Shown: positions 1-64,000 of the stretch, piece after piece
Layout of the letters: the number at the start of each line of letters is the position of its first letter
How positions within the stretch are numbered: the first letter of the stretch is position 1
Virus record (IMG/VR): IMGVR_UViG_3300042387_000948
Span: 124,001 to 188,000 of that record
Strand: one strand, 5' to 3'
DNA length: 64,000 nucleotides
Program-made: the position numbers and the translations under genes
Notes under the pieces: generated by a model
What the model saw: the letters and a program-made list of their open reading frames with translations, nothing else
Told to the model about the DNA's origin: nothing
The model's database searches: none

Positions 1-352
1 GGTCTGAAATTTCATAATCATTCCACCACCAATGCGGTCCTTCTTGCACATAGTGTACTTTATGATTTCCTTTTTCTTTTATTCTCTGAACGATGGATTG
101 TTGTAATAATTCTGAAATTGGATTGACTCCGTTTACCAATCTACTCCCCTCCGAACTTAAAAAAGTTTTACCTTTTGGAAATATAATAAATACATGGTCA
201 TAGTTTGTTAGGTTTTTATCCACACCAAACAAATGAATGTTATAGTGGTCAGCATCTAAAGCGTGCATCCAAGCAAACTCCGTTCTCATATTTGGATGAT
301 TTTCTGGCACTTTACCAACAAAACCCATTTCAGTTAAGAATGCTATTCTCAT
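1..352 (-). CDS. Partial ORF running off the window start; probable glycosyltransferase-cluster protein
   Basis: Hand translation from ATG at 352 (MRIAFLTEMGFVGKVPENHPNMRTEFAWMHALDADH...) is open to position 1. ATGA overlap with the stop of the upstream GT2. Not in the ORF track. Confidence 0.7.
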   Translation of the reverse strand, partial: MRIAFLTEMGFVGKVPENHPNMRTEFAWMHALDADHYNIHLFGVDKNLTNYDHVFIIFPKGKTFLSSEGSRLVNGVNPISELLQQSIVQRIKEKGNHKVHYVQEGPHWWWNDYEISD

Positions 353-981
353 AGTGTATCGTAATATGCGTTTTGTTTTTCCTGTCTTTCAATTTCTTTG
401 GGATGATATAGACAGTAATCCTCTTCAGCGGGTAATACTGAAAGTGTGTTATACCCTTTGATTCTTTCGTGTACTTTACCATCCCACTCTATTTCCGATG
501 TTCTTCGATATAATCTAGTCTGATAATCTGGGAAATTTACCCAACCCTTTTCACTTACATTCCATCCCCATTTTTTAATATGTTTAGGAGTCAATCCACC
601 AACTGTATTAATACGTGGTACAAAGAAAAGGTCAACATCTTTATTATATTCCAATAAATCGTGTAAATTTTCTATCAAATATTCTGATGGTATTTCATCT
701 GCATCAATTTGGAAAATGAATATTCCGTTTGCATTATCTTTTAGATTGTTTTTAAAAGATGCAAAATCGTTGTTAAGTGGGTATGATATAACCCTAATGT
801 TTGTGTTATGTAATTGAGATATAATTAATAAATACTGCTTTACAGCATCGGTAACAGAATCCTCATCATATTGGATTAATATTTCATCATCCGTTTGTAT
901 TCTTGGATGTAGGAAATTTATTAATTTTGTAATTTCTTCTAACTCATTACAAACAGTAATAGCATAGGTAATATTTATCAT
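349..981 (-). CDS. Glycosyltransferase family 2 (GT-A fold)
   Basis: N-terminal ITYAITVCNE strand, DxD-like QIDADE, C-terminal LYHPK motif. Confidence 0.85.
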   Translation of the reverse strand: MINITYAITVCNELEEITKLINFLHPRIQTDDEILIQYDEDSVTDAVKQYLLIISQLHNTNIRVISYPLNNDFASFKNNLKDNANGIFIFQIDADEIPSEYLIENLHDLLEYNKDVDLFFVPRINTVGGLTPKHIKKWGWNVSEKGWVNFPDYQTRLYRRTSEIEWDGKVHERIKGYNTLSVLPAEEDYCLYHPKEIERQEKQNAYYDTL

Positions 982-999
982 AACTTATTTTGTATTTTA

Positions 1000-1031
1000 C
1001 AAAGATACGAATAATTTTTCAATTATCCAAA
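1000..1031 (-). promoter_or_regulatory. Bacteroidota-type primary sigma promoter
   Basis: Minus strand TTTGG-N19-TATCTTTG, 19 nt upstream of the GT2 ATG. Confidence 0.8.
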
Positions 1032-1086
1032 CATCTTTTGTTTTTTATATATGTATATATAAATATAAAGTTTTTGAATAAAACAT

Positions 1087-1120
1087 AAAAAAATGGGTAA
1101 CTTTTTTCAAAATTACCCAT
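1087..1120 (-). terminator. Intrinsic terminator after the GTS-repeat gene
   Basis: ATGGGTAA/TTACCCAT stem followed by a T-run on the minus strand. Confidence 0.65.
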
Positions 1121-1140
1121 CTTATTTTTCTTATGTTATT

Positions 1141-2166
1141 TTAGTAGAACGGATTCCAATCTAATCCATCATACACATACGGTTTTGGTGTTGGTGAACC
1201 ACTCATAATCAAACTACCAGTTACCGATGGAGTTGGTTTATTACCTACATATTGTGTTAATACTAAAATATTATTTATGTGTAAAGAACCTGATGCTTCT
1301 AAATAAAATACGTTAGGAGATATTACCGCACCACCTGCACCTTCTACATATGTAAAAACACCCCCATTAGTTGTACCGATTGTAGCAACAGACGTACCAG
1401 AACTACCAGAAGTACCGCTTGTACCAGATGTTCCACTTGTACCAGGTAATCCACTAGTTCCATTAAATCCAGATGAACCGGATGTACCATCCGAACCAAA
1501 CCCATTTGTACCATTTGTACCATTTAAACCAGATGTACCAGATGTACCATTACTACCAATACCATTAGTACCATTTGTTCCAGATGAACCGGATGTACCA
1601 GAAGTACCAGCTGCACCAAAAAATCCATTTATACCAGATGAACCTGAAGTTCCTGATGTACCAGTAGAACCAGTTCCACCAGTCACACCACTACTACCAG
1701 ATGTACCAGATGTACCAGATGTACCAGATGTACCAGTAGAACCAGTTCCACTTGTTCCAGAAGTTCCACTTGTTCCAGAAGTACCAGCTCCGCTTGTTCC
1801 AGAAGTTCCACTTGTTCCAGAAGTTCCAGAAGTTCCAAAGTTAGTACCATCTAATCCACTAGTACCACTTGTTCCAGACGTTCCTCGTGTACCACTACTT
1901 CCAGAAGAACCAGAAGTTCCAGAAGTTCCAGAAGTTCCAGAAGTACCGGCAGTACCAGAAGTTCCAGAAGTACCGGCAGTGCCAGCAGTACCCGTTGTAC
2001 CATTTGTTCCAGATGAACCGGATGTACCAGATGTACCGGATGTACCAGATGTTCCCCCAGTACCAGATGTACCAACTCCAATTAATCCATATAAGTAATC
2101 TAAGTTGTCATCCATTTCCAAAGCGGTCAATGGAGCACCTTTTTCTAATCTTTTAACTAATGCCAT
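1141..2166 (-). CDS. Gly-Thr-Ser repeat (collagen-like) virion protein, 341 aa
   Basis: About 230 aa of G-X-Y repeats between a short N-terminal domain (KRLEKGAPLTALEMDDNLDYL) and a C-terminal domain ending YVYDGLDWNPFY. Confidence 0.85.
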   Translation of the reverse strand: MALVKRLEKGAPLTALEMDDNLDYLYGLIGVGTSGTGGTSGTSGTSGTSGSSGTNGTTGTAGTAGTSGTSGTAGTSGTSGTSGTSGSSGSSGTRGTSGTSGTSGLDGTNFGTSGTSGTSGTSGTSGAGTSGTSGTSGTSGTGSTGTSGTSGTSGTSGSSGVTGGTGSTGTSGTSGSSGINGFFGAAGTSGTSGSSGTNGTNGIGSNGTSGTSGLNGTNGTNGFGSDGTSGSSGFNGTSGLPGTSGTSGTSGTSGSSGTSVATIGTTNGGVFTYVEGAGGAVISPNVFYLEASGSLHINNILVLTQYVGNKPTPSVTGSLIMSGSPTPKPYVYDGLDWNPFY

Positions 2167-2227
2167 ATTCTTATTCTATAAAAATCATTCTTATATGGAT
2201 AAATATAAACAAAAGGGAAATTACGGA

Positions 2228-2698
2228 TTATTTATTTAAATATTCCTTTAATGTATCTTTTTTAATTACAATTTCTGAAATTTGTTTTATACCATCCATA
2301 TTATATGTTCTATATATGTTTTTTCTTCCCATAATAGTTGAATTGCCATTTACATATTTACTGAATAAAGAACTACCATTTCTATCACTTCTAATCATAA
2401 TATCATCCAATCTTTTATTTTCATCTATTTTTTCGTTAGTCAAACTTTTTTGAAATAATTTTTTCAACCACATAAAAAATTTATCAGGTTGTATTTCGCT
2501 TATTTTCAAACATACTAATTTTTTATCGTATATTCCTGTTACAAAAACATAAGCTGTTTTTGGACCTGATAAAGATTTTGCTGTTCCGTCTGCATACTGA
2601 TAATAAACTATTTTATAGATATTTTTAGGTCTCAACAATATTTTTGATATTGGGTCTTCTTTTTCTATAAATGGTTTATATTGTAAGCTAAATGACAT
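2228..2698 (-). CDS. Hypothetical protein
   Basis: 156-aa ORF tightly packed in the minus-strand operon. Confidence 0.7.
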   Translation of the reverse strand: MSFSLQYKPFIEKEDPISKILLRPKNIYKIVYYQYADGTAKSLSGPKTAYVFVTGIYDKKLVCLKISEIQPDKFFMWLKKLFQKSLTNEKIDENKRLDDIMIRSDRNGSSLFSKYVNGNSTIMGRKNIYRTYNMDGIKQISEIVIKKDTLKEYLNK

Positions 2699-2699
2699 T

Positions 2700-3992
2700 T
2701 TACAATTTGTTTAGTTTAGGTATCTGCATTGGTGATTTATTCAATTTTGGAAGATTAAACGGTACAACCTTTGGAGCTGCTTTCACATTACCATCCATAA
2801 TTTGTGTAAACTTTTCATGCATTTTATCCAATGTAAAGTTTTTAAGAGTATTATCTTTCAAACCTTTGGATTTCTCTATATAAGTATCATATTTGTTAAA
2901 TACATCATAGATTTTATTTGCTGCCAAACTATAATTTACACTAAACCATTGTGATTCTTTCATACAAAATTGGTCAGCTGCTGATTCATGCACCTGTGTC
3001 AATGAACCTTCTAATAGAACTGCATTATCTTTTGGTAAAAAATCCACTTGTCCACTCCAACCACTTGCTAATATTGGCTTCCCTGTCAAAGTAAATTCAG
3101 CCATAGGTCTACCATATCCCTCGCCTTTAGCAAATGAAATCATTGCTTTAACTTTAGGGTGATGGTATAGATTTGCCATATCACTTTCTTCCATATCGCC
3201 ATGTAATAGATACACAGATGGACACTTATCACCCAATGGTTTTAATACCGCATCAATCTTTTCTCTTGTTGCTTCTCTATCGATAACAGAAAACCCAGCA
3301 TGCGATGTTTTAACAATAAGGCCTGGTCTTTTATCCTTTGGTAGATATTGAAACACTGTAGCGAATGTTTTAATTGCCATACCAATATCTTTTCTATCCT
3401 GTCCTAAATCTCCTTTTAACCAATGTCCTACAATTAGGAAGTTGAAATCCTCTTTTACATTTGCTAATACATCATTACCAGATGGATTTAAGAATACATC
3501 AACATCAACTCCTTCAAATAGAACTTCACAGGGTTTAGTTAATCTCGTCTCCCCAACAATCTGCTTTGTATTTTGGTCTTGATGCTGATAAACAGTACCA
3601 GCCATAACTTGCTTTGTAAACTCCGATGGAACTAATATTAAATCCATCTTATTCATACCATCAATAAAATCTTTTGGTGCTATTGTAGTTTCAACACCAG
3701 CGGTTACACCAATGTTATAGTTACCCTTTGGCTCAAATTCATTTGCTACTGAAACTTGGAAGAACACATCGGGTTTATCACCAATTTCACCAATAACTCT
3801 TTCTAACATCCATCTTCCAAATTCAGTTGATGGGTCTACTTGGTTTTGCGGAGTGTTACCCCAACGTAATGGTATAATTTTAATATCGTATTTATCCATT
3901 TTTCGTAGTGATTTCATTAAATCTCTACAATGGTCACCATATCCACTACGAGTGAATATAGGTCCTTGAAATACTAATGTAGGTTTGTTCAT
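2700..3992 (-). CDS. Glycosyltransferase, GT-B fold (GT4-like)
   Basis: TRSGYG N-terminal loop; C-terminal donor-binding KGEGYGRPMAEF and KPILASGWSGQVDF. Confidence 0.85.
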   Translation of the reverse strand: MNKPTLVFQGPIFTRSGYGDHCRDLMKSLRKMDKYDIKIIPLRWGNTPQNQVDPSTEFGRWMLERVIGEIGDKPDVFFQVSVANEFEPKGNYNIGVTAGVETTIAPKDFIDGMNKMDLILVPSEFTKQVMAGTVYQHQDQNTKQIVGETRLTKPCEVLFEGVDVDVFLNPSGNDVLANVKEDFNFLIVGHWLKGDLGQDRKDIGMAIKTFATVFQYLPKDKRPGLIVKTSHAGFSVIDREATREKIDAVLKPLGDKCPSVYLLHGDMEESDMANLYHHPKVKAMISFAKGEGYGRPMAEFTLTGKPILASGWSGQVDFLPKDNAVLLEGSLTQVHESAADQFCMKESQWFSVNYSLAANKIYDVFNKYDTYIEKSKGLKDNTLKNFTLDKMHEKFTQIMDGNVKAAPKVVPFNLPKLNKSPMQIPKLNKL

Positions 3993-3995
3993 AAC

Positions 3996-5381
3996 TTATT
4001 TAATTTTAAATACTTCAAATCTTTCTCTTGGTTTCCAATTTTCAAAGGTAGTTTCTATACCTTCTACTAATGTATCACACATATTTGTATGAGATAATCC
4101 CATATTTCCTAAAAACTCTTCTCTACCTCTTAAACCGGCAGCTTTTCTATCAGGTTTTGGTGTGTTATAAACTTTCTCAATTACTTCCGCAACTTCGTAG
4201 TTATCAACTCTATCATCCCAAATATATGGAGTTGGTACTGAACCAGCTAATGCCAATGCTCTACTCCAAATTGGATATGCCCACTCACCATGCTCTAACT
4301 TACCTTCCCACTCTCTCCATTGGTGTAATGAACCAATCTTAATGTAATCTTCGTGCGTTAGGTATTTACCATCTAACTTAAATCCACATTGGTCTTGCAA
4401 TCCACCAGTTACGTTTACAATGATTGGTGTTCCAGCTACTACCGATTCGGCAGTTGCTAATCCAAACCCTTCGTTGTTTGCTATGTTAATGGTGCAATCT
4501 GCAATGTTGTAAAGAAGATTGAGTTCTTCTACCGGCATTCTACTATCTGAAAATACTACATTATATTCAGATGCAATTGCATCAACTACTGCGGGTAAAT
4601 CAGTTCCGTTTTCATCCACAGGTTGTGTATGCATTAATAAACAAACTTTATCAGCTTTTTCTTTACCAATCTTATCACAAAATACCTTAAATGCATGGAT
4701 TACATCTGCTGGTTGTTTTCTTCTGATGTTACGATTTGACCAATATAAGATAAAATCATATTCTTTGCCTTTTAAGATTTTGTTACGGAATTCATCAGAT
4801 ACATCCGCAGGTTTGTAGATGTTTGAGTTAATACCATGTGGTACATAACCCACTTGCCAATCTGCTTTAGGTTTCCAAGTTGGTTTATCATCTAATGCAG
4901 ATAAACGTTTGATAATACCATAAGTTTGACGAGAGATACAACCAATCCAATCTGAACTTTCATAGAAGTTACGATTGTATAATGGGTCAGGTAAATCATC
5001 CCAAATTGCGTAGAATAAAAGTGGAACGTTTTGTCTAATTTCATGCTCTATATCATACAACCAAGTCCAATAGCGAGGGTCAGTAAAGTGTAGGATAGCA
5101 TCGGGTTGTTCGGTGTTAATCAGTTGGCGGATTAAATCTGCATTACCATAACCATTCCAAGGAAGAATCTTAACATTGGCATCTGCTACACCATAGTTTT
5201 TACGAATATCTTCACTTACATCTAATATTTTCCCAGCATCAGGGTGATTGATTGCGGCTCCTACCTGAAACCAATCGTATTTATCTACCGTTCCTAATAC
5301 TAACTCCTTTGACATTGTAGCAATACCACTTGCCATTCTCAAGTCATCTGATAGTAATAGAATTTTTTTCTTTTTTGCCAT
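3996..5381 (-). CDS. Glycosyltransferase, GT-B fold (GT4-like)
   Basis: ILLLSDD...SGIA N-terminus; NRNIRRKQP and NEGFGLATAESVVAGTPIIVNVTGGL motifs. Confidence 0.88.
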   Translation of the reverse strand: MAKKKKILLLSDDLRMASGIATMSKELVLGTVDKYDWFQVGAAINHPDAGKILDVSEDIRKNYGVADANVKILPWNGYGNADLIRQLINTEQPDAILHFTDPRYWTWLYDIEHEIRQNVPLLFYAIWDDLPDPLYNRNFYESSDWIGCISRQTYGIIKRLSALDDKPTWKPKADWQVGYVPHGINSNIYKPADVSDEFRNKILKGKEYDFILYWSNRNIRRKQPADVIHAFKVFCDKIGKEKADKVCLLMHTQPVDENGTDLPAVVDAIASEYNVVFSDSRMPVEELNLLYNIADCTINIANNEGFGLATAESVVAGTPIIVNVTGGLQDQCGFKLDGKYLTHEDYIKIGSLHQWREWEGKLEHGEWAYPIWSRALALAGSVPTPYIWDDRVDNYEVAEVIEKVYNTPKPDRKAAGLRGREEFLGNMGLSHTNMCDTLVEGIETTFENWKPRERFEVFKIK

Positions 5382-5384
5382 AAC

Positions 5385-5936
5385 TTATTGTATTGTAATT
5401 TGTATTTTTGTTTTTGTCCCATCGGGTTGTGAATAAACTGCGTATTGAGGTACACATTTTAATTCGGTTTTTACTTTGTTTAACATATCTACATATTTTT
5501 TACCATAGCCAGGTTTTAGATATGCAATAGTTAAATGTGGGTGGTAATCTGGATACGATGTTGTGTGTGGTAGTTTTTGCAATTCTGCATTTGTTTCGTG
5601 CAATGCAGGACCAGATACATCAAACTTTAGTACATCAAATTTTTCGTTTTCAAAAAGTGATGGATTGTATCCTTTGCATTCACCATATCCAAAATTACCC
5701 AATATACCCTTTACATCATCAACTGATACATCGTTGTGTAATCCATATAAAAATGTAGTGTGAGGTTCATCTTCAATACCATATCCACCATTAGTATCTT
5801 CTTCGTAAAGATGCTGTGGATTTATAGCATCCTGAATTTTGAATACTTCTGGTACTGAAAAATACAACATAGCACACCCATAATCATATGTACCTTTTGA
5901 TTCTTTGATTGAATTAAGTAACGTTTTTAATTTCAT
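5385..5936 (-). CDS. 2H phosphoesterase (2'-5' RNA ligase / Acb1-gp57B-like)
   Basis: Two HxT motifs: EPHTTFLYG and YHPHLTIAY. Confidence 0.8.
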   Translation of the reverse strand: MKLKTLLNSIKESKGTYDYGCAMLYFSVPEVFKIQDAINPQHLYEEDTNGGYGIEDEPHTTFLYGLHNDVSVDDVKGILGNFGYGECKGYNPSLFENEKFDVLKFDVSGPALHETNAELQKLPHTTSYPDYHPHLTIAYLKPGYGKKYVDMLNKVKTELKCVPQYAVYSQPDGTKTKIQITIQ

Positions 5937-5940
5937 AGTT

Positions 5941-6144
5941 TTAAAATTGTGAACCGCTTATTTGAAGTTGTAAGTACTCATTCATTTCGTTTCTGAAATC
6001 ATCATCTCTAACATATCTTTCCACAGTTCTATTAACTAGCTTTTGTAGTGTTACATCGGAATCAAATGATACTTTTTTGAAACTTGAATACACATCTTTC
6101 AAAATTTTTACGGTTGTCAGTTTTGTGTTTTCATTTTGACCCAT
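5941..6144 (-). CDS. Small DNA-binding protein (ribbon-helix-helix-like)
   Basis: 67 aa, beta strand (LTTVKI) followed by two helices. Confidence 0.5.
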   Translation of the reverse strand: MGQNENTKLTTVKILKDVYSSFKKVSFDSDVTLQKLVNRTVERYVRDDDFRNEMNEYLQLQISGSQF

Positions 6145-6210
6145 AGTTATTTCGTTTTATATATTTGTATATATAAATATAAACATTTTAAAAAAACGAA
6201 AAATTATGAA

Positions 6211-7077
6211 TTAAGGTTTACCATCACACAATCCCCTAACAGAGAACTCACACCATTTGCAATTCTTTTTAGCGTTGCCTGGTACTTTTGGATATGGGAT
6301 ATCTCTAAAGTTACCCTCATCATCAAACACAATATCAATGAAACTCATAAACTCATCATATACTTTGTTTACCGATGGAGAACCATTTGGTGGAATATGC
6401 TTTGAAATACGAGGAACAGGATATGGTGAATCTTCAGGAAGTTTCCTACGCATGATTTGGAACTCTACTCTGATTTTTGTTAATGGTATATCAAACAATT
6501 CAGAATAGTATTTCTTATATAATAGAATTTGTGAGTTCTTTAATCTATCTTCCTTTTGATACTTATTCCACCCCATTGTAGAGGTCTTTAAGTCAATGAT
6601 TATGATTGCGTTCTCCGCAATATCTTTTAATACAATATCAATATAACCAATGAAATGTACACCCTTCTTAATCTCTTTATTTAATGGAATCTCAATACCA
6701 ACCAATTCATATCCTGATTTAGAATAAAACTTTCCGATATGTTTCATAAACCATTCTAAAATACGTCTACCATCACCAAAAAACTCTTCTAACTCATCCT
6801 GCGAACAAGGTGTACCCTCACTCATCTTCTCTACCTCTACTTTGTAGTTTTCTCTCATTCTCTCCAATAAGAGTTTATCCACATTGATTTCATCTGCTTG
6901 CTTTTTAGAAACACCATACATAACCGAAAGGTAGTGTTGGATTGTTTCGTGCATAGCCGAACCAAAGATTGTGTGGATGTTAGATGAACTCTCCCCTAAC
7001 TTGTCTATGTAATTCAATTTGTATTGTTGTGGGCAAGAACTCCACATACCATATTGAGAAAAACTAACTCTAGCCAT
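6211..7077 (-). CDS. PD-(D/E)XK nuclease, RecB/Cas4-like
   Basis: SFSQY...CP, FGSAMHE, GYIDIV...IIDLKT, QILLY and C-terminal CKWCEF..C. Confidence 0.85.
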   Translation of the reverse strand: MARVSFSQYGMWSSCPQQYKLNYIDKLGESSSNIHTIFGSAMHETIQHYLSVMYGVSKKQADEINVDKLLLERMRENYKVEVEKMSEGTPCSQDELEEFFGDGRRILEWFMKHIGKFYSKSGYELVGIEIPLNKEIKKGVHFIGYIDIVLKDIAENAIIIIDLKTSTMGWNKYQKEDRLKNSQILLYKKYYSELFDIPLTKIRVEFQIMRRKLPEDSPYPVPRISKHIPPNGSPSVNKVYDEFMSFIDIVFDDEGNFRDIPYPKVPGNAKKNCKWCEFSVRGLCDGKP

Positions 7078-7124
7078 ATTTTTTATTTATATACAAAGAT
7101 ATGTAAAAATGTTGATAATTCCTA

Positions 7125-7574
7125 CTAAATCCCCAATTTTAATTTTGTTATAATTTTAGGGTCAGTTCCATACATTTCTGCAATCTCTTTTATATGCTCT
7201 TTGCCTGTTTTGGTTGAATATAGTATTTTAAGATACTCTTCCGCTTCCGTATCAGATACTTCGTACTTTCGCATTACTAACTTAACCAACCAATCCTCAT
7301 ACTTTTCAGATGAAGCTGCTTTCATATATTTTAGGAAAGTTCTACTCTTTGGTAGTAATCCAATCAATGCTTTGTAAACTGCTTTTGGTGGTGCTTCCTG
7401 AAGATATGGCTGTACATCTGCTATCAACTCTACCCATTGGGGATTCATTGTCATATAACGGATAATCATATAAGTACTCCATCCTTTTTTATCAGATTCA
7501 TCTAATGTATCCCAAAAGTTAGGGTCTTGTTCATTAGTAATTGCCTTAATGTAATCAAACAATCCTTTTGCCAT
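7125..7574 (-). CDS. Clamp loader small subunit (T4 gp62-like)
   Basis: LFDYIKAI N-terminus, YMIIRYM, FLKYMK pattern; located next to the gp44-like gene. Confidence 0.7.
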   Translation of the reverse strand: MAKGLFDYIKAITNEQDPNFWDTLDESDKKGWSTYMIIRYMTMNPQWVELIADVQPYLQEAPPKAVYKALIGLLPKSRTFLKYMKAASSEKYEDWLVKLVMRKYEVSDTEAEEYLKILYSTKTGKEHIKEIAEMYGTDPKIITKLKLGI

Positions 7575-7834
7575 TATTCTTCTACCTTTAATCCTTTTGG
7601 TAATAATTCATTTAATAACTCACCACAATCTCCACATAAAAATACTTCGATTGGAATAACCTCATCTTCAGTACCACCTGTCAATAATTTAGATGTTTTA
7701 CGAAATGAAAACCCTTGTACAAAAACCTCACCACCACAACCTTTACATTCGATTGGGTTTGTTTTTGTTAAATCTAATGGTGCATCCTCTTGTGGTTTTA
7801 ATGCTTTACCATCTGCTCCTATAATTCCTGCCAT
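7574..7834 (-). CDS. Zn-ribbon-like small protein (paralog 1)
   Basis: CKGC...CGDC; shares RKxSKLLxGGTED with the neighbour. Confidence 0.7.
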   Translation of the reverse strand: MAGIIGADGKALKPQEDAPLDLTKTNPIECKGCGGEVFVQGFSFRKTSKLLTGGTEDEVIPIEVFLCGDCGELLNELLPKGLKVEE

Positions 7835-7835
7835 A

Positions 7836-8117
7836 TTATTTATCCTTTTCTATTTTATCTTTAGCTTCCAAATCTTTAAGTTCTTTTGGTTTCAAATCAC
7901 TTTGGTCCGTTCCACATTTTGCACATTCTAAAATATCAAATGGAATAATTCCATCTTCAGTACCCCCAAAAAGTAATTTAGATACTTTTCTAATTTTTAT
8001 TGTTGACTTAAATTTATCATGCCCACAATTTTCACAAACAACCGATGTTGATTGTGAAATATCTACTCTAGGATATCCCATAGATTCGTTGGATGTTCCT
8101 CCCATATTATTTACCAT
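7836..8117 (-). CDS. Zn-ribbon-like small protein (paralog 2)
   Basis: CENC...CAKC; RKVSKLLFGGTED. Confidence 0.7.
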   Translation of the reverse strand: MVNNMGGTSNESMGYPRVDISQSTSVVCENCGHDKFKSTIKIRKVSKLLFGGTEDGIIPFDILECAKCGTDQSDLKPKELKDLEAKDKIEKDK

Positions 8118-8120
8118 AAT

Positions 8121-9065
8121 CTATAATGCGTTTAATATTTGTATAAGTGTTGCTGCCGCAGTTATTTCTTTATCAATTACCAATGCTGATTTATAAGCAC
8201 CATCCCCCAATAAAAGAATTACATTAGCGGTATTTTCTCCAGCATATTCTTCCACTTTATCGTATAGTAAAGTGTATAGTTCCGTAAAATCAGATACCTT
8301 TGAATCAATTAATGCCTGTCTCACATTCATATATTTGTTTCTCTTATCATCATTAGATTTTAAGATATCCAATACTTTGATTTTGTAATCGTTTTCTAAT
8401 AGATTCTGAACATCTACTTTCAACTTTCCTTTGTTAGAGTTAAGTTGACAAGTATTGATAACCTTACGGATATCAGGATATGCAGAATCTATGATAGGTA
8501 CTAAATCCTTAATATCAAATTCAATCTCTTCAGCTTTTAAGATATTACTGATTTGAATTGCCACATCTTTCTTTGTAGGTGGGATGATTTGGAATGTTTG
8601 GCATCTACTTTGGATAGGTTCAATTACCTTCTCTACATAGTTACACGTTAGAATGAATCGGCAGTGTGCGGAAAACGTTTCCATTAAGTTACGCAAGATT
8701 GCCTGTGCATTGTGAGTCATATAATCAAACTCATCCAAAATGATAATCTTAAATGGTTTGAATCCCATAGAAGATGCAAAGTTGGTTACTTTGTTACGGA
8801 CTGTATCTACGTTGTTCTCCGATGATGCATTGATAATCATATAATCACATTCGATTGAATTTACGATTAACTTTGCTAATGTAGTTTTACCAGTACCAGC
8901 TCTACCATACAATAACAAATGTGGTACATCTCCACTTTCTAAATAACCCTCTACTTTGGCTTTTAGGTGGTCATTACCTACATACTCCGATAACTTAGAG
9001 GGTCTGTGTCGTTCCACCCATAAGCTATTGTTTACTTTTTCTTTTGTTTGTTCTATAAAAGACAT
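8121..9065 (-). CDS. Clamp loader large subunit (gp44/RFC AAA+)
   Basis: WVERHRP, Walker A GRAGTGKT, Walker B IILDEFD, CRFILTCN. Confidence 0.95.
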   Translation of the reverse strand: MSFIEQTKEKVNNSLWVERHRPSKLSEYVGNDHLKAKVEGYLESGDVPHLLLYGRAGTGKTTLAKLIVNSIECDYMIINASSENNVDTVRNKVTNFASSMGFKPFKIIILDEFDYMTHNAQAILRNLMETFSAHCRFILTCNYVEKVIEPIQSRCQTFQIIPPTKKDVAIQISNILKAEEIEFDIKDLVPIIDSAYPDIRKVINTCQLNSNKGKLKVDVQNLLENDYKIKVLDILKSNDDKRNKYMNVRQALIDSKVSDFTELYTLLYDKVEEYAGENTANVILLLGDGAYKSALVIDKEITAAATLIQILNAL

Positions 9066-9071
9066 ATTATT

Positions 9072-9497
9072 TTATTTACCTGTACTACCAAATCCACCAC
9101 TACCTCTCTTACTTTCACTTAATTCATCTACCTCTACAATCTGAACAATTGGATGTGGTACGATTATTATTTGTGCAATTCTATCTCCCACATTATATGC
9201 AATAGAATCCAACCCATTCAACTTATTAAAAGTTGCTTGTAATTCTCCCCTATATCCAGCATCAATAACGCCAACTGAATTACTTAATATCAATTCGGTG
9301 TTTCGTATAGATGAACGAGGAAAAACTAATCCAACCATTCCATCAGGTATCTCCATTGCAATACCCAACCCATATGTTATTTGAAATGATGTATTTTCTA
9401 TAACAGATGTTGCTACCAAATCCATCCCAGCATCACTTTCTTTTGCGTATTTTGGTTTTACCGCATCAGGATGTACTTTTTTAATTTTTACTTTCAT
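9072..9497 (-). CDS. dut: Trimeric dUTPase
   Basis: AGMDL, PRSS, GVIDAGYRGE, RIAQ and RGSGGFGSTG motifs. Confidence 0.97.
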   Translation of the reverse strand: MKVKIKKVHPDAVKPKYAKESDAGMDLVATSVIENTSFQITYGLGIAMEIPDGMVGLVFPRSSIRNTELILSNSVGVIDAGYRGELQATFNKLNGLDSIAYNVGDRIAQIIIVPHPIVQIVEVDELSESKRGSGGFGSTGK

Positions 9498-9804
9498 GTG
9501 TAAATAATTTTTGTTTTTGTTGCATTTCTCTACCTTTCTCTGTCATCTCTCTTGCAAATATCTTAAACACCTTCCCATCATTATGGGTAAATGTTATATT
9601 TGAATGTTCATTATTAGATATAGTGAATTGAACTTGTGGTTCATCATCACCCATATTTTCATCCGTCCATGCAAATACTTGTGGTTGGTTATCATCAAAT
9701 TGAAAACACCACTCACACTCTTCGTATTTATTTGGTTGTTTTATATTGATTGATTGTTTTGGAGAATATTCAATATCCTCAAATAACTCTAATTGTTTTC
9801 CCAT
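9481..9804 (-). CDS. Hypothetical protein
   Basis: 107-aa ORF in operon. Confidence 0.65.
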   Translation of the reverse strand: MGKQLELFEDIEYSPKQSINIKQPNKYEECEWCFQFDDNQPQVFAWTDENMGDDEPQVQFTISNNEHSNITFTHNDGKVFKIFAREMTEKGREMQQKQKLFTHESKN

Positions 9805-11018
9805 TATCGTCCTACTTCTTTTAAATATTTTGCTTTGAATTCATCCCAACCCATACCTATACCTTCAATATAGAATAGATGTTCGGGCTTAATTCTACCT
9901 TCATCATACAACTTAGAATATCTACTAATTGCATGTTTTTTCCACCATTTGTTAATGTAATCAATACCTTGCTCAAATTTAGGTTTCAATACCAACGCAT
10001 CTTCTTCAATTTGCTTACATAAGAACTCTCTTCCGTTTTCATACATCATAGCAAGATATACACCCCTCTTAAATCCGTGATGATATTCGTTTGCTTTGAT
10101 ACCACACTCTTTGAAGATTTGACCTAATATCTTTTGTTTAATACCACTTACAGGTCCATTAGCTTCATAACCCATATTAGCACCATTACGAGCTCTTTCA
10201 TCTGATATATTTTGCTTATACCATTCTGCTCTGTTTTCCTTTAACCATTGATGCCACGGGTCATAGAATTTATCATCCGGCTTTAAACTAATCTTACCAG
10301 CCGATTCTCCTAATGTTTTGAAAAGTGGAATACCATTATATTGTGAGTGAATACCATACAAAGATGTTGTACCAACTGCTACAAGAGTTTGACCATACTT
10401 TGTTTTCCAATGGTTTCTAACTTCAGGAACAGTAGTCATCATAGCAACTAACTTACCACCTAAGAAGTTATATCCTAATGGCTGTGTACATACAATAGTA
10501 GATGCTATTGTAGTATGATTTAACTTACCATCAACAAACTTATTATCTTTACTCCAACCAATGAAATTATCTCTAACCCCCATTGAAGTAACATCAGATG
10601 CCAATGAAATTTGTCCCAACAACTTTCCACTCACTCTATCTTTCACATTAATCTTAACATTTCTACCAGGGTTTGCTGTAAAATCCATTGTGTGAATCAT
10701 CCTACGGATTTGTGCCCATTTAGTAGATTCTTTTGGATTATCATCTACAATCTCAACATAAGGGTCTAACGATTCAATTTCTTTTATCGTTAGCTCCTTA
10801 TTGTTGATATCAGTTGGCTTCCATTGTAAATCATAATATGTAGCTATAAGGGATTTATCTTTAATCATTGTATCTCCCTGTAATTCTACCCATTTTTTGT
10901 ATAGAGTTTGTTCCTCCACACTCATAGTAAGTAGGTAATCCATATTTTCTATTAGATTTGCCTTCTCTCTATCAAAGTCAAATACAGGTTTTTCCGGTTC
11001 ACTATCCCAAAAGCTCAT
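9804..11018 (-). CDS. DUF4338 / DruA-like protein
   Basis: LLGQISLASDVTSMGVRDNFIGW, QPLGYNFLGGKLVAM, TTSLYG..SQYN and HGFKRGVY match DUF4338 as remembered. Confidence 0.7.
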   Translation of the reverse strand: MSFWDSEPEKPVFDFDREKANLIENMDYLLTMSVEEQTLYKKWVELQGDTMIKDKSLIATYYDLQWKPTDINNKELTIKEIESLDPYVEIVDDNPKESTKWAQIRRMIHTMDFTANPGRNVKINVKDRVSGKLLGQISLASDVTSMGVRDNFIGWSKDNKFVDGKLNHTTIASTIVCTQPLGYNFLGGKLVAMMTTVPEVRNHWKTKYGQTLVAVGTTSLYGIHSQYNGIPLFKTLGESAGKISLKPDDKFYDPWHQWLKENRAEWYKQNISDERARNGANMGYEANGPVSGIKQKILGQIFKECGIKANEYHHGFKRGVYLAMMYENGREFLCKQIEEDALVLKPKFEQGIDYINKWWKKHAISRYSKLYDEGRIKPEHLFYIEGIGMGWDEFKAKYLKEVGR

Positions 11019-11024
11019 ATTATA

Positions 11025-11204
11025 TTATTTTACGATTCCTCTAATTTGATTAGTTGTTATTGATGGTGCGTAGATATAAAGTTCCTTACCAGCATTTTCT
11101 ACAAGAAACTTCTCTAAGTTCATATCCCATTCCTCACAAATATAAAGATAATCATCAATTAGTATTTGTGGTTCTTCAATTACAGTATAGTGCTGATTTG
11201 CCAT
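11025..11204 (-). CDS. Small hypothetical protein (59 aa)
   Basis: Hand translation MANQHYTVIEEPQ...IRGIVK*; fills the gap between the clamp and DUF4338 genes. Not in the ORF track. Confidence 0.65.
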   Translation of the reverse strand: MANQHYTVIEEPQILIDDYLYICEEWDMNLEKFLVENAGKELYIYAPSITTNQIRGIVK

Positions 11205-11205
11205 C

Positions 11206-11901
11206 TTATTTAATCTCTACCAAATAATAGTTCGATACATAATCTCCATCCGTAAATGATACGTGCGATAATCCTTTTGAAGAGATTTTCAATGAAGATG
11301 TTTTAGAACCTTTGTTAGCCATTAAGATAGCTTTCAAATACTTTGCAGAAAATGCAATTGGTTCGATATCATTAGTTGCAGTTGAATCTACATCCAATGA
11401 AATTCGGTTGGAGTTAATTGAAGAATATCCTAAAATAATCTCACCCTTACCACCTTTGTGAATAAATGTAAATGTATCTGCATCCGATAATACACCTTTT
11501 GATTTGATGAACTTATTTACAAAGTCATCATCCAAAGTGATTTCTGCATCAAACGGAGGAAGTGCTTTCAAATCAGGTACCGCAGGGATAACCGATGGTG
11601 CAGCTAACATATATTGTACTTTAGTTTTCTTATCGGAAAACTTTAATGCCCCAGTCACTTCTTCAATAGTGATAGCATCATCTAATACTGATAACAAACC
11701 TTTTAATTGTGATGTTGTGTAAATACCAAACTCACCATTTGGGAAATCCGATTCGGCAACACTTACATCACCTAATAAAGTTTTATCATCTGAAATCATT
11801 CTTACCGATAAGTTATTCTCATCGGATTTTACCATAACGGATTCAATCTCACCACCTAAGTTGTAACGACCAACGAAACCATCAAATTTGCTTCTGTTCA
11901 T
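11206..11901 (-). CDS. Sliding clamp (gp45/PCNA-like)
   Basis: 231 aa, repeated beta/alpha pattern, EFGIYTTSQL and YYLVEIK terminus; adjacent to polymerase and clamp loader. Confidence 0.8.
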   Translation of the reverse strand: MNRSKFDGFVGRYNLGGEIESVMVKSDENNLSVRMISDDKTLLGDVSVAESDFPNGEFGIYTTSQLKGLLSVLDDAITIEEVTGALKFSDKKTKVQYMLAAPSVIPAVPDLKALPPFDAEITLDDDFVNKFIKSKGVLSDADTFTFIHKGGKGEIILGYSSINSNRISLDVDSTATNDIEPIAFSAKYLKAILMANKGSKTSSLKISSKGLSHVSFTDGDYVSNYYLVEIK

Positions 11902-11941
11902 AATTAGTTATTTATTGTTTTATTTATTTTATATTCGTTCA

Positions 11942-11973
11942 CAAAGATACAAATATTTTGTGAATATTCCAAC
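11942..11973 (-). promoter_or_regulatory. Bacteroidota-type promoter for the clamp operon
   Basis: GTTGG-N19-TATCTTTG on the minus strand. Confidence 0.65.
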
Positions 11974-14495
11974 TAAAAAGAGAAAAACTTTTCAGCTGTT
12001 TTTTGTGAGGAAAGAACCTCACCCCAACCCAATGCTCCATAGAAATCCTCTAACTTCTTTAGTAATTCCCTTTCAAAGATTTTATCATAATCGATGTAAG
12101 TTTTTACCAAATCCATAATTTGGTCTGAATCCTCATATCCCTTAAATCCCAACCCATCCAAACCATATGGATTTTGCTTTAGATATACCCACTTAATTTT
12201 ATCACCATCTTTCATTGGTTCGCAGGTATTTTGTATATTAAAGTGAGCTATTAGTTGGTTATGTGCAATTGCTGCCTTAACGTGCGCCGGAGTTCCACTA
12301 TTGAATTGAAACATTGCTCTATTATCCTTTTTCTTTGGTATGTATTTAGATAACTCTTTAACTGCTGAATTCTTAGCGATTGAAGTTACATCCATATTAA
12401 CTAAATCCTTTTTGAAATCATGTATCTTATCAGTTAGTACATCTTCCGTTTCACCTTTTAGAATATCAATTAGGATACCACTCATAAACTTACGGAATTG
12501 TGCAGGATATGATGAACGAACCACATCCAATCCTTTAACATCCAATCTATCGCATGGAATACCATTTTCCGCAATAATCCATTGTGCATATCGTTTCTTA
12601 GCAATCCAAATACCTGATTTAGATACAAACTCTTTTTTGATTTGGAATCTATGTTTGGTTTTATCTACATTGAATACTCTTTCCGATAATACATCATAAA
12701 AGTTATTTAAGAAATCCTGCGTTTCACCAGCAATTGTATCTACTTTCAATGCAATTTCAGTATCATTATCAGCTTTCCAATTCTCATATCTATGGTCTAA
12801 TATAGGTACTGCTGAAAAGAATACCGAATCCGTATCAATGTATATGTTGAAATCCTGTCCGGTTGTTCCTAACTCTTTATTGTATTTAATATTAGCCATA
12901 TCAGCCGTAGATTTAATTACAGTTTGACCTGTTGTTGTTACAGCTTCTGCATTATCAACATCATAGAAACGGAACGCAGGTAATCCCAATACTCCATATA
13001 ATGAGTTCAATAAAATCTTTTGTACTAACTGTCTTTTCTTATAGAATGCATATTTTTCTTTATCACCACTCTCACCAAATTGTTTTTCCAACTTACGGAA
13101 CTCCACACGTTGAGAGAACCACAAATCTAAAATATCAGGGATACAACCAGCTTTATCGGTTCTATACATTACACCATTAGATGATACCGAATACTTACTT
13201 TCTTCTAATAGTTTCTTTAAGTTTTCTTTTGATATCGTTCGGTTTCCAATAAAAAACTCATCAATTTCACCCTTCATATACTTTTGAGCATCCCAATTAT
13301 CAATCTTAGCTACCTTTGTTTCAGGTGATATGTTAAGAGTCATAATGATGGATGGGTATAGTGATGTTAAGTCCAAGTCATATATCCAATCATACTTACC
13401 AACGATAGGTGCTTTTACATATGCCCCAATAAATTTCTCTTGGTCATTATCTCTTAATGCCTGCATCCTTTCTTGTCTATCCGCAGGTTTGTTAGGTGCT
13501 ACAATGTTCTTTCTCTTTAAGTAAGTTAATAGTGCTCCCTCCAAATACTTTGATGAATAAACGAAATCTTCGTATGGAACGTGTCCAGCGTGGCAGATAC
13601 CCCTAGCAGTATCAATGAATTGTAGTTTTGCATCCATATCTACAACTAACTGAACATCCACTAAGTTATACTCAATAAACTTTTCAATATCATCTCTGAA
13701 TAGGATATCCAAATTACCTTTGTATTCAATCTTACCTCTACCCAACTCTCTCATTGCAATACTATCCAAACGATAGTTATCCAACTCCGTATATGTAAAG
13801 TTTTTGTACAATCCTAAATAATCCAAATAGGATACCCCCGCCATAAAGAATCTCTTACGATATGGTGACCAGAAACATTCTCCAATAGGTGATAATCGAT
13901 TAGCATGTTTTTGACCCAACACCCTCTTAATACGATTGTATAAATAAGGTGTATCAAAGTAATCAATGTTCCAACCTGTAACGATTGTGGGATTAATATA
14001 CTCATATAAATCTAAGTATTTAAGTATCATATCCCTCTCATCCACAAATGGAATTACAATTGCCGTATCGGTTTTCTTCTCCACCATCTTACCGCTCTTA
14101 TCCATAATAAGGACATAGTATTGGTCAGCTGCTGAATCATGTAAACCAATTGCGGTTAATTCATTTTCAGCTTTTTCAGTATCCGGCAATCCCGTCTCCA
14201 TCTCACACTCAATATCGTATGTTAAGATAACGTGCCCCTCCGATGGAACATCTGAATCCGTATAAGTATCAACCAATACTCTAGTAGTTTCGGCAACATC
14301 TGATTCAAACAAATTAGGGTCATCTCCCTTAAATTTGTATATTTTTGTTAGTTTATCACCATATAAAGATGTGTAATCACCTCTTTCGGCTTTTTCATAC
14401 GCATAACGAGTGTAAGGAAAACTTCTGTATCCCTGAACATCATCCCAAATGTGCACTAAATTCTTTTCTCTCTGATAATATACGTTCTGGTACAT
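11973..14495 (-). CDS. DNA polymerase family B (gp43-like)
   Basis: Exo I YDIE, GWN..FD, DLDLTSLYPS, KILLNSLYG, YIDTDS, KKRYA. Confidence 0.97.
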   Translation of the reverse strand: MYQNVYYQREKNLVHIWDDVQGYRSFPYTRYAYEKAERGDYTSLYGDKLTKIYKFKGDDPNLFESDVAETTRVLVDTYTDSDVPSEGHVILTYDIECEMETGLPDTEKAENELTAIGLHDSAADQYYVLIMDKSGKMVEKKTDTAIVIPFVDERDMILKYLDLYEYINPTIVTGWNIDYFDTPYLYNRIKRVLGQKHANRLSPIGECFWSPYRKRFFMAGVSYLDYLGLYKNFTYTELDNYRLDSIAMRELGRGKIEYKGNLDILFRDDIEKFIEYNLVDVQLVVDMDAKLQFIDTARGICHAGHVPYEDFVYSSKYLEGALLTYLKRKNIVAPNKPADRQERMQALRDNDQEKFIGAYVKAPIVGKYDWIYDLDLTSLYPSIIMTLNISPETKVAKIDNWDAQKYMKGEIDEFFIGNRTISKENLKKLLEESKYSVSSNGVMYRTDKAGCIPDILDLWFSQRVEFRKLEKQFGESGDKEKYAFYKKRQLVQKILLNSLYGVLGLPAFRFYDVDNAEAVTTTGQTVIKSTADMANIKYNKELGTTGQDFNIYIDTDSVFFSAVPILDHRYENWKADNDTEIALKVDTIAGETQDFLNNFYDVLSERVFNVDKTKHRFQIKKEFVSKSGIWIAKKRYAQWIIAENGIPCDRLDVKGLDVVRSSYPAQFRKFMSGILIDILKGETEDVLTDKIHDFKKDLVNMDVTSIAKNSAVKELSKYIPKKKDNRAMFQFNSGTPAHVKAAIAHNQLIAHFNIQNTCEPMKDGDKIKWVYLKQNPYGLDGLGFKGYEDSDQIMDLVKTYIDYDKIFERELLKKLEDFYGALGWGEVLSSQKTAEKFFSF

Positions 14496-14508
14496 CGTGT
14501 CTTTTTAA

Positions 14509-15621
14509 TTAATCTTCAAATATTCTAGCGGTTTTTTCAAAATTGTTTTCAATATCCCAACTTTTCAATGAGTTTTCCCATAATAGAGCTTTTGATATTG
14601 CACTTACATCGGGTCTTTCAATTATTCCATCTAATAACCCAACAACCACTTCTTTAAAATGCTCCTTCGAATTATATAGTAATGGATAATCATTGCCAAC
14701 CATTTCAGGGTAACATAATCCGTTTGGTAGTACATATGGAACACCTCTACTCAATCCATCCGTTGTACTCATACTCCATGCTGAATATGTTTGGAAACAA
14801 CCAACTCCAAAATGAGCTTGTGATAGTTGATTCATATACACATTTCTATCAGCATGTCCAATGTATTTTGTGTATGGTTTTTTCATATCTTTTAAACTAG
14901 TCCACACCTCAAAATCCTGTCTTTCTTTCCATAGATTATCCATAGTTTCAAAGAACCATTCGGAACCTGTATATACCCCTTCCCTATGATTGAATACAAT
15001 GGTTTTTGGCTTGTATTCTTTTGGTTCTACGAATTCATCCGTACCCAAATACCAAGGCTGAATAATTCTATCTAATTTTTCAATGATATGTGGTTGAAAA
15101 TCTTCAGATACTCTTTTAATTACCAAATCCTTAACCCATTGAGAGTTTACACCACATACTTTCATATCCAACATACCCTTTACGTTTTTCCAAAAAGAGT
15201 TATCATCCCTAGCACCATTATCTTTAATTTCCCACCAATGGCAGTATCCGATAATAGGTTGAGTTTTGTTGTAAATACGAGTAATTTTATATTCGTGAGT
15301 CCATTCAGGTAAATGTGACCAAATTAGATTAAAGTTTTCCTTATCAATCAATCGTTGGAAGAATTTGTATGGATAGTTTACCCTCATTTTTGGTGGGAAG
15401 CAATCTAATCCATCCATTCTACGAAGTGATACGTTTGGATATTCGAATGTATTGATAATACCAGGATGGTTATCCATGTCAGGATATGGGAGTACAAACT
15501 CCCACTCCTTACCTATTTTTGTGTTATCTAAAAATGCTTTAAATACCAGCAAAAATGAATCTCTATTTATATCTTTGTTAGAGCCAAAGTTTGTATAATT
15601 TGGTATTACCAATACTTTCAT
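14509..15621 (-). CDS. Glycosyltransferase, GT-B fold; possibly DNA-acting
   Basis: KVLVIP N-terminus, IVFNHR, AWSMSTTDGLSRGVPYV, YPEM; sits 13 nt upstream of polB. Confidence 0.75.
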   Translation of the reverse strand: MKVLVIPNYTNFGSNKDINRDSFLLVFKAFLDNTKIGKEWEFVLPYPDMDNHPGIINTFEYPNVSLRRMDGLDCFPPKMRVNYPYKFFQRLIDKENFNLIWSHLPEWTHEYKITRIYNKTQPIIGYCHWWEIKDNGARDDNSFWKNVKGMLDMKVCGVNSQWVKDLVIKRVSEDFQPHIIEKLDRIIQPWYLGTDEFVEPKEYKPKTIVFNHREGVYTGSEWFFETMDNLWKERQDFEVWTSLKDMKKPYTKYIGHADRNVYMNQLSQAHFGVGCFQTYSAWSMSTTDGLSRGVPYVLPNGLCYPEMVGNDYPLLYNSKEHFKEVVVGLLDGIIERPDVSAISKALLWENSLKSWDIENNFEKTARIFED

Positions 15622-15622
15622 A

Positions 15623-17410
15623 TTATGCGGATAAATCTAATGTGTCAACTATTTGATAAATTGTATTAATTGATTTCTCAACTACCTTTTTTTCAGAACC
15701 ACTAAGTGTATCTAATATAGCTTCATTTCGTTCAGCTATCATAATCCAATATTCATTTGGTGAGCAATTCCAATTTTTATTTTTCTGATTACCATCTAAG
15801 TTATCATCTATCATTCCTAAAAATCCATCTTTAGCATCACCACCAGTACTATGCATTTGCTTATGTAACCAATGAAGTCCTTCTCCATTTGAAAAATTTA
15901 CAATAGATATGTTATCTGTGGATAATGGGAATAGTTTTAATCTAGCTACCATTGATTCACTTTCAATGAAAGATGCAGTTCTTTTCAATACATTTTCACG
16001 ATATTCAGCTTGTAAATCTCTATCTTTTGAACGATTTTTAATGTCCGAATCTACATTTTGAAATACATATTGAAAGATTTTATCCCAACGAGAATTAGCA
16101 CTTGTTGAATTATAAGTGGAAGCTTCTGTTCCAAAGTATTTCCAAACAGGAACTTTTTTATTATTATGGTTTACATCCGAATTCAAAAGTCTTGCATACT
16201 CATTGATAACTTTATTTACAACCTTAGAAATACCCATTTTTGGATTCTTTCTTTTAAAATAAAGTGCCAAACTAACCATCAATATACCGGTATGATATTT
16301 TTTAATATGAAGGTCTTCCATAGCTTGGATTTTAGAACCTCCTATTTTTTTCCAATCATTAACTAAGCTATTAATTGTTGTAGTAATTGTAGTCCACTCT
16401 TCTGATTCAAATACAAGTTTATATTCTTTTTCATAAAATGAAACAATATCTAAATAACTAGCATCTGTAATTGTTTTCTTAAACATATCTCTCCAATAAT
16501 CAGTTTCTTTTCCATCATCTTTACCATTTTCAAAACTAACTACCATATTATTAAACTTTTTAAACTCATCGATAGTATCACAATATCTAGAACCTATATA
16601 TGCCTGAAGAATTGGAATCATTTTGGCTACTTTATGCTTATCAGCATAACTTTGATGACCAAACATTAATTTACCTTTATTAAAGTTATCAGTTCCAATT
16701 TTATTGGTAAAATATTCAAGTAGTTTATCTCCACAATAATGAGTTTTATATTCATTTGTTCGTTTTAGTGGAGTCATATAATAGTTATAAGCCAACCAAG
16801 GGTTTGGTTGTCTATTACAATTCATCATATCTTTTTCAAATTGACGGGTTGTTTGTAAACTAACTACAAATCCAATCTTAACATTATTATAAAACTCTTT
16901 AAACTCATCGGATGATTCTACCACAGACTTCAAAGAGTAAGCGTAGTCTAATTGTTCTTCTTTTTTTGAATTAAAAAAATTGCGAATTAAATTTATCAAA
17001 TACTTATCGTCTTCATTATTTATATCATAATGCAATATGATATCATCGCACATATTCAACCATTCCTTTCCATTAAGAACTTCGTTGGTATAATATTTTC
17101 CAAATGTTAATGAAAACATAGTTCCATTATCACGAATAAATCCAACTTTCGATGGATTATCTTTTAAAATACTTACCAGTAATTGACCTTTTTCTGAAAT
17201 ACCGGTCATATAACGAATTAAATGATGAACTTTACCATAATACTTTATTTTTGTATCTAAATCTTCATCACGATTTCCTTCATTATCTAATTGTTTAGCT
17301 TCAATAAGATATTTACATTCATTGAATGTAACTACTCCTATTTGTTTTACAAACATAGCAGGTTTTTGTTTGTTATTACCTACATACTTAATTGATTCTT
17401 TTAATTCCAT
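15623..17410 (-). CDS. Hypothetical 595-aa protein; possible degenerate DUF262 + HNH
   Basis: Weak matches only: IRDNGT, QFEKDMMNCN, and C-terminal HWLHKQMHSTGG...DDN. The ORF is secure; the function is tentative. Confidence 0.4.
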   Translation of the reverse strand: MELKESIKYVGNNKQKPAMFVKQIGVVTFNECKYLIEAKQLDNEGNRDEDLDTKIKYYGKVHHLIRYMTGISEKGQLLVSILKDNPSKVGFIRDNGTMFSLTFGKYYTNEVLNGKEWLNMCDDIILHYDINNEDDKYLINLIRNFFNSKKEEQLDYAYSLKSVVESSDEFKEFYNNVKIGFVVSLQTTRQFEKDMMNCNRQPNPWLAYNYYMTPLKRTNEYKTHYCGDKLLEYFTNKIGTDNFNKGKLMFGHQSYADKHKVAKMIPILQAYIGSRYCDTIDEFKKFNNMVVSFENGKDDGKETDYWRDMFKKTITDASYLDIVSFYEKEYKLVFESEEWTTITTTINSLVNDWKKIGGSKIQAMEDLHIKKYHTGILMVSLALYFKRKNPKMGISKVVNKVINEYARLLNSDVNHNNKKVPVWKYFGTEASTYNSTSANSRWDKIFQYVFQNVDSDIKNRSKDRDLQAEYRENVLKRTASFIESESMVARLKLFPLSTDNISIVNFSNGEGLHWLHKQMHSTGGDAKDGFLGMIDDNLDGNQKNKNWNCSPNEYWIMIAERNEAILDTLSGSEKKVVEKSINTIYQIVDTLDLSA

Positions 17411-17436
17411 ATTTAAGGGGGTTATTGTTTATATAA

Positions 17437-17468
17437 TAAAGATAAGTAAAATAAATGATATTTCCAAA
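17437..17468 (-). promoter_or_regulatory. Bacteroidota-type promoter (variant -7)
   Basis: TTTGG-N19-TATCTTTA. Confidence 0.6.
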
Positions 17469-17472
17469 TATT

Positions 17473-18273
17473 TTACCAAAAATTTTCAGTACCTTCAGGT
17501 ACTTCGTATGTTGTTAAATGATGTACTACTTCTGTATTATAAGATGCAGTATCTTTGGGGTATGGCTTGATTTCATGCTTCAATCTACTCATCAAATCTT
17601 TCTTCTCCCGCTTATCTTGCGCAATTATCTGAACGTACCTATGTTTTGGTGGTTCTTCTCTTCTCCAAAATTCTTTGTATCCTTCTTTACCAATTTCGTT
17701 TTGTAAATGTGCTAAATTACCACTACCCCATAAAGAGAATACTGTCCTACTATGAATCCATTTGTAAGGGTCTTTACTTAATGAGATACCCCAATTTGGC
17801 ATTAGTGCTATATCGGATGATAATCCTTGATAAATCCAATTTGTAGCTTGGTAGATACCACCTAAATGTGCTTGTCCATTGTCTGCATATGATAGGAGTA
17901 CTTTGATTGCTTTATCGTTTTCTTTTAACCATTTGAATGTCTGTCCTAATGCAAATGATTCGATGTTAGAACCATAACCATCATCACAATATAGACGAGT
18001 TAGTTCTAAAATGTTATCTTTGGTTAATCCTTCACAAATTGATGTTGATGCTTTTGCTCCCACTGGGAATCCATAAATTACACAACCTATTAATCTATCT
18101 CCATCAAATGTATTAGCATCATCGGATTTGTAATAAATTCCTAATGCGTATCTACAAGCTGTCCAAGCGTGCGTATAGTGTTTCTTTACAATAATATCTT
18201 TTGCTATGTTTTTAGCTATTGGGTGAACATACACCTTACTAACATCACAATAATCTTTTCCTTCTACTTTCAT
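17473..18273 (-). CDS. Mom-like DNA modification enzyme (GNAT fold), copy A
   Basis: IIVKKHY, LIGCVIYG, LELTRL, SNIES, LSYAD, HLGGIYQATNWIYQG, PKHRY. Confidence 0.85.
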   Translation of the reverse strand: MKVEGKDYCDVSKVYVHPIAKNIAKDIIVKKHYTHAWTACRYALGIYYKSDDANTFDGDRLIGCVIYGFPVGAKASTSICEGLTKDNILELTRLYCDDGYGSNIESFALGQTFKWLKENDKAIKVLLSYADNGQAHLGGIYQATNWIYQGLSSDIALMPNWGISLSKDPYKWIHSRTVFSLWGSGNLAHLQNEIGKEGYKEFWRREEPPKHRYVQIIAQDKREKKDLMSRLKHEIKPYPKDTASYNTEVVHHLTTYEVPEGTENFW

Positions 18274-18578
18274 ATTTTACCAGAAGCCATCTTCTTCTTT
18301 ATTGTCATTTTTTTTTTAGCTACCGGCTTTTTCTTTTTCTTCCGTTTAGCATCCAACTTAGCGAACGCATCATGTAACTCACCTAATTTACCTTCTGCTT
18401 TTGGTTTTTTTGGTGATTTGTTTTCTTTAAGATATTCAGCTGTCCATTTGATTTCAACCGATACAGGTCCATTTTGGAATTTGTTGGTATCATACTTCCA
18501 AACCATTGTACAATCCTCATCTTTATAAACTCTTTCAAATTGTGTTGCGTTTGGTACTTCTATTAGTTTTTTAGCCAT
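18270..18578 (-). CDS. Hypothetical protein with Lys-rich C-terminus
   Basis: 102 aa; VWKYDTNKFQNGPVSVEIK; basic tail. Confidence 0.7.
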   Translation of the reverse strand: MAKKLIEVPNATQFERVYKDEDCTMVWKYDTNKFQNGPVSVEIKWTAEYLKENKSPKKPKAEGKLGELHDAFAKLDAKRKKKKKPVAKKKMTIKKKMASGKI

Positions 18579-18582
18579 AGTA

Positions 18583-18614
18583 CAAAGTTACAAAATTAAT
18601 TTGATATTTCCAAA
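18583..18614 (-). promoter_or_regulatory. Bacteroidota-type promoter
   Basis: TTTGG-N19-TAACTTTG, overlapping the 3' end of Mom copy B. Confidence 0.75.
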
Positions 18615-19369
18615 TTTACAGGTTCCATTTTATGAACCTCATCAATGATATCTAACTCTACTTTTGGGTATGGGAATACCTCATGTTTAAGTGAGTTTAT
18701 AAATGCTTTCTTTTCTTTCTTATCTTTGGTTAGAATATACACATATCTATGCTTGCGAGGTTCTCTCTTAATCCAAAATGGAGATGTTACCATTGTCTGA
18801 ATTATCTTAGGGTCATTTGTTCCGTATTTTACATAAGATGTTCTACTATGATGCCACTCATCATCTTCGTTCCATTTGAAACTCCAACTGTCACTCCATC
18901 TGATTTTGTTACCCTGATAAATCCAATTGGTAGCTTGATATACTGTTCCTAAATGTCCAGCATTTGGGTCTGAATATGATATTAGTGCTTTGATTCTAGG
19001 TACATTCTTTCGTAACCATTCAAACGATTGTCCAACAAACCAACTCTCAATGTTAGAACCATATCCATCAAATACAAATAATCGGGTCAATTCTAACACA
19101 CCATCTCTTGGGAGTAACTCCGATATCGATGCTCCCGCGTTTCTACCAACCGGGTCACCATAACATGCAACTCCAACTAATTGTTCGTTTACACCACTAA
19201 AGAAATTATGTTCATCTTCGGATATGTAAAACAAACCAATAGCATAGGATACCTTCGTCCATATCCCACTATAATGGTTATTTACAATGATATCCTTTGC
19301 TATGTTTTTGTTTATCTCTCTAATTGAAAATTTAGAGATATCGCAATATTGTTTACCTTCTATTTTCAT
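18596..19369 (-). CDS. Mom-like DNA modification enzyme, copy B
   Basis: IIVNNHY, LVGVACYG, LELTRL, SNIES, ISYSD, HLGTVYQATNWIYQG, RKHRY. Confidence 0.85.
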   Translation of the reverse strand: MKIEGKQYCDISKFSIREINKNIAKDIIVNNHYSGIWTKVSYAIGLFYISEDEHNFFSGVNEQLVGVACYGDPVGRNAGASISELLPRDGVLELTRLFVFDGYGSNIESWFVGQSFEWLRKNVPRIKALISYSDPNAGHLGTVYQATNWIYQGNKIRWSDSWSFKWNEDDEWHHSRTSYVKYGTNDPKIIQTMVTSPFWIKREPRKHRYVYILTKDKKEKKAFINSLKHEVFPYPKVELDIIDEVHKMEPVNLEISN

Positions 19370-19569
19370 AAACTACCAGACCAAAATTCGTTTAGATGAG
19401 TCCAAGTTTTACGTTGGATAATTTTTAACACATTTGATGGTGATACCTTATTGTTTCGGGCAATCACTTTAATATTCCTATGACCCATTTGCCATAGTCT
19501 TCTAATTTGTAACACCTGCTCATCCGTAAGTTTGGCAGATGGGTGCGTTTGACCCCTTAATATTCCCAT
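19366..19569 (-). CDS. Small HTH protein resembling the C-terminal DNA-binding module of HNH homing endonucleases
   Basis: GQTHPSAKLTDEQVLQIR...IARNNKVSPSNV..I..RKTWTH. Confidence 0.65.
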   Translation of the reverse strand: MGILRGQTHPSAKLTDEQVLQIRRLWQMGHRNIKVIARNNKVSPSNVLKIIQRKTWTHLNEFWSGSL

Positions 19570-19573
19570 GTAA

Positions 19574-19605
19574 CAAATATAACACTTTTATTTGGATTTT
19601 CCTAA
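19574..19605 (-). promoter_or_regulatory. Bacteroidota-type promoter
   Basis: TTAGG-N19-TATATTTG, 4 nt before the ATG. Confidence 0.7.
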
Positions 19606-19609
19606 TTTT

Positions 19610-19873
19610 TTATCCTAAATTTTCATTTATGGCAGTTTCATATACCATTTTAGATTGAGCTCCCACAATTCTTTTTACTTCCTTACCATCTTTAACTAAT
19701 AATACAGTTGGTACTGAACGGATTCCAAATTGAGATGCAACATCTGAACTATCATCAATATCGTATTCGTTGAAGGATACTCCACTAAATGAATTTTTTA
19801 CCTCATTAAATGTTGGTGCCAATGTTTTGCATGGGCCGCACCAACTTGCCGAAAATTTCTTAACTTCTAACAT
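19610..19873 (-). CDS. trxA: Thioredoxin
   Basis: WCGPC active site and IRSVPT. Confidence 0.95.
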   Translation of the reverse strand: MLEVKKFSASWCGPCKTLAPTFNEVKNSFSGVSFNEYDIDDSSDVASQFGIRSVPTVLLVKDGKEVKRIVGAQSKMVYETAINENLG

Positions 19874-19893
19874 ATTTTTATTTGTTTATTTGT

Positions 19894-21675
19894 TTATCCC
19901 TCACAACTTACACAGTCCGGGTCAGTTGCTCTTGCTGCAATATCACCTCTTAATACTGATTCGGTTCTCATATAATATAGGGTTTTTACTCCCTGCTTCC
20001 AAGCTTCCATAGTTACTTGATTAATCCATTTCGGGTCAGCGATTGATGGAAATGCTAAGTTTAGAGATACCGCCTGGTCAATGTATTGTTGTCTTATACC
20101 TGCCTGCTTTACCAAATCTAATTGGTTAATCTCTTTGAATGTACGGAATACATCCTTAACTGAATTACATTTATTCTGATGCTCTTCCGTAGTCACTTCG
20201 TTACATTGTACTAACTTACTATCCAAGAAACACCACTCATCTAAAAATGCTAAATCTTGCACCGAACCACCATCTTCTAATATTCTATCCCAAGTTTCTT
20301 TTGTATTTTTTCCAATCTTTTTCAAAACTCTTTCCAATTCAGGATTCTTACGGATAAACGTACCTTTAGAAGTTTGCTCCGTAAATACGTTAGCTGCCCA
20401 AGGTTCAATACCACTACTCACGTTACCACTCAATTTAGAGTTTGATACCGTTGGTGCTACTGCTCTTAGGTGAGTATTTCTGAAACCTGTATCTCTACAC
20501 CATAGGGGTTCTCCCAATTCAGCTGCCATATCTCTACTTGCTCTTTCCGATTCAATCTTAATTTGAGAGAATATTTTACGAGTTTCAAATTGTGCCTGCA
20601 ATCCTTCAAATGGAACACCTTTTTGTTGTAGGTATGTATGCCATCCTAAAACTCCCAATCCCAATGCTCTTCCTTTTGCCGCTGAACGAACTGAATTCTC
20701 AAATCCAACCAATCCCTTAGCTCTTTGAATAAACTCCTCTAAAACACCATCTAAAAACATCGTAGACGTGTACACTAAATCAGTATCTTTCCACTCATCG
20801 TATTTGGCTAAGTTTAGTGATGAAAGGCAACATACAAATGAGTGAGATTCATCAGTATGTAGAACAATCTCCGAACAAATGTTAGTCATAAACACTTTTA
20901 ATCCGTTCTTCTTATATGCTTCTGGATTTTGTTTGTTCACATTACCTTTAAACATAATATAAGGTTCTCCAGTTGCTTTTCTCTTTTGTAATAGTTTACC
21001 CCACTTTCTTCTTGCTTCGGATTCCCCCTCCTGCAACTTTCTCATAAACTTATCACCCACTACCGCACATTGGTGCATATTAAGTGATTGGCGGTTTACA
21101 TCACCCTTTGGTTCTCTAATCTCCAACCAATCTTCAAAATCTTTGTGTTCAATGTTCATATTCACCGAAGCGGCTCCTCTACGAACTGAACCCTGATTTG
21201 TTGCTAATATAGTTGAATCGTAAATCTTACAAAATGGAACTACACCATCGGATGTTCCATTACCAGTAATCTTTGCACCTGCTGGTCTGATTTGATTAAT
21301 ACCAATACCTACACCACCACCATGCTTTGCCAATAACATCAACTCCAAATTCTTATATCCAATCTCATAGATACTATCACCAACATCGATTCCAAAACAA
21401 GAGATTGGTAATCCTCTATCAGTACCTGTATTTGATAATACCGGTGTTGCTAAACATAACCATCCTTTCCAAATGTAATCAAAGAACTTTGTAGCAAGTT
21501 GTGGTTTACCCAATCTTCTAGCTACTGCCGTTGCAACTCTCCAATAGGCATCTTTTGGTTTTTCACCATCTAATAGATAACCTTTTGAGATTGTTTTAAC
21601 GTATATTTCCGTATTTCCCCACGATGGGTAATCAACATCGATTTCCCAACCGAATTCTTCTCCGTAATGCTTCAT
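19894..21675 (-). CDS. nrdA: Class I ribonucleotide reductase alpha subunit (no ATP cone)
   Basis: ATPVLSN, ISCF, TNICSE, APTVSNS, KTLYY, C-terminal CVSC. Confidence 0.96.
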   Translation of the reverse strand: MKHYGEEFGWEIDVDYPSWGNTEIYVKTISKGYLLDGEKPKDAYWRVATAVARRLGKPQLATKFFDYIWKGWLCLATPVLSNTGTDRGLPISCFGIDVGDSIYEIGYKNLELMLLAKHGGGVGIGINQIRPAGAKITGNGTSDGVVPFCKIYDSTILATNQGSVRRGAASVNMNIEHKDFEDWLEIREPKGDVNRQSLNMHQCAVVGDKFMRKLQEGESEARRKWGKLLQKRKATGEPYIMFKGNVNKQNPEAYKKNGLKVFMTNICSEIVLHTDESHSFVCCLSSLNLAKYDEWKDTDLVYTSTMFLDGVLEEFIQRAKGLVGFENSVRSAAKGRALGLGVLGWHTYLQQKGVPFEGLQAQFETRKIFSQIKIESERASRDMAAELGEPLWCRDTGFRNTHLRAVAPTVSNSKLSGNVSSGIEPWAANVFTEQTSKGTFIRKNPELERVLKKIGKNTKETWDRILEDGGSVQDLAFLDEWCFLDSKLVQCNEVTTEEHQNKCNSVKDVFRTFKEINQLDLVKQAGIRQQYIDQAVSLNLAFPSIADPKWINQVTMEAWKQGVKTLYYMRTESVLRGDIAARATDPDCVSCEG

Positions 21676-21685
21676 AAAATTTTAA

Positions 21686-22699
21686 TTAAAATATATCAGA
21701 CCAATCTTCACCTTCGTTTGCTTTACTGTAATCAGTAGGTCTCATTGCAAAGAAGTCGGTATGGGTTACTCCACCAGTTAAGTGATAGAACCAATCTAAT
21801 TGAGATGCTGATTCTTCGTTGTATTCAAAGTAATCATCACCACCGGGTATTGGGTTATATCCCAACTCTCCTAATTTCTCATTAACTCTTTTTGTAATAA
21901 ATTCTTTTAGGTCATCCGCTTTTAGATTTTCTAAATCACCTTTTTCAAATATTCTATCAATGAATTTGTGCTCCAAATCTCTAATGATTAATGCTGCTTC
22001 ATATATAGATGATTTTGCTTCTTCTAACAATTCAGGAAACTCATCACACATATGTCTGAATAATTGACAACCCATCTTTGAATGTAGGGATTCATCTCTA
22101 ACACTCCACTTCATTTGTTGTCCAATTCCTTTTAATAGGTTTCTCATTTGGAATGAATATAGAACTGCAAATGATGAGTATAGTGCTACACCTTCAGCAA
22201 ATGCCGAAAAAATAGCAAGTGAACGAGCAACCTCAACTCTAGCTTTGTGATTTGTTTGTAAATCAGTAGGAGTCCAATCTGCGGTTGTATTTGTTAATAA
22301 TTCAAATCTCTCCTTCATAACATCATCGTGCATAAAACCTGCAAAATCATCCAATCCTAAAGTTTCATTCAAATACGAATATGCAACCGAATGTATTGTT
22401 TCTTGCGAACCAAACGCCATTGCCATTTGTTTAATTTCGTGTTTTGGAAACCATTTAGTTACCATCCCCGTCCAATAATCGGAAACCGCACATTCAGTTT
22501 GGGCAAAACCCAATAGAATATTTCCTACTAAATGTTTTTCTTCTTTTGTTAAATTTTCATTCCAGTCTTTAACATCTCCTTGCATTGGGATTTCGGTATG
22601 TAACCAAAATGCCTGCATTTGCTTCAACCACCCTTCGGTGTAATAGTCTGGATATTCAAATGGTTTGTACGCTATTCTTTCTGTAAATAAATTGCTCAT
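21686..22699 (-). CDS. nrdB: Class I ribonucleotide reductase beta subunit
   Basis: FWLHTE, ETIHSVAY, FAEGVALYSSF, RDESLH, TDFF. Confidence 0.96.
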   Translation of the reverse strand: MSNLFTERIAYKPFEYPDYYTEGWLKQMQAFWLHTEIPMQGDVKDWNENLTKEEKHLVGNILLGFAQTECAVSDYWTGMVTKWFPKHEIKQMAMAFGSQETIHSVAYSYLNETLGLDDFAGFMHDDVMKERFELLTNTTADWTPTDLQTNHKARVEVARSLAIFSAFAEGVALYSSFAVLYSFQMRNLLKGIGQQMKWSVRDESLHSKMGCQLFRHMCDEFPELLEEAKSSIYEAALIIRDLEHKFIDRIFEKGDLENLKADDLKEFITKRVNEKLGELGYNPIPGGDDYFEYNEESASQLDWFYHLTGGVTHTDFFAMRPTDYSKANEGEDWSDIF

Positions 22700-22811
22700 A
22701 TGTAATTATCTTTTTGTATGCTTTAGGTTTTAATAAATACAACCAATCTTAACTTCTCATACAAAAAATTGCATGTTTTTTTAACTTTTTATTTTTATAT
22801 TTTTATATATC

Positions 22812-24209
22812 TTATCCTAGTCCAGATACCGGCTTTACTGCCCCACCCAACGGCATAGTATCCATATATTTTTTGTGTAATAATTGCCTTTCTTCTTCAG
22901 CTCCACTATTACTTTCTTTCCGTGCTAATATCCCATCTGCTGAATTTGCATCAAATACTTCAATTATTCCTTTATTAGTATCCATTTTAGTTGGGAATGT
23001 GATACCATCCATACCAAAACGATTTTTCATAACGTGAACCCTAGCAGTATTGTTTAGTTTATCCTTTGATTTTCTACTAACACTCATAATAAAATCTGCA
23101 TTCATTACTTTAGCGTATGAATCTGCAATCTTATCAGCTTCAATAACCTCTGAATCTATACCACTTCTATTTGTTTGTGATGCTGTCCAAATTGGAATAC
23201 CTAACTCACCACCCATTCCTCTCAATTCAATATACACACCACCTTGCTCCCCATATGTACTATCATTCTTATTTGAGTGTGATAGTAGTAAATCGGCATA
23301 ATCTACAATGATTAAATCGGGTTTATTACCAGCTGCTGTCATCTTTTCAATGTGAGCTTCAATCTTTTTGGATGATACACCCTTTGGTGGGAAATACTTA
23401 ATCAATAACTTACCTGCTAATGATTTTATTTTTCTATGTACTAAATCTCTATTATCAACCAAATCCGCAGATGGGATACTAGTAAAGATTGTATCGTATC
23501 TCTCACCTACATAGTTTTCGGATAGTTCCAATGAGTAGTGAACAACACTCTTACCTGCTTTAACTGCAGCCGCTCCGATTGCTGCAAGAACCCAAGTCTT
23601 ACCAACCCCAGAAGGTGCCACTACAACCCCTAACTCACCCGGTCCTAAACCTCCGTTCATTAATTCGGTAATAACCTCCCACGGAGTAGCAATGGTATCT
23701 CTTTTCTCATCCTCAATACGAGCTATGTAATCCAATAGATAATCATGTCCCAAATCGGTTTCAATACCAACTTTCATTGCCTTATCTACTAAATCCTTAA
23801 TCCTATCGTAATTACCCGCTTTGAGTAAATCTACCGATTGTATAATTACCTCTTTTAGATTCTGATTGATACAAAATGATGAGAACTCCTTCTTTACATA
23901 ATCCGTATCATCTTGTCCAACTTGGGTATAAACTACTTTAAGTTGCTCGATTATGGTTTTTTGTAAAGATGGATTATCTACTTTGGATATTTCTGATTTG
24001 AATACATCCAATGTAGGTTCTTTCTTAAACTCATCAAAATAATCTTTAATTGTTTCAACTATCCATTTATTAGCTTCCGATTCAAAAAACTTCTTATGTA
24101 TAATATCACTTAACGAATCCAAAAGTTTAGCATCCGTCAATAATACAGATATTACTTTTGATTGAAACGATTGACCGTATTTAGATAATGTATCTAATGC
24201 TTCTGCCAT
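22812..24209 (-). CDS. dnaB: Replicative SF4 helicase (gp41/DnaB-like)
   Basis: APSGVGKT, IIVDYAD, WTASQTNR, KNRFG. Confidence 0.93.
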   Translation of the reverse strand: MAEALDTLSKYGQSFQSKVISVLLTDAKLLDSLSDIIHKKFFESEANKWIVETIKDYFDEFKKEPTLDVFKSEISKVDNPSLQKTIIEQLKVVYTQVGQDDTDYVKKEFSSFCINQNLKEVIIQSVDLLKAGNYDRIKDLVDKAMKVGIETDLGHDYLLDYIARIEDEKRDTIATPWEVITELMNGGLGPGELGVVVAPSGVGKTWVLAAIGAAAVKAGKSVVHYSLELSENYVGERYDTIFTSIPSADLVDNRDLVHRKIKSLAGKLLIKYFPPKGVSSKKIEAHIEKMTAAGNKPDLIIVDYADLLLSHSNKNDSTYGEQGGVYIELRGMGGELGIPIWTASQTNRSGIDSEVIEADKIADSYAKVMNADFIMSVSRKSKDKLNNTARVHVMKNRFGMDGITFPTKMDTNKGIIEVFDANSADGILARKESNSGAEEERQLLHKKYMDTMPLGGAVKPVSGLG

Positions 24210-24215
24210 TTATTT

Positions 24216-25259
24216 TTATTTAACTATAATGTTTGAAAATGTTGATTTTAACCAATCGTTAATATCACTCCAATTTTGTAGGATTTTGTATTTAGCGCCT
24301 ACCTTAAAGAACTCCATCTTTTCAAACTTCTTATTTGGTTCTCTAAACCTATCTAAAATTTTCATCTTTTCGTTAGTGGAAATTATAGGTTCGGCTAATT
24401 GCATTAATTGTTGATTTCTTAAAATAACATCTTTATTAGCTACAATATCAGAATATAATTTAGATTCTTTGATTTTAGTTTCCGCAATATCAAAAAACTC
24501 ATCAAATTCTATCTTTCTATCTTCACTTAACTCTGGGAATCTTTTTAGTACTGTCTTTAATCCACACCCCTTTACACCCGGAATATTATCCGAATTATCC
24601 CCATCCAACGTTCTGAATAGAAGTAGATTTTGTGGATATAAGCCATACTCTTCAAATACCGCTTTCCTATCATATTTTTTCTTTTTAGTTGGAGAATAGA
24701 TTGTGACCTTATCATTTACCAATTGTAGGAAATCCTTATCAGTAGATACGATTACACACTCTTCATCCTCACCCAATAGTTGTGTAGTGATGTGTCCGAT
24801 AACATCATCTGCTTCGATACCATCATACACCATTGTTGTAACAGGCAAACTATCTAATATATCCACTAACCAAACGAATTGGCGTTTCATAGATACCTGC
24901 TCATCTTCTTGGGTCATCATTTCGGGGTATTGTCTATTAACTCTGAAACGATTCTTACCTCTTTCAGATTTATACCCCTCATAAATCTTTTTTCTACCAT
25001 TAGAACCACCCTTACCATCAAAAGTAAGGATAACTCTTGTAGGGTTAAATTGGCGAATGCCAAACCCTATTGATTTCAATGAACCAATAACTCCACCCGT
25101 ATGGTCACCATCCTCATTCATTGTAGGATTGGTTGTCCAACTACGGATGAAGGTATTTAGTCCATCAATGATAAGAACTCTACTATTTCTCACTCTTTGA
25201 GAGTTTGAGTCGTGTTCCGTTTCTACTTCATTGAGTAATTTTTTGTAAAGTTCTTTCAT
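24216..25259 (-). CDS. 5'-3' exonuclease / RNase H (flap endonuclease family)
   Basis: LIIDGLN, YKSER, EADD, STDKDFLQ, GDNSDNIPGVKGCGLKT. Confidence 0.93.
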   Translation of the reverse strand: MKELYKKLLNEVETEHDSNSQRVRNSRVLIIDGLNTFIRSWTTNPTMNEDGDHTGGVIGSLKSIGFGIRQFNPTRVILTFDGKGGSNGRKKIYEGYKSERGKNRFRVNRQYPEMMTQEDEQVSMKRQFVWLVDILDSLPVTTMVYDGIEADDVIGHITTQLLGEDEECVIVSTDKDFLQLVNDKVTIYSPTKKKKYDRKAVFEEYGLYPQNLLLFRTLDGDNSDNIPGVKGCGLKTVLKRFPELSEDRKIEFDEFFDIAETKIKESKLYSDIVANKDVILRNQQLMQLAEPIISTNEKMKILDRFREPNKKFEKMEFFKVGAKYKILQNWSDINDWLKSTFSNIIVK

Positions 25260-25282
25260 TTTGTTTGTAACATATTAGTTAA

Positions 25283-26404
25283 TTAATCTCCAATAACTTC
25301 CGAATCTACAAATAGTTCATCTGAATCGATTGTACTACCCTTTTTGTATTGTAAGATGGTTGCCTCACAAATACGTTTGTAGATTTGGTCTTTAACTGAT
25401 TGATTAGTTTCCAATAATTCAGGAAAATCCTTTGATTGGAACTTAATTTCCTCACCGGTATCAGTGTCCACATAAGTGTACCAAGCACCAGATTGTTTAA
25501 GTAAGCTATTGTCTTTCATACTACCCAACCAAGCTCCGTAGTTATCAATACCTCTATCAAAGAAGATATCAAAATCCGCCGTTCGTAATGGTGGGCCCAT
25601 ACGATTCTTTACAACCTGACAACGAACTTTAATTCCCACAATTTGGTCATTTCCATTCTTGTCTTTTGCTTTAATTGTACCCATACCCTTCAATCGTAAA
25701 CGAACCGAAGCATGAAAAGCGATTGCTTTACCACCAGAAGTTGTCCACGGGTCAGAGAATGGCATAGCGTTCATCTTCTGTCTTAATTGATTTGTGAAAA
25801 CCAAAGTGATTTTCTGTCTACCAATTAAGTTAGTGATTTTACGCATTGCTTTTGAGATAATGATTGCCTTATCGGTAGCGTATCCGTCTTTATCGTAATC
25901 AGCATCCATCTCCTTTTTAGTTGATGCTGCTGCTACTGAATCCACTACGATAGTTACATACTTATCCTTTGATGCAACTCTCACTTTTTCGATAATCGTT
26001 TCGGTGTACTCAAAACACTCTTCCACAGTTTCAGCTGCTACATAAAGCATTTTAGATACATCTACTCCAATTGCGTTTAAGAACTCCGCACTTACTGCAT
26101 TTTCAGTATCAATTAATACTGCCAATCCACCTAACTTTTGCGTTTCGGCAAGAAGGTGGGCGGATAAGAGCGATTTACCACTCTGCTCCAACCCAGTAAC
26201 TTCGGTAATTCTACCAACAGGCAATCCACCATAAGGGCGATTTGAGATAGCCACATCCAACAATGATGCTCCAGTTGATACCCAACCTTCTACATTTGTA
26301 GGTGCTTCATCCGAATCCAAAAAGAATGCCACTTTCTGGTCTTTAGATTGTTTGTTTAGAGTTTCAGCAAGTATATCTGCTAACTCAATTTCCTTTTTTG
26401 CCAT
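25283..26404 (-). CDS. recA: RecA/UvsX recombinase
   Basis: GLEQSGKS, IVVDSVAA, FTNQLR, SGGKAIAFHASVR, VKNRMGPP, GAWY. Confidence 0.95.
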   Translation of the reverse strand: MAKKEIELADILAETLNKQSKDQKVAFFLDSDEAPTNVEGWVSTGASLLDVAISNRPYGGLPVGRITEVTGLEQSGKSLLSAHLLAETQKLGGLAVLIDTENAVSAEFLNAIGVDVSKMLYVAAETVEECFEYTETIIEKVRVASKDKYVTIVVDSVAAASTKKEMDADYDKDGYATDKAIIISKAMRKITNLIGRQKITLVFTNQLRQKMNAMPFSDPWTTSGGKAIAFHASVRLRLKGMGTIKAKDKNGNDQIVGIKVRCQVVKNRMGPPLRTADFDIFFDRGIDNYGAWLGSMKDNSLLKQSGAWYTYVDTDTGEEIKFQSKDFPELLETNQSVKDQIYKRICEATILQYKKGSTIDSDELFVDSEVIGD

Positions 26405-26415
26405 AATAACTTATT

Positions 26416-27252
26416 TTAGTTGTTGAAAAGGTCATCAAATGCAGATGTTACATCATCTAATTTCTTAGTTGGTGCTGGTGCTTCCGTTACTGCCTCCACT
26501 TTCGGTGTTGGTGTTGGAATTACCGATTCCGCAGGTGATGCCGTTGAAGATAATGTTTGAGCCGATACTGATGTTTCTAATTCATCATCACCGGTTGCAG
26601 ATGGGTTTAACCATCCCTCTAACACACTTTTCAACTCTGAATAAGTTAATTCTTGATAAAGGTCTGTGATTTCCATTTGGCTTGTAAGGAATTTCTTAGT
26701 TTCCTCCGCTGATTCTACCAATGGTGTTTCTTTTGGTTTTACTCTGATTGTTGTAACAGGGTATGATGTACCACTATCTTCAGCCGATACAATCTCAACA
26801 GTGATATCTCTACCAGTTGTTGGGTCAGTAATATCGCCGTAATCTGGGTCAGCCATATATCCTAAGATTTCTTGGTAAACAGTCTTACCAAATCCCCAAA
26901 AACGAACACCTTCTCCTTCTTCACCTCTTACCAATACAGGTACGAATGTACGAAGTTTTGGCTCCATCTTTTTCGCTGCTTTCCAATCTTCCTTATCACC
27001 CATACGCTTTAATTTGTCAGCGAACTCAACAATTGGGTCAGGTCTGCCAAATGACATTGGAGATAAATAAGATTTGTTGTTAATGTTGTAATGAAAATAA
27101 AGTTCGATAAAAGGATTTTCTTCGTTGAACTTATATGGGACTAATCGGATTTGATGTTTGCCCGGTGCTGGTTTCCACAATTCTACTTTCTTCGATGTGG
27201 TTGATTGCAGTTTGTTCAGTCTGCCTCTGATAGCATCTAAATTAATAGCCAT
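26416..27252 (-). CDS. Single-stranded DNA-binding protein (gp32-like)
   Basis: WKP...IRLVP, FWGFGKTVY, DITDPTTGRD, acidic C-terminal FDDLF. Confidence 0.85.
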   Translation of the reverse strand: MAINLDAIRGRLNKLQSTTSKKVELWKPAPGKHQIRLVPYKFNEENPFIELYFHYNINNKSYLSPMSFGRPDPIVEFADKLKRMGDKEDWKAAKKMEPKLRTFVPVLVRGEEGEGVRFWGFGKTVYQEILGYMADPDYGDITDPTTGRDITVEIVSAEDSGTSYPVTTIRVKPKETPLVESAEETKKFLTSQMEITDLYQELTYSELKSVLEGWLNPSATGDDELETSVSAQTLSSTASPAESVIPTPTPKVEAVTEAPAPTKKLDDVTSAFDDLFNN

Positions 27253-27338
27253 TTTTTTGAGTTTTAAGAGTTTATGATTTATGGTTTTATTTTGGTGTCT
27301 GTCCTACACCGACGTCCTATATAAATATAACGTTCTTA

Positions 27339-27450
27339 CAAAGATACGAAGAATATTTGATAATACCAAATGTTTTTTTAAACTTTTTTTTATGCAGATA
27401 TTTTTCATATAATTGTAACAAAGATACTAATAATTTGTTACAAATCCAAA
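27339..27450 (-). promoter_or_regulatory. Tandem Bacteroidota-type promoters driving the SSB-RecA-helicase operon
   Basis: Two TTTGG-N19-TATCTTTG sites, at 27339-27370 and 27419-27450. Confidence 0.85.
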
Positions 27451-27451
27451 C

Positions 27452-27481
27452 AAAAAAGGGAAAACTTTCGTTCTCCCTTTT
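27452..27481 (-). terminator. Intrinsic terminator
   Basis: AAAAGGGA/TCCCTTTT stem with a T-run. Confidence 0.6.
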
Positions 27482-27483
27482 GT

Positions 27484-28605
27484 TTATCGTATGATTGATT
27501 CTTTTACTAATTGTTGGAGTTGATTAACTGCCAACCTAGCTTCGTTTTGTGTTATAGTATCACCTTTCTTTTCTGCATTATATTCTTCAACTGCTTTTGC
27601 TATTATTTCATTGGGTATATCCATTTTTTCTATATTATCGGCTATTACTGAAAGAAATTGCTCCATTGCCTTTTCTTCATCACTATCAGTATCACCAGCA
27701 AATAATGCTGCCTTACCAACCCCAGCTATAATAGTTTCTTCAACAACATGCGGAATGAATCCACTAACACACTTTGCGGCAAATGCACCAGCACCAGCTC
27801 CCAATCCACCTGTCACAACACCAAGTACAACCCCTAATGCAAACTTTTTAGCAACACTTTTTACTGCTTTCTTTTGTGGTTCGGTCATATCAATACCATC
27901 TTTCCACATTGCAATTCCTGTTGCAGCATCTTTAAATGTATGAACTTCGTGTTTAAACCCTTTTTTAAGAGCATGGTAAGCACCGACTGCTTTATCTTTT
28001 AATGCCTTACCCCAACTTCTTCTTTCTGGTGTATCACCTTTATGTACTTTTTCTTTAAAAAATGCTTTTTCTTCTTCCGCCCAATCTTTGATACCATCTT
28101 TAATTGCTCTAACATACACTTTTGGTTTTGTTACTGCGGTTTTTACATTTTTTCTTAAACCAGCTTCATCATCACTACCTGATGAATGAGCTGCTATTTT
28201 AGCTTGTGTTTCTTTTTCTGTATCCATTCTAGCTGCCATAGCAGGGTCTGCTGTAAATAATTGAGCTTTTACTTGTGGTGATGGTTCGTTTGAGGATGGT
28301 TTTTCAGATTGCGGTGTTTTTTCATCACCACCTTTTTTAGTATTATTAATTGATGGTACTGATTTTCCATCTTTTTCACTACCCAATGATTTGTTTATTG
28401 CTTTTCTTTCTGGTGTCCCATCCTTTGGAAGTGTTTTTTCAGCAGCAATTCTACCTGCACTATCTTTGGGTAATCTTAACAAATTACCAACAATACCTTC
28501 GGTATCTTCACCTTTGGAGTTTTTGTATTTTATCTTTTTATTTAACGCAGGATTACTAAAATTTTTATCATCTGCCTCCGTTACTAACTTTGATAATCTA
28601 ATCAT
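27484..28605 (-). CDS. Hypothetical protein with a Gly-rich hydrophobic segment; possible internal head protein
   Basis: MIRLSKLVTE start; FALGVVLGVVTGGLGAGAGAFAA segment. Confidence 0.6.
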   Translation of the reverse strand: MIRLSKLVTEADDKNFSNPALNKKIKYKNSKGEDTEGIVGNLLRLPKDSAGRIAAEKTLPKDGTPERKAINKSLGSEKDGKSVPSINNTKKGGDEKTPQSEKPSSNEPSPQVKAQLFTADPAMAARMDTEKETQAKIAAHSSGSDDEAGLRKNVKTAVTKPKVYVRAIKDGIKDWAEEEKAFFKEKVHKGDTPERRSWGKALKDKAVGAYHALKKGFKHEVHTFKDAATGIAMWKDGIDMTEPQKKAVKSVAKKFALGVVLGVVTGGLGAGAGAFAAKCVSGFIPHVVEETIIAGVGKAALFAGDTDSDEEKAMEQFLSVIADNIEKMDIPNEIIAKAVEEYNAEKKGDTITQNEARLAVNQLQQLVKESIIR

Positions 28606-28644
28606 TGAAAATATATTTATTATATACTATAAATATTGTGAAAT

Positions 28645-28675
28645 AAAAAAGGAGGAATAAATCCTCCCTTTTTTT
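28645..28675. terminator. Intrinsic terminator after endolysin (bidirectional form)
   Basis: GGAGGA/TCCTCC stem flanked by A- and T-runs. Confidence 0.7.
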
Positions 28676-29546
28676 ATGCTAATAAGTGATAGTATTCTTT
28701 GAAGTGTTTGATTCTGTCTGCCAAACCAATTGTACCTCCGTTTACTCTTTTAGTAATCTTTGTTACAACTGCATCCGAACTTCCTTCATCTGCCATCTTA
28801 TGTAATCCATTTTTAGAAAAAAACCAAGCTGCTGATAATAATGCATATGGACCAGCTACTTTATCCTGATTAACTGTCATATCTTCACCAATTGATTTAC
28901 CAAATGCAGTATAATTTTCTTTTCCAGTCAATTGGATATATCCTCTTCCTCTGAATTTGTATCCCTCTCCACTACTTTCAGGTCCGTTACCCATTCTACC
29001 ACCATATACTCTATTTGCAATCTTTTCCGGCTTTCTTTCGTAAGCTGCTGCTAATGCTGAAGTTGGGAAGTACTTTTTGAATATACCCATCAAACCTTTT
29101 GCAGAATAGTTTAGGTTTTCTTGCGTTGCACGGAATCCTCCACTTTCGTGTCCACATTGTGCTAAGAAGTGTGCTAATCTTAACGGTGTATTGATACCGA
29201 ACTTTGCAGCAGTATCAGGAATCATTGCAATTACATTATCAGGAATATGACCTTTTAATTTTGCCAAATTCAATCCAGCTACACTTACCACCGGTGTAGA
29301 TGAAACAGGTTGTGGTGCAGGTACAGTAGCGGTTGGTTGTGCTACTGGTTTTGGAATTTGGGTAACTCCCATAATTTTGTTCCAAGTATTAGGTCCAACA
29401 ATACCATCGGCAGTTAAACCATTCTTTGCTTGCCATGCTTTTACAGCATCTTCCGTTTTAGGACCGAAGTTACCAATTGGTTCTAAACCCAATTTGGCTT
29501 GTAACTTCTTAACATCTTCGTTATTATCGCCTCTTTTTAATAACAT
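28674..29546 (-). CDS. Endolysin: peptidoglycan-binding domain + GH19 catalytic domain
   Basis: DGIVGPNTW PG-binding; FLAQCGHESGGF, ENLNYS, FRGRGYIQLTGKENY, INGG-like VNGG. Confidence 0.92.
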   Translation of the reverse strand: MLLKRGDNNEDVKKLQAKLGLEPIGNFGPKTEDAVKAWQAKNGLTADGIVGPNTWNKIMGVTQIPKPVAQPTATVPAPQPVSSTPVVSVAGLNLAKLKGHIPDNVIAMIPDTAAKFGINTPLRLAHFLAQCGHESGGFRATQENLNYSAKGLMGIFKKYFPTSALAAAYERKPEKIANRVYGGRMGNGPESSGEGYKFRGRGYIQLTGKENYTAFGKSIGEDMTVNQDKVAGPYALLSAAWFFSKNGLHKMADEGSSDAVVTKITKRVNGGTIGLADRIKHFKEYYHLLA

Positions 29547-29560
29547 TTCTTAAATATTGT

Positions 29561-29986
29561 TTAATTAGTGGTTGTAACTTCTTCTTTTTCCTCACCAAAT
29601 GATATTACCTCAAAAACACGAGTTTGTATCTTTTTAGTTCCGGTTGCGTTTGTTAATATGATTGAATTCTTAAACTTAGGCCAATCAATTACAAAATTGG
29701 AGTTCAATACCCCACCATTCTCCTCTTTAACTAATTCGTTAAGAGCATTAATTGTGTATAAGGTATTAGATTCCTTTTTTCTATGTATTAATATAGTGTT
29801 TTCTAACGGAGTTGCCGGTTGAAAAGCTGTATCTATGTTGTATGTAATAAACAATTCCTCTAAATTGGATTTGTTTTGTAGAATATAAATATAGTTGTAA
29901 ACTATATGATATATTTCTCTAATTTGTTGTAGAGTGTTTTGTAACTCTTCTTTTGTTGTAAACGTGCAAAGTAACTGTGTCTTCAT
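29561..29986 (-). CDS. Hypothetical protein
   Basis: 141 aa; QLLCTF, HRKKESNTLYTINALN. Confidence 0.7.
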   Translation of the reverse strand: MKTQLLCTFTTKEELQNTLQQIREIYHIVYNYIYILQNKSNLEELFITYNIDTAFQPATPLENTILIHRKKESNTLYTINALNELVKEENGGVLNSNFVIDWPKFKNSIILTNATGTKKIQTRVFEVISFGEEKEEVTTTN

Positions 29987-30052
29987 CTATCCTTCTTTGT
30001 AATTCTTATTCATAAATAAATATTAAATTACAAATGAAACATAGTTTTGGAG

Positions 30053-32284
30053 TTATTTTTTAGCTTTACTCTGCAAACAATCTCTGATATCTTTACCAAA
30101 ATAACTTGCTACTTTTTGAGTAGTACCTGCGGTTCTCCACTGGTCATTAAATAATTCAACCTCCTTACCCTCATTCATTACACTTACCTTTTCACCACCA
30201 GGTGTTACTCTTGATTTTTTCAAAAGATGTTCTTTAAGTCCATTTTTACCTTCAGATGTACTTAAATCACCATTGTATCCACTTTGTTCAGCTATACAAT
30301 TTCTAATCATAGATGGTTTTACGCCATTAAAACCCATTTGTATTAACATTGCATCATCATCCGCATCATCTAAATCTATGTAAGTTCCCAAATGCATTGC
30401 ATCCATTACACCAGAAATATAAGCTTGGGTATGCTTCCCATTATCTGCATTTGGCTTTGTATCAGGATGATACCCATCAGGCTCATCATCTTTAAACAAT
30501 TGATTAGTTACTTCGGTATGAACGGCGGTTACAATATCTTTTTCAGTTTGCTTTATAGCTTTAGTTTCATCATTTACACCAAATTCTCCTAATTTAATTG
30601 CTATTTTTCCAAATGGTTCATATGGTAATCCTATTTGACCTAATGATTTAATAGGACCAACTTCGTTTCCATTATCATCTTTATAAAAAGTTCCCTCATC
30701 TTTTTCTACAATACGTGAATTTCCTTGCTCATCATATAATCTACTATTAGAATATTCGTTCATTAATTCTAATTTTTTGGAAGTGGGTAAATTTTTCCAA
30801 TCTTTTACTTTAGATTGGATGTATTTTGAAAATCTATGTTTACCATCGGTGGCAATGCCATCCAATACATTCATATAGTTTTTCATTTTTGGAGATTCAC
30901 ACGCACTAACTACCAAATCATCAATTTTAATTTTAGCTTGACTTTTTACAGTAGCTGCTGCAGCATTTGATACTTTTTGAATTCCCTCTTCAATTGTATT
31001 AGAAACCCCAACTGATACATCATCCCCAAATTTAATTTGCATTAATCTTAATCTTTGTGCTGGAGTTGTGTTGTTTTGTGGGTCTTTAACTTCTGAATCT
31101 TTTTTATTTGAAATACTAACTATTGCGGTTCTTCCATTTTTATCCTTTCCTATTGCAAATGTATCGTGATAACTTTTAAATTTTTTAAATAATTTTAATT
31201 GATGTGCATAATATTGCTTATCATCACCTTCGGATTTTACAACCATATCTTCTAAGTGAGCTTGAACTGCATCATTTAATTCTGTCGTTGATTGTACAAC
31301 TTTATGTGGTTGTGAAGTATCTAATTTAGATTCATTTAATCTGTTAATGGTTGATAACCCACCGGCATATGCAGCTCGCATCCATTCCATATACGCTTTT
31401 TCATTATTATCAAAACCTGTTTTTCCTGGTTTACTAAATACACTATCCGAATCCGATTGTGCTTTTTGTAAATTAACTTCCGCAAATACTTCTCTTTCGG
31501 CTAATATTGTTAAAAATTCATCACTATCTGATTTTAATCCCAATGATATAGCAAATTTTTTCTCTTCAACATTTAATTTTTTTCCTATTAATTCTTTTGT
31601 TTTTGTTTGTATTTTTTCTGAATTTTCTTTTTTAAATTCATCTAAATTATTAATTGAATTGCAGTATTTAGATTCACCCTCACTAGCCACAGGACCACCA
31701 GCCCCAGCTATACCTTTTTCTCTATTTAATTCAACCTCATTTTGGTATTTAGTTATTGTATCAAAATTACCTTCATTTAAGTCATTAACAATTTCTTGTT
31801 GAGTAGGTCCATTAGGTGCATCTTTATAATTTTTATTTTTGGTATCAAATCCACTTCTATCAACATTTGTAGCTTCTTCTTTTGATTTGGGTTGCTCTTT
31901 TGATTGAGGTTCTGCTTTTGGTTTTGGTGTTTGCTCCTCACCACCTCTTTGTGATTGGTAATCACCACCAAACAAATCCGAACCTGCTACTTTTTTAGGT
32001 TTATCTTCATCATCGGCTTTCATTGTGTGAGTTCCATCTTTTACAGCCGCATCTCTTGCTTCCTTTGATTTAAATACGGAAGTTTTACCTGTATCTTTTT
32101 TGGTTGCGGTAAATGTATCATCCGCTTCCATTAAATTTTTTAATAGTTCGTGTTTTATTTCACCCAACCCCATTTCGGTTAATACTAAAGATAGTTCGGT
32201 TAAATGTTTTGAGTTCTTTGGATTTGGCATACCATTATCCACTCTATAAGCCCACTCTTCTAATATATTGTTAATTAAAGACAT
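30053..32284 (-). CDS. Large hypothetical protein, possible internal head/ejection protein
   Basis: 743 aa; ILEEWAYRVDNGMPN N-terminus, LLKNLMEA, low-complexity linker. Confidence 0.6.
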   Translation of the reverse strand: MSLINNILEEWAYRVDNGMPNPKNSKHLTELSLVLTEMGLGEIKHELLKNLMEADDTFTATKKDTGKTSVFKSKEARDAAVKDGTHTMKADDEDKPKKVAGSDLFGGDYQSQRGGEEQTPKPKAEPQSKEQPKSKEEATNVDRSGFDTKNKNYKDAPNGPTQQEIVNDLNEGNFDTITKYQNEVELNREKGIAGAGGPVASEGESKYCNSINNLDEFKKENSEKIQTKTKELIGKKLNVEEKKFAISLGLKSDSDEFLTILAEREVFAEVNLQKAQSDSDSVFSKPGKTGFDNNEKAYMEWMRAAYAGGLSTINRLNESKLDTSQPHKVVQSTTELNDAVQAHLEDMVVKSEGDDKQYYAHQLKLFKKFKSYHDTFAIGKDKNGRTAIVSISNKKDSEVKDPQNNTTPAQRLRLMQIKFGDDVSVGVSNTIEEGIQKVSNAAAATVKSQAKIKIDDLVVSACESPKMKNYMNVLDGIATDGKHRFSKYIQSKVKDWKNLPTSKKLELMNEYSNSRLYDEQGNSRIVEKDEGTFYKDDNGNEVGPIKSLGQIGLPYEPFGKIAIKLGEFGVNDETKAIKQTEKDIVTAVHTEVTNQLFKDDEPDGYHPDTKPNADNGKHTQAYISGVMDAMHLGTYIDLDDADDDAMLIQMGFNGVKPSMIRNCIAEQSGYNGDLSTSEGKNGLKEHLLKKSRVTPGGEKVSVMNEGKEVELFNDQWRTAGTTQKVASYFGKDIRDCLQSKAKK

Positions 32285-32291
32285 TATTTTT

Positions 32292-32936
32292 CTATTTTAT
32301 TAGGTTATGCTTAACCAATTGTTTGAATAAGTATTCTGATATCTTCCTATCCGATGGAAAATGTACACCACTTAATTCTCTTACTCTTTTTATTTTGTGA
32401 TAAAATTTATCTATTTCTTCTGCCGCTTCGGGTTTTATTTTTCCAAAGTGATATAATGTTACTAAAAAATCTAATGAATGTCCTGATGGGTATGATGCCG
32501 AATTTGCATCGGTTGTTACTATTGCATACAATTCCAATCCCAATTCTCTTGCCAATTGATATGGTCTTGGGCGGTTGAATTTATCTTTAAGATAAAACAA
32601 TACCGGGTCTATATCAAAACACCAATTCTTTACCTGTTCGGTAGTGACATTTAATCCCAATTTTCTACCAGCTAATGCTAAAAAATCGTGATGATTATGC
32701 TCTAATAATTTACAAAATTTAAAGTCATCAGCATCAGCTTTTTTTGTAATTTCAACCAAATATTCTAATTCCTTTTTGGTTTCATCTGATGAATTGGTTG
32801 GAAATGGATGATTTTCTAATATATCCTTTACTATACCCTTATTAATACAATCCTGTAAGATACCAGCTCTATCAGCTTTTACCTTATCATCTTGCTCTTT
32901 GGGTGGATTACCAAATTTTATATCATCCAAATTCAT
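32292..32936 (-). CDS. PAP2 / vanadium-haloperoxidase-like acid phosphatase
   Basis: KDKFNRPRP, SYPSGH and R..SGVHFPSD catalytic motifs. Confidence 0.88.
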   Translation of the reverse strand: MNLDDIKFGNPPKEQDDKVKADRAGILQDCINKGIVKDILENHPFPTNSSDETKKELEYLVEITKKADADDFKFCKLLEHNHHDFLALAGRKLGLNVTTEQVKNWCFDIDPVLFYLKDKFNRPRPYQLARELGLELYAIVTTDANSASYPSGHSLDFLVTLYHFGKIKPEAAEEIDKFYHKIKRVRELSGVHFPSDRKISEYLFKQLVKHNLIK

Positions 32937-33018
32937 ATATATAAGTATTAATTGAAAAGAAACTCATTTCTAATCAAACATTTTGTTGTTGGTATGCTGC
33001 GGTTTAAATAACCTATAT

Positions 33019-33648
33019 TTATTTAAATTTAAATCCGGTCAATTTTTCTATTTGTGTAATCGGTACTTCGTTATTTTGGAATCCATCGGCCGGTGATAAA
33101 TCATTGTTGAATAGATATGCGTGCCATTTTCCTGCTACCTGAACTACTTTCCAGCATTGTGTAGGAACTGATACTAACCCTATTTTCTTTGCTTCACCAA
33201 CTGAACCACTCCATACTCTTACTTTTGAACTAATCATTGCCCAATTTCGGGTTGCAGTTTCTAATGATTTCCAATCCCCTGCATTTAATCTATGAGTTTG
33301 TGCTACCATATTACTAAAATAGAAACATTCATCCTGCACCGCTTGAGTTTGACAAAGGTTGTCCGCCGCCGGCATTACATGTCCTCTATCGTATCCACTT
33401 TTTAGGTAATAAAATGCAATATTAGTTTCATCTACCAATTGTGGGTCAGGTTTAAAGTTATCTTTTCTTTTTAGGGGTGTTGGACAACCTACCATTGCTT
33501 TTGTTGTTTCCCATTCCACTAATACTGGGTATCTTTTTGATTTACTGAAGTGTGTTGTGTAGTTTGTGTGTTTGATTACTACGATGTCTTGTGCTCTTAC
33601 AACAATTAATGTAAAAAAGAACAATAGAGATAAACCTAATTTTTTCAT
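33019..33648 (-). CDS. Non-specific DNA/RNA endonuclease (NucA family) with Sec signal peptide
   Basis: YDRGHVMPA, FYFSNMVAQ, LN.GDW..LE, ITQIEKLTG; N-terminal MKK + hydrophobic core + VRA/QD. Confidence 0.9.
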   Translation of the reverse strand: MKKLGLSLLFFFTLIVVRAQDIVVIKHTNYTTHFSKSKRYPVLVEWETTKAMVGCPTPLKRKDNFKPDPQLVDETNIAFYYLKSGYDRGHVMPAADNLCQTQAVQDECFYFSNMVAQTHRLNAGDWKSLETATRNWAMISSKVRVWSGSVGEAKKIGLVSVPTQCWKVVQVAGKWHAYLFNNDLSPADGFQNNEVPITQIEKLTGFKFK

Positions 33649-33689
33649 ATGTTATAGTATTGTTTTGTATATACTATAAATATGGTTTT

Positions 33690-34976
33690 CTACACTTTTC
33701 CATAATCCAAACCCCAACTTGCTTTGATTGGAAACCCACCCTCTTCAATGATTTCTTTCAAATCCTTAATCTTATTCTTATCCACATTCGTAGGAACATC
33801 AAATAGAAACGAGTCATAAGTATATAAACTAAATCCGATTCCACTATTTCTAATGTAATCTAATATCTTTTTCATCTTATCAATGTTCATTTCAGTCTCT
33901 AAGGCTTGTAGAAGATAGTTAAACACCTTTTGTGGATTTGAACCCTCTATCCAACTTAGGGGTATTCTACGATATTTGGTTTGTAGGTATCCGTTTTGTT
34001 GTGTTTCAATCCATAATCCATCTATGTAATCAGCTACTGCGTTTAGATATGGAATTTGACGGAATGTATCATCGATTCCCCCATATAGTAATTGGAATGT
34101 AATACCCTTACCCTCATTTACATCACATCCATATTGTTCGGCTAACCACTCATGCACATTACCATCCGGCATATCAAACTTAATCAACTTACCAATAAGA
34201 CGGGGGTGGTATGCATTATAATCCATTTGTAGGAATATCCCATCGGAAACGAAACACTCCCTACTACCATCCGATTTATTGAGAGCGGCATAGTTCACAC
34301 CACCATGTCGATTTGAAGGTCTACCCGTTACCGTAAATGGATTGTATTCCGTAAACACTTTACTATCATCTGTCAAATGTCTAATAGCTTGATTCCATCT
34401 ATCAGTAAATTTTTTCCTATCGACCCGAATCCCATATCCCTCCATTTCTGAAAGTGTGGGTATGAATGTTTGGTTATACCATCGATATGTGTTAGAATCT
34501 GAATTATTGGAATAGTATTTAATGAATTGTGGTTCTATTACTTCCACAATCTTCATTAAAGGAATGGATTGAATTAAGTCATCTCTATACCCTTTATGAG
34601 TTAGCGTTGATAATAAAGGATTTAAAGGTGCCTCATAATCAATAACCTCACCTGTCCTTACAAAGTATTCCGAATCTACATCATATAGATTTACCGAAAC
34701 ATAAAGAGAGTGTAATATTTTTTTCTTTTGGAATACCCACTTCTTACCATTGGTATTTAGTATCGATTTAACGTCCGATACTTTGATTGTAAGAGCATCT
34801 GCGTGTTGAATTGGTAAAACATACAACTCATCCAAACATCGTACCAGTATGAGAGAAAGATTAGTATGAAGAGGATGCTTTGAGTTATCAACCCATAGTG
34901 GATACCATATAGATACTTCGGTTTCCAGCTTATCTTTCAACCAATTTACTTCCTCTATGGATTCTATAACTTTCAT
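33690..34976 (-). CDS. Family A DNA polymerase-like protein
   Basis: TGRPS, motif A QMDYNAYHPRL, motif B KGITFQLLYG, motif C YTYDS. Start placed at ATG 34976 because the track's extra 9 codons overlap a promoter. Confidence 0.8.
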   Translation of the reverse strand: MKVIESIEEVNWLKDKLETEVSIWYPLWVDNSKHPLHTNLSLILVRCLDELYVLPIQHADALTIKVSDVKSILNTNGKKWVFQKKKILHSLYVSVNLYDVDSEYFVRTGEVIDYEAPLNPLLSTLTHKGYRDDLIQSIPLMKIVEVIEPQFIKYYSNNSDSNTYRWYNQTFIPTLSEMEGYGIRVDRKKFTDRWNQAIRHLTDDSKVFTEYNPFTVTGRPSNRHGGVNYAALNKSDGSRECFVSDGIFLQMDYNAYHPRLIGKLIKFDMPDGNVHEWLAEQYGCDVNEGKGITFQLLYGGIDDTFRQIPYLNAVADYIDGLWIETQQNGYLQTKYRRIPLSWIEGSNPQKVFNYLLQALETEMNIDKMKKILDYIRNSGIGFSLYTYDSFLFDVPTNVDKNKIKDLKEIIEEGGFPIKASWGLDYGKV

Positions 34977-34980
34977 TTTA

Positions 34981-35012
34981 CAAAGATACAAAAAAAATCC
35001 CACAATTCCAAA
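34981..35012 (-). promoter_or_regulatory. Bacteroidota-type promoter for the polA-like gene
   Basis: TTTGG-N19-TATCTTTG, 4 nt before the ATG. Confidence 0.8.
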
Positions 35013-35026
35013 TGGAAAAGTGGGAG
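34990..35026 (-). terminator. tmRNA terminator
   Basis: TCCCAC...TTCCA/TGGAA...GTGGGA followed by a T-run, directly after the CCA end. Confidence 0.7.
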
Positions 35027-35406
35027 TGGTGGAGATGGCGGGATTCGAACCCGCGTCCAGATAAGTTTCTAATGTAAATCGTTCACAAGTTTAGGATAGT
35101 GTTTTATCTTACTAACACTCCAAAAGAATTGGGGCCGAATGGTTAATTCAGCAGATTCCACCAATCCATTTTAAGTTTGGATAAACTTAAATGTTCACTT
35201 CTTTTTAAATCCCATGAGTGATACGGGAGCGATTAGGCAGCTACTGCGTAATCGAAAGACTCCATCCATGCCATAGCATCTCCGAAAGTCATTGTAGATA
35301 ATTCTACGTCTGCACTTATTGTTTGATAGGTCTTCAAAGGTTTCCATCTAACCTTACTTGCATCAATACAACCAGTCTTCATACCTGTCAAAAGCCGGTC
35401 ATCCCC
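35027..35406 (-). ncRNA. ssrA: tmRNA (one-piece, 380 nt)
   Basis: 5' GGGGATG pairs with 3' CATCTCC-ACCA, including G3.U; T arm GCGGGTTCGAATCCCGC; resume context AATAAGT-GCA; tag ORF 35313-35233 ADVELSTMTFGDAMAWMESFDYAVAA*. Confidence 0.95.
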
Positions 35407-35425
35407 ATATTTTAAAGAACTCTTA

Positions 35426-35457
35426 CAAATATACGATAAATATTTGTAATTTCCAAA
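35426..35457 (-). promoter_or_regulatory. Bacteroidota-type promoter of tmRNA
   Basis: TTTGG-N19-TATATTTG, 19 nt before the mature 5' end. Confidence 0.8.
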
Positions 35458-35811
35458 TTAATACTTATAAAATTGTAAATAGTTTAAAAGATATATTAAT
35501 ATTCCCTTCATTTTGTGTGAGGCTAGTTTAACTGATTTAAAATTTGATTCTTTTATTTGTTCAATAGTTCCATTTAATCTCCAATCTAATGTAATAGTTG
35601 TGTAGAAGGAATTATTGTTTAAATTAGAATATGTATTTAAATTAATTTCATATATGACAGAATTTGTATCATTTGTTTTTTGAGCAAAATATCTAGTTAT
35701 GTACCCTCTCTTATAATCAGTTTCCGAAATTATAGGAATGTGTGTATTAATTTTTTTTAAATTATAATCATCTGGTAATTGTACTATTTTTTTATATCTA
35801 GTTATATCCAT
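35458..35811 (-). CDS. Hypothetical protein (baseplate operon)
   Basis: 117 aa; DYKRGYITRYF. Confidence 0.65.
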   Translation of the reverse strand: MDITRYKKIVQLPDDYNLKKINTHIPIISETDYKRGYITRYFAQKTNDTNSVIYEINLNTYSNLNNNSFYTTITLDWRLNGTIEQIKESNFKSVKLASHKMKGILIYLLNYLQFYKY

Positions 35812-35825
35812 TTTATTTAGGTTTT

Positions 35826-38105
35826 TTATGCTGAAGGTAACTGTCTAAAACCACCACTTATTTCAGTTTTCCAAGTCATATCCGTAATTGTATGTTTTAC
35901 AGATAATACTTGAAAAAACCCACCAGTTTCATATTGTTCAGGTATTCCTTTAATTCTAAATTTATCTCCCCGCTTTATTCCACTAATACCATGTATTGTA
36001 AATGTGAAATTTATTGGAAATAGTATTGATACACTTGTTTTATTTAATTTTTCATCCGAACCAACTTTTATTGATTCAAATAAAGCTAAATCATCCAATG
36101 ATGCTATGTATGATTGGTCTGAAATATTATCCGAAACCGTATCTTTTGTTATCATAACTTTGGGAAATATACCAACTTTACTTAAAAATAATTGTAAGTT
36201 TTTTTCTTTTAATTTTTCCTCATCTTCATCACCTGCAACCGTTGATGGTGTTTTTTTTGGAAATGGTGATGCTTCAGCTCTTTTTATTTCAGTTAGTATT
36301 TTATCTTTTAAATTTTTTGCAAAAAGCTTACCAGTAACAGGTGGTTGTGATGAATTTACATTATTTGATAATCGTTGACCTATAATTTGATTCATTTTAG
36401 CTCCTGATATATTTAAATCCAAAGATGCATCCATAAATATTGATTTATTACCATATACATCAAATGCAATTGGTAATTCGGGAACTGCATTATTTTTTAA
36501 ATTTAAATCTACTACAACTAATTCTGTTACTTCTGGATTTTTGGGGTCTGTTGTCTCTATTATTTGATAATCCCAAATTCCACCGGCCGCAGATGCCATT
36601 CCATTTAAGATTTGATATAAAGCATCTTTAACATAAAAATTTTTTGTTTCTAATATACCTTTTACAAAATCAAAATTAACATACAAATCATCTAAAAATC
36701 CCCAATGTTCACCAGGAACATTAAGTGATTCAATTGTAGAATCTTTATATGATAGAATACCTTTATATGTTTGATTATCAGTTATAGCACCTTTTGATGG
36801 GAAATGTATATCCAATGCCTTTCCACCACTTGTCCCAATAACACTATTATTTAAAATTTCTTTATATTTTTTTTGTGGCGTTTTGGATTTTATAGCTGCC
36901 AATAAATCAAATTTTGGTGTTTTTGGATTTGGAATGAATAATTTTGATTTATTACAACTAAATATTTTAGGAAATGCACTTACAACAGTTCGTTCGGTAT
37001 TCACTTGCATTTTTACTTTCTTTCCTCCAATAACATAGTGGTCTATACCTATTGCATTTATTATTTTCATTAATGTACCAAATCTAATAAATTTATCAGG
37101 TCCAATTATTTCAGTACCAGATGGAAAACTTACAGATTCACTACCAACTGTTGCCGAATTTTCAAATATTCCCCATGCCCAACCATCCGTTTGATTGTTC
37201 ATTTCTTCTCTAACCGATTCATCAAAATTTATAAAATTGACTACATGTGCAACTTCCTTCGTATCTTTTATTAAACCATATACAGCATCCGTTCTTCTAT
37301 TTGATGGTAGTTGATTATACATCATCATAAAACGTTTTAAACCTAAATCTGTTTGAGCTGATATTTCAGCAGGGTCAAACTCATTTGCTGCTTCTTCTAA
37401 CTCTTCTGGTGTTTGGTCTGGTTTTGTATTATCTGCGGCTAAAAAGTATGCAGGTAATTCCGTAAATCCAGTACATTCTACACTTATTTCCCAAAATTGT
37501 CCACTTATAGCTATACTACCGCCTGTTATAAATCCCAAATAATTATCATATAAACCACCAGTTTCCTCTCTTCGTTGATTTACATTTTTAAAAGATTGAT
37601 TTTTTGCAACATAAGGAACACTTATTGCCTCAAACCCATTCATTGCTCTTCTTTCATTCCACCCCCATTCTAAAAATATAGTAAATCCAGGCTCTAAAAA
37701 AAATTTACATAATTCATTTAATTGACCCGGTGTGTATGCAGTTATTGTAAATTTTGCTTTTCTAGAAAGATTACCAGCTCCCTCATCTATTTCTATTGAG
37801 GTTACATTTGGCTTTGGTCTAAATGCTAAATCATTATAATCTATATAAGGTCTACCATCCCATGTTACTCCAATAGTTCCACTTGATGATTGATTACCAT
37901 ATATAGTACCAATAGACCTATCTCCAGCAGCTTCAAATATTGTAAAATTAGGATTTGAATATAGTATTAATCCAGAATCAACACCAGAAGCAATTCTAAC
38001 CCAAGCGTTTAAACCACTAATAGTTTCAATTGGGTTTGCAATTCTTCTATCCAATTCCGCTCTAGCGTATGGAGCAACATTTGAAAAATTAGGAAATCCT
38101 GACAT
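35826..38105 (-). CDS. Probable baseplate hub protein
   Basis: Position after the GpX/LysM gene; LEWGW and C-terminal GFFQVLSVKHTITDMTWKTEI, as in hub proteins. Confidence 0.6.
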   Translation of the reverse strand: MSGFPNFSNVAPYARAELDRRIANPIETISGLNAWVRIASGVDSGLILYSNPNFTIFEAAGDRSIGTIYGNQSSSGTIGVTWDGRPYIDYNDLAFRPKPNVTSIEIDEGAGNLSRKAKFTITAYTPGQLNELCKFFLEPGFTIFLEWGWNERRAMNGFEAISVPYVAKNQSFKNVNQRREETGGLYDNYLGFITGGSIAISGQFWEISVECTGFTELPAYFLAADNTKPDQTPEELEEAANEFDPAEISAQTDLGLKRFMMMYNQLPSNRRTDAVYGLIKDTKEVAHVVNFINFDESVREEMNNQTDGWAWGIFENSATVGSESVSFPSGTEIIGPDKFIRFGTLMKIINAIGIDHYVIGGKKVKMQVNTERTVVSAFPKIFSCNKSKLFIPNPKTPKFDLLAAIKSKTPQKKYKEILNNSVIGTSGGKALDIHFPSKGAITDNQTYKGILSYKDSTIESLNVPGEHWGFLDDLYVNFDFVKGILETKNFYVKDALYQILNGMASAAGGIWDYQIIETTDPKNPEVTELVVVDLNLKNNAVPELPIAFDVYGNKSIFMDASLDLNISGAKMNQIIGQRLSNNVNSSQPPVTGKLFAKNLKDKILTEIKRAEASPFPKKTPSTVAGDEDEEKLKEKNLQLFLSKVGIFPKVMITKDTVSDNISDQSYIASLDDLALFESIKVGSDEKLNKTSVSILFPINFTFTIHGISGIKRGDKFRIKGIPEQYETGGFFQVLSVKHTITDMTWKTEISGGFRQLPSA

Positions 38106-38111
38106 AACTTT

Positions 38112-38408
38112 TTAATTTATTTTAGTTTGATTTGATACTATTTCTATATAATTTAATGGTATCCTTAATATTGTACCATCTTCAAATCCAAATACCGCAT
38201 TATGTATGTTATTAGCCGATGCTATTATCCAACCTAATGTAGAATCTCTATAATAATCGTATGCTAATGTATCCAACCTATCACCGGTTTCAGTAGCAAC
38301 ATACAAATCATCATCTCTCAATGGTATGTTTGGATATATTTTTGGTTTATATACAGTTCTCCCATCAACAGTCTTTTTAGTTTCGTTATTTGAATATCTA
38401 CTTATCAT
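38112..38408 (-). CDS. Baseplate LysM/GpX-like protein
   Basis: GDRLDTLAYDYY..STLGWIIASAN...LRIP. Confidence 0.8.
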   Translation of the reverse strand: MISRYSNNETKKTVDGRTVYKPKIYPNIPLRDDDLYVATETGDRLDTLAYDYYRDSTLGWIIASANNIHNAVFGFEDGTILRIPLNYIEIVSNQTKIN

Positions 38409-38421
38409 TTTAATTATTTAT

Positions 38422-41064
38422 TTAGAGACCCGCTCCACCAAGTAATGAACCACGTCCTTTATTTAAAAATTTATTAAATGGATTATCTTTATCTATTTTT
38501 TGTTGTATTTCTGTTTGACGTTTATTAAAATTTTCGTTACTTAATATCGCTGATGGTGTTTTGCTTGTTACGGATGCTGCCTTTTTTTGTGGATTTACCT
38601 CTTGGAGTTTTTTAGCAATATCATTTTGAGGAAGTGTACTATTCCATCCATAAAAATTATTTACAGTATTATTTCTACTTTCTATAAATTTAAGACTTAT
38701 ATTTACACTAACTACCATTGGAAGTTTATATCCGTTTAATGGTTTTGTTACTTCGGCAGTATTACCATCAGTTTCAATATTTACTTTACCACCATTACCA
38801 CCATATGATTTATTATCACCAATTTCCCAACCAGCAGTATCATCTACCGTATACGATAGACTATCTATAATACATTCTTTATCTTTATATAAATTACCAA
38901 TTGTTACTTTTGTAAATGGTGAAATTATATAAGTTTCATTATGATATCCAGCAGGATATGCTAATGATGTTAAGAAGTTTATTCGTTCCCACATTGCTAC
39001 GTGCTCTTGTGAATTTGTAGAATATAATGTAAGTGTAAAACTAACACTTCGTTCTATACCCGAATATGTATAATAATTAAAAGGAGAACCTAAAAATTTA
39101 GCAGAATCCCAACTAGGTGATACATTTTCACTAATACCAGTAATTGTAGCTGTAAAATTAACTGATTTTTTGTTTGGTACGGATGTAAACTTCACAGTTA
39201 TAAAATCCAAATCCCCAAATACATCATTTCCAGTATCAGTATAATGATTTTTTGTATTTAAAAAATTTACAGCATTTCCTAATGATTTTTTAGATTCAAT
39301 ACTACGAGCAAATTCTTCTGAACTATACTTTAACTTATCGGTTTTTTGTGGTATTCCATTATTACCAATTCCGGTTATATTTAATTCATTACCAGTAGAT
39401 TTTGTTTCAGCTACAGTTTGAATTTTAGTTAATAAAGTAGATAAATCATTTCTACTTTTTTCATCATCATTTGTTTCATCAACCGTATTTGAATAAGCAG
39501 TTGCAGATAATCTAGGGTCATATTTTAATAAATCGTTTCCTTTTGATTCTTGAACTTTTCTACCTAATTCTTGCTGTCCTTCTTTTCTAGCAGTTAATAA
39601 ATCTTCTGCTTTTGCGGGTGGGGGTATTATTATACCGTTTGGTAATGATAACCCATTTTCACCAGCCAACGCTTTAAATAAACTTTTTTCTTGTTGAGTT
39701 TTTTTATTTAAACCAGCAAATTGAGAACCTATTGATGTTGTACTTTGTTTATCCTTTGTAGTTGCATTTATTAATGCAAGACTTGCAGGGTCTACACCTC
39801 CAATTTGTTGTAATCTTGTAGATAAATCGTTTCGTTGTTCAATTACCAGTGATTCTTCATCAACTGTATTTGAGTATTTTGTTATTGTATTATCAGCATT
39901 GTATTTTAATATACCTTCACCAGTTCCTACTTTTAATAATTCCTTACCTATTACTTGCTGTCCTTCCTTTCTACCCGTAATTAAATTATTTGCATTTGCT
40001 TTTGGAATTGTAAATACGTTTGATTGATTTGCTCCCTTAACTGGTATATTAAATACGTTTGAAGTTCCCGATTTACTAGGTAAACTAAATACGTTTGATA
40101 CACCGCCTCCGCCTATACTAAATGGATTTGATACACCACCACCACCTATACTAAATGGATTTGATACACCACCACCTACAATTGAACTAAATAAATTATT
40201 TGGTTTATTTTCTTTTGATAATCGTAAATATTCACCACTTAAATTAGCAGGTCCATCTTTTTTTATTGTTGATAATTCATTTTTTATTGTTGATAAATCA
40301 TTTCTTAATTTTAAATCTGTACCTGTATAATCTACGGTATCTTTATATGGCATTGCGCTTGAATACAAACGTGATGTAGGGTCATTTTTTGCCAATAATT
40401 GTTGTCCACTTTTTCTTGCACCAAATAGATAAGTTTGAACTTTATCTTTTGCTAATTGAATACCAGAACCCAACACTGCGTTTCCAATTTGTCTAGGAGT
40501 TCCTGTTACGTTTTGTGCTAAAAACTTACCAACCAATGTCCCACCTGCATCTTTTTTAATTTTAGCAAGTGTTTGCATTGTATTTGGTTCAAGTCCATTT
40601 TTAAAATCATTTTTTAATATTACTCTAGATGGAATTATCTCTTCTGGAAATGCTACACCTATTTTTGATGCTAATTCTAATCCTTTTCCTTTTACTTTGT
40701 TTAATAAGTTTCCAATTATACCATTATTACCCGCATTTCCATTTACACCAGCTTTCATATCATCCAACATATTGGTGGATAATCTATTTAAGCGGATAAT
40801 ATCCGTACCATATATGATTGGCTGTGATAAAAAACGTAATTGTCTTAATCCTAATAATTCTTCTTCGATGACAGTTTCTCTCGTTCTATCACTTATTCTA
40901 CTTCTACGCAATTTATTTACTAACGGAAATGAAGTTGCGTTTAGAGCACCATTTGGAGTTGATATTGATATATCTTTACTATTACGGGTTTCGTATTTTT
41001 GTTCAGCAGTTTGTGTGTTGCTTAATTTTTTAGTTTGAAAAAGTTCTAATATAGTTTTTCCCAT
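38422..41064 (-). CDS. Tail tube initiator/baseplate protein with internal repeats
   Basis: C-terminal ITGISENVSPSW...YTYSGIERSVSFTL...SYTV tube-fold domain; follows tape measure. Confidence 0.65.
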   Translation of the reverse strand: MGKTILELFQTKKLSNTQTAEQKYETRNSKDISISTPNGALNATSFPLVNKLRRSRISDRTRETVIEEELLGLRQLRFLSQPIIYGTDIIRLNRLSTNMLDDMKAGVNGNAGNNGIIGNLLNKVKGKGLELASKIGVAFPEEIIPSRVILKNDFKNGLEPNTMQTLAKIKKDAGGTLVGKFLAQNVTGTPRQIGNAVLGSGIQLAKDKVQTYLFGARKSGQQLLAKNDPTSRLYSSAMPYKDTVDYTGTDLKLRNDLSTIKNELSTIKKDGPANLSGEYLRLSKENKPNNLFSSIVGGGVSNPFSIGGGGVSNPFSIGGGGVSNVFSLPSKSGTSNVFNIPVKGANQSNVFTIPKANANNLITGRKEGQQVIGKELLKVGTGEGILKYNADNTITKYSNTVDEESLVIEQRNDLSTRLQQIGGVDPASLALINATTKDKQSTTSIGSQFAGLNKKTQQEKSLFKALAGENGLSLPNGIIIPPPAKAEDLLTARKEGQQELGRKVQESKGNDLLKYDPRLSATAYSNTVDETNDDEKSRNDLSTLLTKIQTVAETKSTGNELNITGIGNNGIPQKTDKLKYSSEEFARSIESKKSLGNAVNFLNTKNHYTDTGNDVFGDLDFITVKFTSVPNKKSVNFTATITGISENVSPSWDSAKFLGSPFNYYTYSGIERSVSFTLTLYSTNSQEHVAMWERINFLTSLAYPAGYHNETYIISPFTKVTIGNLYKDKECIIDSLSYTVDDTAGWEIGDNKSYGGNGGKVNIETDGNTAEVTKPLNGYKLPMVVSVNISLKFIESRNNTVNNFYGWNSTLPQNDIAKKLQEVNPQKKAASVTSKTPSAILSNENFNKRQTEIQQKIDKDNPFNKFLNKGRGSLLGGAGL

Positions 41065-43916
41065 TATTTAAGTGCGTATGAATTTGAAGTTACAGTAGAT
41101 ACTACTTTTGAAACGCCAGATGTTACTTTTTTACCATCCATATGTACTGATATTTTACCAGAATTTAAATCTGTTCGTAATGCTTTTATTTCGTTTATTA
41201 ATTCATCCATTTTAGCATTTTTATCTTCAGCTTCTTTACCACCACCTTCTCCACCACCACTTAGTGCCTCTATAACAGAACCACCACCTATTTCTAAAAA
41301 TGTACCAACTGCTAACATTGCAGGTATTGCTAATAATCCAGCTACTGCAAACGATGCCATTGCAGCAGATAATGCAATAAATCCACCTGCCATAGAAAAT
41401 AAAGCGGCTGCTGCATCCATAGATAACAATGGTAATATTTTAACCATTAAATCACCTATACTACCCACCACCGATGCAATTCCCTTTCCAATTGATTCTA
41501 CTACACTACCAATTGATTTACCAATGGATTCAATTAATGGTGCTAACAAACTCAATGCATATGTTAATGGTATTAATGATGCACCAAATAATGCCAATAA
41601 TCCAATTCCAATTAATGCAGCCGGTGCACTAACACCAAATGCGGACAATCCTCCAGCTAATGCAACTAATCCAATTGCTGCGGCTTCTCCACCCAATGCA
41701 ATTGCAGCTAAACCTAATGAACCTACTGTCATAATTGCAAATGCCAAACCAGCTACTACTAATACACCAGCACCAGCTAATACTTTACCATCACCAAATG
41801 CGGATAATCCTTTAGCTAATGATTTTAATCCAGTACCAACCGTACTTATATCAATTTTTGATAAAACAAATAATGTTGGTAAACCTACCGACATTAATGC
41901 AAAACCAATTCCAGTTGGTATTAAATTAAAAGCACCAAATAATACTTTTGGATTTCCCATTGCTTTTAATCCTGAAGCTAAATCTTTAAGTTTATCACCC
42001 ATTGATTTATCTTTATTCATAGATTCGGTTGCTTGTTCTACACCTTCAGGTGATGTTACGGAATCTATTTTATTATCTACTAAATCTTCTACTTTACCAC
42101 TTGCTTTATCTTGTATAGTTTCTTTTGCTTTATCCGCTAAACTACCTCCAGCTACATCTGCTATTGATTGAGTTGCCGTTGATACCGCTCCACCACCCAT
42201 AAATTTTTGCAGTACATTAGATGCCATATTTTTTATAAATTCAGCTGATGTTTTTACCCAACCACCCATAGTACTACCAATTGATTTTGCGTACTCACCC
42301 AATTTTGTAAATTTAACACCCATTTGACCTAATGCACCTCCAAATTGAACTCCTGTCATTATTCCACCACCTAACAATTGTATAAATGAACCCAATCCTG
42401 TATTCATACCAGCTTGTATAGTTTCATTTATCATACTAAATTGTGAATTCATTTGTCCAGTTAATGTAGTTGCATTCTCCTGATTAGCAGCCATTTTACC
42501 AAGTTCAGCTACGGATATACCTAATAAATCTGCAGTTGCTTTCTTTTGGAAATAATCCATTTTATTAAAAGCATCCACACCACCTAATGCATTTAAAGTT
42601 TCTTGTGTAGCTTCTTCAATTTTACCTTCAAATGCTAATGCTCTAGCTCTATCTAAATTGATATTCTTACCCATTAAAGCACCCAATTCCAATTCTTTAG
42701 TTATTGATGTTTCAAAATCTAAAAGGTTATCAGCAATACCGGTCATAGTTTTTAAACTAACACCCATTTTGGCTGCTGCTGCTGCTGCTTTTATTATATT
42801 CTCACCGCCATCTTTACCAAATAAAGCAAATTCTTCAGCAGAACCGGCTAAATCTGCCATTAAAGCTGCAGGTATTATTCCATTTTGTTTTGCAAACTCT
42901 TGTGTTGATTTTGTTAAATTTAGGGCAGCTTCTTCACTATTTCCGTTTAATCTACTAAAAGAACCCAATAATCCGGCTGCTTCAGTTCCACTAATACCCA
43001 TATTTTTGGATATTAATGATGTTGATGCTTGTAATTCCCCACTAACATTATTCATACCTCCGAATTCGGAAGCTAATGCTTTAGCGTTTTCAACTGCATT
43101 ATCATCAAAGAAAGCCAAACCAGTTGTTGCAAATTCTGTTAATCCTCCCAATTGAGAACGAACTTCACCTAATTTATTAACAAATGTACCAACTCCCATA
43201 ACCATCAAACCAATTGCTACTTGTGGTTTTTTTAATGCAGTTGTTATTTGGTTAGCAACTGCATTAAACCTAGCTTGCATTCTATTTGCCTCTTCGGTAA
43301 GTTCTTTATAAGCATCTAACTCATCTTCAGTAAGACCTATCGTTGCCTGCATTGCTTTATTTACTTTACTTTGTGCCGCACCAAAATCCTGAACTGCTCT
43401 TGCTATATCTTTATTATTACTAAAAACAGAATCGCTAGATTTTATTAAATCTACATACATTTTTTTTGCAATATCTAAATTTTCAGTAGCCGCTTTCATT
43501 GCATCGGAATCACCACTAGCAGATGCATGCATTAACTCATTTTGGGCTTGTGTTAGCATATCAGCACCTGCCATAAAATCTTTTACAAAATTAGCAGCAT
43601 CAACATCACCAACATCAATACTTATACTACCTATTTTATTAACTTGCTTAGCCATAAGAGTAAGTTCTTTACCCATATCGGATGTAACATTACCAGCTAA
43701 TGACATTTGAGTTGTTAAGTCTTTAAAATTAGAAATCGATTCTCTAATTCCTTTTGTTCTACCAATAAAATCATTTATTTTTTTAATTTTTTTATCTAAA
43801 GCACTTATTTGAGCAGAATCTTGCGCAGCAGTTGCTTCTGCAAGTTTTTCTTGCAAATTGGCTAAATTTTGTATAGCTTTAGCTTCGGCATCAATTAATT
43901 TTGATTTATCTGCCAT
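41064..43916 (-). CDS. Tape measure protein
   Basis: 950 aa, Ala/Gly-rich coiled coil with hydrophobic segments and C-terminal MDGKKV; canonical position. Confidence 0.85.
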   Translation of the reverse strand: MADKSKLIDAEAKAIQNLANLQEKLAEATAAQDSAQISALDKKIKKINDFIGRTKGIRESISNFKDLTTQMSLAGNVTSDMGKELTLMAKQVNKIGSISIDVGDVDAANFVKDFMAGADMLTQAQNELMHASASGDSDAMKAATENLDIAKKMYVDLIKSSDSVFSNNKDIARAVQDFGAAQSKVNKAMQATIGLTEDELDAYKELTEEANRMQARFNAVANQITTALKKPQVAIGLMVMGVGTFVNKLGEVRSQLGGLTEFATTGLAFFDDNAVENAKALASEFGGMNNVSGELQASTSLISKNMGISGTEAAGLLGSFSRLNGNSEEAALNLTKSTQEFAKQNGIIPAALMADLAGSAEEFALFGKDGGENIIKAAAAAAKMGVSLKTMTGIADNLLDFETSITKELELGALMGKNINLDRARALAFEGKIEEATQETLNALGGVDAFNKMDYFQKKATADLLGISVAELGKMAANQENATTLTGQMNSQFSMINETIQAGMNTGLGSFIQLLGGGIMTGVQFGGALGQMGVKFTKLGEYAKSIGSTMGGWVKTSAEFIKNMASNVLQKFMGGGAVSTATQSIADVAGGSLADKAKETIQDKASGKVEDLVDNKIDSVTSPEGVEQATESMNKDKSMGDKLKDLASGLKAMGNPKVLFGAFNLIPTGIGFALMSVGLPTLFVLSKIDISTVGTGLKSLAKGLSAFGDGKVLAGAGVLVVAGLAFAIMTVGSLGLAAIALGGEAAAIGLVALAGGLSAFGVSAPAALIGIGLLALFGASLIPLTYALSLLAPLIESIGKSIGSVVESIGKGIASVVGSIGDLMVKILPLLSMDAAAALFSMAGGFIALSAAMASFAVAGLLAIPAMLAVGTFLEIGGGSVIEALSGGGEGGGKEAEDKNAKMDELINEIKALRTDLNSGKISVHMDGKKVTSGVSKVVSTVTSNSYALK

Positions 43917-43919
43917 TTA

Positions 43920-44111
43920 TTATTTTGCGTATTTATCTAAATATTTTACTAAATCATCCAAATCATTTGTTATATTTGCTAATTTTTTAGATACTTCTGG
44001 ATGCTTTTCTGCCGATTTATTTATAAAAGTTTGGTCCAATCCTTTTTTATAAGAATCAAAAAAAGCATCTACAAATTTATTGAGAATTCCTTCGTTTAAT
44101 TTTTTTGCCAT
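43920..44111 (-). CDS. Small hypothetical protein
   Basis: 63 aa, MAKKLNEG start, own TATTTAT motif upstream. Confidence 0.65.
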   Translation of the reverse strand: MAKKLNEGILNKFVDAFFDSYKKGLDQTFINKSAEKHPEVSKKLANITNDLDDLVKYLDKYAK

Positions 44112-44145
44112 TTGTACAGTTGGTTATATATAATAAATATTGAAT

Positions 44146-44180
44146 AAAAAAAAAGTGAGGATTATCTCATCCTCACTTTT
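44146..44180 (-). terminator. Intrinsic terminator after the chaperone extension
   Basis: GTGAGGAT/ATCCTCAC stem with a T9 run. Confidence 0.7.
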
Positions 44181-44381
44181 CCTGCTTTTGATTTACTTTG
44201 TGCAGCTTTCATTTCATCTGCTTCTTTCTTTTTGATATCAACTAATTTTTTAAAATAAAATTTTCTAAGATGTATTGGCATCGTATAAACTTCTGTCCAA
44301 TTGAATCCATTACCAAAATGAACCATTTCCCAAATTTGATTATGAAGTGTTGTTTTATAATCAATTGGCAGGGTAAAAAAA
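44162..44381 (-). CDS. Tail chaperone 'T' extension, probably reached by frameshift
   Basis: Overlapping +1-frame ORF with no ATG near its start; T7 tract at 44375-44381; YTMPIHLRKFY motif. Confidence 0.6.
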
Positions 44382-45152
44382 GCTAACCCCAAATGGGATA
44401 TCTAACGCCTCCGTTTCGCCTGTTATATCTGATGTAAATTCGAATTTTAAGTCTAAATCTGGACTAATTTCTCTAACATATTTTCTAAATGCTTTTGTAT
44501 CTAATGCTAAAAATCCATTTTGAATCCATTTGTTAATAAATCCACCATCCTTATTACCATCTACTGATAAAATCATATATCTAAACCGAGTAGTTACATC
44601 AAAAGATGTTGTGTTTTTTGTTTTATTTACTCTTTCCAATGCTTGATTATCTTTATTAATATCCTGCTCATCACCATGCGTTAATAACTTAAATTCAATT
44701 ACCTTTTTACTTTGTGGTAATGTAAATTTGTACACATTTTCGGCGTTTAATACAGATTCATCAACATCTTTTGTTTGTACTTTTGATAAATCAATTGTAA
44801 CTTCTTGCTTTTCGGATGTAAATGGGTCAGTAATTTCAACCGTATAATCAGCCCCATATCCTAAAATACGAGTAGCCAATAGAATTGCGTTTTTATCACC
44901 AATGAAAATATCATTTATATTTACACCAGGTTCAACAACAACCGATTCAAATAACTTATCTAACACAATACCTTTTTTAATTAAATTTTGAGATGCTAAG
45001 ATATCTTCTTCTCTTGCTGTCATATATTTTATTTCAACCGTTCCTTTACTCAAAGGGTTATCTTTTGAATATACCAATCCTCTTGATGGTAATTCTATAA
45101 TTTCGGTTGGAAATTCAAATTTACTTGTAGTTGCATTTGCACTTTCTGCCAT
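44361..45152 (-). CDS. Tail assembly chaperone / gp26-like hub assembly protein
   Basis: IIELPSRG..Y, IKYMTAREEDIL, GDKNAILLATRI; lies between tube and tape measure. Confidence 0.75.
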   Translation of the reverse strand: MAESANATTSKFEFPTEIIELPSRGLVYSKDNPLSKGTVEIKYMTAREEDILASQNLIKKGIVLDKLFESVVVEPGVNINDIFIGDKNAILLATRILGYGADYTVEITDPFTSEKQEVTIDLSKVQTKDVDESVLNAENVYKFTLPQSKKVIEFKLLTHGDEQDINKDNQALERVNKTKNTTSFDVTTRFRYMILSVDGNKDGGFINKWIQNGFLALDTKAFRKYVREISPDLDLKFEFTSDITGETEALDIPFGVSFFYPAN

Positions 45153-45211
45153 AACTTTAATAATTTAGTTTTATATATATATAAATACATCAAAATAAAA
45201 AAATTAGAAAT

Positions 45212-45244
45212 AAAAAAGGGATAACCTTTCGGAAATCCCTTTTT
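45212..45244 (-). terminator. Intrinsic terminator after the tail tube gene
   Basis: AAAGGGAT/ATCCCTTT stem with a T-run. Confidence 0.7.
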
Positions 45245-45263
45245 AATATTGTAGTAGATATTA

Positions 45264-45755
45264 TTAATATTCCAAAATAGCGTAATCGTAAGCTATTTCT
45301 AATGTAATATCGGCAGGGTCAGTAGCGTTTGACCAATCCAAGTCTCCAAAATTTGCATTTACTATAAATGCTCCTTTAAGAGTCCATTGTTCAATTACAT
45401 CACCAACAGGTCCTAACATTTTACAAGTTATATCTTTTTTGTAAAAATCAGCATAACCTCTTCTACCAGTGATTGATTCGTGTCCTAAACGTACCCACTC
45501 CATTACAGCTTGAGCCGCAGATGGAACAATAGGGTCAATAAGTGTAAATGTTACGTTAGACCACTCACCCTTTCCTTGCAACTTTCTTTTTATATTAATA
45601 TGGTCTAATGTTACCGTTTCAAATGCAATAGTCGGTCTTTGCGCCACTTTAATAGTATATGCTTGAAGCCCGTCTACATCAATTGTAAAACGATGCTTCA
45701 TTTTAGGTTCGAAGTTCGTATAGAACATCTTGTCAAACTCTAGTATCTCTGCCAT
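45264..45755 (-). CDS. Tail tube protein (gp19-like)
   Basis: FEPKMKHRF, AVMEWVRL, YKKDI, EQWTLKGAF, LEIAYDYA. Confidence 0.92.
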   Translation of the reverse strand: MAEILEFDKMFYTNFEPKMKHRFTIDVDGLQAYTIKVAQRPTIAFETVTLDHINIKRKLQGKGEWSNVTFTLIDPIVPSAAQAVMEWVRLGHESITGRRGYADFYKKDITCKMLGPVGDVIEQWTLKGAFIVNANFGDLDWSNATDPADITLEIAYDYAILEY

Positions 45756-45812
45756 TTTTTTTTAATTTCTATTTTGTTATTAATAAATATTGGTTTTTCG
45801 TTTTTTTCTTAA

Positions 45813-48131
45813 TTAAGCGTTAAACGATGCTCCAGTTGGTAAGATGTTGAAATCAATTACGATGAATTCAGCTGTCTTAGCCGGTTGTAAAAATATTTGT
45901 CCTGCTAATACATTTCTATCTATTACATCAGGAGTATTGTTAGTTTCATCCATCACTACTTTGAATGCGTATAAACCTTGTCTTTGTTGAATTGCTTCGA
46001 AATAAGGGTTTACAGTGTTTAAGAATCTATTTCTAGTCGTTGTAGTGTTTTGTTCAAACAATAGGTAACGAGACGTAGATGCGATGAATTTCTTAACAGT
46101 GATTAATAATCTTCTTACGTTGATTCTATCCAATGCTGATGCTTTATCTTGCAATGTCTTCTGTCCGAATGCTACAATACCTTGTCCAGGGAATGAAGCG
46201 ATTGGATTAACTTTGTTTTCGTATAAAGTATCTCTTTCAGAATGTGTTAATCTATTCAATACACTAATTGCTCCAGTGATACCACCTCTATTTAAACCAG
46301 CAGGTGCGAACCATTCTGCTGCCAATCTATCATTAGCTGCAAACACTCCAGGTAATAATACTGAAGGTGGAACACTCATTATTTTATTATTATTATTGTC
46401 AATTGTCTTAACCCAAGGGTAGTAAGTTGCTACATAGTTTGAATCTACTGAATTAGATTGTAAAGTAGTATCTGCTATATCGGAATCAGCTTCACTAAAG
46501 TCAGCTATGTAGAATGTATCTTGTCTATCTTCAACCATATCAATAACCTTAGTAGTTACCGATGGGTGTAGAGAACGAATGATACCAGGAGTTACAACTA
46601 AGTTAATATCATACTCATCCGGATTAGATACAGCGTTTATTGCTTTGAAATATGCAGTTGTACCAGATGATGCTCCATTTGAACAATCAAATCCTTGCGT
46701 ATTTTGTTGAGTGATATCAGTTCCAAGTGCTTTAGCTACCGTTGGGTTCATACCATCGTATCCACCTTGCAATGCTAATACAAACTGTCTTTTAACCATA
46801 TCTGCCGAATTTGAGCCCGTCATTTGATAATTTAATTGAGAATCAAACGCAAATGTTACGTTAGAACCAGTTTGTGCATTTGCAGGAAGTGGTTTTAAAT
46901 ATTGTTTGTTATCAATTGCCACACCAACAGTTTCAAAATCAAATCCAGAATAATATAATGGAGATGATGATGTATTTCCAGTTGAGCTTGTTTGTAATGT
47001 TATAGCAGGTACTAATAACGATTCTGCAGCATTTGTTGCTGTAATTGGGTTTGTATATGCCCCATGTCCAAAAGGTGCTGCTGATATAGGGAATGAACCC
47101 TGAGCTGCTACTTCAACTCTAATATATTTTGAACGATTTTGGTAATCACCATTTTCAGTAATTTTACCATCTTGATTTAATGTAATAAATCTATCACCAA
47201 TTCTTCTTGCAATATAATTTGTAGAAGCAGGGTCTAAGTTTACATTATTAAATGTTTCAAAAACTACTTTTCTTTTATCAGTATCAGAGTATGAACGAAC
47301 AGTTACAGTAAATGTTGAATAATCCGTTGCTCCATCTTCGCCAGCTGCCTTAACATTAGAGATACCAATTTTAAATTTAGTATTATAAACATTACCATGT
47401 CCTAATGTGTGGAAACTGAATAGAGGATATCTAACACCACTAATATCTTGAGATACTACAAATGGTGTTGATGCTACACTTGCCTCATATGCATAATCTT
47501 GAGTTGGTAATACAACTCTAGTTATTACAATGTTATTTCCAGCAGAACCTGTGTAGAATGATGCCAAATTCTCAAAATAAGAATGTACATATGCTGCTTT
47601 ACTTCCAAATGGTGATTCACCAAATACATCAGCTAAATCGTTTGTTGCGGTTGGTAATATTGATGCGGATACGTTTGTACCAGCAACCAATGCATTGATT
47701 ACAAAAGAACCATCTAATGCATCATTACTAACTATACTTGCTCCAGTAAATCCAACACCCTCATCACCAGCTGCAGTTGAGTGTAATACACCAATTAGTT
47801 TAGTTCCTACTGATTGTGCCGATGAACCAGAAGCAAATATTGCTAAAGGTGCTACTTGAGAATATCCAGCAGTACCAGCTACCCTTACAATAGTTGCTGA
47901 ACCAGCTTCTCTAAGGTAGTTTTGTACTGCATATTCAGTATAATATGTCCCATCAGGTGTACCGAAGATATCTTCAAATTCTGATTGAGTTCTTACAATC
48001 GTTGGTACGAATGCCGGTCCTTGCTTAAAAGGTCCTATAAATGCTGCTCCGATTTCACCGATTCCTTGCGCTAAGAAGGATAAATCGTTTTCTCTTGTGA
48101 ATACACCGGGTGATACAATTCTTTCTGCCAT
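45813..48131 (-). CDS. Contractile tail sheath protein
   Basis: IVSPGVFTRENDLS, AAEWFAPAGLNRG, LYENKVNPI, GQKTLQ, RINVRRLL, PAKTAEFI. Confidence 0.96.
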   Translation of the reverse strand: MAERIVSPGVFTRENDLSFLAQGIGEIGAAFIGPFKQGPAFVPTIVRTQSEFEDIFGTPDGTYYTEYAVQNYLREAGSATIVRVAGTAGYSQVAPLAIFASGSSAQSVGTKLIGVLHSTAAGDEGVGFTGASIVSNDALDGSFVINALVAGTNVSASILPTATNDLADVFGESPFGSKAAYVHSYFENLASFYTGSAGNNIVITRVVLPTQDYAYEASVASTPFVVSQDISGVRYPLFSFHTLGHGNVYNTKFKIGISNVKAAGEDGATDYSTFTVTVRSYSDTDKRKVVFETFNNVNLDPASTNYIARRIGDRFITLNQDGKITENGDYQNRSKYIRVEVAAQGSFPISAAPFGHGAYTNPITATNAAESLLVPAITLQTSSTGNTSSSPLYYSGFDFETVGVAIDNKQYLKPLPANAQTGSNVTFAFDSQLNYQMTGSNSADMVKRQFVLALQGGYDGMNPTVAKALGTDITQQNTQGFDCSNGASSGTTAYFKAINAVSNPDEYDINLVVTPGIIRSLHPSVTTKVIDMVEDRQDTFYIADFSEADSDIADTTLQSNSVDSNYVATYYPWVKTIDNNNNKIMSVPPSVLLPGVFAANDRLAAEWFAPAGLNRGGITGAISVLNRLTHSERDTLYENKVNPIASFPGQGIVAFGQKTLQDKASALDRINVRRLLITVKKFIASTSRYLLFEQNTTTTRNRFLNTVNPYFEAIQQRQGLYAFKVVMDETNNTPDVIDRNVLAGQIFLQPAKTAEFIVIDFNILPTGASFNA

Positions 48132-48284
48132 TTTTTTATCTCTAAAATTCTATGTTTGTTATTTTGTAAAAAGTATTCCAATTTACACATATAAATATAA
48201 ACAAAATACCCAAAACATAAATTTTATATTAAAAATATATTTTGGGATGTTTTACTATTGTTTTATTGTTTTAAATGATACCTA

Positions 48285-48716
48285 TTATGGATTAGATATA
48301 CTTACAAACTCCCATCTATCACAAAATATTTCGGAAGATATACTTGCTCTCCCTGGCCAACCACCATTGCTAGGACTCTGAAACCAAAGGTCGGCTTGTC
48401 TAAATGATGTACTCCAACCCCTATCTATATTTGCACCACTTGTCCAACTTCCAGCATTGAAACCATAAGTGTTTCCACCAGTATCAACCCATAACGCATT
48501 CCATATTGTCAATGCTGAATTAAAATCAGAAGAACCATTTGTTTGAACAAATGACATATAAGTTTTAACAATAATGTGTAGATGCGGATTTCCTCCAGAA
48601 ATATTAAATCGAAGGTAAGGACCAACATTATTTTTACCGCGTGAATATACTCTCATATAAGAGTTATTATTCGATTGATTCATAATTAATCCCTGATTCC
48701 CTGTTATTCTTGCCAT
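48285..48716 (-). CDS. Fibre-associated ~150-aa protein, paralog A
   Basis: Beta-rich; LRFNISGGNP and FNAGS shared with paralog C. Confidence 0.6.
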   Translation of the reverse strand: MARITGNQGLIMNQSNNNSYMRVYSRGKNNVGPYLRFNISGGNPHLHIIVKTYMSFVQTNGSSDFNSALTIWNALWVDTGGNTYGFNAGSWTSGANIDRGWSTSFRQADLWFQSPSNGGWPGRASISSEIFCDRWEFVSISNP

Positions 48717-48722
48717 AATTAT

Positions 48723-49184
48723 TTAATCACTAAAAACGTTTACTACTAAATTTGAAAATGACATAGTACATATATTTATCCAAACCGAACCAATTACTCC
48801 CGTAGCCATACCACTATTTGCCCCTATAAATATAGATGCACCACCTTTTCCTACATATGGGAATAATATCCCATTACCTCCCCAACTATGCCAATCTAAT
48901 CCAGAACGCATTTCAACTTCACCATATGTTTGCATAGAAAATCTTGCAGATGCGTAAAGAATAGGTAATTCTGTTTTTGAACCTTCCGTTCTTATTGCTG
49001 CCCATCTTAATTGTACTGATACTTCTTCTCTTGTGCCTGTTCCACCACTTTGATACATTTGTATCATATTAATATTAGACTGATACGGTGCCCAAGTTCT
49101 AGTTGAGGTATATACTCTAGACCCCCATTGGTTGTTGTTACTACTATCTATTCTTATACCTTCGAGTGAACGTAAAACTGCCAT
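48723..49184 (-). CDS. Fibre-associated ~150-aa protein, paralog B
   Basis: SNNNQWGSRVY resembles paralog A SNNNSYMRVY. Confidence 0.55.
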   Translation of the reverse strand: MAVLRSLEGIRIDSSNNNQWGSRVYTSTRTWAPYQSNINMIQMYQSGGTGTREEVSVQLRWAAIRTEGSKTELPILYASARFSMQTYGEVEMRSGLDWHSWGGNGILFPYVGKGGASIFIGANSGMATGVIGSVWINICTMSFSNLVVNVFSD

Positions 49185-49185
49185 A

Positions 49186-49647
49186 TTATACGCAATATAA
49201 TGTTATTAAATCTATCCTTTCACTATATACCATCACACGATGTATAGTAGTTGATACTCCAGCTGCACTTGACGCTCTCCACGTTATTGTTCTATTTCCT
49301 ACATCCCAATAAGACCAATCTGTACTACCAGCATTAAATTCTAGTTGATATGCAACAAAATTTGCAGCACCATTACCTGTTGGGTTATCAATATTACCAT
49401 TTGATTGAACTCTCCATCCATGCGCAAAAGCTATCCATCGTATATCAGCCCCATTATTATGGGTAACAGTTTCCTCTTGTAGTGTTGAAAAATAAAATTC
49501 AGGATTTCCACCGGATACTTCTAATCTTAAACTACCAACAGTTTGATATGAACCTCCATTACTTTTTCCACAAACACATTCTTTCCATCCGCGTGTTGCA
49601 GATTGGGTACGTGTAATACCGTGTAATTGTCTGTTTAATAATCTCAT
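49186..49647 (-). CDS. Fibre-associated ~150-aa protein, paralog C
   Basis: LRLEVSGGNP, FNAGS. Confidence 0.6.
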   Translation of the reverse strand: MRLLNRQLHGITRTQSATRGWKECVCGKSNGGSYQTVGSLRLEVSGGNPEFYFSTLQEETVTHNNGADIRWIAFAHGWRVQSNGNIDNPTGNGAANFVAYQLEFNAGSTDWSYWDVGNRTITWRASSAAGVSTTIHRVMVYSERIDLITLYCV

Positions 49648-49650
49648 AGT

Positions 49651-50007
49651 TTATGGTATAATTGGGTCTTGCGTTTCCATTAAGGTAGGCAAACCATTCC
49701 ATGCTACATATTCTCTATTAGTAAATTGTTCATTAATAGCTCTTCTTAAACTAGCCTTTACATTAGCCATAGGTTCGCAGTTTTCTACCCAACTTATAAT
49801 TTCTTCTTCGGTTAGTTCATCGTAGGGTTTAAAGTTTTCAACATTTGGTGTATCAACCGGCACATCTGCTAATGCCCAATCAAACTTTGGTAATCCTGCA
49901 ATTTCCGCACTAACAATAAAATCAGCACTTACTACAATATCCTCCAATCCATCAAATGATTTTACTTTCTTGATTCCAACAAGTGTGTATGAATAATTTA
50001 TTTGCAT
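49651..50007 (-). CDS. Conserved tail-fibre-associated small protein
   Basis: YSYTLVGI...FKPYDELTEEEIISWV; paralog of the next gene. Confidence 0.65.
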   Translation of the reverse strand: MQINYSYTLVGIKKVKSFDGLEDIVVSADFIVSAEIAGLPKFDWALADVPVDTPNVENFKPYDELTEEEIISWVENCEPMANVKASLRRAINEQFTNREYVAWNGLPTLMETQDPIIP

Positions 50008-50013
50008 ATTTTA

Positions 50014-50412
50014 TTAATTAGTTGGTGTTAGTGGTTGTGGTGTTACACTAGAACCGCTTGTTGGTGACCATGGTAAATTAACATCACTAACTTCCGCAAT
50101 AGACAATTTACTTCTATTGATTTGTTTATCCATTTGTCCTTGAATATGGTCCCAATAATTTGTTACAGCCGAACTACTTACCGTATGTTTAATCCACCCT
50201 AATACTTGAGTTTCAGTTAAATTAGCATATTCAATGAAACTACCCGTATCAATTGTTTTTAAATCAAATGGAGTTGCTCCACTAAATTCACCAGTATTTC
50301 CATCCATATCGGTACAAATCACTTTCCATCTAGTTCCAATAACAGCATCATTGATACTATCGGAAGTTGCTTTTTTAATACCTGTTACAGACCATTCGTA
50401 GGTATATCCCAT
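50014..50412 (-). CDS. Conserved tail-fibre-associated small protein
   Basis: YTYEWSVTGI...FIEYANLTETQVLGWI. Confidence 0.65.
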   Translation of the reverse strand: MGYTYEWSVTGIKKATSDSINDAVIGTRWKVICTDMDGNTGEFSGATPFDLKTIDTGSFIEYANLTETQVLGWIKHTVSSSAVTNYWDHIQGQMDKQINRSKLSIAEVSDVNLPWSPTSGSSVTPQPLTPTN

Positions 50413-50471
50413 AATTTTATTCGTTTATTATATATTATAAATATAGTTATTTTTTATTTTTATTGTAAACA

Positions 50472-53400
50472 TTACTTACCCAATAATGCCTTTAATTCAT
50501 TTATTTGTTGTTGTTGTTCTTTTATTGCCTCAATTAGTAATGCCGTTATTCTTCCATAAGATACCGAATCTGCTTCTCCAGATTTTGTAAAGTTAATAAT
50601 TTCAGGAACAATATCTGCAACTTCTTCCGCAATTACACCAATTTCAGTATCATCCGAACCTTTTCTATTGTAAGTTACACCTCTTAATAATAATACTTTA
50701 TCCAATGATTTATTTAAACTAACTACATTTTCTTTATATCTAATAGATGATGTTTCTGTCAATGATATACAATTCAGTACATTTAAGTTTGTTGTACCAT
50801 CCGGGTCACAATAATACCCACTATTATTTGAATCATAAATTATAGTTGACCAGAATACACCTGAACTTTCGTTCAAGCCATACATTGCTATTTTATACCA
50901 AGCACGTTTTGTATTCCAATAAGATGTATGCCATAAACCTTGAATAGGTCCACCAACTATTTGGATACCATATCCGTTATTATACCCAGCTACATAGTGA
51001 TGGGCCTGAACACCTACATAGTGAGATGTATCACCAGGAGAGTTTGGAATACCACCCCAAGTATCAATAAATCCAGACCCCCAACCAAATGCAGAAATAA
51101 AATCGGTTGTACCCCAACCCATTGTACCTACCCAATAGTTAGAATCTCCAGTATAATCGTTTCTTCTAAAGTTACCTTTGGCTGTCAAACCAATTCTCAT
51201 TTTAGAGTAATCATCAGTTCCTTGCCATCTAGTAGTACCATTTCCATCAAAATAGAATCCGGTATCACTTCTGTCATAAAATATAGCTGAGCGAATATCT
51301 CCCGTATTAATGTATGAACCATCGTTTACGGTTAATGGTACGTTAAAGTAAAAATTAGGTCTATCAGTGTACATGTGTGCATGTCCACTATTCGCAGGTC
51401 CAAACCAAATATATCCATCATTTGTTCTAAATCTAACTCCCCATGTACTTTCCCCATCAAATCTACCAGTATTAGTTGATGTACCAAATCTTAGTTGATT
51501 AAATATAGATGTAGATAACGGGTCTGCGTAATATCCAGTATTATCTCTATCATAAAATATTGGTGCTCTCATCGAATCTCTAGCAAACATATTACCAGAA
51601 GTATCTATACCACCAACCGTTTGACCTGCAGCTTCCGAATAAAAATGGAAAGATTCAGTTCCCACTAATTGCGATGTTACTCTTTTACCAACATACCAAC
51701 CACTACCACTACCACCATTATAACGAACCATAGCTTCGTATCCATTTCCTGGATTGATATAAAGGTATTTGTTTGATGCACCGGTAATAGTTAAATCCCA
51801 AAGAACAGATGTTGAACGAGGGTCTGTATAATAACCGGTATCGTTACTATCGTAGAATATTGGTGCTCTTAATGAGTTACCACCCGTTGCGTAATTGTTA
51901 AATAATACAGTATTGTTTGGATACAACTCCATATTAGTAACTCTAGTACCAGATGTGTTAGTATTGTAGAAATATATATCCCCAGATGAAGCGAATCTCA
52001 TATAACCTTGTCCAAACGAAGTATTTAGTCTACCAAATCCAGAAGGAGAACCACCATCGTTTGTTACGTTATATCCAAATCCAGCTCCTTCCCAACTTAC
52101 ATTAGGTTCAGAACACCACATTTGCAGTTGTACAATACCAGTACCATTTCCATTATTTGCAGCAGGTAATCTATTAATTATTTGAGAAGTAGCATGTGCT
52201 CCACTATTTCTTATACCACCAAATAATTCGGTAAATGTTGCAGGGTCTACATAATAAGCAGTATTTGCCGAATCATAAAACGCAGTTGCATATAATCCAG
52301 TAGCGTTCCAATATCCTAATTCAGCTCTATTATAACGATAGAAATGTAATGCTCCTCCAGCTGCACCAGCTTCAGTTTTTCTGCCACCAATACCAGCATA
52401 TTCTCTAATTGTTCCACCACTATCTTTTAGTTGGAAATGTAAATTAGAACCTACTGATGTTGCTGAGTTATTGTGATTTGTTCTTGTTAAATGTAATGTA
52501 CCATATGTACCATCATCACTAAATGAAGTTCCACCTTTTCTCATATCAAACGCAACAGGTGTCGAATTTGATGTGTGCTCTAATATTACTTCATTTGCAT
52601 TACTAAAGTTTATTGCATTACCAGCGTTTGTTAAATTTAATGTAGCAAATGTTGGAGAATCGGTTGTTTGAATATTTTGATTCATTAAATGAACTTCAGT
52701 TGCACCAGGACCTGTGTTAATATTACCAGCTATTGTTAGTGTAGTACCATCAAATGTAAGATTACTTTCAACTGTTGCGTTTGGTGCAGTTCCGTTTAAT
52801 GTAATTACACCATTATCGGTTGTACCGGTTAAAGCAAGTACTCCAGACGTACCAGATGTACCAGCGCCAGATGTTCCAGACGTACCAGATGTACCAGCAC
52901 CAGATGTACCACTACTTCCAGATGAACCAGATGCGCCGGATGAACCAGATGCGCCGGATGCACCAGAAGTACCACTACTTCCACTACTTCCAGAAGAACC
53001 AGATGCGCCGGATGCACCACTACTACCACTTGTACCACGTGTACCAGACGTACCTGATGTGCCTGAAGTACCACTTGTACCAGAAGTTCCGGATGAACCA
53101 GAAGTTCCGGATGAACCAGAAGTACCACCAGAACCAGAAGTACCAGCTGCGGCTAACCAAGCTGAACCATTATATCGATATATGTTTGTATCTGAAGTAT
53201 TGTAATATATTTGTCCAGCTTTTGTACCAACAGGATTTGTTGCGAATGCTGGAATTCTCAATGAACCACTTATATCCACCGAACCAGTAAATTCTTGTGT
53301 ATCATTTGTTGCATCACCAAATTTATTTGAACCAGATGAGTAAATTAAAGATGATGAAATAAATTGTACTAATATTTGTTGTGCTCGGATTGTACCACCA

Positions 53401-56400
53401 ACAGTTAAGTTACCACTAAGGGTTTCGTTTCCAGTAATAGTAGAATTACCCACTAAAGTTTGAGTTCCAATAACATTTAAGTTTTGAACTCTAGTACTAC
53501 CACTTACATCTAATGCAAATGTTGTTGATGGGTTTTGATTTATACCTAAACTACCAGTAATTATTGTATGTGCGGTTGATATTACAGTATTTCTACCACC
53601 AATAATATCAACTTTCTTTAAATTAGTATTATTTAATAAAGATGTTGGTTGGGTTGCTTGTGCAGTTAGTGTTGTAACTGAACTACCTCTTGTCAAATAT
53701 ACATTAAAAGTTCCGGCAGCACTAGTACAAGCCTGCACAAACACCCATATTTCAGGATTAGTTGCACTTGCAGTATCACCTACTATAAAACTATTTATAG
53801 TTGTATTATTTAATCTACTATATGGATGTACAATTATATCAGTTCCCTGATTATATGCCCCCACTATAAAAGTCACTTCACCACCATATCCATTATTATC
53901 CCAACTACTTTCAATATAAGTTGATAATGTTTGTTGACCATAAGTTGTGTATGAATTATGTATTCTTATATAAGCAGCGGGGTCTCCGGGATTTCTAACT
54001 AATGTTAATTTTGTATTATAAACATTACCACCTCTAATGTACTCACCAGTTATACCTCTGATTATTGTTACATCATTTCGTAATCTAGTAGAACCACTAA
54101 CATCTAATGTAAATCCACCATTTACAGTTGAACCAACGGTTAAGTTACCACTAATGGTTTCGTTTCCAGTTACCGCAAGAGTTGTACCATTAAATGTTAA
54201 GTTTGCCTCAACACTTGCGTTTGGAGCAGTTCCGTTTAATGTAATTACACCATTATCAGTTGTACCTGTCAATGAAAGTAAACCAGAAGAACCAGAAGAA
54301 CCAGATGTACCGCTTGTACCGCTTGTTCCAGATGAACCACTACTTCCAGAAGAACCACTACTACCGCTTGTTCCGGAAGTACCTCGTGTCCCAGATGTTC
54401 CGGATGTTCCAGAAGTACCGCTTGTTCCAGAAGTTCCAGAAGTACCGCTTGTTCCACTAGCACCAGTTGCTCCAGAAGAACCACTACTTCCAGAAGAACC
54501 ACTACTTCCAGATGAACCACTACTACCGCTTGTTCCAGAAGTACCTCGTGTCCCAGATGTTCCAGAAGTTCCAGATGTACCGCTTGTACCACCAGTACCA
54601 GCAGTTCCCATTGTACCACTTGAACCAGATGTTCCAGAAGTACCAGATGTTCCACTTGTGCCGGAAGTACCACTACTACCGCTTGTTCCAGAAGTACCAC
54701 TTGTACCCCCACTACCAGATGTTCCGGCTGCTGCTAACCAAGTTGTACCATTGTATCGATATATGTTTGTATCAGCTGTGTTATAATATATTTGTCCAGC
54801 TTTTGTTCCCGTTGGGTTTGATGGATATGCTGGAATTCTTAATGAACCACTAATATCTACCGAACCAGTGAATTCTTGTGTATCATTTGTTGCATCACCA
54901 AATTTGTTACTCCCACTTGCGTATATTAATGATGATGAAATATATTGTACTAATATTTGTTGTGCTCTGATTGTACCACCAACCGTTAAGTTGCCACTAA
55001 GGGTTTCATTTCCAGTTACCGTTAAAGTAGTACCATCGAATCTAAGATTAGCCTCCGCAGTTACGTTTGGAGATGCACCATTAAGAGTAATTACACCATT
55101 ATCGGTTGTACCACTTATAGATAATGCTCCAGAAGTACCAGATGTTCCGCTTGTACCGCTAGTACCAGATGTACCACTTGTACCCGAAGAACCTCCACTA
55201 CCAGCAGTTCCGTTTGTTCCACTTGAACCCGATGAACCACTACTTCCGCTTGAACCACTACTACCAGATGTTCCGCTTGAACCAGATGTTCCAGATGAAC
55301 CTCCACTTCCTGCAGTTCCGTTTGTTCCAGAAGAACCAGAAGAACCAGATGAACCAGATGTTCCGCTTGTTCCACTTGTTCCGCGTGTACCAGATGTACC
55401 ACTTGTTCCAGATGTTCCAGAAGAACCCCCACTACCAGCAGTTCCACTACCACCACCAGCTCCAGTTACACCACTACTACCACTCGTTCCAGATGTTCCA
55501 GATGTTCCACTTGAACCAGTAGTTCCAGAAGAACCACTACTACCTGATGAACCCGAAGTACCTACAGTTCCAGAAGAACCAGAAGTACCTGATGTACCCG
55601 AAGTACCAGCAGTTCCCGAAGAACCACTACTACCAGATGAACCACTACTACCAGATGAACCACCAGCTCCAGTTATACCACTTGTACCGGAAGTACCAGA
55701 TGTTCCACTTGTACCAGATGTTCCAGAAGTTGCGGATGTACCACTCGTTCCAGAAGAGCCAGTTGTACCAGATGAACCAGTTGTTCCACCACTACCAGAT
55801 GTACCAGATGAACCAGTAGTACCACTACTACCACTTGAACCAGAAGTTCCAGAAGTACCTCCACTACCAGATGTACCAGAAGAACCAGATGAACCAGATG
55901 AACCAGATGAACCAGATGTACCACCACTACCAGCAGTTCCTCTTGTACCACTACTACCGCTTGTTCCAGAAGTACCAGAAGTACCAGAAGTTCCGCTTGT
56001 TCCAGAAGAACCCCCACTACCAGATGTACCACCACTACCAGACGAACCATCCGTACCAGATGAACCAGATGAACCAGATGAACCACCACTACCGCTTGTA
56101 CCACCACTACCGCTTGTACCAGATGAACCACCACTACCGCTTGTTCCAGATGTTCCAGAAGTACCAGAAGTACCAGATGATGCAGCTGCAGTTCTTCTAC
56201 CAACCACACCAGTAGTTGTATTAAGTACTAAGAATTCTTGCGTTGTATTATCGGTAGTTACATTGGTATTATCAAATCTAACACTACCAGAAACTGCTAA
56301 ACTACCACTTATACCTAACGAACCTGTTATTTCTTGTTTATCGTTACTTGCATCACCAAATTTGTTTGAACCAGATGAAAAAATAATTGATGATGATATA

Positions 56401-57200
56401 TAAGTTACTTTTAATTCAGTTGCGTTTATTGTACCACCAACACTTAAATTTCCAGTTATTGTTTCATTACCAGTGATGGTTTGATTTCCAATCACACTTG
56501 AATTACCCACTAAAGTTTGAGAACCAGTTATTCTTAGTGCACCAGATATAAAAGTTGAACCACTTATATCAAATTGAGTTGTTGGTGTTTTTCTTATACC
56601 AACATTTCCACCACCATTTGCTAAAATTACATTAGATGTTGATGCCCTATTAAGATATAAATCTACATTTGTTGAATCTATTCTACCATTAGATGGTGTA
56701 ATTGCAATTGTTCTACCATTAGTAGTTGCGGTTATTGAAATTGAAGTATCGGGTGCGTTTACATTAATACCACCACTAACTATGTTTAAATTTCCACCAT
56801 TTATGTTTTCACTACCACTAATATTTAATGAACCACTTATCGTTGTATTTGTATTTACAACTAATCCTAAATTTGGTGAAATTACTGCTTGTGCTGAACC
56901 TGATTTAATTCTATCCAAATCACCAATTGAAGATGCATTGATATTCGTTAAACCACTACCATTTCCTGTAAATAATGATGCCGATACTGAACCACTAAAT
57001 TGTGAATTTGCATTTATTTGTAATGTTGCTCCGTTTGGAGTCCCAATTTGATAAGTTTGTACGGCCGAACCACTTAGTTTACCAACAACACTTACCGATT
57101 CTGAAGTAGCAGTTAAAATAGATGAACCACTTACAAAAAGTGATACACTATTTACACTATTTTGATTTAACCCATTGGGACTTTTACCGTTGAACTCCAT
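50472..57200 (-). CDS. Giant tail fibre (2242 aa) with GTS repeats and a C-terminal intramolecular chaperone (peptidase S74-like)
   Basis: [10 protein letters not shown] cleavage motif, [31 protein letters not shown] coiled coil. Confidence 0.9.
52845..56180 (-). repeat. Gly-X-Y (GTS/GSS) repeat blocks within the 2242-aa fibre
   Basis: Three blocks at about 55130-56180, 54290-54730 and 52845-53150. Confidence 0.9.
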
Positions 57201-57219
57201 TCAATTATGTTTTTTTATT

Positions 57220-57552
57220 TTATGTCAATTCTAATATTGAAACAATCACATCTGCTGAATTAGCTAATGAGGATGTTACCGAAAGTAAATCATTTGCTTC
57301 CATTACCACTTTTTGTTCTCCACCAACTAATACCGTTGAACCACCCTGTACAATTAAAGCATCTTTTACTAAAAATACTGCTTTATTTGCCGAAGTATCT
57401 CTCAACATTACACTAACCGATATGTTTTGTGAAGCTACATTAGCCACATTTACACCAATTACCGTTGTTGTAGTTGCAGATGGTACAGTGTACACCCCAA
57501 CTCCCGTTGAACCAATTGAACCAGTTATACTATTTTTAAATATATTTGCCAT
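57220..57552 (-). CDS. Small conserved virion-region protein
   Basis: 110 aa beta sandwich-like; VYTVP...IGVNVANV...VSILE. Confidence 0.65.
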   Translation of the reverse strand: MANIFKNSITGSIGSTGVGVYTVPSATTTTVIGVNVANVASQNISVSVMLRDTSANKAVFLVKDALIVQGGSTVLVGGEQKVVMEANDLLSVTSSLANSADVIVSILELT

Positions 57553-57558
57553 CTTTTT

Positions 57559-57888
57559 TTATCCTAATGCAATAGCAAAAGCTAATGCGGTATCTAATAC
57601 GTTTACACCATCTACTTGAAATTGTCCTCCATCAATTACATTTATACTACCTTGAACTTGCTCCGAACCACTTATAAACACAGAACCAGTAATTCTTTGT
57701 CTATCCGTTGATAATGTACCAACAGTTATTGTTCTTGTAACTGTTAAGTTTTCAAAAGTAGCAGTATTTACTTCAATTTGACCTTTAAATGAACCAGTAA
57801 AAGACCCAGTGAATGAACCACTTAAATTTGCATAGGCATTTGCCGATTGAATTATCGAACCCGAAAATATGGGACTTTGTATTTTCAT
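57559..57888 (-). CDS. Small virion-region protein with SGSF repeats
   Basis: LSGSFTGSFTGSFKG; ends ALAFAIALG. Confidence 0.65.
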   Translation of the reverse strand: MKIQSPIFSGSIIQSANAYANLSGSFTGSFTGSFKGQIEVNTATFENLTVTRTITVGTLSTDRQRITGSVFISGSEQVQGSINVIDGGQFQVDGVNVLDTALAFAIALG

Positions 57889-57934
57889 TTAATAGTTTGT
57901 AATGTTATAGATATAAATATAAGTTATCTATCTT

Positions 57935-58408
57935 TTATGGTTTCTCCGGCCAAACTATACTGAAAGGGTCTGATTGATTTGTAATATCTCTCAAATCTTG
58001 TCTATATGATTGGTAGGAAGTTTTAATACTTTCAGAAACATCCGATAATTGTGTCCAATCACACTCTGATAATAACTGATTTCTTAATTCTCTAATTTCA
58101 CTCCATTTTATTGCTAATCTTAATTCTTTTTCAGAATTAGAAGCATCTATTTGTACCCAATTTTGATAATATATACCATCCGTTAAAGTTGGAGTACCTT
58201 CGGATATGTTTTTAGTATAATCGTTTGGTTTTTGGGTTTGAGTTACTTCAAATACACCAAAATCACTTAATATTTCAGTTGGTATGTTTAACGGAAATGT
58301 ATAAGTTTTATTATCCACTCTAAATTGTTTTAAAGAGTATGGGTATGTTATTTCATTATCTATTATTCTTAAATACATATTATTTGAAAGTTGATGGTAT
58401 TGATGCAA
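57935..58408 (-). CDS. Tail fibre assembly chaperone-like protein
   Basis: IRELRNQLLSECDWTQ...YRQDLRDIT...WPEKP. True start is probably the internal MYLRII. Confidence 0.8.
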   Translation of the reverse strand: MHQYHQLSNNMYLRIIDNEITYPYSLKQFRVDNKTYTFPLNIPTEILSDFGVFEVTQTQKPNDYTKNISEGTPTLTDGIYYQNWVQIDASNSEKELRLAIKWSEIRELRNQLLSECDWTQLSDVSESIKTSYQSYRQDLRDITNQSDPFSIVWPEKP

Positions 58409-59282
58409 AGTTAGTTAATCCAGTACAATTTCTAAATGCACCAGTTCCAAAAGGTGTTGGCGTTCTTAACCAAATTGTAGGAGCAGTTCCACTAATACTA
58501 TTTGTTGTAGATGTCATATAATACACATTTTGAAAAGTTGAAACCGCTGTATTAAAGGTAAATTGAATTACACCAGATGTTATTGCTGCACATTGTCTAA
58601 ATGTTTGTGAAAAGTTTACTACATCAGGACATAAATCAAATAAAGTCAAAGGTACGGTTGTTAATGATACACATCCGTAAAATGTAGATGTAAAATCAGT
58701 TGCTAAAGGTACATTATTAAACAATCCAGAAGGAACTGAAGTTATTTGGGTAAATGAAAATGCACTACTAAATATTTGTGCATTAGGTGAAAAATTAAAC
58801 ATATCAGATGGAATTGATGTTAATCCAGTTCTTGACATAAATCCCGTCCAATCAATCATTTCATCTAAACCATCATATCCACCAACTGCAGATAAAGATG
58901 CGGAGGATGGAATTGATGTTAAAAGATTACATCCTTGAAAGTTTAATCTTCTTAATCCATTTATACCAAATTGTACAATGGAAGTGTATAAACCACGATT
59001 AGATACACTATTATTCACAGTAAATGCGGGCATAAACCCACTTATACTTATTGTATATGAACCTATGGATACATAATTATGTGTTAATGCTATATCCGAT
59101 GATGATGTTATTACATCACTACTACCATCTCCCCAATCGACAACAAAATTTGGAGTCAATCCCTCATAATCAAAAATAGGTAATCTAAATGCTCTGTTGG
59201 CAGTTGTAGTTGTTATTGTAACCTTAAATGGAAACAATTCACTACCTTCACCCGATGATGTTAATCTTCTAAATATTCCCAT
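58380..59282 (-). CDS. PKD-like + BspA/DUF285-type leucine-rich repeat protein
   Basis: VDWGDGS; repeats LTSIPSDMF, ITSVPSGLF, LTTVPLTLF with FxxCxxL. Confidence 0.75.
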   Translation of the reverse strand: MGIFRRLTSSGEGSELFPFKVTITTTTANRAFRLPIFDYEGLTPNFVVDWGDGSSDVITSSSDIALTHNYVSIGSYTISISGFMPAFTVNNSVSNRGLYTSIVQFGINGLRRLNFQGCNLLTSIPSSASLSAVGGYDGLDEMIDWTGFMSRTGLTSIPSDMFNFSPNAQIFSSAFSFTQITSVPSGLFNNVPLATDFTSTFYGCVSLTTVPLTLFDLCPDVVNFSQTFRQCAAITSGVIQFTFNTAVSTFQNVYYMTSTTNSISGTAPTIWLRTPTPFGTGAFRNCTGLTNFASIPSTFK

Positions 59283-59287
59283 AACTT

Positions 59288-62200
59288 TTAATTCATGTTT
59301 AATCCGGTCACAAATCCATAATAAGATGAGCCCCCATCAAATGTGTAAAATACTAATATATCCTCACCAGATGAAGTTAAAATTGGAGGTGTACCACCTA
59401 CCCAATTTACACCACTCCAAGCTAATGAATGTGCTCCTGCGTTTACTGCTAATAATGTAAATCCAAATGCTTTTCCAGCAGGTGCATTTGAGAATGATAT
59501 TGAACCATTTCCAGTAAAAGTTCTCTTAAAGTTGTTAGCAGTTGATAAATCAATTGATGCACCACTACCACTTCCTAAATCAGAGAAAGTTTCTCTGAAA
59601 GTTGTTGATGTTGTAAATCCAGTTGTAGATAAACTAGTTGATAGATTTACACCATTTGTTGCAATTATGTTTAAAGATGTGGGTGAAGTCAAATTAGGAG
59701 TTCCACCGGTATAAATGTTAAATGCTGATGCGGATACGGGTCCAGTTGCTTGAATTGTACCAGTTACAGTTAATGTACTACCATCAAAAGTTAAATTACT
59801 TTCAACCCGTCCATTTGGTGCAGTACCATCTAATGTGATAACACCATTATCAGTAGTTCCTGTCAATGCTAAGAAACCACTTAAACCAGACGAACCAGAT
59901 GTTCCAGCTCCAGATGTACCCGATGTTCCAGAAGTTCCAGATGAACCAAAATTTGTTCCATCTAATCCAGATGAACCAGAAGTTCCAGATGTACCATTTG
60001 TACCTTCACCAGATGTTCCAGACGTTCCAGACGTTCCTGATGTACCACTACTACCAAATAAAGTTCCATCTAAACCAGATGTACCAGACGTTCCCGATGT
60101 ACCATCTGTTCCAGTTGAACCAGATGTACCAGACGTTCCTGATGTACCACTTGTACCAGACGAACCAAAGAATGTTCCATCTAAACCAGAAGTCCCAGAA
60201 GTTCCAGAAGTTCCAGATGTGCCATCTGTCCCAGATGTACCCGAAGTACCACTTGTTCCAGATGTTCCAGACGAACCAAAATATGTACCATCTAAACCAG
60301 ATGTGCCAGAAGTTCCAGATGTGCCAGAAGTTCCATCAGTAGCATCAATTCCAGATGTTCCAGATGTACCACTTGTTCCAGAAGTTCCAAAGAAAGTTCC
60401 GTCTTGTCCACTTGTACCAGATGTACCCGATGTACCAGAAGTTCCATTGGTAGCATCTAAACCAGATGTTCCAGATGTACCAGATGTACCATTTGTTCCA
60501 AAAAAAGTTCCATCTTGTCCACTTGTACCAGATGTACCACTCGTTCCGCTTGTACCATCGGTCCCAACACCAGATGAACCAGAAGTTCCGCTTGTACCAG
60601 ATGAACCAAAGAATGTACCATCTACACCACTTGTACCAGATGTACCACTTTCGCCACTTGTACCAGATGAACCGCTTTCTCCACTTGTACCAGATGAACC
60701 GCTTTCTCCACTTGTACCAGATGAGCCAAAGAATGTTCCATTTAAACCAGAAGTACCGCTTGTACCAGATATACCATCAGTACCACTAACACCAGATGAA
60801 CCAGAAGTACCGCTTTCTCCACTTGTACCAGATGAACCAAAGAATGTTCCATCTAAACCAGAAGTACCGCTTGTACCCGATGTACCAGAAGTTCCATCAG
60901 TCCCAGAAATACCGTTTGTACCACTTTCTCCACTTGTCCCACTTGTTCCAGATGAGCCAAACAATGTTCCATCTAAACCAGAAGTACCAGAAGTCCCAGA
61001 AGTTCCAGATGTACCATCGGTCCCAGATGTACCAGAAGTTCCATCAGTACCAGAAGTTCCATCAGTACCGCTAGTACCAGATGTACCACTTTCACCACTT
61101 GTTCCGCTTGTTCCAGATGTACCACTTGTGCCTGAAGTACCAGATGTACCACTTGTGCCTGAAGTACCAGATGAACCAAATAAAGTTCCATCTAATCCAC
61201 TTGTTCCAGATGTACCAGATGTTCCATCGGTACCCGAAGTACCAGAAGTTCCATCAATACCGCTTGTACCAGATGTACCTGATATACCTGAAGTACCGCT
61301 TGTACCCGAAGTACCAGATGTTCCATCAGTTCCAGAAGTTCCGCTTGTTCCAGAACTACCATCACTACCACTTGTACCAGATGTTCCGCTTGTACCAGAT
61401 GAACCTTCAGCCGATGTACCACTACTACCACTTGTACCAGATGTTCCATCACTACCACTTGTACCATTTGTACCACTTGTCCCACTTGTACCATCACTTC
61501 CAGAAGTTCCGCTTGTTCCGCTTGTTCCAGAAGTACCACTTGTACCTGATGTACCATCAGTTCCGCTTGTACCCGATGTACCATCAGTTCCGCTTGTACC
61601 CGATGTACCATCGATTCCCGAAGTTCCAGAAGTTCCGCTTGTACCAGATGAACCGCTTGTACCAGATGTACCATCAGTTCCGCTTGTACCAGATGTACCA
61701 TCCGTACCGCTTGTACCAGATGTACCGCTTGTACCAGATGTACCATCAGTCCCAACACCAGAAGTTCCAGATGAACCGGAAGTACCATCAGTTCCAGAAG
61801 TTCCACTTGTCCCATCTGTTCCAGAAGTACCGCTTGTACCAGATGTACCATCCGAACCAGTTGTACCACTACTTCCGCTTGTACCAGATGTACCATCAGT
61901 TCCGCTTGTACCAGAAGTACCGCTTGTACCAGATGTACCGCTTGTACCAGATGTACCATCCGAACCAGTTGTACCACTACTACCAGAAGTACCGCTTGTT
62001 CCATCGGTTCCTGAAGTACCAGAAGTACCGCTTGTACCGCTTGTACCAGATGTACCGCTTGTACCAGATGTACCGCTTGTACCAGAAGTACCGCTTGTAC
62101 CAGAAGTACCATTTAACCCAGAAGTTCCCGATGTACCACTTGTTCCGCTTGTTCCACTTATACCACTTGTTCCAGAAGTACCAGAAGTTCCAGAAGTACC

Positions 62201-64000
62201 ATTTGTACCAGAAGTACCAGAAGTACCAGAAGTACCAGATAAACCACCGGAACCAGATGTGCCCGATGTACCAGATGTGCCAGAAGTTCCATCAGAACCA
62301 TCAGCTCCATCACTACCAGATGTTCCACTTGTACCAGAAGTACCCCCACTACCTGCACTACCATCTATTCCATCCGAACCTTTTGCTCCAGATGTTCCGC
62401 TTGTTCCTGATGAACCAGACGTACCAGATGTTCCCGATGTACCATTTAATCCGTTTACACCAGAAGTACCCGAAGTACCAGAAGAACCAGATGTTCCACC
62501 ACTACCAGCAGTACCAGCAGTTCCATTTGTACCACTTGTACCGCTTGTTCCACTTGTACCACGTGTGCCACTACTTCCACTTGTTCCAGATGTTGCGGAT
62601 GTACCTGATGTTCCACTAGTACCAGATGTTCCGCTTGTACCAGCAGTTCCAGATGTTCCAGATGTTCCCCCACTTCCAGATGTACCAGAAGTTCCAGAAG
62701 TTCCAGATGTTCCAGATGTTCCATCCGAACCAGTTGTACCACTACTACCGCTTGTTCCAGAAGTACCGTCCGAACCAGTTGTACCACTACTACCGCTTGT
62801 TCCAGAAGTTCCAGAAGTTCCGCTTGTACCAGATGAACCACTTGAACCGCTACTACCAGATGAACCTGATGAACCACTTGTTCCAGATGTTCCAGATGTT
62901 CCAGATGTTCCCGAAGTACCATCAATTCCACTTGTTCCCGAAGTACCGCTTGTACCAGATGTTCCGCTTGTTCCAGAAGTACCATCCGTACCATTTGTAC
63001 CAGAAGTACCAGAAGTACCAGAAGTACCAGAAGTACCGGCTGCCTGCTGAACATCTCTTGTTTCTAATTTTTTAGTAGTAGGGTCCCAAGTTACAACCAA
63101 TTGAGAGGCTGATGATGTATAAAATTGTTGTATATATACACTACCAGTAATATCTAAACTACCAGTTATTACCAAACTACCACTAAATCTTTGATTACCT
63201 GAATTTAGTAAGAATGATGATGTATCTATACTTTGTGCATTTAATGCAAATTGTGCAATACTTGCAAATGATGAACTAAATACTGTCATCGATGCAGTTT
63301 GTGCATTTGTAATAAATCCTTCCGCAGATAATACCCCACCTAATACATGAGATGCGGTTAGTGCGTAAGATGCGGAAACTGCTAATGAAGCAGTACCAAC
63401 CAACATTGATGCGGTTTGTGCATTTTGTACAAAGTTAGCAGTATCAACATTTGATGCGTTTTGTGCAAATAATGCGTAAGAAGCAGTTCTAGCAAACGAT
63501 GCACTTAATACTGTCATCGATGCGGTTTGTGAATTTAACACAAATTCACCAGCATTTACCGATGCTGATATTAATGCTTCTAAAGATGCCGTATTTAATC
63601 CTATTACACTGCCAGCTATGGTTGCAAAATTAGCGTTTACCGCATGTGATGAGGAAAGTACCGTTCCAATTACTCTATCCGCCTGAATTGTACCATTTAT
63701 TAACGAACCACCACTACCAATTACGATATGTCCACTTGTCAATCCACTAAATGTTACTTGAACAGTGTTATTATCGATTGCTAAAATAGATGCAGGAAGA
63801 ATCATTTCATCTTGCGAACCAGTTCCATACACCTGTACCATTGGGTATCTAATATCCAAATTATGTACAATCGTTACCGAACTTGCGTTACTAAATGGTA
63901 CAGTCTCCGTTAATGAAGTTTCGGGTTGAGGAATATAGTATCCCCTATTCTCATCATATCTTAAAGTATTGTATTCCGCAGATGCTTCGATACCAGCTCC
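59288..64000 (-). CDS. Giant GTS-repeat fibre protein (>1570 aa; 5' end outside the window)
   Basis: Frame stays open from 64000 ([10 protein letters not shown]...VHNLDIRYP), so the track's start at 63859 is not the real start. About 1060 aa of Gly-X-Y; C-terminal IDLSTANNF...WVGGTPP...DILVF domain. Confidence 0.88.
59880..63050 (-). repeat. About 3.2 kb Gly-Thr-Ser codon repeat
   Basis: Degenerate 9-nt periodicity with synonymous variation. Confidence 0.95.

What the first reader, a model, noticed from the sequence alone, without database searches (positions are those of the whole stretch)
35027..35406. Complete phage tmRNA encoding an unusually long 26-residue tag
Seen: intact Ala acceptor stem with encoded CCA, its own promoter and terminator, and tag ADVELSTMTFGDAMAWMESFDYAVAA*. 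Known: most bacterial tags are about 9-15 aa; Bacteroidota tags are typically short GENNYALAA-like; C-terminal AA is the ClpXP degron. The middle of this tag (FGDAMAWMESF) looks like an amphipathic helix, and no smpB is seen in the window. Inference: the extension may recruit a different protease or adaptor, or redirect tagged host versus phage proteins.
Basis: partly seen in the sequence, partly recalled or inferred. Interest (0 to 1): 0.7.

Follow-up and report, generated by a model that had tools for sequence, protein, structure and literature searches.

The report
Phage tmRNA with long conserved tag
A 207-kb lake-water phage carries its own expressed ribosome-rescue RNA (tmRNA) whose encoded protein tag is 26 amino acids, two to three times the usual length; the long tag is kept in a whole family of related phages, which points to a phage-specific use of protein tagging that nobody has tested.

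Summary
Window 35027-35406 (- strand) is a full-length one-piece tmRNA, called at the same coordinates by ARAGORN and Rfam (99.6 bits, E 1e-37). It has an invariant G3:U pair, an encoded CCA, a conserved Bacteroidota-type promoter and a hairpin plus U8 terminator. It sits among phage genes in a 207-kb virus record that also has 25 tRNAs.

The 26-codon tag frame is real:
- The resume codon GCA aligns with the Rfam resume column.
- U(-5) and A(-4) are conserved upstream of it.
- All 51 distinct homologues, from at least 116 IMG/VR contigs, carry the same frame at 23-26 codons.
- Length differences are whole codons only.
- In-frame pN/pS is 0.41 against 1.3-1.9 off-frame, and the N-terminal half alone also gives 0.41.

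Four freshwater metatranscriptomes hold contigs confined to the gene.

Seventy sampled Bacteroidota tmRNAs encode tags of 8-10 aa (68 of 70). The phage has no SmpB, ClpP, Lon or SspB, so it must use host factors. The "amphipathic helix" reading is not supported. What the extension does is untested.

Long tags are not unique to this family. Two unrelated phages have 31-aa tags, and Mollicutes have 27-aa tags. I rate this a new variant of a known kind, of moderate interest.

The parts
35027..35406 (-). tmRNA gene (380 nt, one-piece, CCA encoded)
   Evidence: ARAGORN. Rfam RF00023 at 99.6 bits, full length. 18 of 58 predicted pairs show compensatory changes across 35 homologues. Metatranscriptome contigs lie only inside 35029-35404.
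35400..35406 (-). 5' strand of the acceptor stem (GGGGAUG); G3 pairs with U at 35033 (the alanine identity pair)
   Evidence: Sequence. G3:U is invariant in 35 of 35 sequences. Pair 5 switches between A:U and G:C, with G:C in 13 sequences.
35233..35313 (-). mRNA-like domain: resume codon GCA (35313-35311), 26 sense codons, UAA stop (35235-35233). Tag ADVELSTMTFGDAMAWMESFDYAVAA
   Evidence: The resume codon aligns with the Rfam resume column at top posterior probability. The frame is conserved in 51 distinct homologues at 23-26 codons. pN/pS is 0.41 in frame against 1.28 and 1.88 off-frame.
35316..35320 (-). Invariant AAUAA, which places U at -5 and A at -4 of the resume codon
   Evidence: Invariant columns A87 A88 T89 A90 A91 in alignment A1. 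They correspond to U85/A86 before resume 90-GCA-92 in E. coli (PMC1168896).
35027..35062 (-). T-arm, 3' strand of the acceptor stem and ACCA end
   Evidence: Rfam alignment at top posterior probability. Three T-stem pairs covary.
35426..35457 (-). Promoter of the Bacteroidota -33/-7 type: TTTG-N20-TATATTTG, ending 19 nt before the mature 5' end
   Evidence: Conserved upstream of every homologue although the flanks diverge. The motif is enriched in the window, 14 against 3.7 expected.
34990..35025 (-). Intrinsic terminator: hairpin 35025-34998 plus U8 at 34997-34990
   Evidence: -16 kcal/mol, z -5.2, 0 of 200 shuffles fold as well. Relatives keep a hairpin plus U-run made of different sequence.
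34981..35012 (-). Second copy of the same promoter motif, overlapping the terminator. It probably drives the downstream DNA polymerase gene
   Evidence: Pattern match. Function is inferred.
35458..35811 (-). Syntenic upstream ORF (117 aa, unknown function). It is a neighbour only and is not shown to belong to the tmRNA system
   Evidence: Present upstream of the tmRNA in nearly all relatives at 44% mean identity. AF2 pLDDT 88; no PDB match, only uncharacterised AFDB clusters; not an SmpB fold.
33690..35003 (-). Downstream neighbour: family A DNA polymerase-like protein (437 aa ORF). It was used as the anchor to find related phages
   Evidence: PHROG 17, E 4e-13. 76 related IMG/VR loci.

Best explanation
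This is a working phage-encoded tmRNA.

Shown:
- It is transcribed from its own host-type promoter, ends at its own terminator, and accumulates as a discrete RNA in lakes.
- It keeps every sequence feature needed for alanine charging and for resuming translation.
- Its whole 26-codon frame is under selection as protein.

Inferred:
- It is processed and charged by host enzymes (RNase P, AlaRS).
- It is carried by host SmpB and EF-Tu into ribosomes stalled on broken mRNAs in the infected cell, probably a Bacteroidota cell. There it frees the ribosome and appends Ala plus ADVELSTMTFGDAMAWMESFDYAVAA to the unfinished protein.
- The C-terminal A-V-A-A acts as the usual hydrophobic C-terminal degron for host AAA+ proteases.
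- The conserved acidic, aromatic-rich segment upstream (E-L-S-T-[WM]-T-F-[ED]-D-x-M-x-[FW]) is a second recognition element. It would give phage-tagged proteins a different handling from host-tagged ones, for instance a different protease or adaptor. The long Lon-directed tags of Mollicutes are a precedent.
- The benefit to the phage is to keep ribosomes and amino acids available during takeover. This fits its 25 tRNA genes.
For: Gene identity and structure. G3:U is invariant and 18 pairs are compensatory.

Phage context. The record is 207 kb, CheckV 100%. Neighbours are a baseplate gene, a polymerase and an endolysin, and there are 25 tRNAs.

Own promoter and terminator.

Expression: four freshwater metatranscriptomes hold contigs only within 35029-35404. 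Three runs hold contigs with no mismatch, and nothing lies in 2.2 kb on either side.

Translation of the full frame:
- The resume codon aligns to the Rfam resume column.
- U-5/A-4 are invariant.
- There are 22 peptide variants of 23-26 aa, and indels are whole codons only.
- Variable columns by codon position are 11, 14 and 24.
- pN/pS is 0.41 in frame against 1.28 and 1.88 off-frame. Codons 1-12 give 0.41, codons 13-20 give 0.48 and the last six give 0.28.

The tag is distinct from the likely host phylum:
- 68 of 70 evenly drawn Bacteroidota tmRNAs encode 8-10 aa.
- 68 of those 70 tags end in LAA or MAA, and none ends in VAA.
- No species-representative genome has a tmRNA ending GADYAVAA.

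Dependence on the host: no SmpB, ClpP, Lon or SspB in the phage, and no SmpB in five relatives.

Host phylum:
- The TTTG/TAnnTTTG promoters.
- No Shine-Dalgarno signal: 5 of 170 ORFs against 17 in a control window.
- The nearest cultured relatives include Flavobacterium phages.

Precedent for a long tag with internal protease determinants: Mollicutes and Lon (PMC9382460; 27-aa sequence).
Against: - There is no direct evidence of charging, tagging or degradation.
- The host is inferred, not identified, so its real tag and proteases are unknown.
- Part of the conservation in the tag region is at RNA level. The third positions of Ala23 and Ala25 covary to keep a small hairpin, so synonymous sites are not free and pN/pS is only a rough guide. 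The pairwise counts are also not phylogenetically independent.
- No phage-encoded protease or adaptor was found that could read the extension.
- The internal segment has no amphipathic-helix signal.
- A role for the extension in proteolysis rests on analogy only.
Confidence: 0.5

Rival explanations
1. The tmRNA serves only to rescue ribosomes. The tag must exist and must end in a degron, but its extra length has no function of its own. It would be inherited from a donor lineage with long tags, or held by RNA-level constraints on the mRNA-like domain.
For: - tmRNAs with mRNA-like domains of 48-126 nt exist (PMC1168896), so 81 nt is within the known range.
- A small hairpin with covarying synonymous positions lies inside the frame.
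- Other phage tmRNAs also carry long tags with unrelated sequences.
Against: - Internal residues are conserved as amino acids with synonymous codon turnover: S6 TCT/TCA, T9 ACT/ACG/ACC, F10 TTC/TTT, D12 GAT/GAC, G18 with four codons.
- pN/pS of the internal segments is 0.41-0.48.
- No sampled bacterial genome has a similar tag that could be the donor.
Confidence: 0.25
2. The tag is not a degradation signal for quality control. It is a tool against the host. Proteins bearing the long acidic, aromatic tail would occupy or mislead host proteases or chaperones, or would mark host nascent chains for rapid recycling into amino acids. Phage proteins would be protected, or a protease-dependent defence would be blunted.
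For: - The tag differs from sampled host-phylum tags along its whole length, including the third-last residue, which is V/Y/I here against L/M in the sample.
- It is conserved across the family.
- Amino-acid recycling and upkeep of hijacked machinery have been proposed for other phage tmRNAs (PMC9004378).
Against: No evidence of any kind beyond conservation. The ending A-V-A-A resembles ordinary degrons.
Confidence: 0.12
3. The RNA acts mainly as a decoy that soaks up host SmpB and blocks host trans-translation. This has been suggested for the tRNA-like-domain-only molecule of mycobacteriophage DS6A.
For: A precedent is described in PMC4131195 and PMC11915505. The phage encodes no SmpB of its own.
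Against: A decoy has no need for a reading frame. Here the frame, its stop codon and the U-5/A-4 resume context are conserved and under purifying selection.
Confidence: 0.05
4. It is a passenger: host tmRNA DNA picked up at an integration site, or host DNA on a misassembled contig, with no role in the phage.
For: tmRNA genes are common prophage integration sites, and fragments of them occur in phages (PMC9004378).
Against: - The gene is full length, not a 3' fragment.
- It lies 159 kb into a 207-kb phage record, between structural and replication genes.
- It holds the same place in at least 76 related phage contigs.
- It has a phage-type recurrent promoter.
- It is expressed.
- Its tag matches no sampled bacterial tmRNA.
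Confidence: 0.01
5. The true resume codon lies further downstream, for example at the in-frame GCU of codon 13, giving a normal-length tag.
For: In-frame Ala codons exist inside the frame.
Against: - Codons 1-12 carry the same coding signature as the rest: pN/pS 0.41 against 1.96 and 2.83 off-frame, and third-position variation in 11 of 12 columns.
- Indels near the start are whole codons.
- The Rfam alignment and the U-5/A-4 context both point to nt 94.
Confidence: 0.04

Closest known systems
Bacterial one-piece tmRNA (ssrA, Rfam RF00023)
   Same: - tRNA-like domain with a G3:U pair, a T-arm and CCA.
- Resume codon after the first pseudoknot, with U-5/A-4 upstream.
- A frame that ends in hydrophobic ...A-x-A-A, followed by UAA.
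- About 380 nt long.
   Different: - It is encoded by a virulent-looking jumbo phage with no SmpB.
- The tag is 23-26 aa, against a most frequent length of 10 aa (PMC11915505) and 8-10 aa in sampled Bacteroidota.
- The tag sequence is unrelated to the GENNYALAA, ANDYSYAMAA and DNNYSYRLAA types found in that phylum.
Phage-encoded tmRNAs: mycobacteriophage Bxz1 group, Bacillus phage G, Streptomyces phages, huge phages, OM43 phage Melnitz
   Same: A complete tmRNA in a large phage that is also rich in tRNAs. Its function in infection is unknown. It is uncommon: 402 of 18,146 phage genomes, 2.3% (PMC9004378).
   Different: - Annotated tags in cultured phages seen here are 11-13 aa (phage G AKLNITNNELQVA, PMC12484599).
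- This family has no sequence relative among 50,697 cultured phage records beyond the T-arm.
- Its tag is conserved family-wide at 23-26 aa.
- Two unrelated uncultured phages do have 31-aa tags (L325, L348).
Long ssrA tags of Mollicutes (Mesoplasma florum, 27 aa, read by Lon)
   Same: - Similar total length: Ala plus 26 residues makes 27.
- Conserved internal residues in addition to the C-terminal motif.
- An internal T-F and a C-terminal Y-A-x-A.
- The precedent shows that a long tag can carry determinants for a protease other than ClpXP.
   Different: - No sequence homology.
- It ends in AVAA, not YAFA.
- The likely host phylum has ClpP, unlike Mollicutes (Bacteroides control).
- Recognition by Lon is not tested.
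Caulobacter / alphaproteobacterial tag ...FAVAA with the SspB-alpha adaptor (from my own knowledge, not checked with tools)
   Same: Same last four residues (AVAA). The design is bipartite: an adaptor-binding part upstream of the ClpX-binding end.
   Different: That tag is 14 aa on a two-piece tmRNA. No SspB is found in the phage, and SspB was absent from the Bacteroides control genome in that search.
tRNA-like-domain-only tmRNA mimic of mycobacteriophage DS6A
   Same: Phage-borne, and depends on host SmpB.
   Different: DS6A lacks the reading frame. This RNA has a conserved, selected frame.

Membership tests
tmRNA (RF00023) | Covariance-model match above the curated gathering score over the full model | tested here: met
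   99.6 bits against 47, model 1-374/374, E 1e-37. ARAGORN gives the same coordinates.
tmRNA (RF00023) | tRNA-like domain: 7-bp acceptor stem with G3:U70, T-arm, and a 3' CCA that is either encoded or added | tested here: met
   G3:U is invariant in 35 of 35 sequences. Acceptor pair 5 and three T-stem pairs covary. CCA is encoded here and in about half of the homologues.
tmRNA (RF00023) | mRNA-like domain: resume codon with conserved upstream context, a short frame ending in a hydrophobic C-terminus, and an in-frame stop | tested here: met
   GCA at nt 94 with U-5/A-4. Ends ...YAVAA-UAA. The frame is conserved and under purifying selection.
tmRNA (RF00023) | Pseudoknot domain (PK1-PK4) | tested here: inconclusive
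   The Rfam alignment spans the region at moderate posterior probability. RNAalifold finds covarying hairpins at the expected places but cannot model pseudoknots. I did not test the second strands of the pseudoknots.
tmRNA (RF00023) | Made as a stable, discrete RNA | tested here: met
   Contigs from four metatranscriptome runs lie only within the gene. Flanks of 2.2 kb on each side are empty.
tmRNA (RF00023) | Works with SmpB, is charged with Ala, and tags proteins on stalled ribosomes | not testable with these tools
   No SmpB in the phage or in five relatives. Use of host SmpB is inferred.
Mollicutes-type Lon-directed long ssrA tag | Tag of about 27 residues | tested here: met
   26 encoded residues plus the charged Ala. 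The mf-ssrA sequence of 27 residues is confirmed in PMC9097571.
Mollicutes-type Lon-directed long ssrA tag | C-terminal NYAFA-type motif, in an organism lacking ClpXP | tested here: not met
   The tag ends DYAVAA. A Bacteroidota control genome has ClpP. There is no sequence similarity beyond T-F and Y-A-x-A.
Mollicutes-type Lon-directed long ssrA tag | Degradation by Lon through internal tag residues | not testable with these tools
   Analogy only.
Phage att-site fragment of a host tmRNA gene | Only the 3' part of the gene is present, next to an integrase | tested here: not met
   The gene is full length. Neighbours are structural and replication genes.
TLD-only tmRNA mimic (DS6A type) | Lacks a tag reading frame | tested here: not met
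   A conserved 23-26-codon frame is present.

The most novel reading that the evidence does not exclude
Extended, lineage-specific tags are a recurrent and independently evolved property of phage-encoded tmRNAs. This family has 23-26 aa, and unrelated phages have 22-31 aa. The extensions would give proteins tagged by the phage tmRNA a different fate from those tagged by the host tmRNA: another protease or adaptor, titration of host proteases, or fast recycling of host nascent chains. The phage would then run a private tagging channel on host ribosomes.
Probability: 0.2. Interest if true: 0.7.

Novelty: new variant of a known kind. Interest (0 to 1): 0.5.

Why it matters
Phage-encoded tmRNAs have been catalogued for twenty years, yet the literature I could read reports no tested function for any of them. 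This family offers a practical handle on that question. Its tag is long, conserved and unlike any tag sampled from the likely host phylum. Peptides ending in it would therefore be unambiguous in proteomes or lake metaproteomes, and would show which proteins a phage tmRNA tags during infection.

The selection on the internal residues says that something reads more than the last few amino acids. It would also supply an orthogonal degron for Bacteroidota genetics. The family is common in freshwater lakes (at least 116 IMG/VR contigs, many metagenome runs) and is transcribed there.

Tried and rejected
1. Hidden SmpB. The syntenic 117-aa ORF just upstream (35458-35811) was aligned and folded (pLDDT 88) and then searched. 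It has no PDB match and hits only uncharacterised AFDB clusters, so it is not an SmpB fold.
2. The same ORF as a tag-binding adaptor. Complex prediction gave 'no answer' (score 0.00). This is evidence neither for nor against.
3. Phage-encoded protease or adaptor. There is no ClpP, Lon_C or SspB. The single AAA_2 hit (G000 about 90.1-91.3 kb, outside the window) is a MoxR/AAA_5/CbbQ-like ATPase, not ClpX.
4. Amphipathic helix. The hydrophobic moment is no higher than in shuffles.
5. Tag-like peptides, or ORFs ending in the same degron, elsewhere in the phage genome: none apart from the tmRNA itself.
6. Bacterial donor of the tag. The pattern for G-A-D-Y-A-V-A-A-stop, searched in 185,579 species genomes, gave two chance hits, neither in a tmRNA.
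7. Cultured relatives. blastn against 50,697 phage records matched only the universal T-arm.
8. ARAGORN's short tags (VNKPEHYLSAP and similar) in about a dozen homologues are miscalls. The alignment shows the same long frame at the usual place.
9. Generic sigma-70 and terminator scan: uninformative.
10. Host from an auxiliary gene. The nearest ESM Atlas clusters to the phage GTP cyclohydrolase I are viral, so this gave no host clue.
11. Supplement of the tmRNA database paper: no tag strings are held.

Full report
**What is there**

ARAGORN finds exactly one RNA gene in the window. It is a tmRNA at 35027-35406 on the - strand with the tag ADVELSTMTFGDAMAWMESFDYAVAA. Rfam's tmRNA model matches the same coordinates end to end (99.6 bits, gathering score 47, E 1e-37).

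The sequence shows:
- the acceptor stem GGGGAUG/CAUCUCC with the G3:U pair that marks alanine acceptors;
- a standard T-arm and an encoded ACCA;
- GCA at nt 94-96 (window 35313-35311), aligned to the resume-codon column of the model at the highest posterior probability;
- UAA at 35235-35233.

**Context**

The window is bases 124001-188000 of a 207,029-bp virus record that CheckV rates complete. The record has 33.9% G+C and an array of 25 tRNA genes at 70.7-76.4 kb.

The tmRNA lies between a block with a baseplate wedge protein and large unknown proteins upstream, and a family A DNA polymerase-like gene, a nuclease and an endolysin downstream. All are on the same strand. It is therefore inside a phage genome, not at a prophage-host junction.

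**Relatives**

The polymerase-like neighbour retrieved 76 IMG/VR loci at 59-100% identity. A family-specific tmRNA motif retrieved 116 stretches. Together they give 51 distinct tmRNA sequences.

Cultured phages share only the universal T-arm. The nearest cultured relatives of the polymerase include Flavobacterium phages at 26% identity and a Microcystis phage at 28%.

**Structure**

An alignment of 35 distinct sequences (A1) was folded with RNAalifold and gave 58 pairs, of which 18 show compensatory double changes. Examples:
- acceptor pair 5, A:U to G:C in 13 sequences;
- helix 2;
- the PK1 hairpin;
- three T-stem pairs.

G3:U is invariant. I did not test the pseudoknot second strands.

**Promoter and terminator**

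The sigma-70 scan was no better than chance, and the terminator scan found nothing. The signals are nevertheless there.

Every homologue has TTTG, about 20 nt, then TAtaTTTG/A just upstream. This is the -33/-7 promoter type of Bacteroidota, named from my own knowledge of that phylum's promoters. In the window the motif occurs 14 times against 3.7 expected, and none of 100 shuffles reached 14. Several copies share an extended consensus, so this is a recurrent phage promoter.

After the CCA comes a hairpin of -16 kcal/mol (z -5.2) followed by U8. Relatives keep a hairpin plus U-run built from different sequence.

**Expression**

The gene's 31-mers occur in many lake metagenomes and in six freshwater metatranscriptome runs. 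I laid four RNA runs on 5 kb around the gene. Apart from two short stray matches of 30-32 nt in X18, both with mismatches, all laid contigs fall within 35029-35404, and the adjacent 2.2 kb on each side is empty.

Three runs hold contigs of 151-262 nt with no mismatch. A fourth holds a 332-nt contig with five differences, which is a relative. DNA carry-over would have covered the flanks. The contig ends stop 2-9 nt short of the predicted 5' end, and the nearest contig starts 12 nt from the predicted 3' end.

**Is the 26-residue tag real?**

Four independent lines say yes.
1. The Rfam alignment places the resume codon at nt 94.
2. The invariant AAUAA puts U at -5 and A at -4 of the proposed resume codon in every family member but one (L211 has C at -5). 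This holds whether that codon is GCA or GAC/GAU. These are the positions of U85 and A86 before resume 90-GCA-92 in E. coli (PMC1168896). The same paper records Asp resume codons in three bacterial tmRNAs.
3. All 51 distinct sequences carry the same frame at 23-26 codons in 22 peptide variants, and all length differences are whole codons. About a dozen ARAGORN calls of short tags at nt ~205 are miscalls.
4. The frame evolves as protein.
   - Variable columns by codon position are 11, 14 and 24.
   - Pooled pairwise pN/pS is 0.41 in frame against 1.28 and 1.88 in the other frames.
   - Split by segment: codons 1-12 give 0.41 (off-frame 1.96 and 2.83), codons 13-20 give 0.48, and the last six give 0.28.

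A resume codon further downstream is therefore very unlikely.

Three caveats apply. The sequence pairs are not independent. The region is short. One small hairpin in the 3' part of the frame holds two Ala third positions in covariation (GCA..GCU against GCU..GCA), so some synonymous sites are constrained by RNA structure.

**What the tag looks like**

The family consensus is (A)D-V-E-L-S-T-[WM]-T-F-[ED]-D-x-M-[AS]-[FW]-[VMI]-G-A-(x)-D-Y-A-V-A-A.
- It has no Lys or Arg, and the three variants I computed each have net charge -5.
- Five to seven residues are aromatic or methionine.
- It ends in A-[VYI]-A-A.

**Comparison with bacteria**

A pattern for ...GADYAVAA-stop in one genome from each of 185,579 species gave two hits, about the number expected by chance, and neither lies in a tmRNA.

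I then took 151 Bacteroidota genomes drawn evenly and read 70 tmRNAs with ARAGORN. 68 have tags of 8-10 aa, one has 15 and one has 6. Tags in 68 of the 70 end in LAA or MAA, and none ends in VAA.

The tmRNA database paper gives 10 aa as the most frequent length (PMC11915505). The phage tag is thus about 2.5 times the length of tags in the likely host phylum and differs from them along its whole length.

It is not outside the range of all tmRNAs. mRNA-like domains of 48-126 nt are known, and the Mesoplasma florum tag has 27 residues.

**Host**

The host is not identified. Bacteroidota is the best guess, for three reasons:
- the promoter type;
- the absence of Shine-Dalgarno signals (5 of 170 ORFs against 17 in a control window, with A-rich, G-poor leaders);
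- Flavobacterium phages among the nearest cultured relatives.

**Partners**

The phage has no SmpB, and neither do five relatives, two of which are at least 97% complete. It has no ClpP, Lon or SspB. Its one AAA_2 hit is a MoxR/CbbQ-like ATPase.

The conserved 117-aa ORF next to the tmRNA has a confident predicted fold with no known relative, and it is not SmpB-like. A co-folding test of this ORF with the tag gave no answer.

Charging, delivery and any proteolysis must therefore use host factors. This is inferred, not shown.

**Mechanism**

Shown: a discrete, expressed, structurally conserved tmRNA with a translated-type frame.

Inferred from the established trans-translation pathway:
- host RNase P, AlaRS, SmpB and EF-Tu load the RNA onto stalled ribosomes;
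- Ala plus 26 residues are added, and the ribosome is released at UAA;
- the hydrophobic A-V-A-A end targets the product to AAA+ proteases.

The selection on the internal residues means that something reads more than the C-terminus. The most economical idea is a second recognition element for a protease or adaptor. Mollicutes provide the precedent: their long tag is read by Lon (PMC9382460).

I put 0.5 on this full model. Within it:
- about 0.9 that this is a functional tmRNA encoding the full-length tag;
- about 0.35 that the extension is a proteolysis determinant.

The rivals are a neutral or RNA-constrained extension, an anti-host use of the tag, an SmpB decoy, a passenger gene and a downstream resume codon. 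They are scored in their own section. The last three are contradicted by the data.

**How new is it?**

Phage tmRNAs are known. They have been reported in huge phages (PMC7162821), in the Bxz1 group and phage G (PMC4131195), and in 2.3% of phage genomes (PMC9004378). I found no paper on this family or on long tags in phages.

The length is not unique among phages. I took a sample of 79 other IMG/VR loci with a generic tmRNA 3' end. ARAGORN called 24 tmRNAs there, and six distinct tags were 22-31 aa. Two 31-aa tags were confirmed by Rfam alignment. One lies next to a terminase and a tail sheath (L325) and the other next to UvsX (L348).

This finding is therefore one well-supported case of what may be a wider habit of phage tmRNAs. 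I rate it a new variant of a known kind, with interest 0.5.

Noticed in passing
L325:6747-7152 (-), L348:2034-2438 (-), also L349, L300, L351: Unrelated IMG/VR tmRNAs also encode long tags. L325 and L348 have 31 aa, with the resume codon confirmed by Rfam, and sit next to terminase/tail sheath and UvsX respectively. L349 has 29 aa, L300 25 aa and L351 22 aa. Six of 24 distinct tags in a small sample are 22 aa or more. Long tags may be a general habit of phage tmRNAs.
   Followed up: partly
L351:1688-4839 (+), just upstream of the tmRNA at 6053-6451: A tmRNA with a 22-aa tag lies beside a 688-aa ATP-dependent protease (phrog_4871, E 7e-241) and a peptidase. This could be a host flank of a prophage, or it could be a phage-borne protease paired with a tmRNA.
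   Followed up: no
L045:4875-5753 (+); also L020, L038, L046, L052, L054, L075, L076 between the tmRNA and the polymerase gene: The slot downstream of the tmRNA is a variable insertion site. One relative carries a RimK-like ATP-grasp enzyme there (E 5e-49). RimK adds glutamates to a protein C-terminus. Other relatives carry ORFs of 82-140 aa with no Pfam match. There is no RimK in the window's own genome.
   Followed up: partly
window 1000-1031, 18583-18614, 27339-27370, 27419-27450, 34981-35012, 35426-35457 (all - strand): A recurrent promoter-like element, TTTGG(A/T)A...N...(T/C)GTAT(A/C)TTTG, with about 20-nt spacing (Bacteroidota -33/-7 type). There are 37 matches to the loose motif genome-wide. 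Together with the lack of Shine-Dalgarno signals it points to a Bacteroidota host.
   Followed up: partly
window 35458-35811 (-): A conserved 117-aa protein upstream of the tmRNA in almost all relatives. Invariant residues are Y33, G36, R40, F42, Q44, N47, D48, E55, W77, G81, N90, L108, Q113 and F114. The AF2 model is confident (pLDDT 88), has no PDB match and matches only the C-terminal parts of uncharacterised 198-272-aa proteins in AFDB. Function unknown, possibly structural.
   Followed up: partly
G000:C1:70704-76445 (outside the window): An array of 25 tRNA genes on one strand. It includes two tRNA-His, two tRNA-Gly(tcc), and one odd call with a two-base anticodon ('tRNA-???').
   Followed up: no
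G000:C1 about 89.1-91.3 kb (L163; outside the window): A GTP cyclohydrolase I gene (E 1e-52) lies next to a MoxR/AAA_5/CbbQ-like ATPase. This could belong to a 7-deazaguanine or folate-type nucleotide pathway.
   Followed up: no
alignment A1; L018/L024 against L042/L049; L029 and L045: The tmRNA bodies look mosaic. The same PK2-region variant is combined with different tags and different PK1 variants. Two sequences carry an insert of about 45 nt in the pseudoknot domain (433 and 422 nt). CCA is encoded in only about half of the family. This suggests recombination among co-circulating phages.
   Followed up: no
window 35236-35250 (-), codons 22-26 of the tag: The third positions of the Ala23 and Ala25 codons covary (GCA GUA GCU against GCU GUA GCA, 12 of 35 sequences). 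This preserves a 3-bp hairpin just before the stop codon. It is an RNA-level constraint inside the coding frame, probably the family's helix 5.
   Followed up: partly

What the first reader, a model, noticed from the sequence alone, without database searches (positions are those of the whole stretch)
59880..63050. About 1060-residue proline-free Gly-X-Y tract with 11 periodic aromatic register breaks
Seen: almost pure G-T-S/G-T-D/G-S-S. In the distal part (about 59940-61200) the motif G(L/V/Q)(D/N)GT(F/L/Y/N)FG occurs 11 times, each shifting the Gly register by one residue. Synonymous codon scrambling suggests selection on the protein. Inference: either a collagen-like triple helix (about 300 nm at 0.29 nm per residue, longer than the roughly 140 nm tail implied by the 950-aa tape measure) or a polyglycine-II helical bundle with aromatic turns, as in snow-flea antifreeze protein and gp38 tips. 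Regular Thr/Ser arrays could also order water or ice.
Basis: partly seen in the sequence, partly recalled or inferred. Interest (0 to 1): 0.65.

Follow-up and report, generated by a model that had tools for sequence, protein, structure and literature searches.

The report
Giant proline-free collagen-like phage fibre
A lake-water jumbo phage encodes a 3322-residue fibre protein with a 1054-residue collagen-type Gly-Thr-Ser shaft; it has no proline or salt bridges, and 11 conserved phenylalanine insertions mark its outer half, an unusual variant of the known phage collagen-like tail fibre.

Summary
On the minus strand, window 59876-63037 encodes 1054 residues of Gly-X-Y: G 350, S 306, T 266, D 48, no Pro, one Lys, one Arg. 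Eleven G-T-(F/L/Y/N)-F-G one-residue insertions lie at window 59945-61189, mostly 36-40 residues apart.

The gene runs off the window. The full CDS is 3322 aa in a 207-kb myovirus record found in lake-water metagenomes. Pfam Collagen matches at E=2e-117. The flanks match phage tail-fibre families, and a tail-fibre assembly chaperone lies two genes downstream.

At least 43 distinct complete relatives in IMG/VR keep three features:
- tract length: median 1051 aa
- number of insertions: median 11
- their place in the C-terminal half

Glycine columns are 98.6% conserved and the inserted Phe is invariant.

Best reading: this is the roughly 300-nm triple-helical shaft of a trimeric tail fibre. The Phe insertions would act as hydrophobic register locks or hinges. 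The polyglycine-II bundle idea fails on glycine content (33%) and segment length.

This is a new variant of a known kind. It matters mainly for collagen folding, because it lacks both known stabilisers.

The parts
59288..64000 (-). C-terminal 1570 codons plus stop of the 3322-aa fibre gene. The full CDS is G000:C1:183288-193256, and its start lies 5256 bases beyond the window end.
   Evidence: The frame was walked upstream in the whole genome to an ATG. Translation is P0004. PHROG tail-fibre families match.
63038..64000 (-). Pre-collagen region, residues 1753-2073. It holds a small beta domain (weak match to phrog_21918) and Ala/Ser/Thr-rich repeats of the type TASxxVxSASFAxTASYAL.
   Evidence: No Pfam match and no match in cultured phages. 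A helical or coiled-coil nature is only a guess from composition.
61217..63037 (-). Proximal 'smooth' part of the Gly-X-Y tract, residues 2074 to about 2680. It has no aromatic insertion and its longest uninterrupted run is 92 triplets.
59876..61216 (-). Distal part of the tract, residues about 2681-3127. It carries 11 one-residue insertions G-T-(F/L/Y/N)-F-G, each within the conserved motif SG(L/V/Q)(D/N)[11 protein letters not shown], and shows a 111-bp higher-order repeat.
   Evidence: The inserted Phe is 100% conserved and Gly columns 98.6% conserved across 11 homologues.
59747..59875 (-). Post-collagen module, residues 3128 to about 3170: [38 protein letters not shown]. It also follows each of the four Gly-Thr-Ser blocks of the neighbouring fibre P0003.
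   Evidence: Its role as a trimerisation or nucleation cap is inferred, not tested.
59291..59620 (-). C-terminal beta-sandwich tip domain, residues about 3213-3322.
   Evidence: The AlphaFold2 model has pLDDT about 90 here. The best structural matches are phage spike and fibre domains at Z 6-7.5, which is not decisive. tblastn matches annotated tail-fibre tips in cultured phages at 33-41% identity. PHROG 7760 and 3904, both tail fibre, match.
59835..63050 (+). Shadow ORF of 1071 aa (PDVPEVP...) on the opposite strand. It is not a gene.
   Evidence: All neighbouring genes are on the minus strand. Only the minus frame continues into conserved flanking domains.
58380..59282 (-). 300-aa ORF directly downstream. 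It looks like a leucine-rich repeat protein by eye and may be a fibre accessory protein.
   Evidence: It matches phrog_9915, of unknown function, and has no Pfam match.
57935..58408 (-). Tail-fibre assembly chaperone, 157 aa.
   Evidence: Pfam PF16778 Phage_tail_APC at E=4.8e-14. PHROG 4912, 188 and 8746, all tail fibre assembly.
50472..57200 (-). Second collagen-like fibre, P0003, 2242 aa. It has four proline-free Gly-Thr-Ser blocks without aromatic insertions and a C-terminal Peptidase_S74 intramolecular chaperone domain.
1141..2166 (-). Third collagen-like protein, P0009, 341 aa, with one GLDGTNFG insertion. Glycosyltransferase genes flank it at 349-981 (GT2) and 3996-5381 (GT1/GT4).

Best explanation
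The tract is the collagen-like shaft of a giant homotrimeric tail fibre, 3322 aa per chain, of an uncultured freshwater jumbo myovirus.

Shown:
- It is a Gly-X-Y sequence of 351 triplet lengths. Gly is under near-absolute constraint, while X (Thr>Ser) and Y (Ser>Asp>Asn) drift.
- It sits between fibre-type N-terminal repeats and a conserved C-terminal module plus beta-sandwich tip.
- It lies in the tail gene block, next to a tail-fibre assembly chaperone.
- Its length, composition and insertion pattern are conserved across a large family of IMG/VR phages.

Inferred:
- Three parallel chains are brought together by the C-terminal module and tip, with the chaperone's help. They zip from the C-terminus into a triple helix about 300 nm long. 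The helix acts as a long, thin tether that carries the receptor-binding tip far from the virion.
- The chain has no proline and no Lys/Arg-Asp/Glu pairs. Stability must therefore come from sheer length, end clamps, the Ser/Thr hydroxyl and water network, and possibly O-glycosylation by the phage's own glycosyltransferases.
- The 11 insertions each place Leu/Val, an aromatic or aliphatic residue and an invariant Phe from three chains at one level. They probably form small hydrophobic knots every 10-12 nm in the C-terminal half. These knots would fix chain register in an otherwise degenerate (GTS)n sequence and clamp the helix where folding starts. They could also make that half segmentally flexible.
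- The knot function is the least certain step.
For: Sequence and family:
- Pfam Collagen matches at E=2e-117. PHROG 'tail fiber' and 'collagen like minor tail' families match.
- Gly is 33.2% of the tract. Hydrophobic residues occur only at X and Asp/Asn only at Y.
- Across homologues, Gly columns are 98.6% conserved, X 64%, Y 79% and the inserted Phe 100%.

Conservation of the pattern:
- Spacing between insertions changes in steps of three residues. Of the spacings, 79% are 3n+1 and 20% are 3n, the latter where a G-x-G deletion intervenes. This is the expected pattern for a rod where whole triplets can be gained or lost.
- 43 distinct complete relatives have a median tract of 1051 aa and a median of 11 insertions. 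The first insertion lies at a median 0.53 of the tract.
- The tract diverges faster than the tip domain (dS 0.75-0.87 against 0.25-0.30) yet keeps these features.

Trimer and fibre context:
- The paralogue P0003 has the same Gly-Thr-Ser blocks and the same post-collagen module, and ends in a Peptidase_S74 trimer chaperone domain.
- The tip domain matches annotated tail-fibre tips of cultured phages.
- A chaperone gene lies two ORFs downstream.
- The gene order is adaptor, sheath stabiliser, three giant fibres, sheath, tube, hub.

Literature:
- Phage collagen domains are trimeric, with C-terminal trimerisation domains (PMC3368898).
- Collagens fold from the C-terminus and concentrate register-setting clamps there (PMC11923368).
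Against: - No direct test of trimer or triple helix was possible.
- The tract lacks both known sequence stabilisers, with 0 Pro and 0 KGE/KGD.
- (Gly-Pro-Thr)10 is a random coil unless glycosylated (PMC11923368). A Gly-Thr-Ser helix may therefore be marginal or need modification.
- The proximal half has runs of up to 92 triplets with no knots. This weakens the idea that knots are needed for stability.
- AlphaFold2 monomer models put short beta strands at every aromatic motif, although at pLDDT of only 42-50. This hints at some other local structure.
- Attachment to the baseplate rather than the neck is not established.
Confidence: 0.65

Rival explanations
1. The tract is a flexible, largely unfolded Ser/Thr-rich tether, possibly heavily O-glycosylated like a mucin. 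It is not a stable triple helix. The Gly periodicity would be a legacy of 9-bp repeat expansion, and the fibre would act as an entropic leash or brush.
For: There are no Pro and no ion pairs. The literature reports that Thr-containing collagen peptides can be unfolded without glycosylation. AlphaFold2 gives pLDDT about 27-35. The genome has at least six glycosyltransferase-domain ORFs and four FkbM methyltransferases.
Against: Gly columns are 98.6% conserved while X and Y drift. Codons are scrambled and dS is about 0.8. Gly is therefore selected, not a recent DNA repeat. Insertion spacing keeps the triplet register. A leash would not need Gly at every third residue or an invariant inserted Phe. 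Low pLDDT is expected for any collagen chain modelled as a monomer.
Confidence: 0.15
2. The distal 440 residues fold back on themselves or associate side by side through the aromatic motifs. This would be either a polyglycine-II-type antiparallel bundle with aromatic turns, or a ladder held by beta pairing of the motifs. The distal part would then be a compact body, not a 125-nm rod.
For: The period is regular, at about 37 aa. AlphaFold2 monomer models place a 6-8-residue strand at nine of the motifs, with a local pLDDT rise to 42-50. Asp/Asn-Gly precedes each insertion.
Against: Gly is 33%, and known PGII bundles need about two thirds. Neighbouring units differ in length (34, 37, 40, 43, 46, 49, 73) within one protein and between homologues, which suits a rod better than packed equal strands. 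Asp/Asn at Y followed by Gly is common throughout the tract, including where no insertion follows. The model confidence is far below any usable level.
Confidence: 0.1
3. The exposed Phe pairs and hydroxyl arrays of the distal half are a working surface in their own right. They could be multivalent low-affinity binding sites for host polysaccharide or mucilage, docking sites for another virion protein, or an ice- or water-ordering surface.
For: The insertions are confined to the tip-proximal half. The invariant Phe and flanking GSSGTSG are conserved. The nearest cultured relative infects Microcystis, with sheath identity of 48%.
Against: There is no direct evidence. This reading is compatible with, rather than opposed to, the triple-helix reading. 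In a triple helix the Thr side chains form a helical array, not the flat array that known ice-binding faces use (own knowledge). The host is unknown.
Confidence: 0.08
4. The tract length is an assembly artefact of a short-read metagenome.
For: No Logan contig spans the tract; pieces reach at most 434 bp. Many repeat-induced joints appear in the de Bruijn graphs.
Against: Three other assemblies are identical over 6609 nt. 43 distinct relatives have tracts of median 1051 aa. Codon scrambling limits exact repeats to 47 nt. The frame is intact through 1054 codons.
Confidence: 0.02

Closest known systems
Collagen-like tail-fibre proteins of E. coli O157 prophages (EPclA-D; Ghosh et al. 2012, PMC3368898) and 'bacteriophage collagen' (Smith et al. 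1998, cited in PMC1079782)
   Same: Both are phage side or tail fibre proteins with a Gly-X-Y domain followed by a C-terminal trimerisation or tip domain, and with an Ala/Ser-rich region N-terminal to the collagen part. The Gly-X-Y domain is shown experimentally to be a trimeric triple helix in EPclA.
   Different: The EPcl collagen domains reach at most 322 aa. About half of their X positions are Pro, they have many charged pairs and no aromatic residues, and they carry at most one GxPGGPxG interruption. Here the tract is 1054 aa with 0 Pro, 2 basic residues and 11 conserved Phe insertions.
Cyanomyovirus P-SSM2 orf028, a Gly-X-Y tail-fibre-like protein (Sullivan et al. 2005, PMC1079782), and the collagen-like protein of Microcystis phage Mel-JY01 (P0005)
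   Same: These are Ser/Thr-rich Gly-X-Y repeats in fibre genes of aquatic myoviruses. The Mel-JY01 sheath is the closest cultured match, at 48% identity.
   Different: Pro is among the common X/Y residues of P-SSM2 orf028, and Mel-JY01 P0005 has Pro and regular GTR triplets. Neither shows the periodic G-T-x-F-G insertion. The Mel-JY01 protein has a different C-terminus.
Bacillus anthracis BclA and other Thr-rich bacterial collagens
   Same: They are collagen-like regions without hydroxyproline that use Thr, with a C-terminal trimerising domain. Thr O-glycosylation is proposed to stabilise them.
   Different: BclA repeats are Gly-Pro-Thr, with Pro at X and Thr at Y. They are far shorter and belong to a spore surface, not a virion (own knowledge).
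Vertebrate fibrillar collagen (type I) and interrupted non-fibrillar collagens (type IV, C1q, MBL)
   Same: The length is nearly that of the type I helix (chains of 1028-1056 residues in PDB 3hqv). Interruptions of the Gly register act as kinks or flexible sites in non-fibrillar collagens. Register-setting clamps are concentrated near the C-terminus.
   Different: Animal collagens rely on Pro/Hyp and KGE/KGD salt bridges. Here both are absent, and the interruptions are one uniform, conserved, hydrophobic one-residue insertion.
Polyglycine-II bundles (snow flea antifreeze protein, phage S16 gp38 tip)
   Same: Both have a tripeptide periodicity with Gly. gp38 is also a phage fibre tip.
   Different: Bundles need roughly two thirds Gly and short helices joined by turns. 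Here Gly is 33%, and segments of 29-276 residues run without a turn signal.

Membership tests
Collagen triple helix repeat (Pfam PF01391) | Gly at every third residue over long runs, with a match to the family model above its curated cut-off | tested here: met
   383 bits against a cut-off of 27.2, E=2e-117. 322 of 349 Gly-Gly intervals equal 3.
Collagen triple helix repeat (Pfam PF01391) | Three parallel chains form the helix (homotrimer) | not testable with these tools
The only support is indirect: the paralogue P0003 carries a Peptidase_S74 trimer chaperone domain and the same post-collagen module.
Collagen triple helix repeat (Pfam PF01391) | Known sequence stabilisers: imino acids at X/Y, or Lys-Gly-Glu/Asp interchain salt bridges | tested here: not met
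   0 Pro, 1 Lys, 1 Arg and 0 KGE/KGD/RGE/RGD. This does not exclude a helix, but it is the main departure from known collagens.
Collagen triple helix repeat (Pfam PF01391) | Positional asymmetry of X and Y, with bulky hydrophobic residues at X | tested here: met
   X holds T, S, L, I, E, V, A, Q. Y holds S, D, N, T, G, A, R, K. All L/I/V are at X and all D/N at Y.
Phage tail fibre | Encoded in the tail module, with fibre-family matches outside the low-complexity part and an adjacent assembly chaperone | tested here: met
   The C-terminal 191 aa match PHROG 7760 and 3904 (tail fibre) and 19200 (virion structural). tblastn matches annotated tail-fibre tips. The PF16778 chaperone lies at 57935-58408. 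Neck, sheath, tube and hub genes flank the block.
Phage tail fibre | Presence in the virion and attachment to the baseplate | not testable with these tools
   The N-terminal 700 aa match no PHROG family. The gene position between neck genes and sheath would also allow a collar or whisker fibre.
Polyglycine-II helical bundle (snow flea AFP, gp38 type) | About half to two thirds Gly, so that two faces of each helix are Gly | tested here: not met
   Gly is 33.2% here and 31-34% in 43 relatives. The criterion comes from 10.1101/2023.11.25.568672.
Polyglycine-II helical bundle (snow flea AFP, gp38 type) | Short helices of similar length joined by turns into a compact domain | tested here: not met
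   Units of 34 to 73 residues differ between neighbours, and the proximal run is 92 triplets. The AlphaFold2 monomer models show no confident compact fold, with mean pLDDT 35.

The most novel reading that the evidence does not exclude
The conserved G-T-x-F-G one-residue insertions would be a third kind of collagen 'clamp'. They would be hydrophobic knots that set chain register and hold a proline-free, salt-bridge-free (Gly-Thr-Ser)n triple helix of fibrillar-collagen length together, perhaps aided by phage-encoded O-glycosylation of Thr/Ser. If so, this phage family shows that neither imino acids nor KGE/KGD ion pairs are needed for a 300-nm collagen. It would also supply a simple, fully genetically encoded design for long recombinant collagen rods.
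Probability: 0.25. Interest if true: 0.75.

Novelty: new variant of a known kind. Interest (0 to 1): 0.55.

Why it matters
Collagen-like tail fibres of phages have been known since 1998, so the kind is not new. The variant is extreme.
- Its length equals that of vertebrate type I collagen.
- It has no proline and no basic residues to pair with its 56 acidic ones.
- It carries a uniform aromatic insertion repeated about 11 times in the C-terminal half.

All of this is conserved in dozens of uncultured lake phages.

Current accounts of collagen folding name imino acids, Thr glycosylation and Lys-Glu/Asp salt bridges as what keeps long chains in register (PMC11923368). If this tract does form a triple helix, it is a natural counter-example and makes the question directly testable with a bacterial expression construct. 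It would also be a source of simple long-rod biomaterials.

For phage biology it points to jumbo myoviruses that carry three giant fibres of 2242-3322 aa. Such fibres give a very large capture radius, which is relevant to host finding in dilute lake water.

Tried and rejected
1. Trimer prediction. Three copies of the last 330 residues were submitted.

Disclosure: a monomer fold of the same 330 residues was already running. Its result is low-confidence and carries little weight here.

2. Fold searches of the tip domain. Foldseek against the PDB found nothing at E<=0.001. VIA-align gave only Z 6-7.5 matches to phage spike and fibre domains, which is suggestive but not decisive.

3. PDB sequence searches. 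These only recover animal collagens and a model repeat chain (8zxl) through the Gly period, so they are uninformative.

4. Logan contigs of four lake-water runs. They tile the tract only in pieces of at most 434 bp, so the total length is not independently spanned.

5. dN/dS in the tract. The alignment of a low-complexity repeat is not position-by-position orthologous. The values (about 0.3) are only a rough sign of constraint, and the column conservation is the better measure.

6. Other searches.
- A search of cultured phages with the pre-collagen region found no match.
- No paper on Mel-JY01 is in the library.
- The large protein searches (search for homologous proteins, the search of protein representatives) were not run, as IMG/VR scans had already given 90 distinct relatives.


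Full report
**What is there**

All long ORFs around the finding lie on the minus strand. The minus-strand frame from window 59288 runs open to the window end at 64000.

The window is G000:C1:124001-188000 of a 207,029-bp IMG/VR virus record that CheckV rates complete. Walking the frame upstream in the whole genome gives a CDS at G000 183288-193256 of 3322 codons, starting at an ATG (protein P0004).

The plus-strand ORF at 59835-63050 (1071 aa, PDVPEVP...) is the mirror image of the repeat and not a gene.

**The observation**

Residues 2074-3127 (window 59876-63037) form one Gly-X-Y tract of 1054 residues.
- Composition is G 350, S 306, T 266 and D 48, with no proline, one Lys and one Arg. Net charge is -54.
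- Of 326 regular triplets, 210 are GTS, 32 GSS and 20 GTD.
- X is T, S, L, I, E, V, A or Q. Y is S, D, N, T, G, A, R or K. Every bulky hydrophobic residue is at X and every Asp/Asn is at Y.
- Eleven Gly-Gly intervals have length 4, written G-T-(F/L/Y/N)-F-G, each preceded by G(L/V/Q)(D/N). They all lie between residues 2690 and 3104 (window 61189-59945), with spacings of 73, 40, 37, 40, 36, 37, 37, 37, 37 and 36.
- There are also four G-x-G deletions, three Gly-to-Ala positions and one five-residue interval.
- Tandem Repeats Finder reports the 9-bp unit (348 copies, 61% match) and a 111-bp super-repeat (10 copies, 72% match).
- The 212 GTS units are written in 26 different ways. The longest exact DNA repeat is 47 nt, whereas the longest exact peptide repeat is 47 aa.

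The corrections are the strand, the true size of the gene and the additional minor breaks.

**Is the length real?**

- Three other IMG/VR contigs from different metagenome assemblies are identical to the window over all 6609 nt available.
- 24 lake-water metagenome runs hold 69-93% of the sampled 31-mers of this stretch.
- Logan contigs of four of these runs match exactly but break inside the repeat. The longest piece is 434 bp, and none spans the tract.
- The strongest argument is comparative. Relatives with different sequences have tracts of nearly the same length (below).
- Long reads would still be needed for proof.

**Context**

The phage is a myovirus.
- The sheath is at window 45813-48131, the tube at 45264-45755 and the baseplate hub at 44361-45152.
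- In the direction of transcription the order is:
  1. head-tail adaptor
  2. sheath-stabiliser-like protein
  3. a 3067-aa fibre
  4. a 290-aa ORF
  5. P0004
  6. a 300-aa ORF
  7. a 157-aa tail-fibre assembly chaperone (PF16778, E=4.8e-14)
  8. two small ORFs
  9. a 2242-aa fibre (P0003)
  10. five small ORFs
  11. sheath
- P0003 has four proline-free Gly-Thr-Ser blocks. Each is followed by the same roughly 40-residue module that follows the tract in P0004 ([25 protein letters not shown]). P0003 ends in a Peptidase_S74 intramolecular chaperone domain. By established knowledge of endosialidase and T5 fibre, that domain drives trimer assembly.
- A third collagen-like protein of 341 aa lies at window 1141-2166, between a GT2 and a GT1/GT4 glycosyltransferase.
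- The genome has at least four GT2 and two GT1 domain ORFs and four FkbM-type methyltransferases.
- The closest cultured phage by sheath is Microcystis phage Mel-JY01, at 48% identity. It also encodes a Gly-Thr-Ser collagen-like protein.

**Family**

- A scan of IMG/VR with the C-terminal 203 residues gave 30 loci.
- After removing duplicates there are 92 distinct tracts. Of these, 43 are complete with both flanks:
  - length is 618-1184 aa, median 1051
  - insertions number 8-17, median 11
  - the first insertion lies at a median 0.53 of the tract
  - Gly is 31-34%, Pro 0-8, and Lys+Arg 0-9
- Complete ORFs are 3370-4045 aa.
- Insertion spacings peak at 37 (185 cases), 40 (167) and 43 (90). 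79% are of the form 3n+1 and 20% of the form 3n, the latter where a G-x-G deletion lies between.
- In an alignment of 11 distal tracts, Gly columns are 98.6% identical to the window sequence, X 64% and Y 79%. In the insertion, the Thr is 98%, the middle residue 37% and the last Phe 100%.
- Against the closest lineage, the tract shows dS 0.75-0.87 and the tip domain 0.25-0.30. The alignment of such a repeat is not strictly orthologous. The tract turns over quickly while keeping length, composition, Gly register and insertion pattern.
- This sample was selected by the motif and by the tip domain, so it does not measure how common the design is among all phages.

**Structure**

Pfam Collagen matches at E=2e-117. 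PHROG families named tail fibre and collagen-like minor tail match the tract, and tail-fibre families match the C-terminal 191 residues.

The last roughly 110 residues fold in AlphaFold2 as a beta sandwich with pLDDT about 90. Its best structural neighbours are distal or linking domains of phage spikes and fibres (Pa223 capsid spike, KP1 baseplate protein, CBA120 TSP4) at Z 6-7.5, which is suggestive only. tblastn finds the same domain at the ends of annotated tail-fibre proteins of cultured phages at 33-41% identity.

The collagen part has pLDDT about 27 as a monomer, as expected for a chain that needs partners.

A monomer model of the distal tract has mean pLDDT 35. It places a short strand at nine of the aromatic motifs, with pLDDT 42-50 against about 30 between them. 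I take this only as a hint that the motifs are local structured islands. I report it for transparency and give it little weight.

**Triple helix or polyglycine-II bundle?**

A survey of PGII bundles states the rule. One third glycine gives the collagen triple helix, about two thirds gives two-layer PGII sheets such as the snow flea protein, and all-glycine gives the honeycomb (10.1101/2023.11.25.568672).
- This tract has 33% Gly.
- Its segments between insertions are long and unequal, at 34-73 residues.
- The proximal half runs for up to 92 triplets without any break.
- Asp/Asn at Y followed by the obligatory Gly occurs all along the tract and is no special turn signal.

The bundle reading is therefore not supported.

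**How it probably works**

Phage collagen domains that have been studied are homotrimers with C-terminal trimerisation domains (PMC3368898). Collagens nucleate at the C-terminus and zip towards the N-terminus (PMC11923368).

I infer that the post-collagen module and tip, helped by the downstream chaperone, bring three chains together. The tract would then zip into a rod of about 300 nm (1054 x 0.286 nm). It would have a smooth proximal 176 nm and a distal 125 nm marked every 10-12 nm by an insertion.

The recent 'folding code' work argues that long collagens avoid register slips and local unfolding through KGE/KGD salt bridges, half of which lie in the C-terminal quarter. It also reports that KGD is the most over-represented triplet in viral collagens. 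This tract has none.

Each insertion would instead bring nine hydrophobic side chains to one level of the trimer: Leu/Val/Gln at X, then x and Phe, from three chains. Their slightly irregular spacing makes any slipped register mismatch. They sit in the half where folding starts.

That is my case for a register-locking, clamping role. It is an analogy, not a result. The knot-free proximal half argues that knots are not needed for stability as such. Hinge-like flexibility, binding of host polysaccharide and docking of another protein are equally open.

Stabilisation by O-glycosylation is plausible given the phage's glycosyltransferases. However, those enzymes could serve other ends.

**Comparison and novelty**

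The kind is known, as 'bacteriophage collagen' (Smith 1998, cited in PMC1079782).
- Ser/Thr/Pro-rich Gly-X-Y fibres occur in cyanomyovirus P-SSM2.
- The E. coli prophage collagens have a longest domain of 322 aa, Pro at about half of X positions and no aromatic residues.

What differs here:
- the tract is more than three times longer and equals fibrillar collagen in length
- proline and ion pairs are completely absent
- a uniform, conserved aromatic one-residue insertion is repeated about 11 times in the C-terminal half
- all of this is conserved in a large uncultured family

No cultured phage in the held collection has the pre-collagen region or more than the last roughly 90 residues of the tip.

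I rate it a new variant of a known kind, of moderate to good interest. The interest lies mainly in collagen biophysics and biomaterials, and in the biology of jumbo-phage fibres.

Noticed in passing
L162 (PP395634.1, Microcystis phage Mel-JY01) 1-3052: The plus-strand frame 2-3052 encodes a Gly-Thr-Ser collagen-like protein (P0005) that runs off the start of the record. The GenBank record instead annotates opposite-strand 'hypothetical proteins' WWT39286 and WWT39287 over the repeat, which are probably shadow ORFs.
   Followed up: partly
window 349-981 and 3996-5381; G000 80.9, 110.2, 114.6, 116.4, 117.9 and 122.9 kb: The genome has at least four GT2 and two GT1 glycosyltransferase-domain ORFs and four FkbM-type methyltransferases. 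Most cluster at G000 110-129 kb around the 341-aa collagen-like gene (window 1141-2166). This may be a virion glycosylation system.
   Followed up: partly
L010:963-10166 (G000 194219-203422), window 59288 to beyond the window end, and window 50472-57200: Three giant fibre genes (3067, 3322 and 2242 aa) lie in a row between the neck genes and the sheath gene. The 3067-aa one matches PHROG 4527 and 5342 (tail fibre) and has no collagen tract.
   Followed up: partly
window 50472-57200: P0003 carries four Gly-Thr-Ser blocks, each capped by the same roughly 40-residue module ([27 protein letters not shown]) that caps the tract of the finding. Two blocks are preceded by a repeated '[29 protein letters not shown]' segment. 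The protein ends in a Peptidase_S74 chaperone domain.
   Followed up: partly
window 9804-11018 and 5385-5936: A DruA-like protein (PF14236, Druantia defence, E=1.5e-20) is encoded by the phage. A weak Acb1-like (anti-CBASS) match of 24.6 bits falls below the cut-off of 27.
   Followed up: no
window 58380-59282: The 300-aa ORF directly after the fibre gene has a 'VVDWGDGSS...THNY' segment followed by repeats of the type L..IPS..F......L.S....F..C..LT.VP. These look like BspA-type leucine-rich repeats. It has no Pfam match and matches only phrog_9915, of unknown function.
   Followed up: partly
P0004 residues about 830-960 and 1180-1300 (outside the window, L009): Two inserted domains within the N-terminal fibre repeats carry motifs such as GHPFWIKT...YYNCQFHSSMAGTIII, reminiscent of small cupredoxin-like beta domains. 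The N-terminal 1750 residues are otherwise built of repeats of about 45 aa of the type ASGSxTASxSPxxGFxV. Pfam gave only a marginal Chlorovirus glycoprotein repeat match (29.8 bits).
   Followed up: no
window 59945-61189 (model m66f8b7d044d5): The AlphaFold2 monomer model places a 6-8-residue beta strand at nine of the eleven aromatic insertion motifs. pLDDT rises locally to 42-50, against about 30 between the motifs.
   Followed up: no
L019-L036 and L042-L121 (IMG/VR relatives): In several lineages the last three or four interruptions before the C-terminal module change type, to GTNAPGFSSG or GTSFYGVTSG. Their spacing also shortens, to 33, 27, 24 and 21 residues.
   Followed up: no
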